A stretch of DNA of 64,000 nt, from IMG/VR virus record IMGVR_UViG_3300046542_000616. One strand, written 5' to 3'. Numbering within the stretch: position 1 is the first letter of the stretch; the number at the start of each line of letters is the position of its first letter. The position numbers and the translations under genes are program-made. Positions 1 through 64,000 of the stretch are shown one piece after another. Below the pieces are notes generated by a model that was given only the letters and a program-made list of their open reading frames with translations, had not been told where the DNA came from and searched no databases. The stretch is from a virus. Lineage: Duplodnaviria; Heunggongvirae; Uroviricota; Caudoviricetes.

Positions 1-369
1 AAAAAGCTGATCAGAGAAGGGGGCTACACCGTAATCCGGCTTGCTCAGGCAGGATTACTCGACGTCATCGGTGAAATGATGGGGGAGGGATACTGGCCAG
101 AGAAGGTTCAAAAACCATCGTCGCTGGAGGATGCGCTGGATGCTCTCCAGGATCGCACATTACTGCCCTTTTATCGGGTCTATTACACAGCCTTTGTTCG
201 GCATCACCCGATTGAGAGCGTGCTGCCGCTGATGAAATCCCCGAAAATGCAGGCCTTGATGCTTGAGGTCTACCGCGACGACGAACTCATTCCTCATCTT
301 CGTACTGGATTGCTCAAAGGCGCGCCCAGGGTCAGGGGAAAATTACTGGAAAATGGATTGGGGCTCTGA
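1..369 (+). CDS. family-A paralog (DUF4116-like repeat protein with conserved ...LE.xLGL C-terminal module), 5'-truncated by window edge
   Basis: Open frame from nt 1; translation KKLIREGGYTVIRLAQAGLLDVIGEMMGEGYWP... matches the C-terminal module of the downstream paralogs; ends KLLENGLGL*. Confidence 0.7.
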   Translation, partial: KKLIREGGYTVIRLAQAGLLDVIGEMMGEGYWPEKVQKPSSLEDALDALQDRTLLPFYRVYYTAFVRHHPIESVLPLMKSPKMQALMLEVYRDDELIPHLRTGLLKGAPRVRGKLLENGLGL

Positions 370-372
370 TCG

Positions 373-1245
373 ATGACGCGCCTTGAATTGATGACCAATA
401 TCCGGAGAGGGCATGAGTACCGCTTCGAAGATCTTCCTGAAGCCTACGTGGATAAGGAGCTGATCAAGGCATGGCTCAGCAGCGCAGCAGGATTATTGGC
501 GAAGATTCCAAAGCACCTGGTAGATGATGACATACGCAGGCATGCGATCACTGCAAAGCATGAGGATCTGGATATTGACGATTCTCCGATCAAGTACATC
601 GCCATGGCGGATACCCAATGCTATGAGGAGTTGGCGCTGTTGGCGCTTGATCAGACCGAATGGAACATGGAATTCGTTGATCATGCGTTGTATAGCGAGG
701 CCTTTTTCTTGAAGGCCCTGGAAATCAATCCACAAGCGATGATGCATTTTTTCTCGGACTGGACAGAGAACAAAATTGAGATCGAGTGGACTGAAGCGAT
801 GATCGATTCTGCCGTCAGCAAGTCACTGGATTACCTTGAGCACTTAGACAAGAATAAGGTCAAGCAAGAATCCCTTGAGTGCCTGATTCGCGAGGGTCAA
901 TACAGGCCAACCTTGATTGCTGGGGCCGGCCTGCTCGACGTCATGAGCGGCATGATGCGGGACGGGTATTGGCCAGCGATGACTGAAAAGCCATCATCAC
1001 TTGAGGACGGGTTGCGCCTTTTGCTGGAATCTCAAGGTTCGGATGACTTGGTGGTCTATTACAAGGCCTTTGTTCGCCACCATTCGATTAAGAACGTGAT
1101 CCCGTTGATGAAATCACCGAAGCTGCAGGGCTTGATGCTTGAGGTCTACAGCGCTGAAGAGTTGATGCCCCACTTGCGCACAGGTTTGCTTAAAGGCCAC
1201 GCTAAAGTCCGGGGAAAATTACTGGAACATGGATTGGGGCTTTGA
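373..1245 (+). CDS. family-A paralog (290 aa), conserved C-terminal tail ...KLLEHGLGL
   Basis: ORF; N-term FEDLPEAYVDKELIKAWL motif; P..L.DDDIRRHAI repeats; C-term module DGYWP...KPSSLED...LEVYSAEEL...LGL; ATGA overlap with next gene. Confidence 0.8.
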   Translation: MTRLELMTNIRRGHEYRFEDLPEAYVDKELIKAWLSSAAGLLAKIPKHLVDDDIRRHAITAKHEDLDIDDSPIKYIAMADTQCYEELALLALDQTEWNMEFVDHALYSEAFFLKALEINPQAMMHFFSDWTENKIEIEWTEAMIDSAVSKSLDYLEHLDKNKVKQESLECLIREGQYRPTLIAGAGLLDVMSGMMRDGYWPAMTEKPSSLEDGLRLLLESQGSDDLVVYYKAFVRHHSIKNVIPLMKSPKLQGLMLEVYSAEELMPHLRTGLLKGHAKVRGKLLEHGLGL

Positions 1246-2114
1246 ACATGACGCGTGAGGAATTAATCAGGGACGTTCGGGGATGGGAGGTAGAATACAG
1301 CTTCAAAAATCTCCCCAAGGAACACTTGGATAGAGATTTGATCAAGGAGTGGCTCAGTGGCCCTTATGGTGAACTAAGCCAAGTACCAAAGCATCTGCTC
1401 GATGATGACATTCGCCGGCACGCGATAACTTTCGCCCACGAGCAGTGTCACGATATCCCCCTGAAGTCGATCTTGGTTTCGGACACCCCAAATTACGAAG
1501 AGCTGGCGCTACTTTCTCTTAGGGAGAGCAGTACGTTTATGGCGTATGTTGATCCTTCCGTCTACAGCGAGGCGTTTTTCTTGAAGGCGCTGCAAGCCAG
1601 TGGTGCATCGATGATGCACTTTGAGCCAGGTAGGGGTAATGCAAAAATCGAGTGGACTCAGGCGATGATCGATGCAGCGATCAGCCAATCATGTAGCTAC
1701 TTGACGTATTTCCACAAAAGTCAGATCAAAAAAGAGAGCTTCAAACGCATGTTAATCGATGGCGTAGCCAGCGCCATTGATATTGCCGACGCCGGCTTTG
1801 CTGATTTTATTGGTGATGCGATGCGTGATGGTTATTGGCCGAAGGACGAAAAAAAGCCATCATCACTGGACGAGGCGCTCTGTTTCCTGCAAGACGCAAA
1901 GAAATCATCGCGCACGCGGGAGATTTACTACACCGCTTTTGTCCGCCACCATCCGATTGAGGATGTGATCCCCCTGATGAAATCTGCGAAGATGCAGTCA
2001 TTGATGCTGGAAATCTACACCTCGGAAGAGTTGATGCCGCATTTGCGTTCAGGCTTGCTCAGGGGCGCAGGGACGGTCAAAGCCAGACTGGTTGAGGATG
2101 GGCTGGGTTTATGA
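1242..2114 (+). CDS. family-A paralog (290 aa)
   Basis: ORF; ~50% identical to 373..1245; same N motif (FKNLPKEHLDRDLIKEWL) and C tail (RLVEDGLGL); ATGA overlaps both sides. Confidence 0.8.
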   Translation: MNMTREELIRDVRGWEVEYSFKNLPKEHLDRDLIKEWLSGPYGELSQVPKHLLDDDIRRHAITFAHEQCHDIPLKSILVSDTPNYEELALLSLRESSTFMAYVDPSVYSEAFFLKALQASGASMMHFEPGRGNAKIEWTQAMIDAAISQSCSYLTYFHKSQIKKESFKRMLIDGVASAIDIADAGFADFIGDAMRDGYWPKDEKKPSSLDEALCFLQDAKKSSRTREIYYTAFVRHHPIEDVIPLMKSAKMQSLMLEIYTSEELMPHLRSGLLRGAGTVKARLVEDGLGL

Positions 2115-2989
2115 CGCGTGAAGAATTGGAGTCTCTGGTTGTCAACCGTGAAGGCCAGATCGAGCTGTTCCAGGAGCTGCCCAAACAGCACCAGGACAAG
2201 GCCATGGCCCATCTGTGGATCAGTCATGGACGCGGCAGTTTGCGTGATATTCCAGAGGCTCTTATTGATGATGATCTGCGCCTGGCCGCGATGGCGCCCT
2301 GGTCTGGAAGCGAATCCACAAATAGACTAAACATCATTGATTCTTTGGGCCTGATCGAGCCTGGACACACTGAGCGCTATGCGGAAATCGCGCTCCGTGG
2401 CGTGATCAATTGCTCACCAGCCATTTGGTCGGTTGACTTCTCGTTTCTGACCAGCGACTTCCTCAAGAAGACCCTTGCGGGGAACCCGTTGGCCTTGGCC
2501 TCCCTGGTCAGAGACGAAGACAGGTTTACAAGGTCAAAAATTGTCATTGACCAGGACGTGATCGATCTTGCGGTATCTAATAGCACGGGGTATTTCGGGT
2601 ATTTCAAAGCGCATCAATACACTGAGGGCGCCATTCGAAATCTTATCAATAAAATTCTCATTAATTACGAAGAGCTCATTACCATCGGGCGGTTCAATGT
2701 ATTGATCGAGATGATCCGTGAAGGGTTTTGGCCGGGTAATTTTCACAAGCTTCCCACCGATCTTGATGATGGCATTGACCTAATGATGGAAGGGTCTTTT
2801 CTGTATCAGGCCTATGTGATGCAGTACCCAACCAAGGAAGTGATCGAAAAAATGACAACGCCGGAGAGAAAGGCGATGCTGCGCAAAATGTACCCTGCCG
2901 AAGAGCTGCTCAAGCATATGCAAGGCACCCATTTGGGCGGGGATCGAGCCTTCAAAGGCAGTTTGCTGGAAAGCGAGCTCGGCTTGTGA
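2111..2989 (+). CDS. family-A paralog (292 aa)
   Basis: ORF; FQELPKQHQDKAMAHLW motif; C tail SLLESELGL; ATGA overlaps. Confidence 0.8.
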   Translation: MTREELESLVVNREGQIELFQELPKQHQDKAMAHLWISHGRGSLRDIPEALIDDDLRLAAMAPWSGSESTNRLNIIDSLGLIEPGHTERYAEIALRGVINCSPAIWSVDFSFLTSDFLKKTLAGNPLALASLVRDEDRFTRSKIVIDQDVIDLAVSNSTGYFGYFKAHQYTEGAIRNLINKILINYEELITIGRFNVLIEMIREGFWPGNFHKLPTDLDDGIDLMMEGSFLYQAYVMQYPTKEVIEKMTTPERKAMLRKMYPAEELLKHMQGTHLGGDRAFKGSLLESELGL

Positions 2990-3858
2990 CCTATCATGAG
3001 GTGGTCTCCGGCCTGATTTCCGGGAAGGTCAAGAAATTCTCGAACATCCCCGAGGAGCACCTGAACGCCTGGGTCGCCAAGACCTGGGTGCAATATGGCC
3101 GTGGCTCCCTGGTGGACATCCCGGCGCACCTTGTTGATGACGAAGTTCGGATGGCGGCCATGACCGTCGATTCCCCCGTGAATCCGAATTATGAGTTTAT
3201 TGTGCCGTCCTTCAAGACGATTGACCCGTCCCAGACGAGCATTTACGAAGAATTGGCGCTTGAGGGAATTCGGCAAGACCGGTGGGTGCTCGCCTGCGTC
3301 AATCCGGCGCTCATAACCAAGGATTTCGTCCTCAAGGCGCTGGATAAGAATGCTGAGGTGCTGGCCCTGTATTCCCTGTGGTCGCTGAAAAGCCATTTCG
3401 GCCATCTCATTTGCCAGGAGATTGTTGACCACGCATTGTCCAAGTCAGCCATTTACCTGGAGAAGTTCGAGCTGCATTGGTTCACCGAAAAAGCGATCAG
3501 TATTTGTATACAAAACAATGATTTCAACTACCAAACGCTGGTGGATTTGGGTCATTACCATGTCCTGGTGGAGATGATTAGGGAGGGGTTTTGGCCTGCA
3601 TACCACAGACCCGCTCCAAAGAGCCCGGAGGATGCAGTGGAGCGTTGGATGCAGGAGCAAGAGTGCCTGCTGAGTCGAGCCGCTGTTCTCAAATATCCCA
3701 TGGAGGAGATCATTGCTCACATGGCAACGCCGGAAAGAAGGCCCGCGCTTTTGTGCCTCTATACGGTGGACGAGCTGATGCCACACCTCAAGACCAAAGT
3801 CCTGGGACAAGACCAGGTTTTTAAAGGCATTTTGATGGAAAGTGAGATGGGCTTATGA
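2986..3858 (+). CDS. family-A paralog (290 aa)
   Basis: ORF; FSNIPEEHLNAWVAKTW; IPAHLVDDEVRMAAM repeat; C tail ILMESEMGL; ATGA overlaps. Confidence 0.8.
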   Translation: MTYHEVVSGLISGKVKKFSNIPEEHLNAWVAKTWVQYGRGSLVDIPAHLVDDEVRMAAMTVDSPVNPNYEFIVPSFKTIDPSQTSIYEELALEGIRQDRWVLACVNPALITKDFVLKALDKNAEVLALYSLWSLKSHFGHLICQEIVDHALSKSAIYLEKFELHWFTEKAISICIQNNDFNYQTLVDLGHYHVLVEMIREGFWPAYHRPAPKSPEDAVERWMQEQECLLSRAAVLKYPMEEIIAHMATPERRPALLCLYTVDELMPHLKTKVLGQDQVFKGILMESEMGL

Positions 3859-4727
3859 GCCTCACCATCAGCCGTGAAGCATTCGTCATCCGCAAGCATT
3901 TCGATGATGTTCCGGCGCAATACCAGACCTATCAGTTGGCAAGGATATACATCGGGACGGGCAAGTGCAGTTTGAAGGGAATCCCAGAGCGATTTATTGA
4001 TGATGACCTACGCCTGCTCGCTGTCGAAATGGCTCAGAGTGCCGCGTATGCCGGCTTGGCGAAGGAGTCGCTCATGGCCATAAAACCTTCAGATACCGAG
4101 CGCTACGAAGAATTGGCATTGGCCAGCATACGATACGACGACTCCAACGTCAGGTACGTCGACAGTACTGTCATGGGCAATGAATTCATGAAGAAAGCGC
4201 TGGCCGTCAACGGCGATGCCCTGCTTGCATTTCTCAGGGATGCCGCGCATATGGGAAGAATTGACCTCACCCAAGAGCTGATCGACCTGGCAATCTCCAA
4301 CAGCGCCACCTATTTTAAGTTCGATGCGTTCCCCCTTGATCAGTACCGGGTTGAGGCCGTGAGCCAGTGCATCAAAAGCCAGAAATTTAACTTGCGAGAT
4401 TTGCTTAAGGTCGGGCATTTCCAGACATTGGTAGAGGTGATCAAGGAAGGCTGCTGGCCGGATCATTTTCCTGAAAAACCTTCGGGCCTCAAATCTGGAA
4501 TCGACACCATGATGCATCAGCCAGAACATAGCATCCTCGTGTACCGTGCCTATGTGATGAGCCATCCGATATCAGAGGTGGTAGCGCATATGACCAATAC
4601 TCAATACAGCGCCGAGCTGCTCAATATGTATTCCAAGGAAGAACTGGCGCCGTTTCTAAAGAATGGCCCGCTTGCCAAAGACCGTGAATTTAAAGGCCGA
4701 TTACTGGAAAATGAGCTGGGCCTCTGA
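3855..4727 (+). CDS. family-A paralog (290 aa)
   Basis: ORF; FDDVPAQYQTYQLARIY; IPERFIDDDLRLLAV; C tail RLLENELGL. Confidence 0.8.
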   Translation: MSLTISREAFVIRKHFDDVPAQYQTYQLARIYIGTGKCSLKGIPERFIDDDLRLLAVEMAQSAAYAGLAKESLMAIKPSDTERYEELALASIRYDDSNVRYVDSTVMGNEFMKKALAVNGDALLAFLRDAAHMGRIDLTQELIDLAISNSATYFKFDAFPLDQYRVEAVSQCIKSQKFNLRDLLKVGHFQTLVEVIKEGCWPDHFPEKPSGLKSGIDTMMHQPEHSILVYRAYVMSHPISEVVAHMTNTQYSAELLNMYSKEELAPFLKNGPLAKDREFKGRLLENELGL

Positions 4728-4764
4728 TTTAATGAAGTATTGCCAATCGACAGGATGATCGACC

Positions 4765-5655
4765 GTGGAAACACCAGGGCTGAAGGAACTGATTCGCGAC
4801 ATTACCAATGGGAAGATCGACGGTTTCTCAGACCTGGCGCCGCACGATCAAACGACAGAAGGCGCACAAGCTTGGTTTGACGTCAAAATGGCTTTTCTCA
4901 ACGACTCAGATCAAGAGACGATTGAGGCCTACTACGACGAGATTCCCCAGGCGTTGCGTTCCCATGCTGTGCATCTGAGGCTGGTGAAGAACAGCCCGCT
5001 GTCCATTGCCCGGATAACCCCAACGACCGAGCTTGAATATTGCGCCCTGATCAGTGCGGCGGTGACGACAGATCCCGCGTCCATCAATCTTGTCGACCCT
5101 GCCTACCAAACCGAACGCACCCTGCAGCTTGTATTGCCGAAATCCTCTTTCACGCTCAATTATGTCTTTCAAAAGTCCGACTGGGTGCGTCGAGAGCTCA
5201 CACCTGCCCTGGTTGACCTCAGCGCCCAAACTGGCGTGAATGTCCTGCTGGCGGTCGATGAAAGCCTGATCAGCAACAACGCGTTGGATTATTTGCTTTC
5301 AAACCACCTGGATAAGCACGCTCAAGTGCGCCGGGCTGGCAAGCTGCACCTGCTGAGCAAGGGTATCGAGCAAGGCTATTGGCCTCGTGGAAGGCTGAAT
5401 GGAAAGGTGAGTAAGCCAACCTGTTTGCCGGCTGCTGTCCGTATGCTGCTCTGTGCGACCTGCGAGGACACGGAAGCGCTTTACCTGGCCTGTGTGAAGA
5501 CTTACCCGGTTGGCAAGGTTGTAAGGCACCTCAAGGGCCCACTGGGGCGTAAGTTCTTGCTGGAGGCGTACACCACGGACGAACTCAGTCCGCACCTTAA
5601 GCAAATGGATAGCAGTCTCAAGGGGGTGTTGCTGGGCAGTGCGTTGGGATTATGA
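4765..5655 (+). CDS. family-A paralog (296 aa, GTG start, divergent member)
   Basis: ORF after 37-bp gap; C tail GVLLGSALGL; weaker N motif; ATGA overlap with next. Confidence 0.7.
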   Translation: METPGLKELIRDITNGKIDGFSDLAPHDQTTEGAQAWFDVKMAFLNDSDQETIEAYYDEIPQALRSHAVHLRLVKNSPLSIARITPTTELEYCALISAAVTTDPASINLVDPAYQTERTLQLVLPKSSFTLNYVFQKSDWVRRELTPALVDLSAQTGVNVLLAVDESLISNNALDYLLSNHLDKHAQVRRAGKLHLLSKGIEQGYWPRGRLNGKVSKPTCLPAAVRMLLCATCEDTEALYLACVKTYPVGKVVRHLKGPLGRKFLLEAYTTDELSPHLKQMDSSLKGVLLGSALGL

Positions 5656-6551
5656 AGATATTGCGGACGGAGGTTGAGGGATGCGCGCCAGCCGAAGTCA
5701 TCACAGCTATTAATTCTGGCTTGATCCGGCATTTTACTGATGTTCCTGTTCCCTGCAGAACGGAAGAGGTTGCGCTTGCCTGGATCAGAAGGATGAATTT
5801 GACTGGGGAATGCATACAGCGCTCTTATGACGCAGTGCCAGTTGAATCCCGAACCAGTGAGTTCATGATGCTTGCTGCACGGCATGGATGTGCCGTACTC
5901 AAGGATGTAACGCCAGGGCAGTTTCCTGAGTACAGGGAGCTTGCCCGCATGGCAGTTTCCTCGAATATTTTCGCGCTGAAGGATGTTGATCCGCGTTTTT
6001 GCGATGAAGCGATGCTGAAATTTACGCAAGGTGTTTTTCCAGAAGACATTCATAAAATCGCGAGGTCATGCGACTGGATATGGGGTGTAATGCCAGATAA
6101 ATTACTGAATAAAATTGCTCTCCATGACTCGCTCTTTGCGTTTGATATACCCCACGACCGAATGAGCAAGCCACTGCATCGCTACATTGACCTTAGTCAT
6201 CTTTCTTGGCGGCCTGGTAAGACGAATATTATTCGAACCATGGGTAGGCTTGATGTACTCGCGGCGCAGGTGCGTGAGGGGGAATGGTTTGAACACAAGC
6301 TGGAAAAGCCTTCCTCCCTTGAGCAGGCGGTTATCGGGCTGGGCAAAGGCCTAAAGGTAGACTCTGATCATGAAGCGAGCCTTTTGGCCTACGTCATGTC
6401 TCATCCAATTGCAGACGTGGTGCCGGCCATGAAGGGAAATCGCATGAAAAAGCTTCTGTTGGAAATGTATCCCGCCGAGGCCTTGGAGCCTTTTCTGAAA
6501 AATGACGTTGGCTTGCGAGGCGCGATGCTGGAAGGGGAGATGGGCCTGTGA
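5652..6551 (+). CDS. family-A paralog (299 aa; subcluster with CDW..FA.D.P motif)
   Basis: ORF; FTDVPVPCRTEEVALAWI; repeats EFMMLAARHGCAVLKDVTP / EYRELARMAVSSNIFALKDVDP; C tail AMLEGEMGL; overlaps. Confidence 0.8.
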   Translation: MKILRTEVEGCAPAEVITAINSGLIRHFTDVPVPCRTEEVALAWIRRMNLTGECIQRSYDAVPVESRTSEFMMLAARHGCAVLKDVTPGQFPEYRELARMAVSSNIFALKDVDPRFCDEAMLKFTQGVFPEDIHKIARSCDWIWGVMPDKLLNKIALHDSLFAFDIPHDRMSKPLHRYIDLSHLSWRPGKTNIIRTMGRLDVLAAQVREGEWFEHKLEKPSSLEQAVIGLGKGLKVDSDHEASLLAYVMSHPIADVVPAMKGNRMKKLLLEMYPAEALEPFLKNDVGLRGAMLEGEMGL

Positions 6552-7447
6552 GCGATCTCCCTGACATCTGCAGCGTGGATGATGTTTTTCACGACCTCCA
6601 ATACTCCATAATCCATACCTTTCTGGAAATACCGGCGCAGTACCAAACTGTCTCAATGGCAGCTTCCTGGATTGAGAAGACTCGGCTGTCTGGAGTGTGG
6701 CTGCATAGCGCCTTTGAGGAAGTCCCCGCCGAGTTCTGGTCAGGGGATTTCATGCTGGTGGCGGCGCAAAAGGGCTGCCCGGTGCTTAAGGTCGCTGCAC
6801 CTGAGCAGTTTCCAAATTACCGGGAAATTGCCATCGCATCACTGACCGTCAATGGTTGTCACCTCGTTGATGTCGACCCACGATTTCGTGATGATCAGAT
6901 GTTTGTGCACGTTCAGCAGACCTGGCCGGAGCACATGTTTGTCATCGCGAGGACGTGCGATTGGCTTATAGGCGCGGTGTCTGATGAGCTTCTTGATCGG
7001 TCAGCGCGCAGCGATCCGCTGTTTGCCCTGATCGCACCTCACGAACGACTTAGCGAGCCCTTACATCGCTACGTGACTCTGAGTGATCTAACCAATAGGA
7101 TGTGGGCATTCCACATCCTTCGCGAAAACGGTCACCTGCCTATGCTGGCAGCCAAGGTGAGCGAGGGGGAGTGGTTCGAGACTAAATTCACTACAATGAA
7201 AAAACCCGATTCCCTTGAGGATGCCGTTGTTGAGCTGGACAGGCTTAAGTCACTCGATGGCGGACTCGAGGTTATTTTCATGGTTTACATCATGACTTAT
7301 CCTATCGACAAAGTGGTTCCGGCCATGAAGGGCATACGCCTGAAAAAGCTTCTGCTTGAGATGTACTCGGCTGAGGCGCTGGCGCCATTCCTCAAAACTG
7401 ATGTGGAACTGAAGGGGGCGATGCTGGAAAGCGCGATAGGTCTATGA
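6548..7447 (+). CDS. family-A paralog (299 aa)
   Basis: ORF (GTG/ATG start in TGA overlap); FLEIPAQYQTVSMAASWI; C tail AMLESAIGL. Confidence 0.8.
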   Translation: MSDLPDICSVDDVFHDLQYSIIHTFLEIPAQYQTVSMAASWIEKTRLSGVWLHSAFEEVPAEFWSGDFMLVAAQKGCPVLKVAAPEQFPNYREIAIASLTVNGCHLVDVDPRFRDDQMFVHVQQTWPEHMFVIARTCDWLIGAVSDELLDRSARSDPLFALIAPHERLSEPLHRYVTLSDLTNRMWAFHILRENGHLPMLAAKVSEGEWFETKFTTMKKPDSLEDAVVELDRLKSLDGGLEVIFMVYIMTYPIDKVVPAMKGIRLKKLLLEMYSAEALAPFLKTDVELKGAMLESAIGL

Positions 7448-8346
7448 CTCTACTGACAGAATCTTCGAAGCCGTACCAGGTAAATGACGCCATGATTAAC
7501 GGGGCGGTGCGTTGTTTCACAGACCTACCTGAGTGCTTTCAGACACCCGAGAACGCGATCTTTTTTCTACAGCGCGCCCCCAAGGACGCCGACGTTAACA
7601 TCGACTTCCAATACAACACAGTGCCAAAGAATTGCCGGACGGATGCGTTTCTGATGGCCGCTGCGACCTTTGGTTGCAGGGTATTGAAGGATACCTATCC
7701 AGAAGATACGAGGTTTTACCGAGAAATAGCCACTTCGGCCATCAGCGCGAGCAGACTTAGCATAAAAGATGTTTCTCCTGCGTTTCGTGATGAAGAAATG
7801 CTGGAGCGCATAATTAAGCGATATCCAGGTGAAATTCACTCGTTGATGGGACGCATTGATTGGCTGGTAGAGGCCATGTCTGACGATCAGCTCGACAGGT
7901 GCTGTCAGTATGACTTCATGGTCGCTCTGGACGCGCCATCACACAGGATCAAGGGGGATATTGGTCGATACCTGCACCTGGACAAGCTCGATGGCCACGG
8001 GATTGTCTACGTACGGCGCCAGGGTCGTCTAGATCTGATTGCGAGCTGCCTGAAAGACAAGCCTTGGCCCTTTCCGCCATCAGCTGCGCAGATGATGCCT
8101 ACCTTTCCACGGTCAAGGGATCACCTCCTGACTCTGCTTGATAAATCAGACCCGGATACACCATACGAGACGGTGTACATGGCCTGCATGATGAATGAAC
8201 CGATTGAGCAGGTAGTGCCGTTGATGGTCAATAATCGCCTCAAAAAACTGTTGCTGGAAATGCACTCTCAAGAGGCGCTGGCGCCATACCTGAAAGCGGA
8301 CGTTGGGCTTCGCGGCCTGATGCTGGAAGAGGCGATTGGCCTATGA
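7444..8346 (+). CDS. family-A paralog (300 aa)
   Basis: ORF; FTDLPECFQTPENAIFFL; CCQYDFMVALDAPSHRIKGDIGRYL motif; C tail LMLEEAIGL. Confidence 0.8.
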   Translation: MTLLTESSKPYQVNDAMINGAVRCFTDLPECFQTPENAIFFLQRAPKDADVNIDFQYNTVPKNCRTDAFLMAAATFGCRVLKDTYPEDTRFYREIATSAISASRLSIKDVSPAFRDEEMLERIIKRYPGEIHSLMGRIDWLVEAMSDDQLDRCCQYDFMVALDAPSHRIKGDIGRYLHLDKLDGHGIVYVRRQGRLDLIASCLKDKPWPFPPSAAQMMPTFPRSRDHLLTLLDKSDPDTPYETVYMACMMNEPIEQVVPLMVNNRLKKLLLEMHSQEALAPYLKADVGLRGLMLEEAIGL

Positions 8347-9251
8347 TGAGCATTCTCAACGAACACAGCACCAGAGATGATGTGTTGAAGGTAATTCGCA
8401 AAGGTGAAGTCCGTGATTTCGCTGAAATTCCGGAATGCTTTCAAATACCTGAGATGGCGATCCGATATATCCAATATAGCTGCATATACCCCGACGTTAA
8501 TGACGAATTTAAATACAGCACAGTGCCTAAGCATTGTCGGACGGATGCCTTCCTAATGGAGGCTGCATCCATGGGCCTCAGGGTCTTGAAGGATACATTT
8601 CCAGAAGACACAGGGATTTACCGTGATCTTGCCGTTGTCACTATTGGCAGCGGATTTGGCTTTAAAGACGTACTTCCTGAGTTTCGTGATGAAGAGATGG
8701 TCGAGGGCATCATTAAGCGGTACTCAGGTAACATACATTCACTGATTGGGCGCGTTGATTGGCTGATAGAAGCCATGTCTGATGGCCAGCTCGACAGATG
8801 CTGTCATAATGAGTTCATGGTTGCCCTGGACGCGCCAGCACACCGGATCAAAGGGTGCGTGAGCCAATACCTGAAGCTGGATAAGCTGACCGGCCATGAA
8901 ATTGTCTACATTCGCCGCCATGGCCGACTTGATCTGATTGCACGGAAGCTCAAAGAAGAAAAGTGGCCTTTTCCATTATTCGGAGAGGGTGGCGAGAGAA
9001 TGCCGATAGAGCCGGAATCGATTGAAAAGTTGCTGGAAAGACTTGAAAAGTCAGACCCCGATACTCCCTACGAAACCATCTACATGGCTTGCATGATGCG
9101 CGAGCCCATCGCCCAGGTGGTGCCCTTGATGGCCAGCAACCGATTCAAGAAGCTGTTGCTCGAGATGTACTCGAAAGAAGCGCTGGCGCCTTTCTTGAAA
9201 ACGGACGCGGGCCTTCGTGGCGTGCTGCTGGAAGAGGCAATGGGACTGTGA
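8343..9251 (+). CDS. family-A paralog (302 aa)
   Basis: ORF; ~60% identical to 7444..8346; C tail VLLEEAMGL. Confidence 0.8.
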   Translation: MMSILNEHSTRDDVLKVIRKGEVRDFAEIPECFQIPEMAIRYIQYSCIYPDVNDEFKYSTVPKHCRTDAFLMEAASMGLRVLKDTFPEDTGIYRDLAVVTIGSGFGFKDVLPEFRDEEMVEGIIKRYSGNIHSLIGRVDWLIEAMSDGQLDRCCHNEFMVALDAPAHRIKGCVSQYLKLDKLTGHEIVYIRRHGRLDLIARKLKEEKWPFPLFGEGGERMPIEPESIEKLLERLEKSDPDTPYETIYMACMMREPIAQVVPLMASNRFKKLLLEMYSKEALAPFLKTDAGLRGVLLEEAMGL

Positions 9252-9253
9252 GC

Positions 9254-10144
9254 ATGTTTACTGAGAACAGCACGCAAGATGAGGTTATTGAGGCGATCCA
9301 GTCAGGCCGGATCCTTAACTTTCGTGATATCCCTGAGCATCTGTGCAATGAAAGCACAGCCATCGACTGGGTCATCGGCTCACCGTCTCCAGGAATATAT
9401 GATCTTGATCTGAAGTACGAACAAATCCCGTTAAGCTTCCGAACTGATCATTTCATGCGGCTTGCTGCAACAAATGGTTGTAACGTATTGAAGGACACAA
9501 GACCGGATCAGTGTTCGATTTATCGCGAACTGGCGCGCTTGTCTATCGCCAGAACACGTCAGGCCATGATGTATCTCGACCCATCGTTTCGCGATGACGA
9601 GATGATGAGACATATTGTTCGACACTATGGGGATGAGATGCGCTCATGGTCGACGCGCATTGATTGGCTTATCGATGCCTTGTCAGATGACCTCTTCGAC
9701 CAATGCTGCAAGGACGACTTCATGTTTGCTTTGGACGCGCCAGCACACCGCATGAAAGGTGACATTGGGCGATACCTTCACCTGGATGGGATGGATCGCC
9801 ATGAACTGATGTACATCCGAATCCGGGGGCGTCTTGACCTTATTGCGGCCAAGCTCAGGGATGAGGAATGGCCATTCCGATCACCGCTCGCAGATCTAAA
9901 AGCCCCAGAGTCAATGGATGAGTTGCTGGGATTGCTGGAAAATTCGCGTCCCGATTCCTCTGATGAAGGCGTGTACATGGCCTGCATGATGAATGAGCCC
10001 ATTCATGTTGTTGTTCCAGCTATGGCCAGCAATCGTTTTAAAAAGCTGTTGCTCGAGATGTACTCGGCTGAGGCGCTGGAGCCATTTGTGAAGGCAGATA
10101 CGGGCTTGAAGGGGGCCATGCTGGAACAGGCCATCGGCCTATGA
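9254..10144 (+). CDS. family-A paralog (296 aa)
   Basis: ATG 2 nt after upstream TGA; protein MFTENSTQDEVIEAIQSG... (ORF track's 9089 start is an upstream read-through artefact); C tail AMLEQAIGL. Confidence 0.75.
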   Translation: MFTENSTQDEVIEAIQSGRILNFRDIPEHLCNESTAIDWVIGSPSPGIYDLDLKYEQIPLSFRTDHFMRLAATNGCNVLKDTRPDQCSIYRELARLSIARTRQAMMYLDPSFRDDEMMRHIVRHYGDEMRSWSTRIDWLIDALSDDLFDQCCKDDFMFALDAPAHRMKGDIGRYLHLDGMDRHELMYIRIRGRLDLIAAKLRDEEWPFRSPLADLKAPESMDELLGLLENSRPDSSDEGVYMACMMNEPIHVVVPAMASNRFKKLLLEMYSAEALEPFVKADTGLKGAMLEQAIGL

Positions 10145-11055
10145 GTAAGCTGACTGAATTAGGTAGTCGGAAAGAGGTTTTGGCGGCAATTGATTCGGGT
10201 GGAATCAAGTTTTTCCGTGATCTCCCTGGGCAGCACAAAAACGCCGACATTGCGCTGTATTGGATTAAGAAATGCCGCGCCCACAGCTCCGAAGTGGAAA
10301 TGCAGTTGTCAGCCATCTTTTTGTATCGAGACGTGCCATTCAATTGCATGACCGACGACTTTCTAAGAATCGCGGCAGAGTGCGGGTGCCCAGTCATTTG
10401 CAGCATCAAGCCTGACCAAACGACGATATATCGAGACCTGGTTTACCTTTGCATTGAATCCAGTCATTCATGGATAAAATACGTTTATCCTGCCTATGGC
10501 GACGAAGAATTGCTGGAGTACATTTTCAGTAGGTATTCTTCAAATTGCTGGATATGGGCCTACGACAATAACTGGGTCATGGAAGTCATGTCTGACGACC
10601 TTTTCGACAGGTGTTGCCAGGCCCGTTTCCTTTTTGCCTTAGAAGCGCCAGCGCATCGAATCAAAGGCGACATCGGGCGCTTTCTGGATGTGAGCGAATG
10701 TAATCCAGAAGTGATTTATCGCCTGCGCCACAAGCGTAGGCTTGACCTCATTACCGCAAAGATAAGCACAGTAGACGACCTATGGCCCCTTCTGGATGCA
10801 TACCGAGTGATCACTCCCAGATCGGTGTCGGATATGCTTGAGCGTCTGGAGAATGCCGAGCCAGGCTCCATCGACGAAACGATCTATATGTCGATCCTGC
10901 TGCTTGAACGCATTGAGAAAGTGGTTGAGATGATGGCGAGCAGCCGGCTCAAGCGGCTTTTGCTGGAGATGTACCCGTTTGAGGCGCTGGAGCCTTTCGT
11001 CAAATCTGATATAGGCCTTAAAGGCGTCATGCTGGAAGAGGCAATGGGCTTATGA
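10141..11055 (+). CDS. family-A paralog (304 aa)
   Basis: ORF; FRDLPGQHKNADIALYWI; CCQARFLFALEAPAHRIKGDIGRFL; C tail VMLEEAMGL; ATGA overlaps. Confidence 0.8.
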   Translation: MSKLTELGSRKEVLAAIDSGGIKFFRDLPGQHKNADIALYWIKKCRAHSSEVEMQLSAIFLYRDVPFNCMTDDFLRIAAECGCPVICSIKPDQTTIYRDLVYLCIESSHSWIKYVYPAYGDEELLEYIFSRYSSNCWIWAYDNNWVMEVMSDDLFDRCCQARFLFALEAPAHRIKGDIGRFLDVSECNPEVIYRLRHKRRLDLITAKISTVDDLWPLLDAYRVITPRSVSDMLERLENAEPGSIDETIYMSILLLERIEKVVEMMASSRLKRLLLEMYPFEALEPFVKSDIGLKGVMLEEAMGL

Positions 11056-11540
11056 GTCAGCCACTGCCGAAGCCAGAAACCATCGCACAAGTGCTGGAAA
11101 TGCTTGATGAGGGCCAGATTGAGCATTTCTGCGACATTCCGGAAAATTACCGGTTTGGAATGATTGCTCGGGATTGGCTTAGGCAAAAATACCTGGTCAA
11201 CACCGCGAACGGGGAGGTGTACTACGCCCAGGTGCCTGAAAGCAGTCTGGACGACAGATTCATACGGATGGTCTCATGTTATCTCGGCGCGCCCACTGGG
11301 CCATCTACACTTTTTGATGCTGTAGGGCTTATTAAACAAGCCGAAAGTGGCGGTACTGATGAGGCTCTAGGCATGGTCTATGCAATGACCTACCCGCTCG
11401 ACCAGGTGGTTACCGCGATGACAGGAAATCGCCTGAAAAAACTGCTGCTGGAGATGTACACGGCAGGGGAGCTTCGCCCCTACCTGATGCAGGACACTGA
11501 GCTTAAGGGCGTCATCCTTGAAGCTGCTTTAGGAATTTGA
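11052..11540 (+). CDS. family-A minimal member (162 aa: N-terminal motif fused directly to C-terminal module)
   Basis: ORF; FCDIPENYRFGMIARDWL then ...VYAMTYPLDQVVTAMTGNRLKKLLLEMYTAGELRPYL...VILEAALGI*; lacks the central repeat region. Confidence 0.7.
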   Translation: MSQPLPKPETIAQVLEMLDEGQIEHFCDIPENYRFGMIARDWLRQKYLVNTANGEVYYAQVPESSLDDRFIRMVSCYLGAPTGPSTLFDAVGLIKQAESGGTDEALGMVYAMTYPLDQVVTAMTGNRLKKLLLEMYTAGELRPYLMQDTELKGVILEAALGI

Positions 11541-11606
11541 CCTTGATTTTTTTCAATTAAGGCTACTTTGACGACGCCACCAGACCTCTAACTGCGGACG
11601 GACTTC

Positions 11607-12479
11607 ATGCAGGACACCCGGATTTACCTCACTGCCGCTGAAGTCGACGAAGGCATCCTTCTTGGGCATTTCCCAAGATTTTCCGACATTCCCGAGCAGT
11701 TTTTGGATGACAACCTGGCCATCGAATGGCTGAAGTTCGCCGGCAGCCCGATTGAAAGGCATTATGCCCAGGTTCCACAGGCGTTGAGGTCTAGCGCCTT
11801 CCTCAAATTCGCGGCGTTCAACGGCTGCAATGTCCTCAAAGACACCAGTCCGGCGCAGACCGAGTGCTACCGAGAACTGGTGCATCTTTGCTTGATGAAT
11901 GATTGCCAGGCGCTTCGTGACGTTCACCCCAAGTTTCGTACCGTCCAAACTCTGAAAGTGCTTAAAACCAGGTTCAATGCCTTGGATTTCCTCCCGCTGA
12001 TCCAGGACATTGAATGGGTTGGCCCGGCCATGTCCGATGAGCTGGTCAGTGAGCTATGTGATGACGACTTTTCATTTGTCTTGCAAGCGCCTGCTAGCCT
12101 GTTGCGCAAAGATCTTGTCGACTACGTGGATTTGCGTCGACCTAAAGTGATCACGTCGCTGCGCATCAACGGTCGCCTGGATCTGCTGGCTGCCAAACTG
12201 GCCAAAGAGGGATGGCCAAAAAACTACGACCTGACCAGGCCAGCCTCTTTGGAGGACGTTGTGGCCAGGCTTCCAGGATGCACTCCCCGGTACTATCCAG
12301 AAACGCTGTACCTGGCATTTGTCATGACCTATCCCATCGACCAGGTCGTGCCGGCCATGAACACCGTGCACCTCAAAAAGCTCCTGCTGGAAATGTATTC
12401 AATTGATGAGCTTCGCCCGCACATGAAGCAGGACAATGGCCTGAAGGCCGTGCTTCTCGATGACGCCCTGGGCCTGTAG
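11607..12479 (+). CDS. family-A paralog (290 aa)
   Basis: ORF; FSDIPEQFLDDNLAIEWL; C tail AVLLDDALGL. Confidence 0.8.
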   Translation: MQDTRIYLTAAEVDEGILLGHFPRFSDIPEQFLDDNLAIEWLKFAGSPIERHYAQVPQALRSSAFLKFAAFNGCNVLKDTSPAQTECYRELVHLCLMNDCQALRDVHPKFRTVQTLKVLKTRFNALDFLPLIQDIEWVGPAMSDELVSELCDDDFSFVLQAPASLLRKDLVDYVDLRRPKVITSLRINGRLDLLAAKLAKEGWPKNYDLTRPASLEDVVARLPGCTPRYYPETLYLAFVMTYPIDQVVPAMNTVHLKKLLLEMYSIDELRPHMKQDNGLKAVLLDDALGL

Positions 12480-12494
12480 GAAAGGAATCTGCTG

Positions 12495-13403
12495 ATGAAC
12501 ACTAAAGATGACGTGCTGAACGAGCTGCACACTGGCCAGGGCATTCTGCTGAGCTTCGACAGCATTCCAGAACATCTAAGGGACAGCGAAGTCGCGACAG
12601 TCTGGATGAGCATGCGGTATCTCAGGAGGGGCCTTCCTGTACATCTGTCCCTGCCAAAGATCCCACGCCGGCTGATCAATGATGCTTTGCTGCACAAGGC
12701 CATCGAACTGGATCATGACGCTCTCAAAAGCATCAAGCCGCATATGGCTGTCGACTACCCGTCTATGGTTCTGCAGTCAGTCGGATGCTCTGTGTATGCC
12801 TACCGAGACATTGATCCCAGCTACCGCACAGAGGCGATGCTGGACGCCATCATTGTGCATGCGAACCATCACCTTGAAATCCATACCTATGACGAACACA
12901 CACAATGGATCAGGGACTTGATGACCCAGGAGCGGATCGACAAGGTGTTGGCCACCAATTTCATGTTCGCCCTGCGATATGGTCTACATAAAATGGAGTG
13001 GGGCGCGCTCAAGGGCTTGCTGAAAAAGAGTTATCCGTTCTATCAGTTTCTCGACCTGCACACCGCATTGCACTACGTCTCGAGGCTGATAGCCGAAGGG
13101 GAATGGCCTGAGTGTGAAGACGAAGACTCAACGCCTGTAAAACCTAAGACCTTGGATGAGGGTGTCTTCCGGATGATGATCGGCGAGCGGGTTCTCCCTG
13201 CGAGAATAACCCGTCTGGACAGCTTCTACTTGTACAAGGCCTACGTCATGACCTACCCCATCGCGGATGTCGTGGCGACGATGCAGGCACCGGAAAGGCG
13301 CAAGGTACTCTTGGAGATGTACAGCACGGACGAGTTGCGTCCTCATGCGCACCTCAACAGGAACCTGCGTGGCGCGTTGCTGGAAGAAGCGATTGGTTTG
13401 TAG
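12495..13403 (+). CDS. family-A paralog (302 aa), last gene of first sub-array
   Basis: ORF; FDSIPEHLRDSEVATVWM; C tail ALLEEAIGL; followed by an AT-rich palindromic spacer. Confidence 0.8.
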   Translation: MNTKDDVLNELHTGQGILLSFDSIPEHLRDSEVATVWMSMRYLRRGLPVHLSLPKIPRRLINDALLHKAIELDHDALKSIKPHMAVDYPSMVLQSVGCSVYAYRDIDPSYRTEAMLDAIIVHANHHLEIHTYDEHTQWIRDLMTQERIDKVLATNFMFALRYGLHKMEWGALKGLLKKSYPFYQFLDLHTALHYVSRLIAEGEWPECEDEDSTPVKPKTLDEGVFRMMIGERVLPARITRLDSFYLYKAYVMTYPIADVVATMQAPERRKVLLEMYSTDELRPHAHLNRNLRGALLEEAIGL

Positions 13404-13464
13404 GCAAAAGAAAAGGCTTTAAAAGCTTTTTGAGCGGCGGCCATCCTTGGCCCATGCGCAACGG

Positions 13465-14118
13465 TTAAATCATCACAATTTCGCTTTCGTAGTGCACCAG
13501 CTCGTGGAAGCGTTTGGCTTTGGTTGGGCCGATGCCATTGATCTGGGTAATCATTTCCGGTGTGGCGTTAACGACTCTGGCAATCGAGCCAAAGTGCTCA
13601 AACAGTTTTTTGGAGTTTTCCGGGCCGATGCCTGGGAAGCTGCCAATCACGTACTGAGCAGAATCGGCATTGGCCTTGGGTTTTTTCGGGTGCAGGTTAA
13701 TTTCATAACCCAGCCCTTCCTGCAGATGGCGGGCCATGTGCGCCAGCATGAGCAGACTTTCATTCTTGTCGGCCACGAAGATCACTTGCACGTTGGCTAT
13801 GGCCATCAGCCAAGACAAGGCGCCACGGATGGACTCCTTGGTCATTTTGGAGCGAGTTTTGTAGACGTCCCCCTCAATCAAGACCATGGGACGGACGTAG
13901 TCCATCTTCATTTTTGGGACTTGGTTGAAGAGCCTACCGTCCATGATTGAATTGACAAAGTCCTGAGCTTCCTTTCGCTCAACCACAACCTCCTGGCTCA
14001 GGACGTAGTCGCCACAGGGCAGCTCGCCAACGAGGACTTCGACGTTTTCCATGGCCTGGAGCGCTTTAATCATGCCGGATGTAGTTTCGCGACTGTCTGC
14101 AAAGATTTTGACCATCAT
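13465..14118 (-). CDS. ERCC4-domain (XPF/Mus81/Hef-type) nuclease with C-terminal (HhH)2 domain, short archaeal-XPF-like architecture
   Basis: KIFADSRE..., LPCGDYVLS, VVVERKEAQDFVNSIMDGRLFNQ, MVLIEGD match ERCC4 catalytic motifs (GDx..ERK..D); C-term GIGPENSKKLFEHFGSI...INGIGPTKAKRF = two HhH. Confidence 0.75.
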   Translation of the reverse strand: MMVKIFADSRETTSGMIKALQAMENVEVLVGELPCGDYVLSQEVVVERKEAQDFVNSIMDGRLFNQVPKMKMDYVRPMVLIEGDVYKTRSKMTKESIRGALSWLMAIANVQVIFVADKNESLLMLAHMARHLQEGLGYEINLHPKKPKANADSAQYVIGSFPGIGPENSKKLFEHFGSIARVVNATPEMITQINGIGPTKAKRFHELVHYESEIVMI

Positions 14119-14210
14119 GGTCTCCTCGAAGGTTAGTCAGGGTAGTGTGGGAGGGGAATTACCTCTGGTCAATTTGCACTAGCGAGAAAGGCCTTCCTTG
14201 GCTTCATATT

Positions 14211-14591
14211 TCAGATCGCAAGGCCGTCATCAGCCGTATGGCGCGCCGTGGGCTTCAAAGGCATCCCTGTCGCTTTGTGCAGCACTTCCTTGCGCTCGCC
14301 GAAGCGATCATAGGCGGTAATGCTGAACTGGCCTTTAGCAATTGCATCAATGACCTCTGCGTATTGGCTTGGATTGACCTCGGCGATGGTGATGCCTTCA
14401 ACAATGGCCAGGGCCGGTCTGCCATTGCTGTCTTTGCTCCAGGTGTAGCGGTGGCCAGGCCACATCTGACCGATCACGTCGCCGGGACGGGCGTCCTTGT
14501 CCTTGATGTAGTCGTGCCAGGCCGTCAAAACAGCTTCTGGCTCCGAGGCCAGGGTGGGGTTTTTGCTCATTGCGGGCTCCTTAAGGTTCAT
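14211..14591 (-). CDS. hypothetical protein (119-126 aa), co-oriented with the ERCC4 nuclease gene
   Basis: ORF with protein-like composition; start may be the internal Met (14570); no family recognised. Confidence 0.45.
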   Translation of the reverse strand: MNLKEPAMSKNPTLASEPEAVLTAWHDYIKDKDARPGDVIGQMWPGHRYTWSKDSNGRPALAIVEGITIAEVNPSQYAEVIDAIAKGQFSITAYDRFGERKEVLHKATGMPLKPTARHTADDGLAI

Positions 14592-14657
14592 GCCCTCATC
14601 TTAGATTTTGAGCCTGGGGCTCTGCAATCAAGCTGTCTGAGGGGCCTGGCTCTGGGC

Positions 14658-14687
14658 GGTGTACTCGGCGCCAGCGCATCCGTCATA
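14658..14687 (+). promoter_or_regulatory. conserved intergenic motif GGTGTACTCGGCGCCAGCGCATCCGTCATA (copy 1), ~70 nt upstream of gene 14759
   Basis: Near-identical 29-30 bp element repeated at 15651..15680 upstream of the next gene; ends in CATAAT (-10-like). Confidence 0.4.
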
Positions 14688-14758
14688 ATTGAGGTTCAGC
14701 AACGCACTCAATGGCTCACCGCTTTTGAGGCCAGAGGTTAGCCAGAGGGAAGTGGGAG

Positions 14759-15631
14759 ATGAAGAGGAAAGAGTTTTTGATGGCGATGCAGGATGATCCT
14801 GACTCATACGAGGAGTTTTCGAGCATTCCAGAAGCGTTTCGAGATTCCGAAATGGCAGCCAGTTGGATGACGACGCTGAGCAAACAGGATGTCAGCCCCT
14901 CCCCACACACCCTCATGCAAATCCCTGCGGAGCTACAAAATCAGAAGGTATTGCTGACAGCGGTGGGGCTCAACTCAATGGCTCTCAAACTGATAAAGCC
15001 TGAACAGGCTGATGATTATCTGGCCATTGTGCTGGTGGCTGTCCACAAAGCCTCGTACGCATTCAAGTTGATGGACGAGAGCTACAAAACCGAAGCCGTC
15101 CTTGACGCATTCATTGAAGACCAGGTGTTCTTTGACCTAGAAACCGGTCACATGGACTGGGTTCTGCCCATGCTGAATCAAGAGCGCATCGACAAGATAT
15201 CCGCCTACTCATTATGGTTTGCCATGAGTGTCGGCCTCGAGAATGTCTCTTGGGACGTGGTGAAAGAGCAACTCAAGAAAACACCGGATAACTACTCATA
15301 CATGGATAAGCTAGGTCAGCTTGGTTTCTTGTCGAAAATGCTTAAAGAGGATGAGTGGCCAAAAAGTGAAGGGAATCTGGTTTACAAGCCATTCAAGGGC
15401 CTGGCCGATGGGGTCAGCCGCTTCATGCGATCCGATAAAGAATCAGCCCTTCATTACCTGCAAAAAGCTTATGTATTGACCTTCCCGGTGCCGGAGGTGA
15501 TCGCGGCCATGAAAACCCCGGCGCGCCGCGAAGTGCTGCTTGGGCTTTATCCGGTGGATGTGTTGCGTGAGCATGCCCATGGCGACCGGAATCTACGCGG
15601 CAAGATCCTGGAGCAAGACATTGGACTTTGA
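14759..15631 (+). CDS. family-A paralog (290 aa), first gene of second sub-array
   Basis: ORF with GGGAG RBS; FSSIPEAFRDSEMAASWM; C tail KILEQDIGL. Confidence 0.8.
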   Translation: MKRKEFLMAMQDDPDSYEEFSSIPEAFRDSEMAASWMTTLSKQDVSPSPHTLMQIPAELQNQKVLLTAVGLNSMALKLIKPEQADDYLAIVLVAVHKASYAFKLMDESYKTEAVLDAFIEDQVFFDLETGHMDWVLPMLNQERIDKISAYSLWFAMSVGLENVSWDVVKEQLKKTPDNYSYMDKLGQLGFLSKMLKEDEWPKSEGNLVYKPFKGLADGVSRFMRSDKESALHYLQKAYVLTFPVPEVIAAMKTPARREVLLGLYPVDVLREHAHGDRNLRGKILEQDIGL

Positions 15632-15650
15632 CGGCAAAAGGGCTCTTCCC

Positions 15651-15680
15651 CGTGTACTCAGCGCCAGCGCATCCTTCATA
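15651..15680 (+). promoter_or_regulatory. conserved intergenic motif CGTGTACTCAGCGCCAGCGCATCCTTCATA (copy 2), ~65 nt upstream of gene 15748
   Basis: 27/29 identical to 14659..14687; ends CATACT (-10-like). Confidence 0.4.
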
Positions 15681-15747
15681 CTAGGCGAAATGACACGCAG
15701 GTGATGGCGCTTCTGAGCTGACCTTGCAGTGCGACAAGGGGCGGGTG

Positions 15748-16632
15748 ATGACGGCAGTGCAAAAACGGTTCGTTTACGAAGTGCAGACCGAGGCATCTCG
15801 CTTCAAAGACTTCGCGTCGATACCTCAGGAATGCCTGAATACCGCCAATATCATGCTGTGGATGGAGTCGGTCTTTAAAAAAACGGGTACTAATCCCTCC
15901 AAGCTCCTCCCCCAGATTCCGAAGCAGTACATCACCGATGAGCTACTGAAAAGAGCCATCGATTTGAGCTCTTCCTCTCTCGGGGAAATAAAGCCATCGG
16001 ACACCGATGATTATCTCGGGTTGGTGCTGCACGCCCTCAAGTCTTTCAATTACCTAGCATGGTGCTTCGTCGATGAGAGCTATAGGACGCAAGCCACTCT
16101 GGATGTTCTCATTGAAAACGAAGTGAGGATAGGCCTTGAAGACCCGAGCACGGAATGGATCAAGCCGCTGCTCAATCAGCAGCGTATCGACCGGATCTCC
16201 GCGTACAACTACGAGTTTGCCTTGGATGTTGGCTTGGACAAGGTGTCTTGGGAGATTGTGAAGACGCTCCTCGCCAAGCAGCCCGGTGGCTACAAAGACC
16301 TGGACTTGCAAGGAGACCTGCATTACCTGAGCCGAATGCTCGCGGAAAATGTGTGGCCGGAGCCCATAAGGGGTTTCCAGTACCGACCCCTGGAGAATCT
16401 GGCGGATGGCGTATCGCGTTTTATGAAGACAGAGATCAACAAGCCGCCAACCTACTATCTGTTTAAGGCCTACGTCATGTCTTTCCCGGTGGATCAGGTT
16501 ATTGCGGCCATGAAGACGCCAGTCCGGCGCAAGGTGTTGCTAGAGCTGTACCCAACAGAGGTGTTGCGTAAGCACTCTGGCGGCGACCGCGAGCTGCGCG
16601 GCAGACTCCTTGAAGATGAGATAGGCCTCTAA
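15748..16632 (+). CDS. family-A paralog (~294 aa)
   Basis: ATG at 15748 with AAGGGG RBS (ORF track's 15724 is a TTG extension); FASIPQECLNTANIMLWM; ~55% identical to 14759..15631; C tail RLLEDEIGL. Confidence 0.75.
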   Translation: MTAVQKRFVYEVQTEASRFKDFASIPQECLNTANIMLWMESVFKKTGTNPSKLLPQIPKQYITDELLKRAIDLSSSSLGEIKPSDTDDYLGLVLHALKSFNYLAWCFVDESYRTQATLDVLIENEVRIGLEDPSTEWIKPLLNQQRIDRISAYNYEFALDVGLDKVSWEIVKTLLAKQPGGYKDLDLQGDLHYLSRMLAENVWPEPIRGFQYRPLENLADGVSRFMKTEINKPPTYYLFKAYVMSFPVDQVIAAMKTPVRRKVLLELYPTEVLRKHSGGDRELRGRLLEDEIGL

Positions 16633-17504
16633 TGAACCACGAATTCCACGACATCCACGACGTCAACGTCGCCATCAGTAACAACCTGGTTCACAGGTTT
16701 GCTGACATCCCAAAGCACTTGCAAAGCGCTGAGGTGGCCCAGGAGTGGTGCATCTCCATGCACTCGGTGAAAAAGAAGCCGCTAGAAACCTGCATGGCTG
16801 AGGTTCCGGCTGAATTCTGGAGCCCTAAATTTTTACTAACCCTCACTAATTTAGGGTGCAACGTCCTGCAGTATATCGATCCAGAGGATAAATTCTGCCA
16901 GGAACTTGGGTTCACCAGTGTGAGGATCAACTACAAGCACCTTGCCTCTCTCGACGAAAAATACCGGTCTCAGTTTGCTGAGCATCTGGCCTGGAATAAC
17001 CTGCGAGAGATGCACCTGATTGCAAAAGCCTTTCCGTGGATCAGAGATCATCTGACAGATGAAGCGTCCAGACATTGCTGCGCCAATATTGATTTTGCTA
17101 TGGGTTACAAGGTTCTTCCTGATGGCATTGGCAAGCAGATCCTATTAAATGGGGATGGCTTTGAAATAATCCGGGCCGTTGGCCGGCTAGACGTTCTGGT
17201 AGGCCAGATTGGGGTAGGTGAATGGCCAGAGAGGCTATCTGGCTTCGGCTATCCTGGCGGAAGACCTAACACCCTTGAAGACGGTATTTATTGTGTTTCA
17301 GGGACATCGGAAAATAATGCCCGGCAAGCGCTGTACATGGCCTATGTCATGACTTATCGAATGGATGACGTAATCCCTTTGATGTGCGAACGCAAACTGC
17401 ACAAGCTGGTGCTGGAGATGTACTCGGACGAGGCGCTGGCGCCATTTATGAAAAAATACAGGGATCTTCGTGGGGCCGTACTTGAAGATTCGTTGGGCCT
17501 GTGA
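16632..17504 (+). CDS. family-A paralog (290 aa)
   Basis: ORF (TAATG overlap); MNHEFHDIHDVNVAISNNLVHRFADIPKHLQSAEVAQEW; C tail AVLEDSLGL. Confidence 0.8.
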   Translation: MNHEFHDIHDVNVAISNNLVHRFADIPKHLQSAEVAQEWCISMHSVKKKPLETCMAEVPAEFWSPKFLLTLTNLGCNVLQYIDPEDKFCQELGFTSVRINYKHLASLDEKYRSQFAEHLAWNNLREMHLIAKAFPWIRDHLTDEASRHCCANIDFAMGYKVLPDGIGKQILLNGDGFEIIRAVGRLDVLVGQIGVGEWPERLSGFGYPGGRPNTLEDGIYCVSGTSENNARQALYMAYVMTYRMDDVIPLMCERKLHKLVLEMYSDEALAPFMKKYRDLRGAVLEDSLGL

Positions 17505-18379
17505 TGATAGAACAATTCCACGATATCCATGACGTCAACGTTGCCATCAGCAACAACCTGGTTCACAGCTTTGCGGAGATTCCAAAGCACCTGCAGAGCG
17601 GTGAGGTCGCCGAGGAATGGTTCGTCTCCATGATCCAGGTCAAAAAGAAACCGCTTGAGGATTGCCTCAGTGAAGTGCCGCCTAAATTCTGGACGGCACA
17701 ATTCATGACGACTGTCGCCAACTCAGGGTGCAATATTCTTCGTTATATCGATCCAGGCAGGGATCCTATGCACCTCAATATTGGCATGATGTGCGCAAGA
17801 GTTAACTACAAAAATCTTGTCTCCCTCGACCCGAAATATAGGGGTGAATTTGCTGAGCATCTAGGCCAGAACAATGCTCGAGAAATCGATGTGATTGCTA
17901 GAGATTTCCCATGGGTCAGAGATCATATGCCAGCTAGTGTCGTTCACTTTTGCTGCCTTAATATTGATTTTGCCATGGGTTACAAGGTGCTTCCTGATGG
18001 TGTTGGAAAGGAGATCATGACCAATGGCTATGGCTTTAACAAAATCCGGGCCCATGGCCGGCTAGACGTTTTGGCAGAACAGATTGCGGAAGGTGAGTGG
18101 CCGACGATCCTTCCTAAATCCGAACTTCCTGGCCCGAAACCTAGATCCCTGGAAAATGGCATAGGTTTTATTTCCCAGTGCATGTCTGGCAGTGATCGAG
18201 AAAGCCTCCACATGGCCTACCTGATGACCTACCCGATGGATCAGGTAATTCCACTGTTGTGCGAGGATAAGAAGGCCAGGCTGGTTCTGGAGATGTACTC
18301 CAAGGAAGCGCTTGCGCCCTACGTAAAGAAATACAGGGTGCTGCGCGGCGTGGTACTTGAGGAGGCGCTGGGCTTGTGA
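17501..18379 (+). CDS. family-A paralog (292 aa)
   Basis: ORF; ~70% identical N-terminus to 16632..17504 (FHDIHDVNVAISNNLVHSFAEIPKHLQSGEVAEEW); C tail VVLEEALGL. Confidence 0.8.
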   Translation: MMIEQFHDIHDVNVAISNNLVHSFAEIPKHLQSGEVAEEWFVSMIQVKKKPLEDCLSEVPPKFWTAQFMTTVANSGCNILRYIDPGRDPMHLNIGMMCARVNYKNLVSLDPKYRGEFAEHLGQNNAREIDVIARDFPWVRDHMPASVVHFCCLNIDFAMGYKVLPDGVGKEIMTNGYGFNKIRAHGRLDVLAEQIAEGEWPTILPKSELPGPKPRSLENGIGFISQCMSGSDRESLHMAYLMTYPMDQVIPLLCEDKKARLVLEMYSKEALAPYVKKYRVLRGVVLEEALGL

Positions 18380-19260
18380 TGAGAGAACAATTCCGAGATG
18401 CCCAAGACATCGATATTGCGATCAGCAATGGCTTGAGTTTCCATTTCGATGATATTCCAAAGCACCTGCAGAGCGATGAAATGGCCCTGGAGTGGTTCCT
18501 GGCCATGATGGCAGTACCTGGTGAGAGGCCTCTGGATTTGTTCCTCCAAGTACCTTCTGAGCTTTGGTCTCAGGCTTTCCTGGTTGCAGTGTCCGGAAGC
18601 GACTGCAACATGCTGGCCCATAAAGACCTAGACCTCGGAAAGAACAGCCTTTATCAAAGCGTGGGCCTCAACTGCATCAGGAAGAACTACAAACACCTCT
18701 CATCTCTTGATCCGAAATACCGAACGATGGTGGCTGAGCATCTGGCCTGGAATTTCGATTATAAGGTGCATCTGGTCGACAGGGAGTTTCCGTGGTTCAG
18801 GGATCACCTGGATCCAGGTGAGCTTGAAAGGTGCTGCACCAATATTCATTTTGCGCTGGATACTAAAGACTTACCGGAGAGCATGCGCAGGCGCATTCTG
18901 ATCAATGGCGAAAATTTTCACATCATCCGGGCCCGTGGCCGGCTAGGTCTTTTGTCCGAGCAAATTGCCGAGGGTGAGTGGCCAAAAACCCTTACGTCGC
19001 TGGACTTTGCGGGCCCAATGCCAATATCCCTGGAGGATGGCATTCACAAGATTGTGGAGAGCGCGGCACGCGTTGATCAGCAGGCGCTGTACATGGCAGC
19101 GGTCATGACCTACCCGATGGACGAGGCTGTGTCCATGATGTGTGAGCGTAGGCTGCACAAGCTGGTGCTGGAGATGTACTCCCAGGAGGCGCTTGCGCCA
19201 TACTTGAAAAAATACCGGGATTTGCGCGGAGTCGTACTCGAGGATGCGCTGGGGCTTTGA
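18376..19260 (+). CDS. family-A paralog (294 aa)
   Basis: ORF; FDDIPKHLQSDEMALEWF; C tail VVLEDALGL; overlaps. Confidence 0.8.
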   Translation: MMREQFRDAQDIDIAISNGLSFHFDDIPKHLQSDEMALEWFLAMMAVPGERPLDLFLQVPSELWSQAFLVAVSGSDCNMLAHKDLDLGKNSLYQSVGLNCIRKNYKHLSSLDPKYRTMVAEHLAWNFDYKVHLVDREFPWFRDHLDPGELERCCTNIHFALDTKDLPESMRRRILINGENFHIIRARGRLGLLSEQIAEGEWPKTLTSLDFAGPMPISLEDGIHKIVESAARVDQQALYMAAVMTYPMDEAVSMMCERRLHKLVLEMYSQEALAPYLKKYRDLRGVVLEDALGL

Positions 19261-20141
19261 ACATGAAATCAGACACGGGCGCTAGGTTGGATCGGAACAG
19301 CGATTACTCGCTCAAAGCCCATCATTTTGCTGACATTCCAGTTGAGTTTCAGACTCAGGAGATCGCTAACGAGTGGTTCCTGGAAAAGCAGAACAAAAAC
19401 ACGGAGCCTTTGTCTGATTGCTTCCGTCAGATCCCTCTGCATCTGCGCTCCAAAGAGCTTGTCCGATGGGCAGCCGATGATGGCATCAATGCCATTGAGG
19501 GATTGGACGTACAGCACCCGGATTACCTCGATCTCGCCCAGATCTGCGTGCTGAAAAACCACCAGCATATCGATTCAGTACACCCTGATATGCGGCAGGC
19601 ACTGCTGCCGATTTTTTGTGCCATTCACATCACCAAAATTCACGAAGTCGACAAAGAATTTGAGTGGTTCAGATCTGCGCTCTCCCCGGAGTGCCTGAGA
19701 ATATGCAGTCAAAACATCGACTTTTTCCTGAACACGCCAGAAGAGCAAATGACGTCGGACGCTCGCCAGTACACCATGACCCAGAATTTTTGTGCCTGGT
19801 TAACGTGGGGTCTCAGGAAGCGAGGGAAAATGCATCTCTTGGCGGAGCAGATTGCTGCGGGTGATTGGCCAAAAGATAATTACGTCAGAAATATCGAAAA
19901 GCCCATATCCCTGCTGAATGCACGCTATAAGCTGACCGCTTCTGAGCCTGGAAAAGAACATGAGACGCTGTACATGGCTTACCTCATGTCCAAGCCGATG
20001 GATCAGGTCGTGCCCCTGATGAAAGGCCGCAGGCTGCAGAAGCTGCTGTTCGAGATGTACTCGACAGAAGCGCTTGCTCCATACTTGAAAAACAGTAGGG
20101 AACTTCGTGGCATTTTGCTTGAAGACTCCCTAGGCCTCTGA
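19257..20141 (+). CDS. family-A paralog (294 aa)
   Basis: ORF; FADIPVEFQTQEIANEWF; C tail ILLEDSLGL. Confidence 0.8.
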   Translation: MNMKSDTGARLDRNSDYSLKAHHFADIPVEFQTQEIANEWFLEKQNKNTEPLSDCFRQIPLHLRSKELVRWAADDGINAIEGLDVQHPDYLDLAQICVLKNHQHIDSVHPDMRQALLPIFCAIHITKIHEVDKEFEWFRSALSPECLRICSQNIDFFLNTPEEQMTSDARQYTMTQNFCAWLTWGLRKRGKMHLLAEQIAAGDWPKDNYVRNIEKPISLLNARYKLTASEPGKEHETLYMAYLMSKPMDQVVPLMKGRRLQKLLFEMYSTEALAPYLKNSRELRGILLEDSLGL

Positions 20142-20176
20142 CCGTTTTGGCAGGGCAGGCAGACGGGGCAGGGTAG

Positions 20177-21073
20177 ATGAGCTCAACACCGAATGAAATC
20201 ACCGCTCGCATGATGGATGAGGTCGGCTACGGCAACCTCAACATTGGGCGTTTCTGCGAAATCCCAGAGGAACAGCGCACGCCAGAGAATGCCAAGCTTT
20301 GGCTGCTGCACAAGATCTCCAGAGACAGCGAGCCACTGAACGCTTGCTATCAGGAGATCCCTCTGGAGCTGCGCTCCTTTGGGGTGATGATGGCCGCAGC
20401 CAAAAATGGCCTCATTAACATTCTTGATGGGCTGGATGCGAATCAGACCCCTAGCTACGTCATGCTTGCCGAGGCCGTCACTCGCAGGAACTACCGGCAC
20501 ATTACCTTTGTTGATCCGGCTTATCGGTGGCAAGTGCTTCCTGACTACTGCCTGACCCACATCGAGTCGATTGACAAAATTTCCAAGGAAATTGCCTGGT
20601 TTCGCTCAGAGCTGTCGCCAGCCGTTTTTGAAAAATGCTGCATGAATATCGATTTTGCGCTGGACTCTCCCATCGAAATGCTTCCTGAACACCTACTTCA
20701 GGAAATGGTGGTCAAGAACTACAGTGCCTACCCGGCGTTCAGGTCGCGTGGTCTGTTCCATGTCATGGCGGCTCGCATTGCGGCAGGTGATTGGCCTCCT
20801 GAGTCATCCGACTACGCCTTTAGCGCCGAGAAACCGCGTTCGCTCGAGGCTGGCATCCTGCTGCTCGGTGAACAAGAGCCAGGCTCTGATCACGAAACCT
20901 TATACATGGCCTATGCCATGACCTATCCCATTGAGCAGGTGGTGCCCCTGATGCGCGACAGGACGCTTAAGGCGTTGTTGATCGAGATGTACACCAAGGA
21001 GGCACTAAAGCCCTTCATAAGGGCTGACAGAGAGCTTCGAGGTGTAATCCTTGAAGACTCGATGGGGCTCTGA
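20177..21073 (+). CDS. family-A paralog (298 aa)
   Basis: ORF; FCEIPEEQRTPENAKLWL; C tail VILEDSMGL. Confidence 0.8.
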   Translation: MSSTPNEITARMMDEVGYGNLNIGRFCEIPEEQRTPENAKLWLLHKISRDSEPLNACYQEIPLELRSFGVMMAAAKNGLINILDGLDANQTPSYVMLAEAVTRRNYRHITFVDPAYRWQVLPDYCLTHIESIDKISKEIAWFRSELSPAVFEKCCMNIDFALDSPIEMLPEHLLQEMVVKNYSAYPAFRSRGLFHVMAARIAAGDWPPESSDYAFSAEKPRSLEAGILLLGEQEPGSDHETLYMAYAMTYPIEQVVPLMRDRTLKALLIEMYTKEALKPFIRADRELRGVILEDSMGL

Positions 21074-21075
21074 TC

Positions 21076-21981
21076 ATGACGGACATGGACACTGTGCCGG
21101 GTATGAGCACACTCGACCGAGAAACGGACGGATTCACGAGGCAGAAAATTCTTCGCTTTTCGGAGATTTCGGAGGTGAGAAAAAATCCGTTAAACGCCCA
21201 TATGTGGTTCATTCACAAGCTTAAAATTGGTAAGGAGCCCATGGAGGCTTGCTACCAAGAGATTCCTGTGGAATTGCGCTCGTTGCAATTGATGTTCTGC
21301 GCCGCTGACAAGACAGGCATTAACGTCCTTCAGGGGCTCGATTGGCGAACCTCGCCAGATTACATAAGCATCGCTCAGGCAGTTACGGCCAAATACCATA
21401 AGCAGCTAGCCTTCGTGCTTCCCGAGGTCAGAGGTCTAATCCTGCCTGCCTTCTGCATGACTCACATCCATCGTATAAGCATAGTTGCCAAAGACCTTGA
21501 TTGGTTAAGGGCCGAAATGCCCCAGGATGTGTTTGAAAGGTGCTGTGTTGATACAAGCTTCGCCCTGGACTCCCCGATAGAACGGGTTCCGGTGTCAGCC
21601 CTTCAGAAAATGATGACCAGTAATTATTATGATGCTTATTCTCGGCTTCGTAAGAAGGGTTTGCTCAGCGTCATGGCCGATAGAATCGTGGCGGGTGATT
21701 GGCTGGACAAGGGGTTTTCCATTGCGACTACCGCGTTCAAGCCGGCCTCTCTTGAAGATGGCATTCAAAAACTGAAAGAGACCAAGCCTGGAAGCGATCA
21801 CGAGACGCTGTACATGGCCTACGCCATGACGTACCCCATGGATCAAGTGGTGTCTGCAATGCGCGGCAAACGGCTGGTGGCATTGCTGGTAGAGATGTAC
21901 ACCGTTGAGGCGCTAAAACCGTTCATGAAGGTCGACAGGGTGCTTAGTGGATCAATACTTGAGGACGGACTGGGCTTATGA
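21076..21981 (+). CDS. family-A paralog (301 aa)
   Basis: ORF; FSEISEVRKNPLNAHMWF; C tail SILEDGLGL. Confidence 0.8.
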   Translation: MTDMDTVPGMSTLDRETDGFTRQKILRFSEISEVRKNPLNAHMWFIHKLKIGKEPMEACYQEIPVELRSLQLMFCAADKTGINVLQGLDWRTSPDYISIAQAVTAKYHKQLAFVLPEVRGLILPAFCMTHIHRISIVAKDLDWLRAEMPQDVFERCCVDTSFALDSPIERVPVSALQKMMTSNYYDAYSRLRKKGLLSVMADRIVAGDWLDKGFSIATTAFKPASLEDGIQKLKETKPGSDHETLYMAYAMTYPMDQVVSAMRGKRLVALLVEMYTVEALKPFMKVDRVLSGSILEDGLGL

Positions 21982-22859
21982 ACAAAGAAACGCTGCTGAG
22001 ATCCCTCGAATCCAAAGAGAACGTCGCGCTGTTCTCCTCCATCAAGGTCATTCCTGAGAGCCTTCTTGACTCAGAAGTGGCCCTCAAGTGGCTCGAAACG
22101 AGCGTGAGTCTGCGCAGTCAAGGCTCTGATTGGGCCATTCAAGAGATTCCAATGCACTTGGTCAACGACGACATCCGTCGAAGTGCGGTGAAGCTTGGCG
22201 TACGGGCGTTGATGTTCATCAATCCGGACGACACCGACATTTACATGGAGCTGGTGTTGATGGCGACGGCAGCTTCCAATTTTGGCTACATCATGATTGA
22301 TGACCGGCTAAAAACCCGTGAGACCGTCGAAGCCATCATTAATCACGATCCTCAGCACATGTCGCTGGAATGGAATGGGCAGGCGTGGATAAAACCGCTG
22401 CTCACCCAGGCTGACATTGATCGAGTGAGCGCCATCAGCTATCGCTTCATGATGAGTGTGGGCGCCGACAACGTGGCCTGGTCGTCGGTCAAAACGGTGC
22501 TGATCAATAACCCAACCTTCTACCCCGAGCTGGTGAAGAGTGGCGGCGGCGACCTGCTTGTCAGAATGATTCAGGACGGCGGATGGCCGGCCAAGCTTGG
22601 TGGGCAAAATCTTTACAGACCCAAAGGCATTTTTGAGCTGGCCTCACTTATTTCAAAGACCCAAGATCACGAGGTTAAATTTCACCTGTATTGCGCTTGC
22701 CTGAAGACGTTCCCAATCAGCAAGGTGCTCAAGGTGATGTACACAGAGCGGCAGCGAAAAATTCTCTTGAGCCTCTACCCGCAAGACGTCCTGGTCGAGC
22801 ATGCAAAGACCAACCGGCCTCTGCGGGGGCTGCTGCTTGAGGATGCCCTGGGATTATGA
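21978..22859 (+). CDS. family-A paralog (293 aa)
   Basis: ORF; IPESLLDSEVALKWL; IPMHLVNDDIRRSAV repeat; C tail LLLEDALGL. Confidence 0.8.
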   Translation: MNKETLLRSLESKENVALFSSIKVIPESLLDSEVALKWLETSVSLRSQGSDWAIQEIPMHLVNDDIRRSAVKLGVRALMFINPDDTDIYMELVLMATAASNFGYIMIDDRLKTRETVEAIINHDPQHMSLEWNGQAWIKPLLTQADIDRVSAISYRFMMSVGADNVAWSSVKTVLINNPTFYPELVKSGGGDLLVRMIQDGGWPAKLGGQNLYRPKGIFELASLISKTQDHEVKFHLYCACLKTFPISKVLKVMYTERQRKILLSLYPQDVLVEHAKTNRPLRGLLLEDALGL

Positions 22860-23734
22860 GCCTACAAGAACAAGAAGATGCGCTGATTGAAAGCTTCAGC
22901 AATGCGAATAACCCTGATTTTTCGGATATTCCTGAGCACCTGCAGACCGCGAGAGTGGCTGAAGAATGGCTAACCTTCAGGGGTTACCTGGATTTTAAAA
23001 GTGTGCTCCAGTCCTGGGAGCAGATACCGGCACATCTTGTGACGGATGATTTGCGCTTCACTGCTATCGGCATCGATGCTGAAATCATCAAGTGTATTGC
23101 GCCAAGCGACACTGACCGCTACCTGGATCTGTTCATCAAGGCTCATAAGGCCACCGGTAGAACGACCAAATTCTTGCACCCGGACTTCAGAACCACCGAA
23201 ACAGTTCAAGCGATGATGGATTCGCCGGATGAATTCGAGCGAAGCTATCTGATGCACTCATGGATAGCTAAGGTCATGACGGCAGATCAACTGGAATCCG
23301 CCGCCAGGAGTAGTGAAAAAATCATGGTTAAGCTGCCTGTCGAGAAGATCAGCACCGAAGCCATGAGCATTCACTTGGCGGGCAGCTTCTATGGGTTCGG
23401 ATTGTTACGTAAAGAAAGCAAGCTTCGCCTGGCTGCTGATTTTTTGAAAATCTCTGATTGGCCTGAGTCAGCGAATCCCTTTGAGCTGGATAAAAAAGAG
23501 CCAAAGGATGCGCAGGAGGCTTTTGATGTCATCGAGACTGCCCAACCCAACACCCAGGCTATTTACATGGCTTGGCTGATGAATCAACCAATTGAGCAAG
23601 TGATTGCGCTGATGACCACGCGCCCTAAGATGAAGCTGGCCATGGAAATGTATACCGAAGCCGAGCTGAGGCCGCTGATGAAAAACAACAGGCTCTTGAA
23701 GGCCGCGCTGCTTGAGGAGTCCCTCGGCTTATGA
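22856..23734 (+). CDS. family-A paralog (292 aa; subcluster ending ...AALLEESLGL)
   Basis: ORF; FSDIPEHLQTARVAEEWL; IPAHLVTDDLRFTAI; C tail AALLEESLGL. Confidence 0.8.
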   Translation: MSLQEQEDALIESFSNANNPDFSDIPEHLQTARVAEEWLTFRGYLDFKSVLQSWEQIPAHLVTDDLRFTAIGIDAEIIKCIAPSDTDRYLDLFIKAHKATGRTTKFLHPDFRTTETVQAMMDSPDEFERSYLMHSWIAKVMTADQLESAARSSEKIMVKLPVEKISTEAMSIHLAGSFYGFGLLRKESKLRLAADFLKISDWPESANPFELDKKEPKDAQEAFDVIETAQPNTQAIYMAWLMNQPIEQVIALMTTRPKMKLAMEMYTEAELRPLMKNNRLLKAALLEESLGL

Positions 23735-24609
23735 CTTTGCAGGAAGAGGAAGATGCACTGATTTCTCGTTTCAGCAACCTGTACACGCCGGCCTTTGCGG
23801 AGATACCCAGGCACCTGCAGACTGAGCGGCTAGCGAAAGAATGGCTCACCATCCTGTCGAACCTCAATTTTGATGCCGTCATCAGTTATTGGGAGCAGAT
23901 TCCCGCCGAGCTGATTACCGATGAGTTGCGCGAGAAGGCAATCGGCCTGGATGTCCGGATTATCCAGCACATTGACCCAAGCGACACAGAGAGCTACCTG
24001 GATTTGTTCATCAGGGCTTTCAAGACCTCCTGGGTCGTCCTGCCACTGCTGCACCCTGATTTTAAAACATCCAGCACGATAGACTTGATGCTCTCTTCTG
24101 CGCGTCAGTTCGAATACGGTTATCAGAAAAATAGCTGGATCGCCGATGTCATGACCCCTGACCAATGGGAAGCTGCATCCAGAATCAGCGCAAAGATCAT
24201 GGCAGACTTGCCTGTTGAAAAGATCAGCCCCGAGGCCCTGCATACCCACCTGAGTATTGGCTATTCCGGGTACGGTATGTTGCACAAGAAGGGAAAGCTC
24301 AAGCTGGCCGCTGACTATCTGAAACAGGGCCATTGGCCTGTGGTCAGTGAGGCGTTGCGCCGGGACATTGAGAGGCCAGGGGATATTGCTCAGGGGTTGT
24401 CGCTGGCGCTTGAGTATGATTCTGGAGGGGAGGCGTTGTACTTGGCCTATCTGATGACTCATCCTGTTGAGGAGGTGCTGTCGGTGATGAGCACGCGAGA
24501 GCACATCAGCTACCTGCTGGAAATGTACACGCCAGAAGAGCTTCGCCCCTTTATTAGAACTCACCGGCACCTGAAGGCTGCCTTATTAGAGGAGTCGTTA
24601 GGATTATGA
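23731..24609 (+). CDS. family-A paralog (292 aa)
   Basis: ORF; ~50% identical to 22856..23734; C tail AALLEESLGL. Confidence 0.8.
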   Translation: MTLQEEEDALISRFSNLYTPAFAEIPRHLQTERLAKEWLTILSNLNFDAVISYWEQIPAELITDELREKAIGLDVRIIQHIDPSDTESYLDLFIRAFKTSWVVLPLLHPDFKTSSTIDLMLSSARQFEYGYQKNSWIADVMTPDQWEAASRISAKIMADLPVEKISPEALHTHLSIGYSGYGMLHKKGKLKLAADYLKQGHWPVVSEALRRDIERPGDIAQGLSLALEYDSGGEALYLAYLMTHPVEEVLSVMSTREHISYLLEMYTPEELRPFIRTHRHLKAALLEESLGL

Positions 24610-25502
24610 GAGCTAATGAGAATTTAGACCGCTTCAGGGGCTTGGCGAGTCTTCTGTCTGATTATTCTACTTTCGCTATGGTTCCTGATGAATTCAAGAC
24701 GCCAGAAGGCGCTTGCGGTTGGATGCTGGGTCAAATCTACAATGATAATCCACCCCTTCTGGAGTTTTTTTCGCAAATTCCACCCGCCTTGGTGAGCGAT
24801 GATTTGCGAATAATTGCACTGGACAAGAACTCAGGTTTTATCGATCACATTGATCCAAAGGATACTGATCAATACCTTGCTCTATTCCTCTTGGCTTACA
24901 AGCTTTGCTGGAAACGGGGACAAACACTCCAGCCTCACCCGGATTATCAAACGGTTTCAACCGTTGAAGGAATGATCGCCCTGGCCAACATCCCGGCGTT
25001 TGAGCGATGCATTTACCATCAGCCCTGGATCGCCCAGGTGATGACGCCTGCACAGATTGCGACTGTGTCAGAGGCAAGCTTCGAGCTGATGCTCAGATTT
25101 CCAAATGTTATGCCAGGTGATAGGGCGCTTGATAAGCATCTTAAGCACACCAATAATGGCTACATTGCGTTACGAAAGGCGAAGCGGCTTGAGTGGGCAG
25201 CATGTTATGTGAAATCCGGTGGCTGGCCAACCCCAGATGCATTGTTTGAGTCTGAACAACCTCGACCAAAAGACATTCATGAGGCGCTGAAGTTTATAGT
25301 CAGCGATAGCAAGAAGGTTTGCCAGGCTCTGTACATGGCATGGCTAATGACACAACCCATAGAGCACGTCATTCCTCAGATGGACAGCCGTAAACTCATC
25401 AACCTGGCGATGGAGATGTACTCGCCCGAAGCGCTTCGTCCATACTTGAAAGTGAACCGGCACCTGAAGGCTGCCTTGTTAGAGGAGTCCTTAGGATTAT
25501 GA
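24606..25502 (+). CDS. family-A paralog (298 aa)
   Basis: ORF; FAMVPDEFKTPEGACGWM; IPPALVSDDLRIIAL; C tail AALLEESLGL. Confidence 0.8.
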   Translation: MRANENLDRFRGLASLLSDYSTFAMVPDEFKTPEGACGWMLGQIYNDNPPLLEFFSQIPPALVSDDLRIIALDKNSGFIDHIDPKDTDQYLALFLLAYKLCWKRGQTLQPHPDYQTVSTVEGMIALANIPAFERCIYHQPWIAQVMTPAQIATVSEASFELMLRFPNVMPGDRALDKHLKHTNNGYIALRKAKRLEWAACYVKSGGWPTPDALFESEQPRPKDIHEALKFIVSDSKKVCQALYMAWLMTQPIEHVIPQMDSRKLINLAMEMYSPEALRPYLKVNRHLKAALLEESLGL

Positions 25503-26383
25503 TCATTGCAGACGACTTTAAGAGTTTTGAGGAAACTCTCCTGCGTCTATCGAAATACAAATCATTTGCCGAAATTCCCGAGAGGATGAAAACTAAGGAA
25601 GTGGCGGCGGATTGGCTGAAGGTGATGAAAACCGCTGGGACGGCTCGATTTGTCGATTACTTTGGGCAAATCCCCAAGGCGTTTGTTTCACAAGATCTTC
25701 TGAAGTATGTTGTTGATTCGGATGTGCGTCTTTTGGCCAATATTAATCCAGAAGACAGCAGTAATTATGCCGAGCTGTGCGCTGTCGGTTTCCAGAGAAG
25801 TTACCTGGCGGCCAACTATTTTCACGAAAGTTTTCGAACTACACAAACGGTCGCATCATTGGTGGCTTTCACCTTTGAGTTTAACAAGGTTTTTGCCGAG
25901 ATTCCGTGGGTCATGAACGTCATTACGCCGGATCAGATCGAAACGGTTTCGCTAGCCAATATTTCCTGCATGGTGAGCCTGCCGGACGAGAAAATCAGTG
26001 ATGTCGCTTTAAGCAAGCACCTCTCAAGGGGCGAAAACTTCCTGTTTTTGAGAGCAAAAGGAAAATTGCACTTAGGTGCCAAACACTTGAAAACGGGCGC
26101 CTGGCCCGAGCCTCAGCATCAAGACGCAGTTCGGCCCTCGAAGCCAAGAACTCTGAGCAGCGCCTTCAAATATGCGGTGTCCGGTAGCTATCCCAAAGAC
26201 CTCAAGGCGCTGTATATGGCCAACCTCATGACCTACCCCATCGAGGACGTCATGCCCTTGATGCAGACGCGCCAGCATGTCTCTTTGGCCATGGAGATGT
26301 ATTCAGCCAAAGAGCTGAAGCCTTTCATAAAAACCAACCGGCATCTGAAGGTTGCCCTTCTTGAGGACTCGTTAGGTTTATGA
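25499..26383 (+). CDS. family-A paralog (294 aa)
   Basis: ORF; FAEIPERMKTKEVAADWL; C tail VALLEDSLGL. Confidence 0.8.
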   Translation: MIIADDFKSFEETLLRLSKYKSFAEIPERMKTKEVAADWLKVMKTAGTARFVDYFGQIPKAFVSQDLLKYVVDSDVRLLANINPEDSSNYAELCAVGFQRSYLAANYFHESFRTTQTVASLVAFTFEFNKVFAEIPWVMNVITPDQIETVSLANISCMVSLPDEKISDVALSKHLSRGENFLFLRAKGKLHLGAKHLKTGAWPEPQHQDAVRPSKPRTLSSAFKYAVSGSYPKDLKALYMANLMTYPIEDVMPLMQTRQHVSLAMEMYSAKELKPFIKTNRHLKVALLEDSLGL

Positions 26384-27249
26384 TCATGATGAATGGTGAC
26401 AATTTCTATCAGGCGTATGACCGTTTCGAGGCGCTTCCAGAGCATGTCAAAAATGCATTTGGAGCCTCCAAGTGGTATCAGGCATGGGCGACCGAGGGCG
26501 TCGACCCAGCGTTCGCGTGCGATTGTTTTAAGCAAATACCACCGAACCTTGTGAACGACGATCTGCGCAAGTACGCGGTTTTTTATCACGTGCAGGTGAT
26601 CGACTTGATTGATCCCAGTGATACGCCCGCCTACAAGTCGATTTGCCTGAATGCCTACCGCTCCAGCTACAAGGCTGCGCAGTTTTTCAAGGCCGAGGTG
26701 CATACGGCTGAGATGGTCGAGCTGATGATCAGGGATTACACCGGGTCGTTCCTCGACGCTTATCGGTCATGCCCATGGATCGCTGAGTTGATGACGCCCG
26801 CCCTGATCGAAAAGGCGTGTCTTACCAGTGATGTATTCATGCTGTCGCTGCCGGATGCTCTGATGAGTAGAGCTGCGCTGGATAAGCACCTTGGGGAAGG
26901 CACTTCAACGTATTCCTTATTGAAAAAAGTGGGAAGACTGCACATTGGCGTTGATTATTTGAAAGGCGGTAGATGGCCTGAATCCAATGGCCCATTCGAT
27001 GACGATGTACAAAAACCTGAAAGCCTGCTGGAGGCATTCTCCTTGCTTCTCGGTAATGCCGATATTCCTCGTGCTTTGTACATGGCGTATGTCATGACGC
27101 ATGACATAAAAGATGTCCTGGCCCTGGTGGTTACCCCATCGTGCGCAAAACTCGCGGTCGAGATGTACGACGAAAAAGAGCTGCGGCCTCACATCAAAAC
27201 CAACCGGCATTTAAGGGCTGCGATGCTTGAGGAGTCGCTGGGCTTATGA
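26380..27249 (+). CDS. family-A paralog (289 aa)
   Basis: ORF; FEALPEHVKNAFGASKWY; IPPNLVNDDLRKYAV; C tail AAMLEESLGL. Confidence 0.8.
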   Translation: MIMMNGDNFYQAYDRFEALPEHVKNAFGASKWYQAWATEGVDPAFACDCFKQIPPNLVNDDLRKYAVFYHVQVIDLIDPSDTPAYKSICLNAYRSSYKAAQFFKAEVHTAEMVELMIRDYTGSFLDAYRSCPWIAELMTPALIEKACLTSDVFMLSLPDALMSRAALDKHLGEGTSTYSLLKKVGRLHIGVDYLKGGRWPESNGPFDDDVQKPESLLEAFSLLLGNADIPRALYMAYVMTHDIKDVLALVVTPSCAKLAVEMYDEKELRPHIKTNRHLRAAMLEESLGL

Positions 27250-28112
27250 GACCTGACCAGATTGCCGACTACGAGTTCTACAAGGTCTTTCAGCGCTTTG
27301 AGGCGCTTCCCGAGCACGCCATGAACAGCTACGGGGCGTTGAAATGGCTGTCCGCCATGGTAGTGCTGTTTGACATGAAAGCGGCTGACGCGCTTGAACA
27401 GATCCCGCGCTCATTGGTGACTGACGAGATCCGTGAATATGCGTTCAAGAAGGACGTGAGGTCGCTGGCACTGGTTCATCCTGAGGACACCTCTGACTAC
27501 ACCAAGTTTTGCGTGAGTTGCTACCTGGGCGATTACCGGGCGGCGGAGTTTTTTCATGAAAGCATTCGGACATCAAGAACTGTCGGCGAAATGATCTACA
27601 CCCCCGGTGTTTTTGTCGAATCTTACAAGGCTTTTCCCTGGATAGCGGATGTCATAACGCCCGCTCAGATTGAGGAAGCCTCCATTTTAAACATGCGGTT
27701 CATGTTGCTCTTCCCCGATGAAGAGATCAGTGAGCAGGCATTGAAGTCGCACCTAGAAAGGCAATCTGGATACTACAACCTGAAAAAGGCGGGTCGTTTG
27801 CACTTGGCGGCCAGTTACCTCAAGAGCGGTGGATGGCCGGAGACCTACGGCCCCTTTCAAGCCGATCAAGAAAAACCAGGTAGTATTGAGCACGCCTTCG
27901 CGATCATGCTCGACGACAAAGGCGCCGGCTGCCCGCCGTTGTACATGGCCTACGTCATGGGCCATCCCATCGAGGAGGTCATCATGCAGGTCAAGAGCAC
28001 GGCAATCGCCAAAGCTGTCTTGGAAATGTATGGTGAGCGCGAACTTCAACCTTTCATGAAAAGCAATCGTCACCTGAAGGCGAGTCTGCTCGAGGAGTCC
28101 CTGGGATTATGA
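27246..28112 (+). CDS. family-A paralog (288 aa)
   Basis: ORF; FEALPEHAMNSYGALKWL; IPRSLVTDEIREYAF; C tail ASLLEESLGL. Confidence 0.8.
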   Translation: MRPDQIADYEFYKVFQRFEALPEHAMNSYGALKWLSAMVVLFDMKAADALEQIPRSLVTDEIREYAFKKDVRSLALVHPEDTSDYTKFCVSCYLGDYRAAEFFHESIRTSRTVGEMIYTPGVFVESYKAFPWIADVITPAQIEEASILNMRFMLLFPDEEISEQALKSHLERQSGYYNLKKAGRLHLAASYLKSGGWPETYGPFQADQEKPGSIEHAFAIMLDDKGAGCPPLYMAYVMGHPIEEVIMQVKSTAIAKAVLEMYGERELQPFMKSNRHLKASLLEESLGL

Positions 28113-29092
28113 TCAATCTTGAAAAGCTGCCCAGCATGACTTTCGACGAGGCGGTGAAGTCCTGGGTTGAGGAAGATCTCGAGCGTGCTCGAAAGGATCA
28201 GCATATGAACGAAACTCTAGACAAAATTTTTTCCTTCAAGAATTACCATGACTTTTCTGAAGTTCCCGAGGCAAAGAGAAATCAGGACGGTGCTTACAAC
28301 TGGTTGTTCATGAAGGAAACCACTCCTGGTTCTGGCAGGAAGACGATTCGCGAGTGGTTTCGGCAGATTCCCGTAGATCTGTGGCAGAACAAGACGCTGG
28401 AGATCGCGTTCTCGAAAGACATTCAGACTCTCGCCGACATTCAGCCAGGCACCGTGCCCGATTACCTGAAGATCTGCATGACCGCGTACAAGACCAATTC
28501 TTCGGCGGCTTTGTATTTCCATGAGAGTTTCCACACGGCAGACACCGTTGAGGCGATGATTGAGGCGAGCCCAGGCTTCTTCAAAAGCGCCTATGGCGCC
28601 AATCCCTGGATGGCTAGGGTCATCACACCAACGCTGCTTGAGAAGGCGGCGATTGAAAGCCTGATTTTCATGGTCAGCCTGCCCGAGGAGCAGATCACAG
28701 ATGCCGCGTTAGGCGCGCATTTGGAGAGGGGCTACATGGGATATGCCATGCTTAGAGATTCCGGAAAGCTTAAATTGGCAGCGAACTTCCTTAAAACAGT
28801 GCCTTGGCCGGAGGGCAGGAAGGACACAGGTGAGAACTACCTGATTCCTCCCCGTGACATTCGTGATGCACTGGAGCGAGCAGCCGTGTTGTATCGGACA
28901 GAGCCTATATACCAGTCCGTGTACATGGCCTATGTTATAAATCAGCCCATTGAAGATGTCATCGCACAGGTGAATAACAAGGCGTTTACGACGCTGGTGC
29001 TGGAAATGTACAGTGAAAAAGAGCTTCTCCCCCACATCAAGAACAATCGCCGCCTGAAAGCGGGGTTGCTTGAAAATTCGCTGGGCCTCTGA
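28109..29092 (+). CDS. family-A paralog (327 aa, N-terminal extension)
   Basis: ORF; FSEVPEAKRNQDGAYNWL; C tail AGLLENSLGL. Confidence 0.8.
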   Translation: MINLEKLPSMTFDEAVKSWVEEDLERARKDQHMNETLDKIFSFKNYHDFSEVPEAKRNQDGAYNWLFMKETTPGSGRKTIREWFRQIPVDLWQNKTLEIAFSKDIQTLADIQPGTVPDYLKICMTAYKTNSSAALYFHESFHTADTVEAMIEASPGFFKSAYGANPWMARVITPTLLEKAAIESLIFMVSLPEEQITDAALGAHLERGYMGYAMLRDSGKLKLAANFLKTVPWPEGRKDTGENYLIPPRDIRDALERAAVLYRTEPIYQSVYMAYVINQPIEDVIAQVNNKAFTTLVLEMYSEKELLPHIKNNRRLKAGLLENSLGL

Positions 29093-29144
29093 AGCTTCCG
29101 CGACCAAAGAATAGGCTTGGGCGCCAGCACTGGAAAGTTGAAAA

Positions 29145-30059
29145 ATGGCTATCTATATCTACCAATTGCTGAATGGTTACAAGGAAAATGCGGAGCCATT
29201 CTCACGCTATTCCGCGTTTTCGGACGTCCCGGCGCCCACGCCAGAAGATGCCCGTAATTGGCTTATGGCAGTGCATGCCAAACGAGAACATCAGCTCCCG
29301 CAATACCTATCGCAAATACCACGGGCGTTGTGGAGCGATGGGTTACTCGAATTCGCGGTGAAATACGATCCAAAGGCGCTAAACTTGATCAGTCCGGCTG
29401 ATACCGGCATTTATCAGTCGCTGTGCGTCCAGGCTTATGCGGAGGACTTTGAGGCCGCAGGCCAGTTCCATGAGACATTCCGCACTTCAGAAACCGTGTT
29501 GCTCATGCTGGAAGCGAAAGGCGACTTCTATGAGAGCTACAAGCGCTTTCCGTGGATTGAAAGCGTGATGACGCCATCTGTTTTCAAGAAGGCGACCAGG
29601 AATTCCTTTGAGTTTTTACTCTCACGCCCGGTGTCTGAAATATCAGTGCCCACGCTAAACATCTGGTTCGGCGTTGGGACTGGGCATTATCAGCGTGCTC
29701 GAAAGGATGGGCGCCTCGACTTGCCCGCCACACTGCTCAAGTTGGGCTTTTGGCCACGCATTTTTAAGGTACTCGAGACGGACGTGCACGGAGACTTGGT
29801 CAATATTGAGGCCGAGGAAAGGCCTGACACACTCAAGCGTGGACTTGAGCTGGTAGTGGAAACGTCTGATTATTCTTTATGTGGCGTGTACATAGCCTAC
29901 GTCAAAACATTCCCCATTGCCGAGGTCATCCAGCAAGTCGATAACCGCAAGTACGTCCCGTTCATCATCGAGATGTACAAGGATGAGGAGCTTCGTCCCT
30001 ACATCAATACCAACCGGCATTTGAAGGCCGGGTTACTGGAAAGCGCGCTGGGTCTTTGA
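29145..30059 (+). CDS. family-A paralog (304 aa), last gene of the plus array
   Basis: ORF; FSDVPAPTPEDARNWL; C tail AGLLESALGL* without a downstream overlapping start; followed by terminator hairpin. Confidence 0.8.
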   Translation: MAIYIYQLLNGYKENAEPFSRYSAFSDVPAPTPEDARNWLMAVHAKREHQLPQYLSQIPRALWSDGLLEFAVKYDPKALNLISPADTGIYQSLCVQAYAEDFEAAGQFHETFRTSETVLLMLEAKGDFYESYKRFPWIESVMTPSVFKKATRNSFEFLLSRPVSEISVPTLNIWFGVGTGHYQRARKDGRLDLPATLLKLGFWPRIFKVLETDVHGDLVNIEAEERPDTLKRGLELVVETSDYSLCGVYIAYVKTFPIAEVIQQVDNRKYVPFIIEMYKDEELRPYINTNRHLKAGLLESALGL

Positions 30060-30066
30060 TTGACCA

Positions 30067-30100
30067 TTAAAAAAGCCTCCAAAGGAGGCTTCGTTGTGTT
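30067..30100. terminator. bidirectional rho-independent terminator hairpin (AAGCCTCC-AAA-GGAGGCTT) between convergent genes
   Basis: Perfect 8-bp stem flanked by an A-run and a T-rich tract; sits between the array end (30059) and the 3' end of the minus-strand gene (30112). Confidence 0.5.
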
Positions 30101-30111
30101 GTGGCCTGCCG

Positions 30112-31482
30112 TCAATGAGTCAGCTGAGATCCTTCATGTTTCTTGACTGCTGGTTTCTTCGTAATCTTTTCCATCAGGTCTTCATCCATGAAGGTCGACA
30201 ATGAGTCAGAATTCGACAAATCGATCACCGCCCTTAATATCGGGCTTGCAGCGGCCAGCTTGGCCTTCTCGTTGGCAAGCACTTCCTCGTAGGCTTCCTT
30301 AAACGCAATCTGCATTGGGTTGGACTGGAAGTCCTTTTGGTTCAGGTACGTCTGGCCCTCATTGTTGACCCCGGCAGCTTCAAACCCATAGCCTGGCCCA
30401 CTCATGACCATCACGGTTGAATGAAGCGCTTTTGGAGACGCTTGGAAGGCCTTGGCCGCCTCTTGCGCATCGAAGTACTTGGTTGGATCTCCAGTGATTT
30501 CATACCAAGGCCCATTGTGCTTGGCTTCGTGATCAAGAATGTCTTGATAGGCCTTCTGAAAGGACTTGGTCATGACGTGATCTTGGAAGTCCAATTTATT
30601 GAGAAATGCTTCACCACGACCGTTTACGCCAGCCACTTCATGTCCAATGCCCACGGCTTTTATGACAGAGACAGACGTATGTTCAACCTTCGGACTTTTA
30701 TGAAAGGCTGTCGCGGCCTCTTTAGCGTCGTAGTAGTTGGTGCTGTCACCTGGTAGAGAGAAATACGCCTGCTCAGCGGGTTTTTCCGGCTCAGGCGTTG
30801 CGACAATGGGCCCCGGTACATCAGGTGCTTCAGCAGCGGGCGCAATAACTGGTTCTGGTGCTTGTGGTGCAACCAAGATCGGGTCGATAGGCGCGATCAC
30901 TGGAGCTTGTTGTGCAACCACAGGGCGAGGGCCTAACGCCTCAATCAGTTTTTCCCAAGAGCTATGAAAGGCCTTGGTCATTGCATCATTCTGGAAATCA
31001 AGCTTGTTGAGGAAAGCTTGTCCAAGGGTATTGTTGCCAGCTACCTCGTGACCATAACCGACGCCTTTCATGACCAAGACTTGAGTCGATGGAGTGTTCC
31101 CCGCATCATAGAATGCTTGCGCCGCTGACGGTGCGTCATAAAACTTAGTGCTGTTACCAGACACGGAGAAATAAGGTCTCTCAGCAGGTTGTACGGGATC
31201 CGTTACTTTAGGCTCGCAAGGGATCTGGCGGTAGGCGCTCTGGAAGTCTTGCGTCATCTGGCTCGACTGGAAGTCCAGGAGGTTGAGGAAGGCTTCACCA
31301 TTGGCATTAACGCCCGCCACTTGGTAACCCATTCCTGGCGCGGTCATGACCATGACTTGTGTCATATGAGGGCGCTTTTTGGCCCTGGAGAAAGCCTCAG
31401 CTGCTTCCTGGGCATCTCTATAGATGGAGTCATCGTCTGGAGTCACAACGAAATATGGGTAATTGCGATAGTCGTTATTCAT
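30112..31482 (-). CDS. hypothetical protein with four tandem ~95-aa repeats and a Pro/Ala-rich linker
   Basis: 456-aa ORF; repeat unit YFS..G.sTkYYDA.EAA.AF..sPK...t.V.V.k.vGyGhEvAGvN..GEAFLNkLDFQ...MTkaF..aY occurs 4x; linker PVVAQQAPVIAPIDPILVAPQAPEPVIAPAAEAPDVPGP; no signal peptide. Confidence 0.7.
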   Translation of the reverse strand: MNNDYRNYPYFVVTPDDDSIYRDAQEAAEAFSRAKKRPHMTQVMVMTAPGMGYQVAGVNANGEAFLNLLDFQSSQMTQDFQSAYRQIPCEPKVTDPVQPAERPYFSVSGNSTKFYDAPSAAQAFYDAGNTPSTQVLVMKGVGYGHEVAGNNTLGQAFLNKLDFQNDAMTKAFHSSWEKLIEALGPRPVVAQQAPVIAPIDPILVAPQAPEPVIAPAAEAPDVPGPIVATPEPEKPAEQAYFSLPGDSTNYYDAKEAATAFHKSPKVEHTSVSVIKAVGIGHEVAGVNGRGEAFLNKLDFQDHVMTKSFQKAYQDILDHEAKHNGPWYEITGDPTKYFDAQEAAKAFQASPKALHSTVMVMSGPGYGFEAAGVNNEGQTYLNQKDFQSNPMQIAFKEAYEEVLANEKAKLAAASPILRAVIDLSNSDSLSTFMDEDLMEKITKKPAVKKHEGSQLTH

Positions 31483-31673
31483 GTAATTACCATCATTAGC
31501 ACTCTCTTTATCCCATTATTTCATATAAGCAATTGATGATTCAATTTGATGCATATGCCATTGAAATTTCGTTGAGTTAGTTAATGGCTTTCTAGTAATT
31601 AATAGTGAATTGACAATCTGTCAATCAGTGCGTAGGCTGTGTGCCAATCGTGGGGTGCATGAGGCGTCCCTGA

Positions 31674-32330
31674 TTGATCTGGCGAATTTATATGACCTCT
31701 TTACCTAAGAGAAACCCAAGCAGAAAGCAGGCTCGACTCGCTCTGCTGCTTGGCGCAGTTATCGCATCAGGCGCCGCCTTCTACGCGCTCACCCATGTGA
31801 TCGAAACGGCCCCCGGCACAAACACCGTGGTGGTCAATGCACCGCTGGTAGGTGAGTACTCCATCGAAAAAGAAGTCCTGGTGCCTGGCCGCAGCCTGCA
31901 TTGGAAATACACCTTCGGCATCCCGGTCAAGACAGACTTTGTCTCGATGATTTCTGGTGAGCATCTCGAAACCAAGGACGGCAAGTCCGTCACGCTCTTT
32001 GCCACGGTAAAGCTGCGGGTGACCGACCCTTACCTGCTGATCTCATCGTTCGGTGAGAATTGGCTCAGAGACTGGGCTGAGCCGGTCATGGAAGATGCCC
32101 TGGAGTCCTATGCCAGAAAGCATGAGCATGAGTATTTCCAGGCGATGAAGGGCCCACAGACTTCTTCATTTGAATTGCTCGAAAGGATTCAAGACGATTT
32201 CAAAGATCGCAGCATTCCCCTTGAGGTGCAGTACGCGGCGCCGGACTTCACCCCCTCATCGAAAGAGCCACGGTACGTGCAGGACGCTAATGCCAAGAAA
32301 TGGGCATTGAATCCTTCCTACAGCAAATAA
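31674..32330 (+). CDS. membrane-anchored protein, possibly SPFH/band-7-like (paralog 1)
   Basis: N-terminal TM helix (LALLLGAVIASGAAFYAL) then VVNAPLVGEYSIEKEVLVPGRSLHWKYTFGIPVKTDFVSM...VKLRVTDP resembling the SPFH core; true start may be the internal Met. Confidence 0.45.
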   Translation: MIWRIYMTSLPKRNPSRKQARLALLLGAVIASGAAFYALTHVIETAPGTNTVVVNAPLVGEYSIEKEVLVPGRSLHWKYTFGIPVKTDFVSMISGEHLETKDGKSVTLFATVKLRVTDPYLLISSFGENWLRDWAEPVMEDALESYARKHEHEYFQAMKGPQTSSFELLERIQDDFKDRSIPLEVQYAAPDFTPSSKEPRYVQDANAKKWALNPSYSK

Positions 32331-32349
32331 TTCACCTTCAGGACTTGTC

Positions 32350-32979
32350 ATGATGACCTCCGAATCTGAAAACCCTGTTCGCACCTGCAGCATTGTACTT
32401 GGCTTGATTGCGGCGACTGTCGCCTTTGCATTATTCCTTTCAGTGCACATTATCACTACCGGTCTTGGGTACGAGACGGTGCTGGTGAGCCAGCCAATCC
32501 TCGGTGACTACGAGGTGAAACCTCATGCCCTGAAGCCAGGCAGAAGCCTTCAGTTCACCACGGTTCATGGTGTCCCGGTGAAGACGGGGAAAATGCACTT
32601 TAACATTCGATACACAGATTATCCTCGAACCAGAGGCCCTGACTCCATTCAGGTGAAGCTGGTCGTCAGGTCGAATGACCCCGTCGAACTGGTCTCAAGA
32701 TTCGGCGAGTTCTGGTACACCGATCATGTCGAGGATGTCCTTCGGCAAGCTGTGACCAGTGTGGTCAGTGAATATTACAGAGGGGCTCCCATCGATAGCC
32801 CGGTCTTTCAAAATGACTTCAACCGCAGACTCAGAGCCGTAATCCAGCAAAAGTTTAAAGGTGCCGGTATCCCACTCAATGTTTTTACCGCTAGCGGTGA
32901 ATACACCACTTACCACAGCTCCAGTGGTTTCTTTAGGGCTCGAAATCGAGTAGCGGGTCAAGGAATAAGATACGAATAA
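32350..32979 (+). CDS. membrane-anchored protein, possibly SPFH/band-7-like (paralog 2)
   Basis: Same architecture as 31674..32330 (TM, then VLVSQPILGDYEVKPHALKPGRSLQFTTVHGVPVKT...VRSNDP); ~30% identical. Confidence 0.45.
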   Translation: MMTSESENPVRTCSIVLGLIAATVAFALFLSVHIITTGLGYETVLVSQPILGDYEVKPHALKPGRSLQFTTVHGVPVKTGKMHFNIRYTDYPRTRGPDSIQVKLVVRSNDPVELVSRFGEFWYTDHVEDVLRQAVTSVVSEYYRGAPIDSPVFQNDFNRRLRAVIQQKFKGAGIPLNVFTASGEYTTYHSSSGFFRARNRVAGQGIRYE

Positions 32980-33061
32980 TAACGGTAAATACATGATAAT
33001 TGACAATTTGCCAATTATCTGAAATACTTCAATCTCAAACCCATTAATAAGGAACACCCAA

Positions 33062-33985
33062 ATGGCTGGCGGTAGCCTGCTCACACTGTTTGACGACGTT
33101 ACCACTCTTTTGGATGACGTCGCCTTGCTGACCAAAACCACCACGCAAAAGACGGCGGGTGTTTTGGGCGACGATTTGGCCCTGAACGCAGAACAGGTTT
33201 CTGGCGTACGGGCTGAGCGCGAACTCCCAGTAGTGTGGGCCGTAGCGAAGGGATCGCTCAAAAACAAAGCCATTTTGGTTCCAGGCGCGATGCTGATCAG
33301 TGCTATTGCCCCTTGGGCTATCACCCCGATCCTGATGATCGGTGGTGCCTACCTGTGTTTGGAGGGATTCGAAAAGATCGCCCACAAATACCTGGATCAC
33401 TCGGCGGATGAAACTGCTGACGCTGAAGAGGCCAGGGCCGCTGCGGGTAAGTCGCCGGCAGAGCTTGAGCGAATCAAGGTAAAAGGAGCAATACGAACTG
33501 ATCTCATTCTCAGTATGGAGATCATGGCCATCGCCCTGGGCGCGGTAGCCGGTGCTTCTCTGCTGAATCAGTTCCTTGTTCTTACTGCTGTTGCGCTGCT
33601 GGTGACGGTGGGCGTTTATGGCCTCGTTGCCCTGATCGTTCGTATGGACGATGTAGGTTTTTACCTGGAAAAGAAACCGAGCCAGATGGCCAAAGCAGTC
33701 GGTCGAAAGATCATTCAGGCCGCGCCTATCCTCATGAAATTGCTAACAATTATCGGCACGTGTGCTATGTTTTTGGTGGGCGCGGGAATAATTCTTCACG
33801 GAGTTCCTGTCCTGTCCGACCTCAAGCATTCTATTGAGCACGCAGTCGAAGCCATCCCGGTGGTGAAGCTGATTACTCCTGTGATCATTGACGGTGTGGC
33901 GGGTGTCCTGATCGGCGCCCTTGTGATGGCCGGCGTGAGCTTGGTTGAAAAGGTGCGCGGTCTGTTCACGAAGACTGCCCAATAA
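33062..33985 (+). CDS. yedI: DUF808 family inner-membrane protein (YedI-like)
   Basis: MAGGSLLTLFDDVTTLLDDVALLTK...TAGVLGDDLALNAEQVSGVRAERELPVVWAVAKGSL closely matches my memory of the E. coli YedI N-terminus; multiple TM segments. Confidence 0.7.
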   Translation: MAGGSLLTLFDDVTTLLDDVALLTKTTTQKTAGVLGDDLALNAEQVSGVRAERELPVVWAVAKGSLKNKAILVPGAMLISAIAPWAITPILMIGGAYLCLEGFEKIAHKYLDHSADETADAEEARAAAGKSPAELERIKVKGAIRTDLILSMEIMAIALGAVAGASLLNQFLVLTAVALLVTVGVYGLVALIVRMDDVGFYLEKKPSQMAKAVGRKIIQAAPILMKLLTIIGTCAMFLVGAGIILHGVPVLSDLKHSIEHAVEAIPVVKLITPVIIDGVAGVLIGALVMAGVSLVEKVRGLFTKTAQ

Positions 33986-34102
33986 CCGTTGCTCAAAGCA
34001 AGAAACGCAGGATCAAGAGCGCGGGGGGAAAGCTTGTTTGGCTGCAAAAGCAAAGCGCTTTTCTCTTCGCTCTTTAGAATGTAGCTCTGGCCTGGAGGCC
34101 GC

Positions 34103-34339
34103 ATGATCATTGAAAACGTGCTGGAAAAGAGAGTGGCCACTGACCGTTGCCAGTGGATGGAGAACGGTAAGATCTACCAGATTGAAGATCTGTCTCGTGA
34201 AGACCTGATGCAAGTGGCGGCGCAGTCGTTGGCGCTAATCAACCGCGCCGAAAGCCGCGTGCAGAGTCTCTGTGCTGATCTTGAGTCGTGGCATAATGGC
34301 GAACCTATTCCACCAGATCTCGAAAAGGATCAGTGCTGA
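34103..34339 (+). CDS. small hypothetical protein (78 aa)
   Basis: ORF only; acidic, no recognised family. Confidence 0.3.
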   Translation: MIIENVLEKRVATDRCQWMENGKIYQIEDLSREDLMQVAAQSLALINRAESRVQSLCADLESWHNGEPIPPDLEKDQC

Positions 34340-34446
34340 TTGGGATTTACGGCGATATTGCCCATAAAACCGAAGGCTTAAGGCTCTCCATGGAGCGCCT
34401 TAGCCCACTTAAAGCTCACAGTAGCGCGCATTAAACCTCTTGCAGG

Positions 34447-34974
34447 ATGCCCATCATGCTCAAAAATATGACTCATCTCGACGTGCTCAAAACCGTCAAC
34501 GCTGGCATCGCACTGCATAACGTGTCGCAGTCGCTGACCACGGATCTGTATTCGGCTGATGTCTATTTTGCTGCCGGGTTCTGCGAGCAAAAACTGGCCG
34601 AGGGCCAAGCCATCATTGACGCCTTGCCGCAGCGCGATCAAAAACTGATTATGCTGCTGGCCAAGCAAACGCTGGAAGGTGGCAAGAACGGCGCCATCAT
34701 GGCACTGAGCAATGCGGGTGTGCAGATCGTTCTGGAAGAAAACGGTGATTCGCGTCGATTGGTCAGTACCGACTTTCAAGTGATAGCAGAAGTCTCTGGC
34801 ACTGGGTATAATGCGCCCATTGTTGTTCAATTGTCCGATGGCTTCAAAGTCCATGGTGAAACGCTGCTGGCTCATGCTGAAGTCGACGGCGAGAAGCGCT
34901 ATTTGATCAAACAGCGCACACCGGTAGCCCTGATCTGTGCTGCCATCGGCTTGATTAAAGAAAGGCGCTGGTAA
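34447..34974 (+). CDS. hypothetical protein (175 aa)
   Basis: ORF with protein-like composition; the antisense ORF 34378..34875 is judged a shadow. Confidence 0.45.
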   Translation: MPIMLKNMTHLDVLKTVNAGIALHNVSQSLTTDLYSADVYFAAGFCEQKLAEGQAIIDALPQRDQKLIMLLAKQTLEGGKNGAIMALSNAGVQIVLEENGDSRRLVSTDFQVIAEVSGTGYNAPIVVQLSDGFKVHGETLLAHAEVDGEKRYLIKQRTPVALICAAIGLIKERRW

Positions 34975-34996
34975 TCCCAGGCCTTAAGGCCGTGTA

Positions 34997-35479
34997 ATGA
35001 ATCCGCTGTACGAGCTGTTAGGGTTTCCGCAATTACCCGATATTGACACCCAGCTTGGCGCCGCCATCCATGATGAGCCGGCGCCGGAGCTTTTGGCGCT
35101 TTATCTGCAATTGTTGGTTGGGTTTCACCTCATCAGCGAACGTAACACCTACCCAGGTTACGCCATGGTCAGAAACGAGGGCGTGGCAGGGCCTGAGCAC
35201 GAGCTCCTGCAAGCGCACCAGAACGCGGTCATGTCGATAGCCAGGAAATCCCATGGTTATTGGCGTACCGCTGTTCTGGCGGCGAATCAGCGGGCCAGGC
35301 GGCACCATTGCATTGCGGTCACTCATCTTGAGTGGATCGAGCAGGTTGACCCTATCCTGTTCAGCGCCATGAAAAATATTGGCAGGCCATTTTGCAATCG
35401 GGATTGCGGCAGCCTGATGGTACATCTCAATATGGAACTAGAAGCCCGCCGCCCCCTGTTCAACCTTCAGGGGCACTAA
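34997..35479 (+). CDS. hypothetical protein (160 aa), paralog of 35507..36133
   Basis: Shares YWRTAV...WI.Q(V/I)DPILFSAM motif with the next gene. Confidence 0.5.
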   Translation: MNPLYELLGFPQLPDIDTQLGAAIHDEPAPELLALYLQLLVGFHLISERNTYPGYAMVRNEGVAGPEHELLQAHQNAVMSIARKSHGYWRTAVLAANQRARRHHCIAVTHLEWIEQVDPILFSAMKNIGRPFCNRDCGSLMVHLNMELEARRPLFNLQGH

Positions 35480-35506
35480 GGTGGCCGTTTTAGAGGGAGC
35501 AATGCC

Positions 35507-36133
35507 TTGAAAATTCTGCACAGCGATCTGATTTATCAGGCCCTTGAGCAATTAGGCCCGCCGTTGACGGTGGAGCCTGGGATTTTGCAATTCAAAGCCT
35601 ACACGCAGATGATCCGTGGCTTGTCGATGCATGTGTCTGGTGATCCCGAGATGGCCATGATGACGCTATCGCGCTTTATTGACAAAGGCCCGCCGATCAA
35701 TATCAAGGAAGAGCTGGAGGAGGCCGCCACCGCGCACTTTTACTGGCGCACGGCGATTGTCCGAATGTACGTGATTGCCAACCAGGTCAGTACGCTGAGC
35801 CTTCAGGATATCCGTTGGCTGCAGCGCATTGATCCGGTATTGTTCGCGGCGATGAGCGTGTCCCTGGAAAATAAAACGCATATTTCCTGCGTGCGCCTGA
35901 TGCATCACTACGGTCTGGAGGTTGCTCAGGCCAAGCCGCTTCGCTTCGAGGCACTGGAAGATTCGCTTCAACGCACCCCGCATGAGAGACAAATTGCGCA
36001 GTACATGAAACAGAAGGCTGACGAGGAGAGGGCCAAAGCACCACCCGTGCCCAAGCCTACCGAGCTACCGCCAAGCGGTGCCCGTCAGCTAATCAATAAA
36101 ATTGTCGCCGTTGTGCGCCACCGTAAAAAATGA
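35507..36133 (+). CDS. hypothetical protein (208 aa, TTG start), paralog of 34997..35479
   Basis: FYWRTAIVRMYVIANQVSTLSLQDIRWLQRIDPVLFAAM aligns with the previous gene; AGAGGGA RBS; Lys/Arg-rich tail. Confidence 0.5.
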   Translation: MKILHSDLIYQALEQLGPPLTVEPGILQFKAYTQMIRGLSMHVSGDPEMAMMTLSRFIDKGPPINIKEELEEAATAHFYWRTAIVRMYVIANQVSTLSLQDIRWLQRIDPVLFAAMSVSLENKTHISCVRLMHHYGLEVAQAKPLRFEALEDSLQRTPHERQIAQYMKQKADEERAKAPPVPKPTELPPSGARQLINKIVAVVRHRKK

Positions 36134-36145
36134 GATTGAATTTCC

Positions 36146-36619
36146 ATGATGGATACTACAAAACGAAATTGGGTTGATAGCACCTACGAAGCCATTTTTA
36201 CCGTCGAGCGTTATCTCGGTATCAAGGGTGACTGCCAGGGCGTGAAGGATTTTTCGACCCTGGCCAATTGGATCTACACCACTAATGCCTTCCCTTATTC
36301 CTTCATGCCAGAGCGCTGGGAAAAAGCGAAAGAAACCGCCCAGTCATTCGCGTCCTTTTTGCAAACGCTGCACCGGTCGATGCTGGAGGATGGTCACCTG
36401 ATCTTTGTCGAGGCTCAGGGCGGGCAGAGCTTCATGATCCTGAATGCCATGCCAGAAGATACTGACTTCATTCAGGAGGACTTCGAAAGGCGTAATCCGT
36501 TTACCCCGACCAAACGCTACGAAGTGCACACTGACGTGGCCCGGTTTATCGAAAAAGCTGAATGGTACGAAAGCCTGGGTGCCGAGATTCAGGCGCAAAA
36601 CGAAGCCGTAACGGCCTGA
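36146..36619 (+). CDS. hypothetical protein (157 aa)
   Basis: ORF; followed by terminator hairpin at 36678..36713. Confidence 0.5.
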   Translation: MMDTTKRNWVDSTYEAIFTVERYLGIKGDCQGVKDFSTLANWIYTTNAFPYSFMPERWEKAKETAQSFASFLQTLHRSMLEDGHLIFVEAQGGQSFMILNAMPEDTDFIQEDFERRNPFTPTKRYEVHTDVARFIEKAEWYESLGAEIQAQNEAVTA

Positions 36620-36677
36620 GGTTGGGCGGGGGAAGGATTGGGGTTACCTTTGCTGAGCACGCCCCATCCATTGAAGC

Positions 36678-36713
36678 AAAAAAGGCGAAACCATCACTGG
36701 CTTCGCCTTTTTT
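36678..36713 (+). terminator. rho-independent terminator AAAAAAGGCGAAACCATCACTGGCTTCGCCTTTTTT (copy 1 of a ~57-bp repeated element)
   Basis: GC stem flanked by A6 and T6; identical hairpin recurs at 37852..37886. Confidence 0.55.
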
Positions 36714-36756
36714 GCACCTGCTCTCTCCAATCAGTGATTGTTTAGTCTCCCGCTCT

Positions 36757-36792
36757 CTCACTACACTGTTGGGACAACCAGGAGATTTTTGC
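36757..36792 (+). promoter_or_regulatory. conserved promoter/leader of P-family gene 1 (CTCACTACACTG ... CCAGGAGATTTTTGCATG)
   Basis: Same -10-like CTA(T/C)ACTG box plus AGGAGATTTTTGC leader found at identical spacing before the two paralogs at 41003 and 42325. Confidence 0.45.
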
Positions 36793-37833
36793 ATGGCCGA
36801 TCTAAAAAAAGATCATTCCGGCGACTCGCGAAATGAGTTAGACGCTGCCGACAATGACATTCGCCCCCAGCAGAGGCTCGAAGACTTTGAAAGCGGTCGC
36901 ACGGATATCTTCGGCAACCAACATCGCAGCGGTTTCATCAATACCATTATCGATAAATCGAAGCCGTTGATTGAAAAATTATTCCCCAATAAAGATGCTC
37001 AGCCTGCATCGCCGGTGCGTTCTACAGAGCCCGCCACTAACGGCATCTACAAAGGCTTGAATCGAGCGGTCGACCATCCTACTGCGCATGGTGATGCTTT
37101 CTTTGGCGTATACCTCAGAGAAAAACCAGAAGAACGGCACCCGTTCAAAGCTTCAGATGAAAATTTCGAATACACCGCTCCCGATGCAGCGGGCATAAGG
37201 ACACCATTGATCTACCTGCGTCCGGTTGAAAAATCGGATCTGGACGTACTGAGGTCAAGCCTTATGAACCCAGGCTTCTCGATGTTCTCCAGTGAGATTC
37301 TGAGAGCGGTGATGAACTCACTGTCTGAAACCACACCGGTCACACGCCAGGAATTTGCAAAAGCCTTTGTGGACGCTATCCAGACGCCACAGGGTGCAAC
37401 GTTCACGGCAGCGGCTGCTCTGTCGTTGATCGCTACAGAACCAAAAGATCATCACGCTCCTCGTTTTCATGAACCCGTGCGCAGCTTGTACACCGAAGGT
37501 GAATGGCTTTCGCAAATAGGCACCGGGTCAACCAAGGAACACTATGGTGGCAAATTTGCTGTATCGGCTCAGATATTCCGAGTGGACGAGTTCAGCAAGA
37601 GCCCATTGACCGCTGATGAAATCAAAGCCATTCCGGCGCTAGCAGGTTTCTACGCCGATGCGTATCAAGAAGTTGGGCAGGATCACAGTGCTCATGCGCT
37701 CAGCGTCACCAATAAGCTGCGAGATGCCGGCTTCCCGAACGTGGCCGCTAATATCGCCAAGCGTCATGGCATCGAAATCAAAGTAGAGAAGCGCACCAAA
37801 CCGATAAGCTATGACGGAGGCCTGGGGATGTAA
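36793..37833 (+). CDS. P-family paralog 1 (347 aa), hypothetical; C-terminus ...YDGGLGM
   Basis: ATG at 36793 with AGGAG RBS (ORF 36562.. is an upstream extension containing the terminator hairpin); shares LSETTPVTRQEFAKAFVDAIQTP and LTADEIKAIPALAGFYADAYQEVGQDHSAHA blocks with 41003 and 42325. Confidence 0.7.
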   Translation: MADLKKDHSGDSRNELDAADNDIRPQQRLEDFESGRTDIFGNQHRSGFINTIIDKSKPLIEKLFPNKDAQPASPVRSTEPATNGIYKGLNRAVDHPTAHGDAFFGVYLREKPEERHPFKASDENFEYTAPDAAGIRTPLIYLRPVEKSDLDVLRSSLMNPGFSMFSSEILRAVMNSLSETTPVTRQEFAKAFVDAIQTPQGATFTAAAALSLIATEPKDHHAPRFHEPVRSLYTEGEWLSQIGTGSTKEHYGGKFAVSAQIFRVDEFSKSPLTADEIKAIPALAGFYADAYQEVGQDHSAHALSVTNKLRDAGFPNVAANIAKRHGIEIKVEKRTKPISYDGGLGM

Positions 37834-37851
37834 ACCTTCCCAGCTCCAAGC

Positions 37852-37886
37852 AAAAAAGGCGAAACCATCACTGGCTTCGCCTTTTT
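37852..37886 (+). terminator. rho-independent terminator (copy 2 of AAAAAAGGCGAAACCATCACTGGCTTCGCCTTTTT)
   Basis: Identical hairpin to 36678..36713; directly follows the stop of gene 36793..37833. Confidence 0.6.
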
Positions 37887-38081
37887 CGCATCTACTCTCG
37901 CCACCCGCTGCGGCATGAAAGGCGAATCGCTCGCTGTAGCCATAGGCTCTGGAGTTTTCCACCCGGCACGTCCAGTCACAAGCCAGCCTGGTGCCAGTCA
38001 AACTGGTTCAGCAGGCCGGACGGCGTGACGCTGTAGACTTCTTTAAGTTACCACCGGAGCAAGGCGACTTCAATTTCCCGA

Positions 38082-38813
38082 TTACGCGCCGACGTGGCCT
38101 GGCTCCTGGCTCAAGCGAAAAATCACGTCCTTCTTCGAGGTGTCGCGCTTGTCAATGATGCTGTCGATGATTTCCGAAACTGACTGTTTGATGTTCTTGT
38201 AGTCACCGATCTCTGATTCGCTGATCTTGACAACAACATCCAAGGAGAGGTCTTTATCGGCAAAGCCCATCATGCAGTTCCTGGCATCTTGAACGCCATC
38301 GGACAGGTAGCAGTAAATGGCCATGTCCGTGTTGCCCTTCTTATCGGGCTTCAGATAGAAATCGACGCGCTCGTGACTTTCGGTCTGCCGGCCTTTCACG
38401 TAGGTCAGACCATTATCGGCTACCACCTTAGGCAGCGGCGTGCTGTTGGCATCGGCGTAGTTTTTCGGGTTGTAGATGGACTTGAGCGTGGTATTGAAGG
38501 GCAGGCTGAAGCTCCTGGACAAGGGCTTCAGAGTGATCAGGAAGCTGTGCGCCTTTTCAATGACGCCGGGCATCTCATAGGCCTTTTCCACGTAAGGCAT
38601 TGAGGCATGGATCTGCACGGTGTTGGGTTCTTCGCCGCAGGTGATGGCGTTGATGGTGGGATCACCCTCTTCCCGACTAGCTTGATTGGGAAGCTTGATT
38701 TGGTGCTGGCCAACCATGGGGCAGAATCGACCTGCAATTTCAGCAGCCATCAATTTTTCTGAGACGGGGATCGTGAAGAGTAAAAAGGTAGAGAAAATAT
38801 GGGAAATTTTCAT
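38082..38813 (-). CDS. secreted hypothetical protein (243 aa, N-terminal signal peptide)
   Basis: MKISHIFSTFLLFTIPVSEKLMA signal-like N-terminus; no recognised domain. Confidence 0.6.
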   Translation of the reverse strand: MKISHIFSTFLLFTIPVSEKLMAAEIAGRFCPMVGQHQIKLPNQASREEGDPTINAITCGEEPNTVQIHASMPYVEKAYEMPGVIEKAHSFLITLKPLSRSFSLPFNTTLKSIYNPKNYADANSTPLPKVVADNGLTYVKGRQTESHERVDFYLKPDKKGNTDMAIYCYLSDGVQDARNCMMGFADKDLSLDVVVKISESEIGDYKNIKQSVSEIIDSIIDKRDTSKKDVIFRLSQEPGHVGA

Positions 38814-38956
38814 GATCGTGTCGTGAATGGTGACTTAAGAGGGCGCGCATCTTAGCCAGCTGATGATTTTTTTTCAAATTGTTTTGAACTTATTGTCCGA
38901 ATGCGAATCGTCCTCAGGGTTTCCCTGAGCAGCGGGCATACGGGAATCCCTTTAGT

Positions 38957-39637
38957 GTGGCGGGTCTCACCGGCTATACTGCCGGAAATTGGAGGCTTCC
39001 CGTGGATTACGAAGACATTGTCCGGCTCAACGTCCTGAAGACAGCCGGGGTTGAGTGTAAATTTTCTTGGCTTGATACGGCTGAGCAGCGCCAGGTGGAT
39101 GCAGCGATCACTATCGTTCGCAAGGGCTTTGACCCAGATTTCATTAGAGGCCTGGAACGGCGTACGGTACTGGGTTTTTACGTGCTGCATGCCATGCGCA
39201 CTGACCCGAACTGCCCTGATAAACAGATTTACCGTAAATTGGCAGTCACGCACCTTGGTTGCTCTGACTTCATGACCATGCCGGCCTATCAGGCAATGCT
39301 CGCCAAGACCGTGAATGAGCTCATGGAAGTAAAGATGAGCGCGCAAGAGTTTATCACCGAGCTGGTTTCGAAGACCCCTGCGAGCCATGCAAAGGTGACG
39401 GAGTTGCTGGGCGTCGGGTCGAGTTACGCACGCAAAAAGGCAGAAGGCGAAGAGGTTGTTCAGGGACTGGTGATCAAGACGCTGCTCTCTCTGGAGGGCG
39501 GGAAGGATCTTATGGTCAAGCACGTGAGTAAGACTGAACTCGGAAGGCTTGTGCTCAAACACAACCTGAGCGGCTTTGAGCGCCATATCAGCCGTAAAGA
39601 CGCCGGAACTCTACTCTCGGATCAATTAGGCGTTTAG
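38957..39637 (+). CDS. hypothetical protein (226 aa)
   Basis: Plus ORF has more protein-like composition than the overlapping minus ORF 38852..39586 (Arg/His/Cys-rich shadow); co-oriented with downstream genes. Confidence 0.5.
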   Translation: MAGLTGYTAGNWRLPVDYEDIVRLNVLKTAGVECKFSWLDTAEQRQVDAAITIVRKGFDPDFIRGLERRTVLGFYVLHAMRTDPNCPDKQIYRKLAVTHLGCSDFMTMPAYQAMLAKTVNELMEVKMSAQEFITELVSKTPASHAKVTELLGVGSSYARKKAEGEEVVQGLVIKTLLSLEGGKDLMVKHVSKTELGRLVLKHNLSGFERHISRKDAGTLLSDQLGV

Positions 39638-39667
39638 TCGCCCACAGCGCACCACAGGAGCTTTGCC

Positions 39668-40882
39668 ATGCTGGTTGTTTTCGAATTTGAGTCAAAGAAT
39701 TGCTTGGCTGGCTTCCTTGAGGTGGCTGCCCATGGCGATGTAGAGCAAAACGAAGAGTTCGACTACTGTGTGAACCGGGAACACGCCCAGGAAATCCTGG
39801 CCTGTCGTGCGCTCAACATCCCGTATGTGGTGCTTTCCAGACAGTTCTCAGCGGACGTTGAGATCATTGACAGCAATACCGACGTCACCCGTATGGACAA
39901 AAACAGCCAGGTGATCAAGCGCGTGCGGTCGGTCAGCATCAGCCATCCCGACCTTGCAGGCTTTAAGAACTATATCGCCAAGGCTCAGGACGAGGTCGTC
40001 ACCCACTGGCCCGATCAGCTGAAAAACCCGGACTACTTCCTCAAGCGCAGCGTGATCGAGCTGAGCAAGGCAAGGTTCAGCGGGATGATGGCTGCCGGGG
40101 AGATTCGCCCTCCGGTGTTCATCAAGGGGGTGCAAAAGGGCAATGGCTTTAGTCTTCACCATGTCCTGCACACAGATGACGACTTGCACGCGATGATCAA
40201 GCCGGTCGGCGAGTTAAGGGCTTTGTTTGGTCGCAAACTGCATATTGAGCCAGAGCAGAGCGACACGGATTTCCTGGCCTTCATGCAAATGCCGGACTGG
40301 TACTGTCCCTACCGCGACAGCATGGAGGCAGGCCGGCTGTGTGCGTTCGATCCCGTGGAGGGCGTGATGCTCTCCGAAGCGCTGACCTTCGAGCGGGCGC
40401 CGGAGCACAAAGGCGAGTACCGGGCGTTCATCGTGGACGGCAAGGTCACCAGCCTGTCGAGCTACACCGACTACGTCAGCTATCCGGTGCCGGCAGTCAT
40501 CCAAAAGCTGGCCGAGGAGTTTGCTCAACAGAACACTCACCTGGCACCAGCCTTTGTGGCGGACTTTGGCATCACCGAGCGCGGGCCGGTGCTGATTGAA
40601 CTTAACAGCCTGACGCATTCCGGTCGGTACATCGGCAACGACCCTCAGGCGCTGTTACAGGCGATTGAGCAGCACATTGGGGTTGTGGATCGGCGCTTTA
40701 TCTGCGAGCCGCTGGTGGCCGTACCGGAAAGGCTGGCTGAGGATGATCAAGAGTGGATAATTCGGTCTGCCAAGATTGCTGATGTTCGCGAAGGGATGGG
40801 GCTTGTCTCGGTTGACGTCGATGAGTTGCCGAGCTTAAGGGTGAATCCTGGCTTTGACGATGATGAGCCGTACATCGACTAA
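39668..40882 (+). CDS. ATP-grasp fold enzyme (RimK-like ligase family), substrate unknown
   Basis: PPVFIKGVQKGNGFSLHHV (Gly-rich ATP loop), EYRAFIVDGKVTSLSSY, VADFGITERGPVLIELNSL (catalytic E.N) match ATP-grasp hallmarks. Confidence 0.6.
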   Translation: MLVVFEFESKNCLAGFLEVAAHGDVEQNEEFDYCVNREHAQEILACRALNIPYVVLSRQFSADVEIIDSNTDVTRMDKNSQVIKRVRSVSISHPDLAGFKNYIAKAQDEVVTHWPDQLKNPDYFLKRSVIELSKARFSGMMAAGEIRPPVFIKGVQKGNGFSLHHVLHTDDDLHAMIKPVGELRALFGRKLHIEPEQSDTDFLAFMQMPDWYCPYRDSMEAGRLCAFDPVEGVMLSEALTFERAPEHKGEYRAFIVDGKVTSLSSYTDYVSYPVPAVIQKLAEEFAQQNTHLAPAFVADFGITERGPVLIELNSLTHSGRYIGNDPQALLQAIEQHIGVVDRRFICEPLVAVPERLAEDDQEWIIRSAKIADVREGMGLVSVDVDELPSLRVNPGFDDDEPYID

Positions 40883-40912
40883 CGTCTGGGCTATTTTTTG
40901 TGCACGCACTTA

Positions 40913-40935
40913 CCCGCTGTAACAGGCGGGTTTTT
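40913..40935 (+). terminator. rho-independent terminator CCCGCTGTAACAGGCGGGTTTTT
   Basis: 8-bp GC stem + T5 immediately after the ATP-grasp gene. Confidence 0.55.
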
Positions 40936-40965
40936 GTTCTTTTGCGGTTGTTCTGAGCTTGTCGC

Positions 40966-41002
40966 GCTCACTATACTGAATTCAAACCAAGGAGATTTTT
41001 GC
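40966..41002 (+). promoter_or_regulatory. conserved promoter/leader of P-family gene 2 (GCTCACTATACTG ... CCAAGGAGATTTTTGCATG)
   Basis: See 36757..36792; identical spacing (-10-like box 32 nt before ATG). Confidence 0.45.
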
Positions 41003-42142
41003 ATGACCGAGTTCACATCCAAGCACCGAGGCAAGCCGGCTCTCGACTTTCTGCGGGAAGCCAATCTTTACGCTCGCCTTGACGCGGCTACTGAAAGTGG
41101 TGAAATCAACGATATTTTGGAGAGTGCCAAGCACCTCGTTGCGCTTCTCAAGCACGGTGAAAATGAAACCTACTGGAAAAGAGAGCTGAAGGTCGTGCCA
41201 GATGATCTTTCGCTACTTAACACAGTGATGACAGCAATTGATGAAGATCGTCTTGATCAGGCTGGCAAAAAAGCACTGAAGGTGCTGTCTGCGACCATCA
41301 TCAATCTAACGCTTCCGCTGGTGGGCAGACACTTTAACGAGCGTCCAGCACCAAAGATTCCTCTTAACAGTATTTACAGCGGGAAAAACCCTGCTGCAGC
41401 AAACGTTATTGATGGTGAGCCTCCAGAGTTTGGCGTTTACCCCGCTGGTCAGTCATTTGATTCTGTTGTTACCGTGTTTGCAAACACGCATAAAGATTTC
41501 CTGATCAAAAGGCTCAATTACCCAGATGTTTACGCAAAACATCCTGACCCTGTTACGGAAACGCCGATTACGGCTATGGACTTACAGGGGCTTAGTTTTG
41601 ATGCCATCAGTGGCAACTACAAAATTTTCAACAAGTCGCCAGTTCAGCTGATCATGAGGTCGCCGAAAGCGTTCTCAGAGGTGACGAAAAAAGAGTTTGC
41701 CACCGCTTATTTAAAGGCCGCAGAGCAACCAATGGCCCTTGGCATGTTCGCTCTTGTTGCAATAAGCAAGCGACTCTCTGATCTCAGGAAGAAAACACCT
41801 GATGGGGTAGAAGAACTTTACCCGCTTACCGGCAAGTTTTATGGCTTGGAATCAAGTAATCGAGGAAATTTCCTCTTTTCGGCGCAGGAGTTCAGGGAAA
41901 ATGAGTTTGCCACGAATCCGTTCACTGTGGATGAGATCAAGGCCCTCCCATTTCTAATGGGTATGCATGAAGAGGTGTACGCCGAGGTTGAGCACAACCA
42001 TGCTATCCACGCTCCAGCGTGTGCTGCGAAGCTTAAGTCTGCTGGTTTCGAAAAACTGGCTGATTTTATCCAGGAAAACCATGCGGTAAAAACGGCCAAG
42101 CCAGCGCGTAAGTACGACACCGACTTGAGCCCAGGCATGTAA
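41003..42142 (+). CDS. P-family paralog 2 (380 aa), hypothetical; C-terminus ...TDLSPGM
   Basis: ATG at 41003; FSEVTKKEFATAYLKAAEQPMALGMF and FTVDEIKALPFLMGMHEEVYAEVEHNHAIHAPACAAKLKSAGF blocks shared with 42325..43116 (~60% identity) and 36793..37833. Confidence 0.7.
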   Translation: MTEFTSKHRGKPALDFLREANLYARLDAATESGEINDILESAKHLVALLKHGENETYWKRELKVVPDDLSLLNTVMTAIDEDRLDQAGKKALKVLSATIINLTLPLVGRHFNERPAPKIPLNSIYSGKNPAAANVIDGEPPEFGVYPAGQSFDSVVTVFANTHKDFLIKRLNYPDVYAKHPDPVTETPITAMDLQGLSFDAISGNYKIFNKSPVQLIMRSPKAFSEVTKKEFATAYLKAAEQPMALGMFALVAISKRLSDLRKKTPDGVEELYPLTGKFYGLESSNRGNFLFSAQEFRENEFATNPFTVDEIKALPFLMGMHEEVYAEVEHNHAIHAPACAAKLKSAGFEKLADFIQENHAVKTAKPARKYDTDLSPGM

Positions 42143-42157
42143 CTCGGTCACACAAAG

Positions 42158-42182
42158 AAAAACGCGCTTCGGCGCGTTTTTT
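42158..42182 (+). terminator. rho-independent terminator AAAAACGCGCTTCGGCGCGTTTTTT (copy 1)
   Basis: CGCGC-TTCG-GCGCG hairpin + T6 after gene stop; identical hairpin at 43132..43158. Confidence 0.6.
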
Positions 42183-42287
42183 GCTGATGGTGCGTGCGGC
42201 AAGACTCTCAGTGCTTGTGCCATAATCCTAAGATATCGCAGTCCCGTCGAGCGTTGAATGCCTTGTCGATTGCGTGGCCAATAGCTC

Positions 42288-42324
42288 AATCCCTATACTG
42301 GGTAAAGACCAAGGAGATTTTCGC
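42288..42324 (+). promoter_or_regulatory. conserved promoter/leader of P-family gene 3 (CCCTATACTG ... CCAAGGAGATTTTCGCATG)
   Basis: See 36757..36792. Confidence 0.45.
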
Positions 42325-43116
42325 ATGACCGAGTTAAAAAGCAAGCCACTCATCGAACCAGGCGCAATTTACCTGGGCGTTAATGCATCTGGGCAGGCCC
42401 CTCAAAATGGTGAGCCGCCAGAGTTCGGTATTTATCCAATCGGCGAGCGTTTTGTTTCCGTTGTTAGTGAATACATCGCTGATCATCGGAATGGCAAGGG
42501 TCGTACTACTTTGAATGCTGCCCTCATTCAGGATATTGGGCGTCCTATAACGAAAGATGACTTAAATGGATTGTCCCTGGACGCAGTCAGTGGCTCTCAC
42601 GATCTATTCAAGAGCAATTTTATGGCTGCCTTCATGAATTCGAAGTCAGGCTTCTCTGAGGTTTCCAAGCAAGAGTTTGCTACTGCTTACCTCAAGGCTG
42701 CGGAGCAACCAGCAGCGCTCGGCATGTTCTCCTACGTCGCTTTGACTTCAGCTATTGCATTGAGCAAAGACAAAACAAACGACGCTATGACGATTGTCGG
42801 AAAAATGGCAAGCAAGATTTGGAACTCTGATGAGTACCGTGGTGAATTCCAGCTTTCTGCCAAGGAATTCACGGTGAATGAATTCGCGGCGAATCCATTC
42901 ACCGTGGAAGAGATCAGGGCACTGCCATTCGTGCTTGGTCAGTTCAAAGAAATCTACGCAGAGGTCGAGCATAATCACGCGATTCATGCCCAGGCCTGTG
43001 TCGGTAAGCTACGATCTGCCGGCTATGATCTTGCTGCTGATGTCATCCTGGAGAATTTTCCAGAGAAGGCTGCCAAACCGGTGCGTAAGCACGATGAGCC
43101 AGGTTTCGGTATGTAA
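42325..43116 (+). CDS. P-family paralog 3 (264 aa), hypothetical; C-terminus ...EPGFGM
   Basis: ATG at 42325 (ORF 42274.. is an upstream extension); lacks the N-terminal ~110 aa of paralog 2 but is otherwise collinear. Confidence 0.7.
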   Translation: MTELKSKPLIEPGAIYLGVNASGQAPQNGEPPEFGIYPIGERFVSVVSEYIADHRNGKGRTTLNAALIQDIGRPITKDDLNGLSLDAVSGSHDLFKSNFMAAFMNSKSGFSEVSKQEFATAYLKAAEQPAALGMFSYVALTSAIALSKDKTNDAMTIVGKMASKIWNSDEYRGEFQLSAKEFTVNEFAANPFTVEEIRALPFVLGQFKEIYAEVEHNHAIHAQACVGKLRSAGYDLAADVILENFPEKAAKPVRKHDEPGFGM

Positions 43117-43131
43117 TTTTACCTGGCACTG

Positions 43132-43158
43132 AAAAACGCGCTTCGGCGCGTTTTTTTT
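43132..43158. terminator. bidirectional rho-independent terminator (copy 2 of AAAAACGCGCTTCGGCGCGTTTTTTTT) between convergent genes
   Basis: Identical stem to 42158..42182; lies between gene stops at 43116 (+) and 43186 (-). Confidence 0.6.
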
Positions 43159-43185
43159 GTTAAAGCAGGTGGACAGAAAGGAGAA

Positions 43186-43815
43186 TTACTTACCCATTTC
43201 CAGTCGGTTGTGAAAGTCCCGAATGATGATAGCAAAAGCCCCTTCCTCCTCAAGCAGCGTGTACCGAGGAACGCCTTCGTCAGGCATTCCGTAATAGTCC
43301 ATGTGCGTTGCCAGCCAACCGATGAGCATGTTGACCTGAGGAACATCAGCGGTATCAATGCCCAGGGCTCTCACAAGATTGCCGACTCCAGGCTTTACCT
43401 TGTTTTGATGAAATTGAAAGGCAGGGAAGTATTTGCGTCGATCCTTGGTGTACGCCAGCACCTCACCGGATTTGGTCTTTAAGCTTAGCGCTTGCTTGGT
43501 GATGCCGAGGATGGTGCAGACATCGCTGGATTTAATCAGGTCATAAGCTGCTGCAACGGAGACAAAGGCCCTGTCCTTCATCAAGGCGAAGGCCAGTTCA
43601 TTGCGGACTTTGACGCTCAGCGGTTTTGGCGGCTTGTCGCGCTTCTCAACGATCATGGCCAGGGCGGCGTCATCGTCCATTAACATCGCCTCCAGCACCA
43701 TGAAGCGTGGAAGCGAATCGATCTTCTGGATGAACTTGAGCACCAGCGAGGCTTTGGCCTCTTCCAGTGCTTGATTGTGACTGTCGGCGCTTTCGATACT
43801 CATGACGCTCCTCAC
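43186..43815 (-). CDS. hypothetical protein with putative helix-turn-helix segment (209 aa)
   Basis: ORF; SDVCTILGITKQALSLKTKSGEV resembles an HTH; upstream region contains GTCAAGTC repeats. Confidence 0.5.
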   Translation of the reverse strand: MRSVMSIESADSHNQALEEAKASLVLKFIQKIDSLPRFMVLEAMLMDDDAALAMIVEKRDKPPKPLSVKVRNELAFALMKDRAFVSVAAAYDLIKSSDVCTILGITKQALSLKTKSGEVLAYTKDRRKYFPAFQFHQNKVKPGVGNLVRALGIDTADVPQVNMLIGWLATHMDYYGMPDEGVPRYTLLEEEGAFAIIIRDFHNRLEMGK

Positions 43816-43895
43816 TGGCGCAGAAGTGAGCCAGTGAGTTGATCGTATCCGTGCAGATTGGATCGAGTCAAGTAGTCAAGTCGTCAAGTCGTCAA

Positions 43896-44303
43896 TCAGA
43901 CTAAGTAGTCTGTATCACGGATCAGGCGCACGCCACGACCTTGCCCGATATAGGTCTGGTAGGTGGTGGTCACTTCATGCCGTTTATCATTGATCTCGGT
44001 CTTGGCTTCGACGTGAACCGGGTGCTCGAATTCGCAAGGGGATTCGAACTGGACGAACGCAGAGGCCTTGCGTTTAAAGAAAATCCCTTTGGTGCCACTG
44101 AGGGAGATGCGATAGGTCATTCGACCCTTGCCATCAATCTGCTGGATCTCATAAGAAATCGAAAACGCGGCATCAATTACGCGGGCCTTCTTGATCGCTT
44201 CCCGAACGCTATCGTGCAGATCTTCAAACTCGACAACGCCTAGCACCTGCTCATGAAATAGGTTCTGCAGTCGACGATGGCTATAAGTGTCTTTGAGAAA
44301 CAT
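43896..44303 (-). CDS. hypothetical protein (~135 aa)
   Basis: ORF 43896..44351; likely start is the Met at 44303 (MFLKDTYS...) preceded by a GGAG RBS; no family recognised. Confidence 0.45.
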   Translation of the reverse strand: MFLKDTYSHRRLQNLFHEQVLGVVEFEDLHDSVREAIKKARVIDAAFSISYEIQQIDGKGRMTYRISLSGTKGIFFKRKASAFVQFESPCEFEHPVHVEAKTEINDKRHEVTTTYQTYIGQGRGVRLIRDTDYLV

Positions 44304-44357
44304 GAGTTTGCTCCGTGGTTCAGGGGCCTGGCCGGCAGGCCCCATGAGCATAGCGAG

Positions 44358-44753
44358 TTATGCAGGAATCAGTTCTTCGAGCAGCTTGCCATGAAACTGC
44401 GCCGGCTGACGGGTAGGATCAAAGGTTGTGTAGCTGACGTACTGGTTTTTGTAGTGCATCAGCAGGCAGAATTGCTCATCACACGCATCAGGGTACGTGC
44501 GCTTGTCTGGCGCCATTCGGCCAACATCCAGTTCAAGACCACTGATATGGTCAATGACCTTACCCTGGTTGTAGATCACGCGATGGATCTGGCGATCTTT
44601 CAGGTACACGTGGAACGTGTGACGGTCGCAGGTGAAGCCATGTAGCAGTGTGCGATCCTGGTCAGGGTTGTTCAGCTCTTCGACGTGAATGGTGTACATC
44701 TTTTCCGGCTGATTGATCAGCGCGTTGAGCTTGTTGTAGGCGGTGATGTCCAT
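44358..44753 (-). CDS. hypothetical protein (131 aa)
   Basis: ORF; protein-like composition; no family recognised. Confidence 0.45.
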   Translation of the reverse strand: MDITAYNKLNALINQPEKMYTIHVEELNNPDQDRTLLHGFTCDRHTFHVYLKDRQIHRVIYNQGKVIDHISGLELDVGRMAPDKRTYPDACDEQFCLLMHYKNQYVSYTTFDPTRQPAQFHGKLLEELIPA

Positions 44754-44991
44754 TGGGTGATCCTTGTCTTAGATGAACCAAGGCTACCTTTCATAGGGTA
44801 TGCTGTCAAGATACTCAATAGGCTTTCGCGACCTCACTAGGACTAATGTTCAATTCATCAAAAAATATTGCGCAAGGTATTGATTTTAAAAATGTCAATA
44901 TTTTAAAATTAATTTGTCACGGCCCATCGGCGTGATACGCAGGCCTTCGGGGTGCGTTTACCACCAAGTCGCTCTATGAGGACGAAAAATC

Positions 44992-45420
44992 ATGAGACAC
45001 TCGCAACTTGCTTATCTGATCAATAACAACCTGGCTTTTGGCACCGACTATATGGCCCGGCAGATCGCCAGTGCTCGCGCTGACCTGAAAGCCATTCCGT
45101 ACCCGCCCACAGACATCCTGATGCACGGCGAGAACGACTTCGAGATCCAGATGGCCCTGGCCGGCTACGATGAAAACAACATCGATGTGTCGGTCACCGG
45201 CAAGGAAATGACCATCTCTGGCAAGCCGACCAGCCAGCCGGAAGGGACGCGGTACTACGCCAGGGGCATCTCGCGCAAAGAATTCAGGCAAACGCTTCAA
45301 TTTGCCCACCCGGTTGAAGTGGTCGAGGCCACCTTCAAGCAGGGCATGCTGATCGTGCGCGCCCAGTCCATCATCCCTGAAGCTGAAAAGCCGCGCACCA
45401 TCAAGGTCACTGCGGCTTAA
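44992..45420 (+). CDS. ibpA: small heat-shock protein, Hsp20/alpha-crystallin family (IbpA-like)
   Basis: YPPTDILMHGENDFEIQMALAGYDENNIDVSVTGKEMTISGK matches the alpha-crystallin domain of IbpA/IbpB (YPPYNI...ALAGF...). Confidence 0.75.
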   Translation: MRHSQLAYLINNNLAFGTDYMARQIASARADLKAIPYPPTDILMHGENDFEIQMALAGYDENNIDVSVTGKEMTISGKPTSQPEGTRYYARGISRKEFRQTLQFAHPVEVVEATFKQGMLIVRAQSIIPEAEKPRTIKVTAA

Positions 45421-45435
45421 TCGAGTCATGGCAAG

Positions 45436-45460
45436 AGGCCCTGTCTTGCAGGGCCTTTTC
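45436..45460 (+). terminator. rho-independent terminator AGGCCCTG-TCTTG-CAGGGCCT-TTTT
   Basis: Perfect 8-bp stem + T4 15 nt after the hsp20 stop. Confidence 0.55.
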
Positions 45461-45734
45461 GCAACCCAGGCTCATCGTGTTATCATCAACCTGCAGCCCT
45501 AGGAACCTCCACTCCCGTGCGCACGAAACGGTGAAGAGACTAGGTATCTGGAAGACTCCGCTTTGCGGGGTTTTCTTTTGCCAGCAAAAAGGCAAAGCGC
45601 AAATCAGGTTGGACAGGAAGGAAAATGAGGGGGTAGGGCAGAGCTTGGTCGGATCCTTCCTTCAGGGCTGGCCGATGGCTGAAGCCTGGCTGAGTCCCTG
45701 GACATCCTCCCTGCCGACATCAGCGGTCACGTCA

Positions 45735-45926
45735 TCACTCCTGCAGGCCAAGCCTTCTCAGGCATTCCTGTTTAACCTCGATCTTCTGTTCACTCGAATA
45801 CAGATTCCAGTCACGAACCTCTTCCACCGTGCGCCCACAGCCCGTGCAAACGTCTCCGCCCACGTTGTGTGAGCAGATCCCTCGGCAAGGGCTTGAGTCT
45901 GGCTTGTTGGGGCGTAGAACACTCAT
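45735..45926 (-). CDS. DUF1289 family Cys-rich small protein (YdhL-like, putative Fe-S/redox)
   Basis: 63 aa; SPCRGICSHNVGGDVCTGCGRTVEEVRDW fits the SPC.G.C......C.GC.RT.EE...W signature of DUF1289. Confidence 0.6.
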   Translation of the reverse strand: MSVLRPNKPDSSPCRGICSHNVGGDVCTGCGRTVEEVRDWNLYSSEQKIEVKQECLRRLGLQE

Positions 45927-46056
45927 TGCGGCCTCGTTGAAACATCAAACATATCAGGAAAATTGCCAGTGTTTGCCTGCAAAAGCACAAGCCAAAGCAA
46001 CGGCGGGAGGTTGATCAGGTGAAGGAATGGTTGGGGCAGGGCAAGGGCAGACGGCC

Positions 46057-46413
46057 CTAGTTGTTGTCCTTGAAATCATGCTGCCAGCGTTTCTGCAGGA
46101 TGCCCTTTGAGTCGAAGTCAAAAACCGTGGACTGCGATCTCGTGTCATCAATGGCCAGCGGGTTGGAGCTGTAGCGTTTGAAGTTATAGACCCAGAGCTC
46201 ATGGCCGGCTTTCTTCGTCTTACGGGAAGGCTCACCAAGAGCTGCCCGGATGACTGATGATGGAGTGCGGCCCAACTCGAAGCTGTTGTATTTCGCCCTG
46301 GAAACCTCGACCCCTTCCTGCTGGATGAACATCTCAGCCATGTCCGTGGAGCATCCGGCCATGAACAACGGGCAAGCAGCGAACACGAGCGCCAAACCAA
46401 TCCGATTATCCAT
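46057..46413 (-). CDS. lipoprotein, possibly SmpA/OmlA (BamE-like) fold
   Basis: Lipobox LFMAGC after a hydrophobic leader; ~100-aa mature domain with BamE-like spacing of hydrophobic/aromatic residues; overlapping ORF 45954..46439 judged a shadow. Confidence 0.5.
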   Translation of the reverse strand: MDNRIGLALVFAACPLFMAGCSTDMAEMFIQQEGVEVSRAKYNSFELGRTPSSVIRAALGEPSRKTKKAGHELWVYNFKRYSSNPLAIDDTRSQSTVFDFDSKGILQKRWQHDFKDNN

Positions 46414-46613
46414 GCCTTTTCTCCCGGCTTTTTGATCATATTGATACTAAAAGCTGGCTCAAAGTCAATATCCTCAAAAATTGCACGACGAAGGGCTGGA
46501 AGGGCAAAAACAAAACCCGTGGATTATGAGGAAAAAATGGTTGTAGCTATTTTTGCTGCCAACTTTCCTCCACATTTTTCTGAGAAATGCGGTGATAAAA
46601 GACAAAATAAAAA

Positions 46614-46649
46614 ACCAGATCAAGAACCAGATCAAGAACCAGATCAAGA
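46614..46649. repeat. 3 x 12-bp perfect tandem repeat ACCAGATCAAGA
   Basis: Read directly; followed by a 17-bp direct repeat GAAAGGCATGGTAGAGA at 46652 and 46682; intergenic. Confidence 0.8.
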
Positions 46650-46898
46650 ACGAAAGGCATGGTAGAGATTTTAAGGCTGTAGAAAGGCATGGTAGAGAAG
46701 CGAAAAGCGAGGTTGTACAGGATGAAAGAATTGTAGGGTTTTCTTCGAAAACCCAAAATGAGGACGTCGCTGCGCGCCGGAAGGCATTGGAGATCTTAAA
46801 AGGCCTGGCTCGCTGCACTGCGTTTTGCTCGGGGCCTTTGAGGCGATCTTACATGCCGACAGCGCGATGCTTTGAGGCCAAAGGCATTGTGGGAAGCG

Positions 46899-47294
46899 TT
46901 ATAGGCCCAGTTCACCCTCAAGCAGCCGGCCTTTGACCTGATTGGCGATGTCCTTGGGAAGGTACTGGTGGGCACCGAATCCAAAGATCTCGATCACGAT
47001 CACCCCCTTTTCATTCGTATTGGCGGCTTGCGCCACTTGAATGACGCCGCGAAATTTAAGGATTTCGCTGATCATGAGCATCTGATCCGTGTTGCCAACG
47101 GGTTTGTTCATTTGGTATGCCTCGAGCCACAAATCATCGCTCAAATACTCCCTGGAGTTATAGGCTCCCCATCTCCTGACAAGGATATTCGCCGTATGAC
47201 CTGACGTTGCGTGCTCAACGTCTTTGGCAAGGTTGTTTCCCCAAGTTCTACAGAGATATTTCTTAGACCTGGCTCTTGGCATGTTTTTTGGCAC
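46899..47294 (-). CDS. family-B short paralog (131 aa) with shared C-terminal tail ...RLLEGELGL
   Basis: ORF; C-term VIVIEIFGFGAHQYLPKDIANQVKGRLLEGELGL matches the minus-array family. Confidence 0.65.
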   Translation of the reverse strand: MPKNMPRARSKKYLCRTWGNNLAKDVEHATSGHTANILVRRWGAYNSREYLSDDLWLEAYQMNKPVGNTDQMLMISEILKFRGVIQVAQAANTNEKGVIVIEIFGFGAHQYLPKDIANQVKGRLLEGELGL

Positions 47295-47351
47295 TATGTG
47301 ACTGTCCTATCGAGAATGGTAGCTCTTGCTGGCGCAAGAAATCGAAGGCGA

Positions 47352-47930
47352 TTATAGGCCAAGCGCCTCTTCCAGATATCCGCCCTGGAACTGCTTGGCG
47401 ATGTCCCTGCTGAGGAGCCTGGTGGCTTTGATCCCAAAGATATCCACAAATCCTCTGTAGTCCTTCTCAGTTGTCACCTCGGCGGCAATGGCCTCTGCAC
47501 CATGGCTCTCCAGTAGCAGTCGAAGCTGTTCCTTGCAGCGTCCCTTGTAGTCATTGTAGACGCCTACCCAGGCATACAGGCTTAACCACGGGAGTGGCAC
47601 CTCGTGCTGATTCGCCACTTCATGACCAAATACCTCGATGAAGATCATGTGGTCAGTGTCATTGTTCAGCTCTCGGGCTACTTCCGCTGGATCCTTTAAG
47701 GCCAGAAAAATGCGGTACAGGAAGTACTCTGGCGAGCCGTTCTGCAACTCAGTTCCGAAGTAGAGGAGGCTCTTTGTCGACATAACTTCCACCGCTGGGT
47801 GGTTTCCCTTCAGGATGTCACTCAGAACAAACGCACGGCGTTCCTCGTCGCTCCATTGAGCGTAGCCTTCGGGCTGGTCGATTCGCTTTCGCTCAAATTT
47901 GTTGAGCTCGCGCACGGTCATCTCATTCAT
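47352..47930 (-). CDS. family-B paralog (192 aa) with shared C-terminal tail
   Basis: ORF; ...FVDIFGIKATRLLSRDIAKQFQGGYLEEALGL*; ATGA overlap with upstream gene. Confidence 0.8.
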   Translation of the reverse strand: MNEMTVRELNKFERKRIDQPEGYAQWSDEERRAFVLSDILKGNHPAVEVMSTKSLLYFGTELQNGSPEYFLYRIFLALKDPAEVARELNNDTDHMIFIEVFGHEVANQHEVPLPWLSLYAWVGVYNDYKGRCKEQLRLLLESHGAEAIAAEVTTEKDYRGFVDIFGIKATRLLSRDIAKQFQGGYLEEALGL

Positions 47931-48496
47931 AGTCCTAGCTGATCCTCTAGATGAGTGCCCTTGTATTTGTTGGCGATGGCCTTATCCAAACGCACTATGG
48001 CTTTCGTGCCGAAAATCTCGACGAAGCTCCCGAACGACTTGGCATCATTGATCAGGCCCGCCACGGATTCTGACCCATGGCTTTCAAGCAGGCGACCGAT
48101 CTCTTTTTTGCAGGTGCCTTTGAAATCTGCGTACATCTCAACCTTGTTGTAGAGCGAAAACCAGAAGTCGACGGTCTTGAATTCTCTGACTCGCTCGAAG
48201 CCAAATGACTCGATAAACATCATGTAGTCCACGTCATCGCCAAGGTAGTGAACCACCGCCGCAGGATCATGGCGCTCCAGCAGTATTCGAACGAGGTAGT
48301 AGTCTGGCTCTCCGTTGTCCAGGATGATGGACATCGCCAGCAGGTCTTTTGCCTTGATGGCTTCCAGCTCCGGGCCGATGTGACTGGAAGCCACAAACGC
48401 ACGGCGTTCAGCCACCGAGAGTTTGTAATATGTGTCAGTCGGTCGAATGCGGATTTCCTCGAGTGCCGCCAGCTGAGTTTCGGTCAAATACTTCAT
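47927..48496 (-). CDS. family-B paralog (189 aa)
   Basis: ORF; FVEIFGTKAIVRLDKAIANKYKGTHLEDQLGL*; overlaps both neighbours by 4 bp. Confidence 0.8.
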   Translation of the reverse strand: MKYLTETQLAALEEIRIRPTDTYYKLSVAERRAFVASSHIGPELEAIKAKDLLAMSIILDNGEPDYYLVRILLERHDPAAVVHYLGDDVDYMMFIESFGFERVREFKTVDFWFSLYNKVEMYADFKGTCKKEIGRLLESHGSESVAGLINDAKSFGSFVEIFGTKAIVRLDKAIANKYKGTHLEDQLGL

Positions 48497-49071
48497 AGTC
48501 CGAGCCCATCCTCAAGGTGCTTCCCTTTAAATTTTCGGGCTATGTCTTTGGGCACGTACTGGATGGCCTTAAGCCCGAACACTTCGACGAATATCTTGCT
48601 CTGTTGCTCGTTTGTTACCTCGGCACCAACGGATTCGGCGCCTCGTTCTTCGAGCATGGCCTTGACGCGTGTCTGGTTAATCGCCATGTCATCGCGGTAA
48701 TACTGGATGATTTCATGCAGATCCAGCAATTTGGCGTTACTCATGTGCGCCTTACCCACATCAAGGCCAAAGACGTCAAAAAACAACTCGAAGTCCATAT
48801 CATCTTCGAGATGAGGCACCACCTTGGCTGGCTCATGGCGACCAACAAGCTGTCTGAAGATGAAAAACTCAGGGCTTTCGCCCCCGGTTTGTCCCGCAAA
48901 GAAAATCAGGTCTTCGATGGCCATGGATTCTTCGGTGGCGTACCTGCCTGTCGCAAGCTCCTGGGCGATGAAGGCACGGCATTCTTCGGTGCTCATGTCC
49001 TGGTAGTTTTCAGGGGTGATGACGATGGGGAATTCGTAGTCTTCGCGCTGGCGCCGGCTCATCTTTTTCAT
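48493..49071 (-). CDS. family-B paralog (192 aa)
   Basis: ORF; FVEVFGLKAIQYVPKDIARKFKGKHLEDGLGL*. Confidence 0.8.
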   Translation of the reverse strand: MKKMSRRQREDYEFPIVITPENYQDMSTEECRAFIAQELATGRYATEESMAIEDLIFFAGQTGGESPEFFIFRQLVGRHEPAKVVPHLEDDMDFELFFDVFGLDVGKAHMSNAKLLDLHEIIQYYRDDMAINQTRVKAMLEERGAESVGAEVTNEQQSKIFVEVFGLKAIQYVPKDIARKFKGKHLEDGLGL

Positions 49072-49649
49072 AGACCCATTAACTCCTCAAGGTGATTGCC
49101 TTTAAATTGGGTTGCCAGGTCTTTGCTCACAAACTGGACGGACTTCAGGCCAAAGAGTTTGACGAAACTCTGGCATGTGTCTTTTGTTTTGACCTGGGCG
49201 GCGACGTCTTCTATCCCTCGCCCAATGAGCGTGTGGCCGATCTTGGTCAAGCTGATGTGTTCGCTCTCGCCCTGGCCTTCGAGGTAGGTGAAAACTTGAA
49301 GCAATTGCACAGTACTCAATAGCGTGTTGGCCCGATCATTCCCATACAGCTCAAAAAAAATAACCGTGTCGAGTTCGCTCTCTACGTGCCGCGCCACTTC
49401 GACCGGGTCTTTACGAACCATGATCAATCGGTAGAGGAAGTGTTCCGGTGACTCCTGCCAGGCCGAGTAGAAACAGCAGTGCAGCAGATCGTGAATGGCA
49501 AGCGATTCCTCGAAGGCGTGGTTGCCTGTCTGAAGCTGTTGATCGACAAAAGCGCGGCGTTCGGCTGTGCTCATGACCTCGTAGCCGACAGGAGCGGTGA
49601 TCCGGATTTTATTCAAGACCGAAAAGTTGATTGGCGGCAAGTCAGTCAT
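49068..49649 (-). CDS. family-B paralog (193 aa)
   Basis: ORF; FVKLFGLKSVQFVSKDLATQFKGNHLEELMGL*. Confidence 0.8.
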   Translation of the reverse strand: MTDLPPINFSVLNKIRITAPVGYEVMSTAERRAFVDQQLQTGNHAFEESLAIHDLLHCCFYSAWQESPEHFLYRLIMVRKDPVEVARHVESELDTVIFFELYGNDRANTLLSTVQLLQVFTYLEGQGESEHISLTKIGHTLIGRGIEDVAAQVKTKDTCQSFVKLFGLKSVQFVSKDLATQFKGNHLEELMGL

Positions 49650-50245
49650 AAGCCGATGGCCTCCTCAAGCTGTCTTCCCTTGGCGTGGTTGGCGATGTGC
49701 TTGGGGAGGTGAATGTTTGACTCGACTCCGAAGATATCGAGGAATAGGGCGCCCCCTGCCTTGCACCATATAGACTCAGCAACACGCTCTGCGCCCCTGT
49801 TCTGGAGCAGTAACTTCACCTGCTGCGTGGTTGTGGCTTCTTCGCGGTGAAAGGTTACTAGAGAAAACGCCTTCAGCCAGATTTCGTCACTGATGTAGGG
49901 CAGGGATGTCTCAAGTCCATACGACTCCAGAAAGAACCTGGCGTCGTGCTCATCTCTGATCTTATCAGCAGCGAGTGACGGCTCAACGTCAGCCAGTAGC
50001 ATCCGGTACATGAAATAGTTCGGATGCCATGGCAGAACCCTCAGGCCCATTTGGAAGATGGAAGCAATCGAGACTTCATCTGCCTTTCGATACTTGCCTG
50101 AATCCAGCTCTTTACGCACCCAGGTACGACGATCTTCAAAGCTGAAGCTTGGAAAGTCCTTCGGGTAATTCGTGATCTCCCGGAGTGGGAAACGCTCTGG
50201 TTCGTGGCTGGTCATTGGCATCTCGATCTGCCGTGTGGTCGACAT
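49646..50245 (-). CDS. family-B paralog (199 aa)
   Basis: ORF; FLDIFGVESNIHLPKHIANHAKGRQLEEAIGL*. Confidence 0.8.
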   Translation of the reverse strand: MSTTRQIEMPMTSHEPERFPLREITNYPKDFPSFSFEDRRTWVRKELDSGKYRKADEVSIASIFQMGLRVLPWHPNYFMYRMLLADVEPSLAADKIRDEHDARFFLESYGLETSLPYISDEIWLKAFSLVTFHREEATTTQQVKLLLQNRGAERVAESIWCKAGGALFLDIFGVESNIHLPKHIANHAKGRQLEEAIGL

Positions 50246-50314
50246 GTCTTCATGGTATGCGAGGAGCGCAGCATGGCGCAGGTTTTTAAGCCTGGTTCAC
50301 CTACGCTTTTAGCT

Positions 50315-50719
50315 TCAAAGTCCCAGTGCATCCTCAAGCATCATGCCTTTGACCTTGCGAAGAAGCACCGGCCCGACAAGATTGGCTCGATCCATGCCGA
50401 CCATTACCAGGAAATGCTTGGCCTGGATGGTGACGTCTTCTTTAGCTTGCGCCAGCTCTCTGCCGGCCTTCTCAAAACCGTATGTCTCCAGTAGCCGAGC
50501 GACCAGCATCCACATGTAGGAGCCGGGTTTCGATCTGCAGACTTTCAGCCACCTGAGCTTTTCGATGGTGTTCCTTTTTTCGACGCCGAGCTCCTCGTGG
50601 TTTTGAATGACGCGCTCGATCAAGCCGGATTTTGCTGCATGACAGAGTTCGTGCCAGATGATGCGTCCTTCGAGAATGTCATCGGCCACAGTAGGTTGGT
50701 TTTTCTTCACAGTGTTCAT
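50315..50719 (-). CDS. family-B short paralog (134 aa)
   Basis: ORF; FLVMVGMDRANLVGPVLLRKVKGMMLEDALGL*; ~133-aa short architecture. Confidence 0.7.
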   Translation of the reverse strand: MNTVKKNQPTVADDILEGRIIWHELCHAAKSGLIERVIQNHEELGVEKRNTIEKLRWLKVCRSKPGSYMWMLVARLLETYGFEKAGRELAQAKEDVTIQAKHFLVMVGMDRANLVGPVLLRKVKGMMLEDALGL

Positions 50720-51114
50720 AGTCCCAGGGCATCTTCCAGAAATTTTCCTTTGACCTTTTTTGCCAAGTCAGGGGAAAGCAGAGAAAGCGCCCTGAATCCA
50801 AAAGCCTCGATGAAGCTTCTAGCGTGCCAATCCATTGTCAAATGCTTGGCGGCCTCTTCAGGATCAAATCTTTGCAGCAAGGATATGAACATGAAGTGCA
50901 GGGGGGAAGTAGCAGAACTGTAGACGCAGCAAAAGAAAATAACATCTTTCGCGCCAAGACTTTTTTCTCGCTCAAAATCCCCAAGCGCCATTTCATTCAA
51001 AACCCATTCCTTGCGCGCTGTGTAGCTGCGCTGGTGGAAGTCTGCAGGCTTGTTCGGAAACGAATTACCGACGTAAACCCTGCCTTCAATGCTCTCAGTA
51101 TGGTCTAGGTGCAT
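50716..51114 (-). CDS. family-B short paralog (~133 aa; ORF extends to 51231 but the upstream part overlaps the previous gene)
   Basis: Likely start at the Met of MHLDHTESIEG...; FIEAFGFRALSLLSPDLAKKVKGKFLEDALGL*; N-terminus collinear with the N-terminus of 51146..51727. Confidence 0.6.
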   Translation of the reverse strand: MHLDHTESIEGRVYVGNSFPNKPADFHQRSYTARKEWVLNEMALGDFEREKSLGAKDVIFFCCVYSSATSPLHFMFISLLQRFDPEEAAKHLTMDWHARSFIEAFGFRALSLLSPDLAKKVKGKFLEDALGL

Positions 51115-51145
51115 TTTCTGTTTTTCCAGTGTCTGTTCACGGCGA

Positions 51146-51727
51146 TCACAGGCCAAGCTCCCCTTCCAAAAGGTGTCCTTTGACCTGTTTTGCCAGGTCG
51201 GGTTGCAGTAAAGAAAGCGCTTTGATCCCAAAAATCTCGGCGAATAGGACGCCTGCTTCCTTGTTGTGGATCAAAAGAGAGATGTGTTCCGCACCTCTGC
51301 TTTCAATAATCAATTTGAGTCCCTCTCTGATGCCCTGGTCAGGATCAGACAGTCCAGCTAGGTATAAGGCCTGCAGCCAAAGCTGGCTGGTGAAGAATGG
51401 TTTTGATCGCTCAAGGCCAAAGGCTTCAAAAAACAGCCTGGCCTGAAAGTCGTACTCAACATACTTGGCTGCATCTTCTGGCTCAAATCCCTGAAGCAAG
51501 AAGCGAAACATGAAGTAGTGAGGTGTGTATGTGCTATGGAAGCCACCAACGGACAGAATCTCTTCCAGGCCCATTTTCTTCTCAACACTGAAGTCGCCAT
51601 GGGCGATTTCGCACATAACCCAGTCCATACGATCTGCGTAGCTTCGTTCCGCGAAGTCTTCGGGCCGGTTTGGAAACGGATTGCGCGTGTAGAGAAAGTT
51701 GCTCTCAGTGAGGTCTGAATGGGCCAT
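51146..51727 (-). CDS. family-B paralog (193 aa)
   Basis: ORF; FAEIFGIKALSLLQPDLAKQVKGHLLEGELGL*. Confidence 0.8.
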   Translation of the reverse strand: MAHSDLTESNFLYTRNPFPNRPEDFAERSYADRMDWVMCEIAHGDFSVEKKMGLEEILSVGGFHSTYTPHYFMFRFLLQGFEPEDAAKYVEYDFQARLFFEAFGLERSKPFFTSQLWLQALYLAGLSDPDQGIREGLKLIIESRGAEHISLLIHNKEAGVLFAEIFGIKALSLLQPDLAKQVKGHLLEGELGL

Positions 51728-51860
51728 TTGGGTCGTCTATTCCGTGGCGTGGGGAATCTGGCTCGTAGACAGGCTCAGTGCCTTTCCTGACAAGGTCATT
51801 GGACAAGCGCCTTTTCCTGTACCTACAATGGGTGCATTAATACCACCTTTCGAGCGATAT

Positions 51861-52169
51861 ATGAAGAATGCCATGAGTTATCCAAAAGGTGATTTGCGCC
51901 GAATGCTGGCAGTGATCGCCGCTGTCGAAGCTATTCCTCAGGCCACTCTGGTGAAAATCGCGGCCCTGACTGGTCTTGATAAAAAGTCGGTAACCCACCA
52001 GATCGCCGAGGCTGGCAAGCAGGCGGAAGTGACCATTATCAAGGAAGGCCCGGTTTACACATTGAAGGATTGGGGGCCCTACATAAACCCTGTAGGAGCG
52101 CGAGATACATTGACAGGTGGAATAAATGCACCTACCATTAGCATACAAATTGACAGGGAAGGTGCCTGA
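51861..52169 (+). CDS. hypothetical protein, possibly HTH-containing (start uncertain within ORF 51699..52169)
   Basis: ORF on the opposite strand interrupting the minus array; LVKIAALTGLDKKSVTHQIAEAGK is HTH-like. Confidence 0.35.
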   Translation: MKNAMSYPKGDLRRMLAVIAAVEAIPQATLVKIAALTGLDKKSVTHQIAEAGKQAEVTIIKEGPVYTLKDWGPYINPVGARDTLTGGINAPTISIQIDREGA

Positions 52170-52194
52170 ACTGCGCCTTCTATCAGGAGTAGTG

Positions 52195-52437
52195 ATGACC
52201 GCTCAATTGAACCGCATGACGGCTAAGGCCTTTGCTGAAGCGAACCTTTGCGCGCTGGCTGCCGATGTCCTGGCCTGGCACAAAAACGGTGTCTTACCTG
52301 CTGAAAGCAAAATGAAAGAGCTGGCGACCCTGTGCGTACCTTTTGCCATCGAAGGTGATGAGTATCAGGAAGCAGAAAGGATTATCGTCTCTTTCGCACT
52401 GCAAAGTGCGGCTGGCTGTTTAACCGCCAACGGATGA
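52195..52437 (+). CDS. small hypothetical protein (~80 aa)
   Basis: ATG preceded by an AGGAG RBS within ORF 52126..52437. Confidence 0.4.
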   Translation: MTAQLNRMTAKAFAEANLCALAADVLAWHKNGVLPAESKMKELATLCVPFAIEGDEYQEAERIIVSFALQSAAGCLTANG

Positions 52438-52567
52438 TACCCCGGCACTCGACGCCTTTGGCTCGCTGTCAAAGGCTCATTGCATGGCTAGTGGTGTAGG
52501 CTTTGTACGGCAGCAGTAATTTATCAAATATTGACACTCCAGACCCATTTGCCACGAGGCACGACGC

Positions 52568-52834
52568 ATGCACTTCCCAGGATCACGTCTGTTCGAATTG
52601 AAAGACACTCATGGCCTTTCGCTGGAAAACGCTCTGGATCAGCTTCAGGCACGCGGCGTTGAGGTCGAATGGCCGAGCTTTGTCGAAGCCGCTCGCAAGG
52701 CCGGCTGGTACGACTTCAAGACCATTGATGCCATCGAGTTCGCCATGGCCGATGCCGGCGCCCCACGCAGCTATCAGGACGGCGTGAAGATTCGCCTGCG
52801 CCAGTACGTGCTTGAGCATCCGTTGCCCCTCTGA
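52568..52834 (+). CDS. small hypothetical protein (88 aa)
   Basis: ORF; acidic protein, no family recognised; antisense ORF 52583..52870 judged a shadow. Confidence 0.4.
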   Translation: MHFPGSRLFELKDTHGLSLENALDQLQARGVEVEWPSFVEAARKAGWYDFKTIDAIEFAMADAGAPRSYQDGVKIRLRQYVLEHPLPL

Positions 52835-52874
52835 TCTGTTTCTGCGGATCAGCAAGAGGCCAAAATGCATTAAG

Positions 52875-53516
52875 TCAAAGGCCCAGTGCGTTCTCCAGGT
52901 GGCGCGACTTGAACCGTCGTGCCATTTCCTGAGGTAGACCTTCTACTGCCTTCAGTCCAAAAATCTCGATAAAGCTTTGCCCCCAAAGAACGGACAAATT
53001 CATGCGCCGTATTTGTGAGGGCGTTCGGTTATGGATTTCTTCGCAGAGCTGTTCAGCGCCACGCTCGAGTAGGATGGTCTTGATCTGGTCATTGGTCTTA
53101 CCGCTTACGGATGACCTGAAACGAGAGTCTCGATAAGCGCACATCCAGCTATAGCTGGAGAGGAACGGCTTGGCACGCTCCAGTCCGTAGGATTCGAGAA
53201 AGAATCTGGCCTGGTTGGTTTTGATCTCCGGGGCCGCTACGGCGGGATCAATGTTTTCCATCTGTATTCGGTATTGATAGTACTCCCTCTCGGTGTCTTT
53301 GCGGTACGAGCCTCTATCAAGGATCTGACGAACCGAGATGTAATTCTCGTCAGGGTGCTTGCCCGCCAGCATTAGCTCGCGAATGTGCTGACGACGCTCG
53401 GCCATGCTCATCTCAAGAAAGAGCTTCGTGTCTTCTGGGCTATAGTCGATAATGGTCATGAAGTTTACCTGATCGCGAGTGTTGTTGGTTTGCAGTGAAT
53501 CTTGGTCAGATTTCAT
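52875..53516 (-). CDS. family-B paralog (213 aa, N-terminal extension)
   Basis: ORF; FIEIFGLKAVEGLPQEMARRFKSRHLENALGL*. Confidence 0.75.
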   Translation of the reverse strand: MKSDQDSLQTNNTRDQVNFMTIIDYSPEDTKLFLEMSMAERRQHIRELMLAGKHPDENYISVRQILDRGSYRKDTEREYYQYRIQMENIDPAVAAPEIKTNQARFFLESYGLERAKPFLSSYSWMCAYRDSRFRSSVSGKTNDQIKTILLERGAEQLCEEIHNRTPSQIRRMNLSVLWGQSFIEIFGLKAVEGLPQEMARRFKSRHLENALGL

Positions 53517-53917
53517 TACAGGCCAATTTGTTCTTCGAGGAGCCTTCCTTTGACCTGGTTGGCGAGATCCCTGCCCAACAAGGCGGCTTTCTCAATGCCA
53601 AAGGCCTCAATGAAGCATCGGGCCAGGCGCAAGTTACCCTCGGCCTCAGCAATCTCCCGACCCACCTGCTCAAGTCCTCGTAGCTCCACGGAGCGTACCG
53701 CGAACATGTAGAGGTAGGTGCCAGGCTGCCGGTCAGAGTCGATGATCGACCAGAGCATGTGCACTGAGCTCATGGCGTCGATGCCGGTATGCTCGCGATT
53801 GAGGATAGCTCGGTCAACCAAAGCTGATTTTTCTGCATGGCTCAGCGAATTCCAGACGATGCGCTTGGATTTGATGCTCCCAAGGACGGTGCCTTGGTAG
53901 GGGGCGGTTGAGTTCAT
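53516..53917 (-). CDS. family-B short paralog (133 aa)
   Basis: ORF; FIEAFGIEKAALLGRDLANQVKGRLLEEQIGL*. Confidence 0.7.
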   Translation of the reverse strand: MNSTAPYQGTVLGSIKSKRIVWNSLSHAEKSALVDRAILNREHTGIDAMSSVHMLWSIIDSDRQPGTYLYMFAVRSVELRGLEQVGREIAEAEGNLRLARCFIEAFGIEKAALLGRDLANQVKGRLLEEQIGL

Positions 53918-54489
53918 AGGCCTAGCTCATCCGAAAGATGCTTCCCCTTGACCTGATTGGCTAGATCAGCGGGCAGCAAAGTAAGCGATTTTACCCCAAA
54001 AATCTCGACAAAGTGTGCGCCATTTTCTCCGTCCTTTACAAATGGGAGCACCGCTTCTGCGCCACGACTTTTCAGTAGAAGCTTGATCATGTCCCTCGCT
54101 TTCATCTCTTCCGGTGTGAATGGGCACTCAGACATTGCCTTAAGCCAGAGGTCGGTCGATACATGGGGTGTTGCCCGCTCGAGTTCGTAGGCCAGGATAA
54201 AAAAGACCGCTCTGACTGCGCCTCTGATATGGGGCGCGGTCTGTTCTGGGTCAATCGCTGACAACAAAATGAGATACATGTAGTACTCTGGGCGCCATTC
54301 GTGAGAGGTGGCCCCGAAAGACAACACAAGCTGAAAGGGCAGGCTTTTGGCGACAGCATAATCCCCGGTAGCGAGCTCTTGCTCGACCCATGCGCGTCGT
54401 TCGTCACTGCTGAGGTCTGCGAAGTCCTTTGGTGGATTTTGAAAGTAATTCCGGTCGTACTTTTCGACGTCGTCCAGTGTAACGGCCAT
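53914..54489 (-). CDS. family-B paralog (191 aa)
   Basis: ORF; FVEIFGVKSLTLLPADLANQVKGKHLSDELGL*. Confidence 0.8.
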   Translation of the reverse strand: MAVTLDDVEKYDRNYFQNPPKDFADLSSDERRAWVEQELATGDYAVAKSLPFQLVLSFGATSHEWRPEYYMYLILLSAIDPEQTAPHIRGAVRAVFFILAYELERATPHVSTDLWLKAMSECPFTPEEMKARDMIKLLLKSRGAEAVLPFVKDGENGAHFVEIFGVKSLTLLPADLANQVKGKHLSDELGL

Positions 54490-55082
54490 TACAGCCCCAG
54501 CTCATCTTCAAGCTGCCGGCCTTTGAGCTTTGAGGCCAGGCCACTTTCGAGGTGACAAGCCGCACGAATACCAAAGATCTTGATGAAATGTCGCGCCATA
54601 GTGAGCCTCCCAGGTTCGCTGGAAGATCCAGTTTCTGGTGTTTTCCGGACTTCTTCGGCGATTTTTTCCGCCCCACGGCTTTTGAGTATCTCGACAATAC
54701 CTGGAGTATTATTGTGGTGATGATATGTTTGAAGCCAAAGACGGCTCGATAGGTAGGGCTTTGAGCGTTCCAAACCGTAGGCTTGCAGGAAGGTTCGGGC
54801 ATCGTCGGTGTATTTCATTTCCGCTGCCACGATGACGGGATCCAACCCCTCAATGGCCATACGGTAGCGGTAGTACGGCTGCTCCCAGTCCCCGTAGATA
54901 CTGCACAATGTCATCAGTTCGCGGACATCTTTCAGCTGGTCTTCTTTGAATCGCCCGTTGGCAATCTGGTCGCGAACATGGGCTATGCGCTGCTCCAAAG
55001 ACATCGCCACAAATGCTTCGGCTGCGAGCCGTTCATTGACGATTTCAGTATGTGCCTGGACGACTTCCTCGAATGTACTCAT
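54489..55082 (-). CDS. family-B paralog (197 aa)
   Basis: ORF; FIKIFGIRAACHLESGLASKLKGRQLEDELGL*. Confidence 0.8.
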   Translation of the reverse strand: MSTFEEVVQAHTEIVNERLAAEAFVAMSLEQRIAHVRDQIANGRFKEDQLKDVRELMTLCSIYGDWEQPYYRYRMAIEGLDPVIVAAEMKYTDDARTFLQAYGLERSKPYLSSRLWLQTYHHHNNTPGIVEILKSRGAEKIAEEVRKTPETGSSSEPGRLTMARHFIKIFGIRAACHLESGLASKLKGRQLEDELGL

Positions 55083-55098
55083 TGCTCACCTGTTTTGT

Positions 55099-55704
55099 TC
55101 ATAAGCCCAAGGCGTCTTCAAGATGCCGGGATTTTATCTTTTTGGCGAGTTCAGGGGGTAGGCCAGCAACGGCTTTTAGCCCAAAAAGCTCAATGAAGCT
55201 GTCAGCCCAGTCTTTCAAAATCAACATTCGCTCAATCTGCTCAGGGGATCTGCCTCTGATTTCTTCACAGACTTTTTCGACGCCCCTATCCTGAATCAAA
55301 AGGCCGATATCCCGTTTGGTCAGTGCGTTGTTTTCGAAACTACCGTTGGATTTTCGGTAGGCGGCGATCCACAGGTAGCTAGACAAATATGGCTTTGCGC
55401 GCTCCAGCCCATAGGAATCCATGAAAAATCGGGCATCGTTGACTGTGTCGATATATTTTACAGCTATCGCCGGGTCGGAGTTTTCCAGCTGGATGCGGTG
55501 CCCATAATATTCCCATTCGGCGTTAACAAACTTCTGGCCCTCGTGAAAAAGCTCATCGATAGGAAGGTTCTGATCGTATTTGTAGGTGCCGTCCGTAATG
55601 AGACCACGAACCCACTCTCGGCGCTCTGCGACAGTCATGTGCCAAAAAAGCTTCTGAGGTTCTGTTTGAAGGCAAAGGCCTTTGGGAGGAGTGGTTTCGG
55701 TCAT
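55099..55704 (-). CDS. family-B paralog (201 aa)
   Basis: ORF; FIELFGLKAVAGLPPELAKKIKSRHLEDALGL*. Confidence 0.8.
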   Translation of the reverse strand: MTETTPPKGLCLQTEPQKLFWHMTVAERREWVRGLITDGTYKYDQNLPIDELFHEGQKFVNAEWEYYGHRIQLENSDPAIAVKYIDTVNDARFFMDSYGLERAKPYLSSYLWIAAYRKSNGSFENNALTKRDIGLLIQDRGVEKVCEEIRGRSPEQIERMLILKDWADSFIELFGLKAVAGLPPELAKKIKSRHLEDALGL

Positions 55705-55758
55705 AAGGTCTACCTGGCTGCCGGTAAGATGATTGGGCGCGGTTCGGGTGCCTGTGTG

Positions 55759-56130
55759 TCACATGCCCAGGGCGTCTTCCAGAAGCATCCCTTTGGCCTG
55801 CCAGAAGAGGTCGGAGGGCAGAAGGGATTCGGCAGCCTTGATTCCGAATATATCGGTGAACATCCGTGCGCCATGTTTATTGGTCACTTTAAGCGCGACA
55901 TCGTCGGCGGTATGCCAGCGCTGCAGTATTCCGGATGCCTGCCGGTATTGCGCACTTCCTGGCTTGAAAAAACCACTGAGCAGAAGACCTAAGATGTGGT
56001 CTTGTTCGATACCTGGCTGAGGCTTCAATTGCCCGGTGGCCAGGGAGTGGAGAACGCTCGTTCGCTCAGCCGGACTCAGATCGCCGAACGGGATTTCGCC
56101 GTTCAATATGCCTTTTTCTACCAGGTTCAT
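55759..56130 (-). CDS. family-B short paralog (123 aa), first gene of the minus array; ends ...LLEDALGM
   Basis: ORF; FTDIFGIKAAESLLPSDLFWQAKGMLLEDALGM*. Confidence 0.7.
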   Translation of the reverse strand: MNLVEKGILNGEIPFGDLSPAERTSVLHSLATGQLKPQPGIEQDHILGLLLSGFFKPGSAQYRQASGILQRWHTADDVALKVTNKHGARMFTDIFGIKAAESLLPSDLFWQAKGMLLEDALGM

Positions 56131-56270
56131 GTGCCGCCCTCATCGTTCAGAACAGTATGGCAGTGCCGAATGGGCGCCACCAAGCACCAGGCTAACCAAG
56201 ATGAAAGCCGCTTGATAGGTGATGACTAATATTGTTAGGCTTCACGCCTTATCTATGAGGGATCGACACC
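56131..56270. promoter_or_regulatory. divergent promoter region between the minus array and the HTH regulator gene
   Basis: 140-bp intergenic region between divergent starts (56130 minus, 56271 plus); contains TTGATA and AT-rich -10-like hexamers; no confident promoter call. Confidence 0.3.
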
Positions 56271-56663
56271 ATGCTAGCAGGCAAGCAGCTGGGCGAGGCT
56301 ATCGAGAAGGCACGGATTTCCAAAGGCATCAGCAAGAAGCAACTGGCTGACGAATTTGGTGTTAAGCCGCCCTCGGTTAAGGGATTGGTTCGTGATGGTC
56401 GCATCGACAAAAAAAGACTTGTGATGATGCACTATTTCGGTGATGTCGTCGGGCCTGAGCATTGGGTATTTGGCGACATCATGGATGCCGAAATGCGGGC
56501 CCACCCCCTGATCCTTCAGATTGCGAAAGGAATCGAAGATGGTCGACTGACCGATTCGGATAATGAACTACCCGCACCTGAATCGAAGATTGCAGATGGG
56601 GTATCCTCTACGCTTCGATGGGGGTTGTTCGCCAACGGCGACAACTCCCTCCACGTAGCCTAA
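56271..56663 (+). CDS. XRE/Cro-like HTH transcriptional regulator, 3' end replaced by IS sequence
   Basis: QLGEAIEKARISKGISKKQLADEFGVKPPSVKGLVRDGRIDKKRL = HTH_XRE-like; paralog of 58623..59072; the last ~30 codons run through the IS RE hairpin (56571..56601). Confidence 0.6.
   Translation: MLAGKQLGEAIEKARISKGISKKQLADEFGVKPPSVKGLVRDGRIDKKRLVMMHYFGDVVGPEHWVFGDIMDAEMRAHPLILQIAKGIEDGRLTDSDNELPAPESKIADGVSSTLRWGLFANGDNSLHVA
56571..56601. repeat. IS subterminal hairpin (tnpB-proximal end; RE-like) CCCGCACCTGAATCGAAGATTGCAGATGGGG
   Basis: 29/31 identical in direct orientation to 58437..58467; imperfect palindrome CACCTG...CAGATG. Confidence 0.6.
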
Positions 56664-56675
56664 CGGGCGCGTTCC

Positions 56676-57962
56676 CTACCCGTGTTTCTTTCGGAATGCG
56701 ACTTTTTTTGGCGCCTTTTTGGCCTTCCAGTCCTGAGCGAGAACGTAGTTCACGCCGCGACTCTGAAGCACCAAACTCGCATTAAAGTCCGCATCGCATG
56801 CAAACCCACAACCGGTACACAAAAACCGCTTTCCAGCACGGTTTTCGGATGACGTGTGTCCGCATTGGGAGCACGTCTGCGAGCTGAAATGGGCCGGCAC
56901 CTTGATGCACACCTTGTTCATTCTCGCGGCTTTGTAGTGGGTGAAAAGCGTAATATTGCCCCAGCAACTCTGCAAAATACTGCGGTTCAGGCCAGATTTT
57001 GCGGCTGCTCCGTTAGGCAGGTATTGACCCGTTTCGTCCTGTTTTGGCTTGGCGCGCCGAGTCATGTTGGCTATTTTCAGATCTTCGAAGGTGAAGACCT
57101 GGATAGCCGGGTTATTCACCAGTTGTCTCGACACCTGGTGCGCAAAATTCTTGCGGACTTCGGCCTGTTGGTTCGAGATCACACTGATGGATAATTTGGT
57201 TTTACTTCGGCGCTGAGATCCGATTTTCTGCCTGGCCAACTTGCGCTGTAGGTGTTTTTTCCGCTGTTCGCGGCGCTTGTTTTTGATGATTGCTGGAGTG
57301 GCCATGTGGTACACCTGGCCGTCACTGCCGTGCAGCATTTCTCGCACGCCACGGTCGCCAGCCCAGGTCTTGGCCATCAGCTGTTCGGCGCTGAGGTGGC
57401 TCAGATCGCTCAGGAGGTCTTCTTGTGAGCGCGGCTCGACCAGTTTAGGGTCTTCGAAGCTAAAGCTCACGTACCAGCGATTAGCCTTGCGGCTAATCAC
57501 CAGTGTTTTCGGGGTTTTGAACTCGCGATGGGCGCCGAACTTGAGGTCACCGACCTTGTGCCGGAACGTGCCGATGTTCAGCACGCCTTGCTCATCAAAA
57601 CGGAACAGTTCTGAGGTCAGCAACACGCTGTCACGACGACCTTTTTTCTTGTGCGCGGGCTTGAAGGCAAGGCCTTTGCGGTAGCGCTGCCAGGCAGTCA
57701 TGAACTGAAAGGATGAATTTCGCAATAATTGCGAGGGAACATCCGACAAATACGGTGTCAGTTCATCGTCCTTGAACTGAGAATAGGCCTGATCAATCTC
57801 GGGCATTGGGTCTGCGCCCAATGCCTTGCGCCGAAAGGTCTGAAAGTACTCCATTTCAGCGACTTTGGCGTTGTAGATCACTCGTGCGCAGCCAATCCAC
57901 TGCGCCAGCGTTTTCTGCTGGTCGGGTGTGGGGTAGGCGCGGCAACGAATTCCGTTTATCAT
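56676..57962 (-). CDS. tnpB: TnpB (IS605 OrfB family RNA-guided nuclease-like transposase accessory protein)
   Basis: MINGIRCRAYPTPDQQKTL N-terminus; AGDRGV, TFEDLKI (RuvC-II), zinc finger CSQCGH...CTGCG, DADFNASLVL (RuvC-III); ORF 56676..57980 with likely start at 57962. Confidence 0.85.
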   Translation of the reverse strand: MINGIRCRAYPTPDQQKTLAQWIGCARVIYNAKVAEMEYFQTFRRKALGADPMPEIDQAYSQFKDDELTPYLSDVPSQLLRNSSFQFMTAWQRYRKGLAFKPAHKKKGRRDSVLLTSELFRFDEQGVLNIGTFRHKVGDLKFGAHREFKTPKTLVISRKANRWYVSFSFEDPKLVEPRSQEDLLSDLSHLSAEQLMAKTWAGDRGVREMLHGSDGQVYHMATPAIIKNKRREQRKKHLQRKLARQKIGSQRRSKTKLSISVISNQQAEVRKNFAHQVSRQLVNNPAIQVFTFEDLKIANMTRRAKPKQDETGQYLPNGAAAKSGLNRSILQSCWGNITLFTHYKAARMNKVCIKVPAHFSSQTCSQCGHTSSENRAGKRFLCTGCGFACDADFNASLVLQSRGVNYVLAQDWKAKKAPKKVAFRKKHG

Positions 57963-58010
57963 GGTCGATAACGTACACACCTACAGATTAATTGTCAACT
58001 GGAAGGTCAT

Positions 58011-58436
58011 ATGAAATCAGCGTCGAATGCCGTATATGAAATACAGCTGCATATTGTTTTTGTGGTGAAGTACCGGCGCAAGGTACTGACCGAAGCGATG
58101 CTATCTTCGGTAGCTCAGGTGCTGAAAAACACCTTGGAATCGTGGCGTTGCGAACTGATTGAGGTGGGCGGCGAAGCCGACCACCTGCACCTGCTGATTG
58201 GTATCCACCCAGCGCTGAACATCGCTGACTTGATCGGTAATCTGAAGTCGATCAGTTCGCGTCATTTGCGCAAAGACTATGAAATCGAGATAAAAAAATA
58301 CTTGTGGAAAGATGCCTTCTGGCACAGAGCCTACTACGTCGGTAGCGTTGGAAAAACCACCCTCGAAACGATCAAAAACTACGTGCAAAATCAGGGTGAA
58401 ACCGACAAGCCTGGGCGCCCGCGCCGACAACCGTGA
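58011..58436 (+). CDS. tnpA: IS200-type Y1 HUH transposase TnpA
   Basis: 141 aa; HLHLLI (HUH motif) and catalytic Tyr in RAYYVGSVG...NYVQNQ, typical of IS200/IS608 TnpA. Confidence 0.85.
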   Translation: MKSASNAVYEIQLHIVFVVKYRRKVLTEAMLSSVAQVLKNTLESWRCELIEVGGEADHLHLLIGIHPALNIADLIGNLKSISSRHLRKDYEIEIKKYLWKDAFWHRAYYVGSVGKTTLETIKNYVQNQGETDKPGRPRRQP

Positions 58437-58467
58437 CCCGCACCTGAATCAAAGATTGCAGGTGGGG
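58437..58467. repeat. IS subterminal hairpin (tnpA-proximal end; LE-like) CCCGCACCTGAATCAAAGATTGCAGGTGGGG
   Basis: Perfect CACCTG / CAGGTG stem (9 bp with one bulge) with a 12-nt loop; direct copy of 56571..56601. Confidence 0.6.
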
Positions 58468-58622
58468 AATGTGGTTGTCATTTGTTCAAACGCTCAGCGC
58501 GCTGGCTAAGCACATGGAGTCTAAGACCACGGTATCAGTCGAACACAAAGCAGTGGTGTCATGAGTTTTATTTTGGATGCAGCACGTTCTTGATTTTTGA
58601 ACAAATTCATTGAGGAAATTGT

Positions 58623-59072
58623 ATGTTGAGTGGGCGAGCACTAGGGGATGCATTGAGAGCAGCTATGAGAGCCAAGAATGTCACGTGGAGTGACATGGCC
58701 AGGCATCTCAAAGTGAGCGATCAAACCCTGTTGAATTGGATTGATACGGGTAAAATCAGGAGTACTGCGATCTTCCAGCTGAGAAGCTTTTTTGATGGGT
58801 ATGTGCCAGATGATCATTGGGAAACCAGTCCTCAAGACAGAGCGGGGGCTGTGTCCTCCGAGACTATAGCCGTAGCAGAAATCAATTCTTCACTGACTGG
58901 ACTCATCAGCCAACTGAGCGACGACTTCAAATCAGGCCTGATCGATGAAGCGGACATCAGTGCCTTGGCAGCGATGGCCAGACACCTGACTACGCGAAGA
59001 AATGTTACCGACATCGGCGCCCTGGCGGCGGTGGCCAATCACCTGATCACGCGCAGTAATGTTAATGCCTAG
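58623..59072 (+). CDS. XRE/Cro-like HTH regulator (paralog of 56271..56663)
   Basis: LSGRALGDALRAAMRAKNVTWSDMARHLKVSDQTLLNWIDTGKIRSTAIFQLRSFFDGYVPDDHWE aligns with the N-terminus of the 56271 gene. Confidence 0.55.
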   Translation: MLSGRALGDALRAAMRAKNVTWSDMARHLKVSDQTLLNWIDTGKIRSTAIFQLRSFFDGYVPDDHWETSPQDRAGAVSSETIAVAEINSSLTGLISQLSDDFKSGLIDEADISALAAMARHLTTRRNVTDIGALAAVANHLITRSNVNA

Positions 59073-59212
59073 GGCGTCTGGCGTACCTTTTCGACAATGA
59101 CCAATGCCTGTGCTCGAACTGAGATGTAGTCGAGCACAATGGCATGGGCAAATTCCTGCTTCCAGGAACGCAGTGCGCCGGCTGCATGCCTGAAGGTTGC
59201 ACAGGAAACGAA

Positions 59213-59971
59213 TCAGCTCTTGATGGTGAGCATCTCAATGACCTTGAGGGCCTGCAGGCGCACTTGGCCGTAGTCCATGTTGACGTCCGGATGGAAACCT
59301 ACGCGAAACGCGAGCCCCAGCTTTTCATCCTTGAAGATGTATTCGCAGGCCTCTGGGGCGGTGTCCTCTTGATGGTAGGTCTTGCATACCTTGTAGGGCG
59401 CCATCTTGCCAGTATCCGGGTCGAGGCCGTAGGTGTACTCATGGCCGTAGTAATAGCCGTCGTTGACCTTGCCGAGTGTCCGGCTTACCAGCGACACGGA
59501 CACTTCCTGATTCGTCTGCCTGGACAGTTCTCGCTGAATGATGTCGCCGTCGATGGCCTTGCGGGCGCCCACTTCATACGGACGCTTGATGGCGCCTATC
59601 GTCAAATAGGTGGACTGCATGCCGGAGAGGGCCATGGTCTTGGCGGGCGACAGGTTCTGAATGTTCAGGTAGAGCCCGGCAATAATTAGAGGATGATCGC
59701 ATCCTTCCCCGGCTACGTCGGCGTCAAACACGGCGCCAGCGGAGGTGTATTCGATGGGGATGCGCAAGTGGTGCCCGGCCAGCACGCCGCAAATCGGCTG
59801 GGGCTCAGCGGGTTTGACTTCAGCGGGTTTGATTTCAACGGGCTTGACCGGCTGCTGCGCCACGGCGACAGGTTTTTTCACGGGGGCAGTGGGTTTCTTC
59901 GGTTCTGCGATGGCGACAGGTACTGCGAATAGCGAAAACATGATCGCGTAGGCGAGCGGAATCAATTTCAC
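59213..59971 (-). CDS. secreted hypothetical protein (252 aa) with signal peptide and Pro/Lys-rich low-complexity linker
   Basis: MKLIPLAYAIMFSLFAVPVAIA signal; PKKPTAPVKKPVAVAQQPVKPVEIKPAEVKPAEPQP linker; overlapping plus ORF 59144..59689 judged a shadow. Confidence 0.6.
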   Translation of the reverse strand: MKLIPLAYAIMFSLFAVPVAIAEPKKPTAPVKKPVAVAQQPVKPVEIKPAEVKPAEPQPICGVLAGHHLRIPIEYTSAGAVFDADVAGEGCDHPLIIAGLYLNIQNLSPAKTMALSGMQSTYLTIGAIKRPYEVGARKAIDGDIIQRELSRQTNQEVSVSLVSRTLGKVNDGYYYGHEYTYGLDPDTGKMAPYKVCKTYHQEDTAPEACEYIFKDEKLGLAFRVGFHPDVNMDYGQVRLQALKVIEMLTIKS

Positions 59972-60273
59972 GGAGTCACCGGGCAGAAATCAGAGGAGAA
60001 AGGCAAGATTTCGTCAATATACATGTAAATAATTGACTCGTGAATGCCAAATCCCTGTTTTTACGGGGCTTTTTGTCGCCTCGGATGAAAACGAGGTCTG
60101 TGTTCGAATATCGGACGATTAGGTGTAGCGGTGATTAATCTCTTTGACGCCCGGAGAGGCTCGCTCCAGCCCTGAAGGCCACGTGCCTGGGCTGGAGACG
60201 CCCGGTGGCAGGTTCAATTGACCACTAAAAAATTGATGATATATTGCCGATAACCAATTTTTAAGATGCGACC

Positions 60274-62241
60274 ATGACCAGTCCAGTGAATGACAAAACC
60301 AAGCCTGTAGATCATTCAGATGTCGAGGTTATTTTCCTGGATCTGGAAGAAAACACCGCTGAGGCGGATCGTGCCTCACCGGAATCGCTTGAAGTCGTGG
60401 TGATCTCTTCTTTCGAAGAGTATGAGGCCATTTTCCGCGCTGGTGAGGCATTAGAAGGTCGCCAGTATGTTTTCAGGGCCAAAGACACATGGCCCGACCT
60501 TTCCCTGGACGCGAGGTCGCCGCGTTTGCTGCTCGATTATCTTCCGGTTTATGTAGGGACTTCGGACGTTGAGGCCAAGCTGTCGTCCGATAGTATCAAG
60601 GCGTTTAAATACGCAGGAACTCTTATCAAGTTCGATAAGGGTGAAGTTGACACTGCAATTAAGTGCTTCAGCGAAATTGACTTGCTTAACTCTGGTGCTT
60701 TAATTGACGTATCGGGCGAAAAGCTTCGGCTTCCTTATGGTCAATTTACTTTTGACAATGATATTCTGGATAGGTTTAACCCACTTGTTCTCGAAAGAAT
60801 TGTGGATATTTATTGCGATAAAACTGTTTATTCAAAACAGGAGCTAGTTGATATAATTGAAGCTAATCTAATTGGGGAAATATTCAATGATAAATACGAG
60901 TCTGATAACAAGCTAACTCCATTGAATCCAGGTATTGATTATTACGACCTCCTGGCTGGGATATACTTCCCTTCGCCTAATTCTCTAGAATATTCGGCCA
61001 TAGACAATAATGTCTGCAGCTCCTGGCAAATTATCAAAGACTTTTTCTTTAGAACAGTGCTTCCGTTGGCATTCATGAATAGTGGCTTTAAAAGCTTTGT
61101 TGGTTGCTCTTTGCTTAATCACGATGATTTAACTGAAACAAACTACGCTCGAATATCGATGGCGTTTTTTTATTATATTTGCGGTATTCGTGATGTGGCT
61201 AGAGTGCTCAACACGAAGTTCAAGGAAGTTGCCAGTTGTGATGCCAGTGATATCTTCTCTGGAAAATATTCGAAGTCAACACTGAGACGGGCTGAGTGGC
61301 TGGACAAAGAAGTCAAGTCTGTTAAAGCTGATGCAGTAAAGTCGGTTTTTGCCGTTGATGGAGAAAAGCGCCAAACCATCGAGCTGACAGGCTTGTCGGT
61401 ATCCTCGGAGGCGATGAATGCCTTCACTGCCCTAGGCAAAAAACACCCGCATTTCTCTAAGGTTTTCGACTACCTGCTGCCATTTGTTGAATCGTCGTTT
61501 TTCAACGGGAGCCCTCTGGTCATTCCGCCGATGTTGATCGCAGGCCCGCCCGGTATTGGCAAGACCAAATTTATCTCGGAGCTGTTTGGTGTGTTTGGCT
61601 ATCCGATCAGCCATTGCCATTCATCTCAGTTCACCTGCGGCTCTGGCTTGGTCGGCCTGCAGTCGACCTGGTCGAACACTCAGCCTGGCTATGTCGCAGA
61701 AGCACAGCGCCGTTCAAAGCTCTACAACCCGCTGATTGCCTTTGATGAGCTTGAGCGGGTCAGAATGGCACACCATGGCGGTAATGGCATTTCGGTTGAA
61801 GCGGCCTTCATGCGCTTGCTGGAGCCGCTTGAGGCCACCCGTTTCGTTGATGCTTGCGGGCAATTGCCACACGACGTCTCGAAAGTGAACTGGATCTTCA
61901 CCTGCAACGAGCCTGGCCTCATACCGCCTGCGCTTCTGAGTCGGTTAAACAAGGTATGCGTGTACCCGCCGACAGAAGAGACTGTCATCGACAACATCCA
62001 TCGCGACATCTGGCTGGATCTGGTCAATCAGTACGCGTCAGGCGGTCGGATCAAGCCTTGGATCTCGGCAGACGCACTGGAGAATCTTCGTGAGGTGTAT
62101 TACGGGGATTTGAATTTCCGCTCGGGGATCAAGATCATGAAAAATTGCCTGAACAAGCTTATGAGCGGCGTGCAGGACTCCAACTACCTGACGCTGGACG
62201 TGATCGCGAGCAAGTCACTGAAGCGCGCCGCTCTCAACTGA
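60274..62241 (+). CDS. AAA+ ATPase domain protein (Lon/Clp-like P-loop) with ~400-aa N-terminal region of unknown function
   Basis: Walker A LIAGPPGIGKTKF, Walker B PLIAFDELER, sensor region NWIFTCNEPGLIPPALLSRLNKV; no protease domain evident. Confidence 0.6.
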   Translation: MTSPVNDKTKPVDHSDVEVIFLDLEENTAEADRASPESLEVVVISSFEEYEAIFRAGEALEGRQYVFRAKDTWPDLSLDARSPRLLLDYLPVYVGTSDVEAKLSSDSIKAFKYAGTLIKFDKGEVDTAIKCFSEIDLLNSGALIDVSGEKLRLPYGQFTFDNDILDRFNPLVLERIVDIYCDKTVYSKQELVDIIEANLIGEIFNDKYESDNKLTPLNPGIDYYDLLAGIYFPSPNSLEYSAIDNNVCSSWQIIKDFFFRTVLPLAFMNSGFKSFVGCSLLNHDDLTETNYARISMAFFYYICGIRDVARVLNTKFKEVASCDASDIFSGKYSKSTLRRAEWLDKEVKSVKADAVKSVFAVDGEKRQTIELTGLSVSSEAMNAFTALGKKHPHFSKVFDYLLPFVESSFFNGSPLVIPPMLIAGPPGIGKTKFISELFGVFGYPISHCHSSQFTCGSGLVGLQSTWSNTQPGYVAEAQRRSKLYNPLIAFDELERVRMAHHGGNGISVEAAFMRLLEPLEATRFVDACGQLPHDVSKVNWIFTCNEPGLIPPALLSRLNKVCVYPPTEETVIDNIHRDIWLDLVNQYASGGRIKPWISADALENLREVYYGDLNFRSGIKIMKNCLNKLMSGVQDSNYLTLDVIASKSLKRAALN

Positions 62242-62284
62242 GGGCATCGCCAGCTGGATTCTGAAGCTAACAGGGGTGGGCGAT

Positions 62285-62455
62285 CTACCCCCAGCAGAGC
62301 GCGATCACGAGCAAAAGGCTGGCGTAGCTGACAATGCCCAGAATCTTGAATTTCAAGTTCCACTTTGCGAAAAAGTAGATGTACGCCGGCACAATTAAAA
62401 ACGCCACCTGCGACAGAAAGTGATGCTGGACGACAAACTCATTAACGTCATTCAT
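62285..62455 (-). CDS. small membrane protein (56 aa, not in ORF track)
   Basis: Hand translation: MNDVNEFVVQHHFLSQVAFLIVPAYIYFFAKWNLKFKILGIVSYASLLLVIALCWG*; start overlaps the stop of the upstream small gene. Confidence 0.35.
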   Translation of the reverse strand: MNDVNEFVVQHHFLSQVAFLIVPAYIYFFAKWNLKFKILGIVSYASLLLVIALCWG

Positions 62456-62648
62456 GTGGGGTGGCCTTGATTTCTGCCATGTTAATCTCGGGCGTGCTGT
62501 TTTTCTGTTGCTGCTCAGTGACCGCCGCCTTTGACAAATCTTGTTCCTTGGCCTCCTGGATTGAGTAATTAAGCCACTTCAATCCGAGCAGGATTACTAT
62601 TAAGGCAATACATATGCCCATCAGAATTTCTATACGATTATCAAACAT
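62448..62648 (-). CDS. small membrane protein (66 aa)
   Basis: ORF; single TM helix ILMGICIALIVILLGL. Confidence 0.4.
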   Translation of the reverse strand: MFDNRIEILMGICIALIVILLGLKWLNYSIQEAKEQDLSKAAVTEQQQKNSTPEINMAEIKATPHE

Positions 62649-62800
62649 GCCTTATCCATGATTTGTAGGCGTGGCCGCAGACTGACTGCTACGTGCGACC
62701 GTTTGGGGTTCTTCTTTTTTATAATTGAATGACCAATCGCATAGATTCGCGATGATGACCATCCATATGAAAAAACTGGCAAATGCGAGAAGTCTGCACA

Positions 62801-63154
62801 TTATTCAGTCTTCCCTGATTGTCCTGCCTGGGCCGATTCATCACCCACCGGTTCGACGGCTTCCGCCACCTTATCAGCGGTGCGGGTTATGACGGCAAAT
62901 GGCTCTTTCTTTTCAGGGTAGTTAAGGCGGTGGTTGGCCACACCCCCAACCAGGATCGTTATCGCCAACGCTGTTCCCAGTGCGCGATGCTTGCCCCCAG
63001 AGCTTAGGTAGCTGAACACCGCCAATAACAATGAACTTACAACCAAAAGCTCAATCATGAGCACGCTCCTGAGGGTTTCTGGAAATATACGCCAAGTGCT
63101 GTCGGTGGTCGTTGTTGGTGCGTCTGCCTTGTGGCTGGACGACCAATTAGCCAT
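62801..63154 (-). CDS. membrane protein (117 aa)
   Basis: ORF; 2-3 predicted TM helices. Confidence 0.45.
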   Translation of the reverse strand: MANWSSSHKADAPTTTTDSTWRIFPETLRSVLMIELLVVSSLLLAVFSYLSSGGKHRALGTALAITILVGGVANHRLNYPEKKEPFAVITRTADKVAEAVEPVGDESAQAGQSGKTE

Positions 63155-63207
63155 ATTGGTGCAAATGGCTCGCCATAAAGAAGCTTAGTAATGACAGCTG
63201 ACAAACA

Positions 63208-63483
63208 TTATTCCGGCTGGACTTTTGCAGTTGGTTTGGCAGGTAACGTTGCGTCAATCACTGGGCAGTCAGATACAGCTGACTTCTCAGATGAATTCTC
63301 TCCATAATAAGTCTGATACGCAGACCCGACCAATAGAATTGAAGTCACCAGCAATGCTGCACAGCCATGGAATTTATTCTTCCATGTGCAGTACGCAAAA
63401 ATACATACGATTGGCGCGAACACCAAAAAATTAGCGAGCATGAATAAAAACTCCTTGCTGGTTTTGTGCCAAATATACGCCAT
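63208..63483 (-). CDS. small membrane protein (91 aa)
   Basis: ORF; two hydrophobic helices. Confidence 0.4.
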   Translation of the reverse strand: MAYIWHKTSKEFLFMLANFLVFAPIVCIFAYCTWKNKFHGCAALLVTSILLVGSAYQTYYGENSSEKSAVSDCPVIDATLPAKPTAKVQPE

Positions 63484-63593
63484 AAAAAATGTAAATCAAT
63501 ACATAAAAAATCACTTCCCAACCATGGAAAATATGTCATTGTGTAGATACGTGCCGTTATATGGCTGACGGCATCGAATAAGAGGTCGTTTTC

Positions 63594-64000
63594 ATGAAAC
63601 ATGACACTTATGCAGCAAATGTGGTGAAGTACGATTTTCACAACCATGTCGCCATTGAGTCGATGGCCACAGTACTGAGGGAATTCGAGCAAGAACACAT
63701 CAACTCACTCACTCGCCAATATTCAGCCATTCATCATGATCAGAACGACCTGATCCGATGGGGCCTTTCACTCGAAGCTGAGCACCAGCGGCTTTTCTTC
63801 GACGCAGATGAACTCACCCTCCTGAATAACCTTCGCCGTAGTTCCATGACCTCCGCCCAAGTGCGCCAGGCCCTGGGATGCACCTTCCATGAACTCAACC
63901 TGTGGGACACGGACGGATCGTTGCCCCATGCGTTTACCGAGACGATCCCAACGCCGCGCAAGGACGATCAGATGCGTCTGTGGATGCGCCAGGATGTCAT
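63594..64000 (+). CDS. hypothetical protein, 3'-truncated by window edge
   Basis: ATG with AAGAGG RBS; open frame to window end (MKHDTYAANVVKYDFHNHVAIESM...); not in ORF track because no stop is reached. Confidence 0.5.
   Translation, partial: MKHDTYAANVVKYDFHNHVAIESMATVLREFEQEHINSLTRQYSAIHHDQNDLIRWGLSLEAEHQRLFFDADELTLLNNLRRSSMTSAQVRQALGCTFHELNLWDTDGSLPHAFTETIPTPRKDDQMRLWMRQDV

Follow-up and report, generated by a model that had tools for sequence, protein, structure and literature searches.

A near-invariant C-terminal peptide ends the products of two paralogue arrays on an uncultured relative of Pseudomonas megaplasmids

The Bep proteins of Bartonella (BID domain plus charged tail) and the X-Tfe proteins of Xanthomonas (XVIPCD) are paralogous or diverse type IV substrates, each with an alpha-helical C-terminal domain of ~100 aa and a short recruitment tail; Bep genes are arranged in tandem, adjacent to one another. 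The Dot/Icm signal of Legionella is C-terminal and uncleaved, with acidic residues followed by a hydrophobic terminal residue. Its receptor is DotM, which binds C-terminal effector signals, and transport needs the hydrophobic last residue (PMC5802825). Recognition via a short peptide with a free carboxy-terminus is also a feature of the ssrA/SspB/ClpX system and of the ligases RimK and tubulin-tyrosine ligase (TTL).

We compared with these systems a gene array, array B, whose products likewise combine a helical domain with a short C-terminal tail. No sequence match to BID or XVIPCD was obtained (Pfam, nothing at E ≤ 1), and a secretion system here would be I-type (IVB), whereas those of Bep and X-Tfe are IVA. 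Unlike Bep and X-Tfe, the genes form arrays of 15 to >37, some members consist of the shared domain alone, and the tail is a near-invariant heptapeptide. The tail resembles the Legionella signal in being C-terminal and uncleaved and in its acidic residues and hydrophobic end, and DotM_C-like proteins are encoded in the window. In contrast to the Legionella E-block, the motif is sharply defined, the median number of Glu residues at -17 to -10 is 0, and the median pI over the last 30 residues is 5.5; the DotM_C-like proteins, for their part, are fragments, short and soluble. Genes for SspB, an AAA+ protein and an ATP-grasp ligase lie among tail genes, as might suit an ssrA-like or RimK/TTL-like system, but the tail is genome-encoded on many proteins rather than added co-translationally as in ssrA, and LGL is no described degron or ligase substrate.

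The window (the whole 64,000-nucleotide stretch analysed) is part of an uncultured ~1.1-1.3 Mb relative of the Pseudomonas megaplasmids pMPPla107 and pBASL58, as judged from Rep3, DUF808 and ATP-grasp synteny. Its Rep3 was 57% identical to RepB of the Pseudomonas sp. FeN3W megaplasmid, 53% to that of P. silesiensis pPL1 and 48% to that of pMPPla107. The DUF808 protein shared 76% identity with the product of a P. fluorescens megaplasmid gene, and the DUF808 and DotM_C-like genes were syntenic in pPL1. With pMPPla107 and pBASL58 the replicon shares Rep3, DUF808, the DotM_C-like pair, the R2K ATP-grasp operon, the Lon-type AAA+ gene and many hypothetical proteins ending in ...DLGL. It differs from them in being known from metagenomes only and in its huge tandem expansions of two tail families. 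The acidic residue of its tail also stands one position earlier (LE[DE]xLGL versus LExDLGL).

Array B occupied two blocks on the minus strand, six genes at 52875-56130 and nine at 46899-51727, and all 15 ORFs were found where the initial annotation had placed a paralogue array. Its division into two size classes was also borne out, with ten long (189-213 aa) and five short (123-134 aa) members. At the head of the first block, B1 (55759-56130; 123 aa) is a short form made of an N-terminal block, one unit and the tail ...LLEDALGM; it was the first array gene in all three lineages seen, and its orthologues were 84% (R01) and 47% (S01) identical. The long members B2 (55099-55704; 201 aa; ...HLEDALGL), B3 (54489-55082; 197 aa; ...QLEDELGL) and B4 (53914-54489; 191 aa; ...HLSDELGL) follow, then the short B5 (53516-53917; 133 aa) and the long B6 (52875-53516; 213 aa). 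The second block begins with the long B7 (51146-51727; 193 aa) and the short B8 (50716-51114; 132 aa) and B9 (50315-50719; 134 aa). Next come the long B10 (49646-50245; 199 aa), B11 (49068-49649; 193 aa), B12 (48493-49071; 192 aa; orthologue 88% identical), B13 (47927-48496; 189 aa) and B14 (P0001; 47352-47930; 192 aa). The block closes with the short B15 (46899-47294; 131 aa from a GTG start, 127 aa in databases). Six junctions were 4-bp ATGA overlaps, a feature already pointed out from the sequence, and two were 1-bp TAATG overlaps; the remaining gaps measured 16-69 bp, apart from one of 1147 bp that contains plus-strand genes.

The array B genes are intact paralogues under purifying selection. 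Frameshifts or low coding potential would have spoken against the array, but no ORF was frameshifted, and dN/dS against orthologues in a related metagenomic species (L006/L007) was 0.11-0.34, the same range as in flanking genes. Pairwise identity among the 15 paralogues was 14-50%, and recognisable orthologues of most were retained in a sister species. Because the copies are old and mostly retained in this way, they are not redundant. The proteins have an acidic pI and no transmembrane segment, and they had no match in Pfam, NCBIfam, PHROG, PADLOC or PDB. HMMER, run exhaustively against 1.84 billion proteins, returned 33 matches to the family, which was absent from the ~330 kb sampled of cultured plasmids and from PLSDB by tblastn. 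The AlphaFold2 model of B6 was all-alpha (pLDDT 81.8), with a final helix that stops at residue 210 and a non-helical terminal LGL; the last three residues were non-helical in both models obtained.

A second array, family A, occupies 1-30059 on the plus strand, with 33 tail-bearing genes for proteins of ~290-300 aa, including one clipped at the left edge of the window and one internally deleted member of 162 aa. It extends five more genes leftward, and at its head stand genes for two larger proteins, of 527 and 540 aa, which also bear the tail. The initial annotation saw the same tail on different bodies in the two arrays; the shared tail was upheld, whereas the bodies proved homologous. In hhalign, columns 14-113 of B, which comprise the N-terminal block and an internal pseudo-tail, matched columns 176-284 of A (94.4% probability, E 8e-8). 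The short form represented by B5, to whose type B9 also belongs (W05/W09 type), aligned over its whole length, including the tail, with the C-terminal domain of A, covering the last 113 columns of that profile (E 1e-4). Family B is therefore a free-standing version of the C-terminal domain of A, and together the two arrays are one soluble, acidic, all-alpha superfamily. Homology over the full length is approached but incomplete because A has an additional N-terminal DUF4116-like domain of ~180 aa. The similarity of this half to DUF4116 (Pfam PF13475), a domain with no known function and no C-terminal tag, is weak: three of 30 members scored, at E ≥ 0.019 and all below the family threshold. The A profile matched a DUF4116-annotated FeN3W protein (E 1.3e-3), and the best Foldseek matches in BFVD were DUF4116 proteins. 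Family B gave no DUF4116 signal.

The proposal that short forms are long forms without their middle fitted only part of the class, which contains at least three architectures. It held for B8, in which a B7-like N-terminus is fused straight to the tail (47.6% identity over 105 aa to a gene like that at 51146-51727) and which, judged from its sequence, is a deletion between the two internal repeat units. It failed for B15, a long form without the N-terminal block. Nor is the middle of the long forms an insertion, as had been supposed; it arises instead from internal duplication of a unit of ~35-50 aa (hhalign E 1.4e-5).

All 15 B proteins terminate in (K)G-x-x-L-E-(D/E)-x-L-G-L-stop, with L, I or M at -3 and L or M at -1. 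Gly at -2 and Leu at -7 were present in 15 of 15 and Glu at -6 in 14. At these conserved residues the synonymous codons were all used (GGC, GGA, GGT and GGG for Gly -2; five to six codons at Leu sites). Because every synonymous codon occurs, the tail is conserved at the protein level and not at the DNA level. A regular expression for the tail matched 39 of the 240 long stop-to-stop segments of the window; ten further B genes, with His, Gln, Tyr or Phe at -8, were added by eye. Of the resulting 49 segments, 33 belong to family A and 15 to family B; the last encodes a 226-aa protein whose body is unrelated (38957-39637, plus strand; ...GTLLSDQLGV) and whose ORF was called as a gene in L001. The same expression had zero matches across 80 control genome loci, and a related one matched none of 6,959 ORFs in 79 of them. 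The tail thus occurs in the window far more often than chance would give.

The idea that the tail is portable found support in the 527/540-aa and 226-aa proteins, which share with the arrays the tail of 13-23 aa alone, on bodies that are not homologous. On cultured family members the tail reads ...L-E-x-D-L-G-L. In pBASL58, 23 ORFs in 117 kb end in ...DLGL, on mostly unrelated bodies, and 50 kb of pMPPla107 contain 14 such genes among ~49; none of the 6,959 control ORFs has this ending. Since dozens of proteins with unrelated bodies carry the tail across a family of giant Pseudomonas plasmids, it probably acts as an address tag, so far undescribed, for a single shared machine.

Several other genes lie around the arrays, candidate readers of the tail among them. 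Three small plus-strand genes (51699-52834), assigned to no family, interrupt array B, as annotated; gene callers placed them at ~51861-52169, 52126-52437 (or a shorter version) and 52568-52834, and in relatives they are conserved at different positions. The divergent HTH regulator and IS200/IS605 pair described at the promoter end were likewise present. The regulator (56271-56663, plus strand; Pfam HTH_3, RacR-like N-terminus) keeps its adjacency to the array in L088, where an HTH_3 gene holds the same position, but not in L102. The IS200/IS605 element (56676-58436; TnpB 56676-57980, minus; TnpA 58011-58436, plus) sits between this gene and a second RacR-like HTH paralogue (58623-59072, plus); it is absent there from L088 and is not part of the array system. 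Upstream lie a conserved 252-aa gene on the array strand (59213-59971, minus), whose counterpart at this place in L088 and L102 is a 248-aa gene, and the gene for a 655-aa AAA+ protein (60274-62241, plus) whose ATPase module is of the Lon type and which has no protease domain. The 226-aa gene lies directly upstream of an R2K-clade ATP-grasp gene (39668-40882, plus; Pfam R2K_2/R2K_3), whose product is 40.7% identical to that of a pBASL58 gene itself flanked by two tail-bearing genes. At 34997-36133 the plus strand encodes the DotM_C-like pair, small proteins of 160 and 208 aa (Pfam PF23127, 30.3 bits against a cut-off of 27; NCBIfam DotM/IcmP, E 2e-4).

The reading we favour, at a probability of about one in three, is that the tail may be a recognition peptide for a putative I-type (Dot/Icm-like) type IV secretion system of the plasmid. 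MPF_I typing was obtained for the cultured relatives pBASL58 and pMPPla107, and PilV shufflon genes are present. The lack of transmembrane segments and the acidic pI are compatible with a cytoplasmic, non-Sec substrate, and plasmid-encoded proteins are known to be translocated by conjugative type IV systems (PMC8406263). Against this, the tail departs from the Legionella E-block, the DotM_C-like proteins are mere fragments of DotM, and their genes are backbone genes found also without arrays; secretion genes belonging to the window's own replicon were not located. The short B forms barely exceed the shared domain, and other candidate readers (the Lon-type AAA+, SspB and R2K ATP-grasp) are encoded as near or nearer. 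Type IV signals known so far are loose, unlike a near-invariant heptapeptide, and operons of >30 overlapping genes are rare for effectors.

Those genes could point to other roles. An ssrA-like degradation or adaptor tag, with the free ...DLGL terminus read by an AAA+ machine and the proteins short-lived, seems unlikely, though the motif, as in ssrA (...LAA-COOH), is strictly C-terminal. The machine could be the Lon-type AAA+ protein (PDB Lon, E 1e-12), which is a conserved neighbour of array B here and in L102/L103 and whose homologue in pBASL58 has a tail-bearing gene immediately after it, or host ClpXP with plasmid SspB; the pBASL58 SspB, with a ClpX-binding-like C-terminus (GRPALSVVVSN), sits between tail-bearing genes. 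Such a tag could restrict the proteins to the period right after plasmid entry. However, the AAA+ protein lacks a protease domain, LGL-COOH is not known as a ClpX or Lon degron, and destroying the products of about a quarter of a region's genes would be costly. SspB may also be incidental because duplicates of housekeeping genes, tuf and dnaE among them, are numerous on these megaplasmids. A strictly terminal motif would equally be needed by a C-terminal ligase, and for R2K.2 and R2K.3 enzymes a role as protein-directed peptide ligases with unknown targets has been predicted (PMC4431377). The plasmid R2K-clade enzyme might activate the free C-terminal carboxylate of tailed substrates and then extend it by further residues, in the manner of RimK and tubulin-tyrosine ligase, or couple the protein to an amine. 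Both pMPPla107 and pBASL58 have the conserved operon tail gene-R2K ATP-grasp-tail gene, with gaps of 11-60 bp; of the two flanking genes in the window, the upstream 226-aa gene alone has the tail, and the downstream 414-aa gene ends in ...DLSPGM. We regard this role as improbable: a single ligase serving dozens of substrates would be unprecedented, the nearest ATP-grasp gene is 6 kb from the B array, and because tail genes are so dense (about 20-28% of genes) the flanking could be chance, repeated only via shared synteny.

A reading without any signal is also doubtful: the tail would be a generic docking helix of a helical-repeat domain, or simply the end of its structure that is best conserved, and domain shuffling would have carried it through the plasmid family. 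The arrays would then encode binding proteins with a variety of targets, and these might serve immunity or anti-defence in the way of polyimmunity loci. What A and B have in common is about 100 aa and not the tail alone, both folds are alpha-solenoid-like (closest structures ARM, HEAT, PPR and DUF4116, at low scores), and the old, individually retained paralogues resemble those of immunity arrays. Yet a structural element would not stop at the same residue in >90 proteins of 100-630 aa, the bodies of the 527-aa, 226-aa and most pBASL58 tail proteins are unrelated, and a search for toxin genes and PADLOC matches found none. Conservation for the DNA or RNA itself, as a Shine-Dalgarno sequence with ATGA coupling or as a recombination site for cassette shuffling, is very improbable. 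The GAG-GA(N) codons at -6 and -5 do lie 11-14 nt upstream of the next ATG, and a last Leu codon of TTA or CTA makes the ATGA overlap. This explanation is largely refuted by the codon table, in which invariant positions use all synonymous codons and half of the Glu codons are GAA; the tail is also kept in the last array genes and in single genes on cultured plasmids.

Taken as a type IV secretion signal, the invariant, strictly C-terminal peptide on bodies of 100-600 aa would be a tag for one plasmid-encoded partner, most likely the coupling complex of the putative MPF_I, Dot/Icm-like system. The proteins would be expressed from a long, translationally coupled operon under the divergent HTH repressor, and during mating they would be delivered to the recipient bacterium or another target cell. 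Both arrays may then represent a lineage-specific expansion of translocated helical-repeat proteins, in which each paralogue would bind a different target.

The minus-strand array that the initial annotation had described as 15 genes in blocks of six and nine was found exactly where it had been placed. Family B, as we call it, comprises six ORFs at 52875-56130 and nine at 46899-51727, running from B1 (55759..56130) to B15 (46899..47294). Both reported size classes were recovered (ten ORFs of 189-213 aa and five of 123-134 aa), as were the ATGA overlaps, with 4-bp ATGA at six junctions and 1-bp TAATG at two; the other junctions are gaps of 16-69 bp. The blocks are separated by 1147 bp that does hold three small plus-strand genes. 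An 88-aa gene within the array (52568-52834, plus strand) showed a weak, sub-threshold likeness to part of alanyl-tRNA synthetase (Pfam tRNA-synt_2c, E 3e-4), and in a sister species it lies elsewhere in the array. In a MAFFT alignment, pairwise identity within family B was 14-50% (median 27%); in the last 32 residues, a Gly and a Leu were invariant and F, F, K, E, and L nearly so. With a median pI of 6.0, the proteins range from acidic to neutral, and no membrane-spanning hydrophobic segment or signal peptide was found in them.

The same array is present in other metagenome assemblies (L001-L003) at 100% and 99.1% nucleotide identity, and the sister species (L006/L007) carries a 19-gene version with 81-88% nucleotide identity. 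Most window paralogues have orthologues there (53-88% aa identity) in largely conserved order, with one block moved and some genes gained or lost; the best matches of B10 and B11 reached 39% and 45%, no closer than a paralogue. The dN/dS ratio was 0.11-0.34 in 13 of the 14 family B pairs compared, dS being saturated in the remaining pair, and the flanking DUF1289 and 118-aa genes gave the same dN/dS as the family B pairs. The retention of orthologues together with these ratios shows that the copies are old and individually maintained, and not redundant. We conclude that the array is real and out of the ordinary.

A plus-strand array of genes encoding ~290-300-aa proteins (family A; window 1-30059 and L090 2344-5626) opens the window, with 33 tail-bearing members inside it, and runs five genes further left. 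At its head stand two more tail-bearing proteins, of 527 and 540 aa, and this head adjoins RNase R, a CNNM protein, and a Rep3 replication initiator. Neighbouring family A genes resembled each other more closely (median 38%) than family members did overall (24%). Families A and B had been thought to carry the same tail on different bodies. The shared tail stands, but the bodies align: in profile-profile comparison, B columns 14-113 matched A columns 176-284 with 94.4% probability (E 8e-8), and the short form of the B5/B9 type aligned end to end with the last 113 A columns, tail included. These alignments onto the C-terminal end of A indicate that family B is a free-standing copy of the C-terminal domain of family A.

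Long B forms contain an internally duplicated unit of 35-50 aa (hhalign E 1.4e-5), with the patterns y-R-i-l-l..DP..va..i....a.F.E.yG.E and i..lL..RGaE.va..i.....F.eIFG.K. The proposal that short members are long ones with the middle deleted holds for B8, which corresponds to a B7-like gene lacking the stretch between its two units (48% identity over 105 aa), but B5, B9, B1, and B15 arose otherwise. The short forms B5, B9, and B1 consist of the N-terminal block plus one unit, and B15 is a short form without that block; the short forms therefore arose by at least three routes. A 162-aa member of family A (11052-11540) has undergone an in-frame internal deletion of the same kind as in family B, leaving ~85 N-terminal and ~80 C-terminal residues. 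No family A remnant was detectable in the 1.35-kb gap of the A array (13404-14758).

AlphaFold2 models of both families were all-alpha and confident (pLDDT 81.8 for B6 and 93.3 for A1, a family A protein). In both, the final helix ends three residues short of the C-terminus, so L-G-L is predicted to form a free, non-helical tip. Assignment to a curated family was taken to need a profile match above the curated cut-off. Against Pfam, NCBIfam, PHROGs, and PADLOC, family B gave no family at E<=1 except noise far below cut-off, and family A gave only sub-threshold matches to DUF4116 (PF13475), with a best E of 0.019 in three of 30 members and the gathering score not reached. Alignment of family A to one DUF4116 protein by hhalign gave 26% probability, the best Foldseek matches in BFVD were DUF4116 proteins (E>=0.009), and the family A profile matched a DUF4116-annotated megaplasmid protein at E 1.3e-3. 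The resemblance of the N-terminal half of family A to DUF4116 is thus real but weak. Polyimmunity or polymorphic-toxin immunity would be marked by linked toxin genes or known immunity domains; none of the ~45 window ORFs scanned (the arrays and most flanks) contained a toxin, Rhs, CDI, or immunity domain.

Family B is extremely rare: among 5.8 billion proteins, a word-indexed search picked out 14 relatives, all metagenomic, and the named ones were all 'hypothetical' except for one evident mis-annotation. Exhaustive HMMER searching of 1.84 billion cluster representatives gave 33 matches, one of them spurious; this 807-aa repeat protein (P0041) was rejected as a chance match to an S-x-AE-K/R motif. 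Nothing was found when a family B protein was searched against 185,579 species genomes, or against IMG/VR viral contigs and JGI metagenome_contigs. Family B proteins belong to an undescribed superfamily. In a distant lineage (L089, ENA ERZ27284652, 102-3107), a VWA-like (DUF2201) protein containing an extended Gln/Gly-rich region is encoded upstream of a B-like gene of 140 aa, and an overlapping gene of 286 aa, whose product ends ...LCEDLGM, comes next.

In the window, L006, and the further lineage L088, the array always opens with a short form of 122-123 aa. As initially annotated, a divergent gene, HTH_3/RacR-like, adjoins the promoter end, and this also applies to L088; in another lineage, L102, a same-strand 248-aa gene comes first in place of the divergent HTH gene. 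The nearby IS200/IS605 element is likewise present (TnpB and TnpA, 56676-58436). It looks like a recent insertion, because it sits between two RacR-like HTH paralogues (56271 and 58623) and is missing from the corresponding spot in L088. Scans for promoters, terminators, and repeats in the array and in 56131-56270 gave nothing above shuffled expectation and no operator-like repeat, and those for tRNAs and Rfam families were negative. Directly after the A array, a minus-strand gene (30112-31482) encodes a 456-aa protein without a family match, built of four ~100-aa repeats (PYF.V.GD.T.YYDA.EAA.AF ... VAGVN..GEAFLNKLDFQ). A third paralogue family on the plus strand comprises proteins of 423, 414, and 280 aa (36562-37833, 40898-42142, and 42274-43116), two of whose genes follow an ATP-grasp gene; its members share the motif ...EFATAYLKAAEQP.ALGMF... 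and a conserved end, K-P-x-R-K-(Y/H)-D-...-G-M, unlike the tail.

With a megaplasmid of the pMPPla107 family, Pseudomonas acquires ~1 Mb of genes, mostly 'hypothetical' ones, and many traits of the host are altered. We judged membership of this family by a shared replication initiator and backbone synteny, and both were found. The window's Rep3 shares 57%, 53%, and 48% identity with the initiators of three Pseudomonas megaplasmids of ~0.9-1.2 Mb, pMPPla107 among them, the window's DUF808 protein is 76% identical to the product of a gene of a 971-kb P. fluorescens megaplasmid, and P. silesiensis pPL1 keeps the order DUF808, small gene, two DotM_C-like genes. The best plasmid matches of the Lon-type AAA+ and R2K ATP-grasp proteins were on pBASL58, and the FeN3W megaplasmid carries family A homologues (E 5e-38 and 3e-32). 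The order Rep3-CNNM-RNase R-A-array holds in three metagenomic lineages, and array proteins were found on metagenomic contigs of 1.28 and 1.13 Mb. Together, these data place the window on an uncultured member of the wider pMPPla107 kinship, with no close relatives among the 185,579 species genomes. A phage origin was rejected on the grounds of lacking PHROG matches, a contig of >1 Mb, and the Rep3 initiator.

All 15 family B proteins stop right after ...L-E-(D/E)-x-(L/I/M)-G-(L/M). Counting backwards from the C-terminus, 47 of 47 family A and B proteins have Leu, Met, or Ile at both position -1 and position -3. At the invariant positions, every synonymous codon occurs (four for Gly -2, five or six for Leu -1, -3, and -7), which shows that selection acts on the peptide rather than on the DNA. 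Within the arrays, the GAG-GA codons of the tail and its TTA/CTA last codon double as the ribosome-binding site and ATGA overlap of the next gene. The codon diversity led us to reject DNA-level conservation or a ribosome-binding-site role as the cause of the tail, and a nucleic-acid-level explanation is essentially excluded. The tail regular expression matched 39 of the 240 long stop-to-stop ORFs of the window; adding ten B genes with His, Gln, Tyr, or Phe at -8 brought the tail-bearing ORFs to 49 (33 of family A, 15 of family B, and one 226-aa protein). The expression had no match in 80 control loci from other genomes, and a related expression matched none of 6,959 ORFs in 79 of these loci. 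A tail-only profile was uninformative against the 5.8-billion-protein set (43 candidates, two fragments), and the three matches of a tail DNA pattern in metagenome_contigs were all due to chance, in ORFs of 19-40 codons.

The tail proved portable, as had been proposed. The 527-aa head protein aligned with the A and B profiles over its last 13 residues only, and the 226-aa protein (38957-39637) over its last 23 only. On pBASL58, 23 ORFs at 460-577 kb end in [DE]-[LI]-G-[LM], compared with none in the first 50 kb of that plasmid and none among the 6,959 control ORFs. At positions outside the search pattern, these tails agreed with the window motif (Leu -7 in 22 of 23, Glu -6 in 13 of 23). Their bodies were largely unrelated: among the 14 of the 23 proteins that were compared (107-552 aa; the full set extends to ~600 aa), only three pairs were detectably related, and neither the A nor the B profile matched any. 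On pMPPla107, the ending ...x-D-L-G-L (or DLGM, DLGI, DMGL, TLGM) is found in 14 of the ~49 genes annotated within a single 50-kb stretch. The single-copy family A homologues of the FeN3W plasmid end in ...SIDLEI (L096 14974-15852) and ...HYDFEM (L098 3898-4752), and these ...D-L-E-I and ...D-F-E-M endings hint that the tip varies with plasmid lineage. We found no paper mentioning the motif. The tail is thus a portable tag marking a large share of genes in an experimentally tractable megaplasmid family, and nowhere else are tagged genes known to have expanded to the extent displayed by the window.

Because the peptide is invariant, extreme C-terminal, and carried on unrelated bodies, the tail is most readily understood as a tag that a single shared partner reads; that it carries no signal and is a structural end seems unlikely. 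We infer roles for the tag and the arrays as follows. Tentatively, with a probability of about 0.45, LExDLGL-COOH is a new and sharply defined address tag of the entire family of ~1 Mb conjugative megaplasmids, read by a dedicated plasmid machine, and the window arrays are the largest known tandem substrate expansion. The machine would be an I-type type IV coupling complex, an AAA+ unfoldase, or an R2K ATP-grasp ligase modifying the C-terminus; candidates for all three are encoded nearby. The arrays, of 15 and >37 genes, would supply a battery of helical-repeat binders that are injected into, or act on, new hosts, and the tag would be borne by a quarter of megaplasmid genes in places.

Among the candidate readers, the I-type type IV secretion system ranks first, as a possible rather than a probable one. 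A type IV secretion system is required for pMPPla107 transfer (PMC4105467), and conjugative type IV systems deliver plasmid proteins to recipients (PMC8406263). In Legionella, DotM is bound by the C-terminal signals of effectors, whose transport requires the last residue to be hydrophobic (PMC5802825); Dot/Icm substrates carry a hydrophobic residue at the very C-terminus or close to it, as do the A and B tails (47 of 47). Circumstantial support comes from the MPF_I typing of pBASL58 and pMPPla107 in PLSDB, both of which carry PilV shufflon genes, and from two plus-strand DotM_C-like ORFs in the window (34997-35479 and 35507-36133; 160 and 208 aa), whose pPL1 counterpart follows DUF808 (L097 8045-9357). 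Their Pfam DotM_C scores were 30.3 and 22.6 bits against a cut-off of 27. A DotM/IcmP protein should have the C-terminal cytoplasmic domain above cut-off and be full-length with N-terminal membrane segments; these ORFs cover only profile positions ~80-158, reached 20 bits with NCBIfam DotM_IcmP (cut-off 230), and gave no phmmer match in the PDB. They are, moreover, backbone genes that are present also without the arrays. The tails also differ from the Legionella E-block, a Glu cluster at about -10 to -17 within an acidic C-terminal ~30 residues: the median number of Glu at -17 to -10 was 0 (maximum 1), and the last 30 residues had a median pI of 5.5, with 30% below 5.

An AAA+ route is a less likely reader. 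A 655-aa Lon-type ATPase without a protease domain (60274-62241, plus strand) is a conserved neighbour of the B array, and its pBASL58 homologue (L104 7851-10701) is directly followed by a tail gene, which encodes 421 aa and ends ...VLEDDLGL. SspB, a ClpXP adaptor, is encoded between tail-bearing genes of pBASL58 (486734-487135; L106 9735-10136); its C-terminus, GRPALSVVVSN, is ClpX-binding-like. We give similarly low odds to the R2K ATP-grasp ligase, a member of a clade predicted to ligate peptides onto protein targets (PMC4431377). Its gene is the middle one of a conserved three-gene operon with gaps of 11-60 bp. It lies between two tail genes in pMPPla107 and pBASL58 (L108 13872-18320 and L107 19116-22836); in the window (38957-42142), it follows a tail gene, and the third gene of the operon, encoding 414 aa, ends ...DLSPGM.

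One C-terminal heptapeptide on dozens of otherwise unrelated proteins provides a handle on megaplasmid dark matter. It delimits a candidate substrate set for one machine, and this set is directly testable because pMPPla107 and pBASL58 are cultured and conjugative. The arrays illustrate how a substrate family can grow until it numbers about 50 genes coupled in translation. Should the tag prove to be a type IVB signal, an I-type conjugation system would for the first time have a crisp consensus signal, and large-scale protein delivery in mating would be implied. If it is instead a ligase or degradation tag, it would reveal the long-sought proteins on which R2K ATP-grasp enzymes act, or else a new proteolysis code carried by plasmids.
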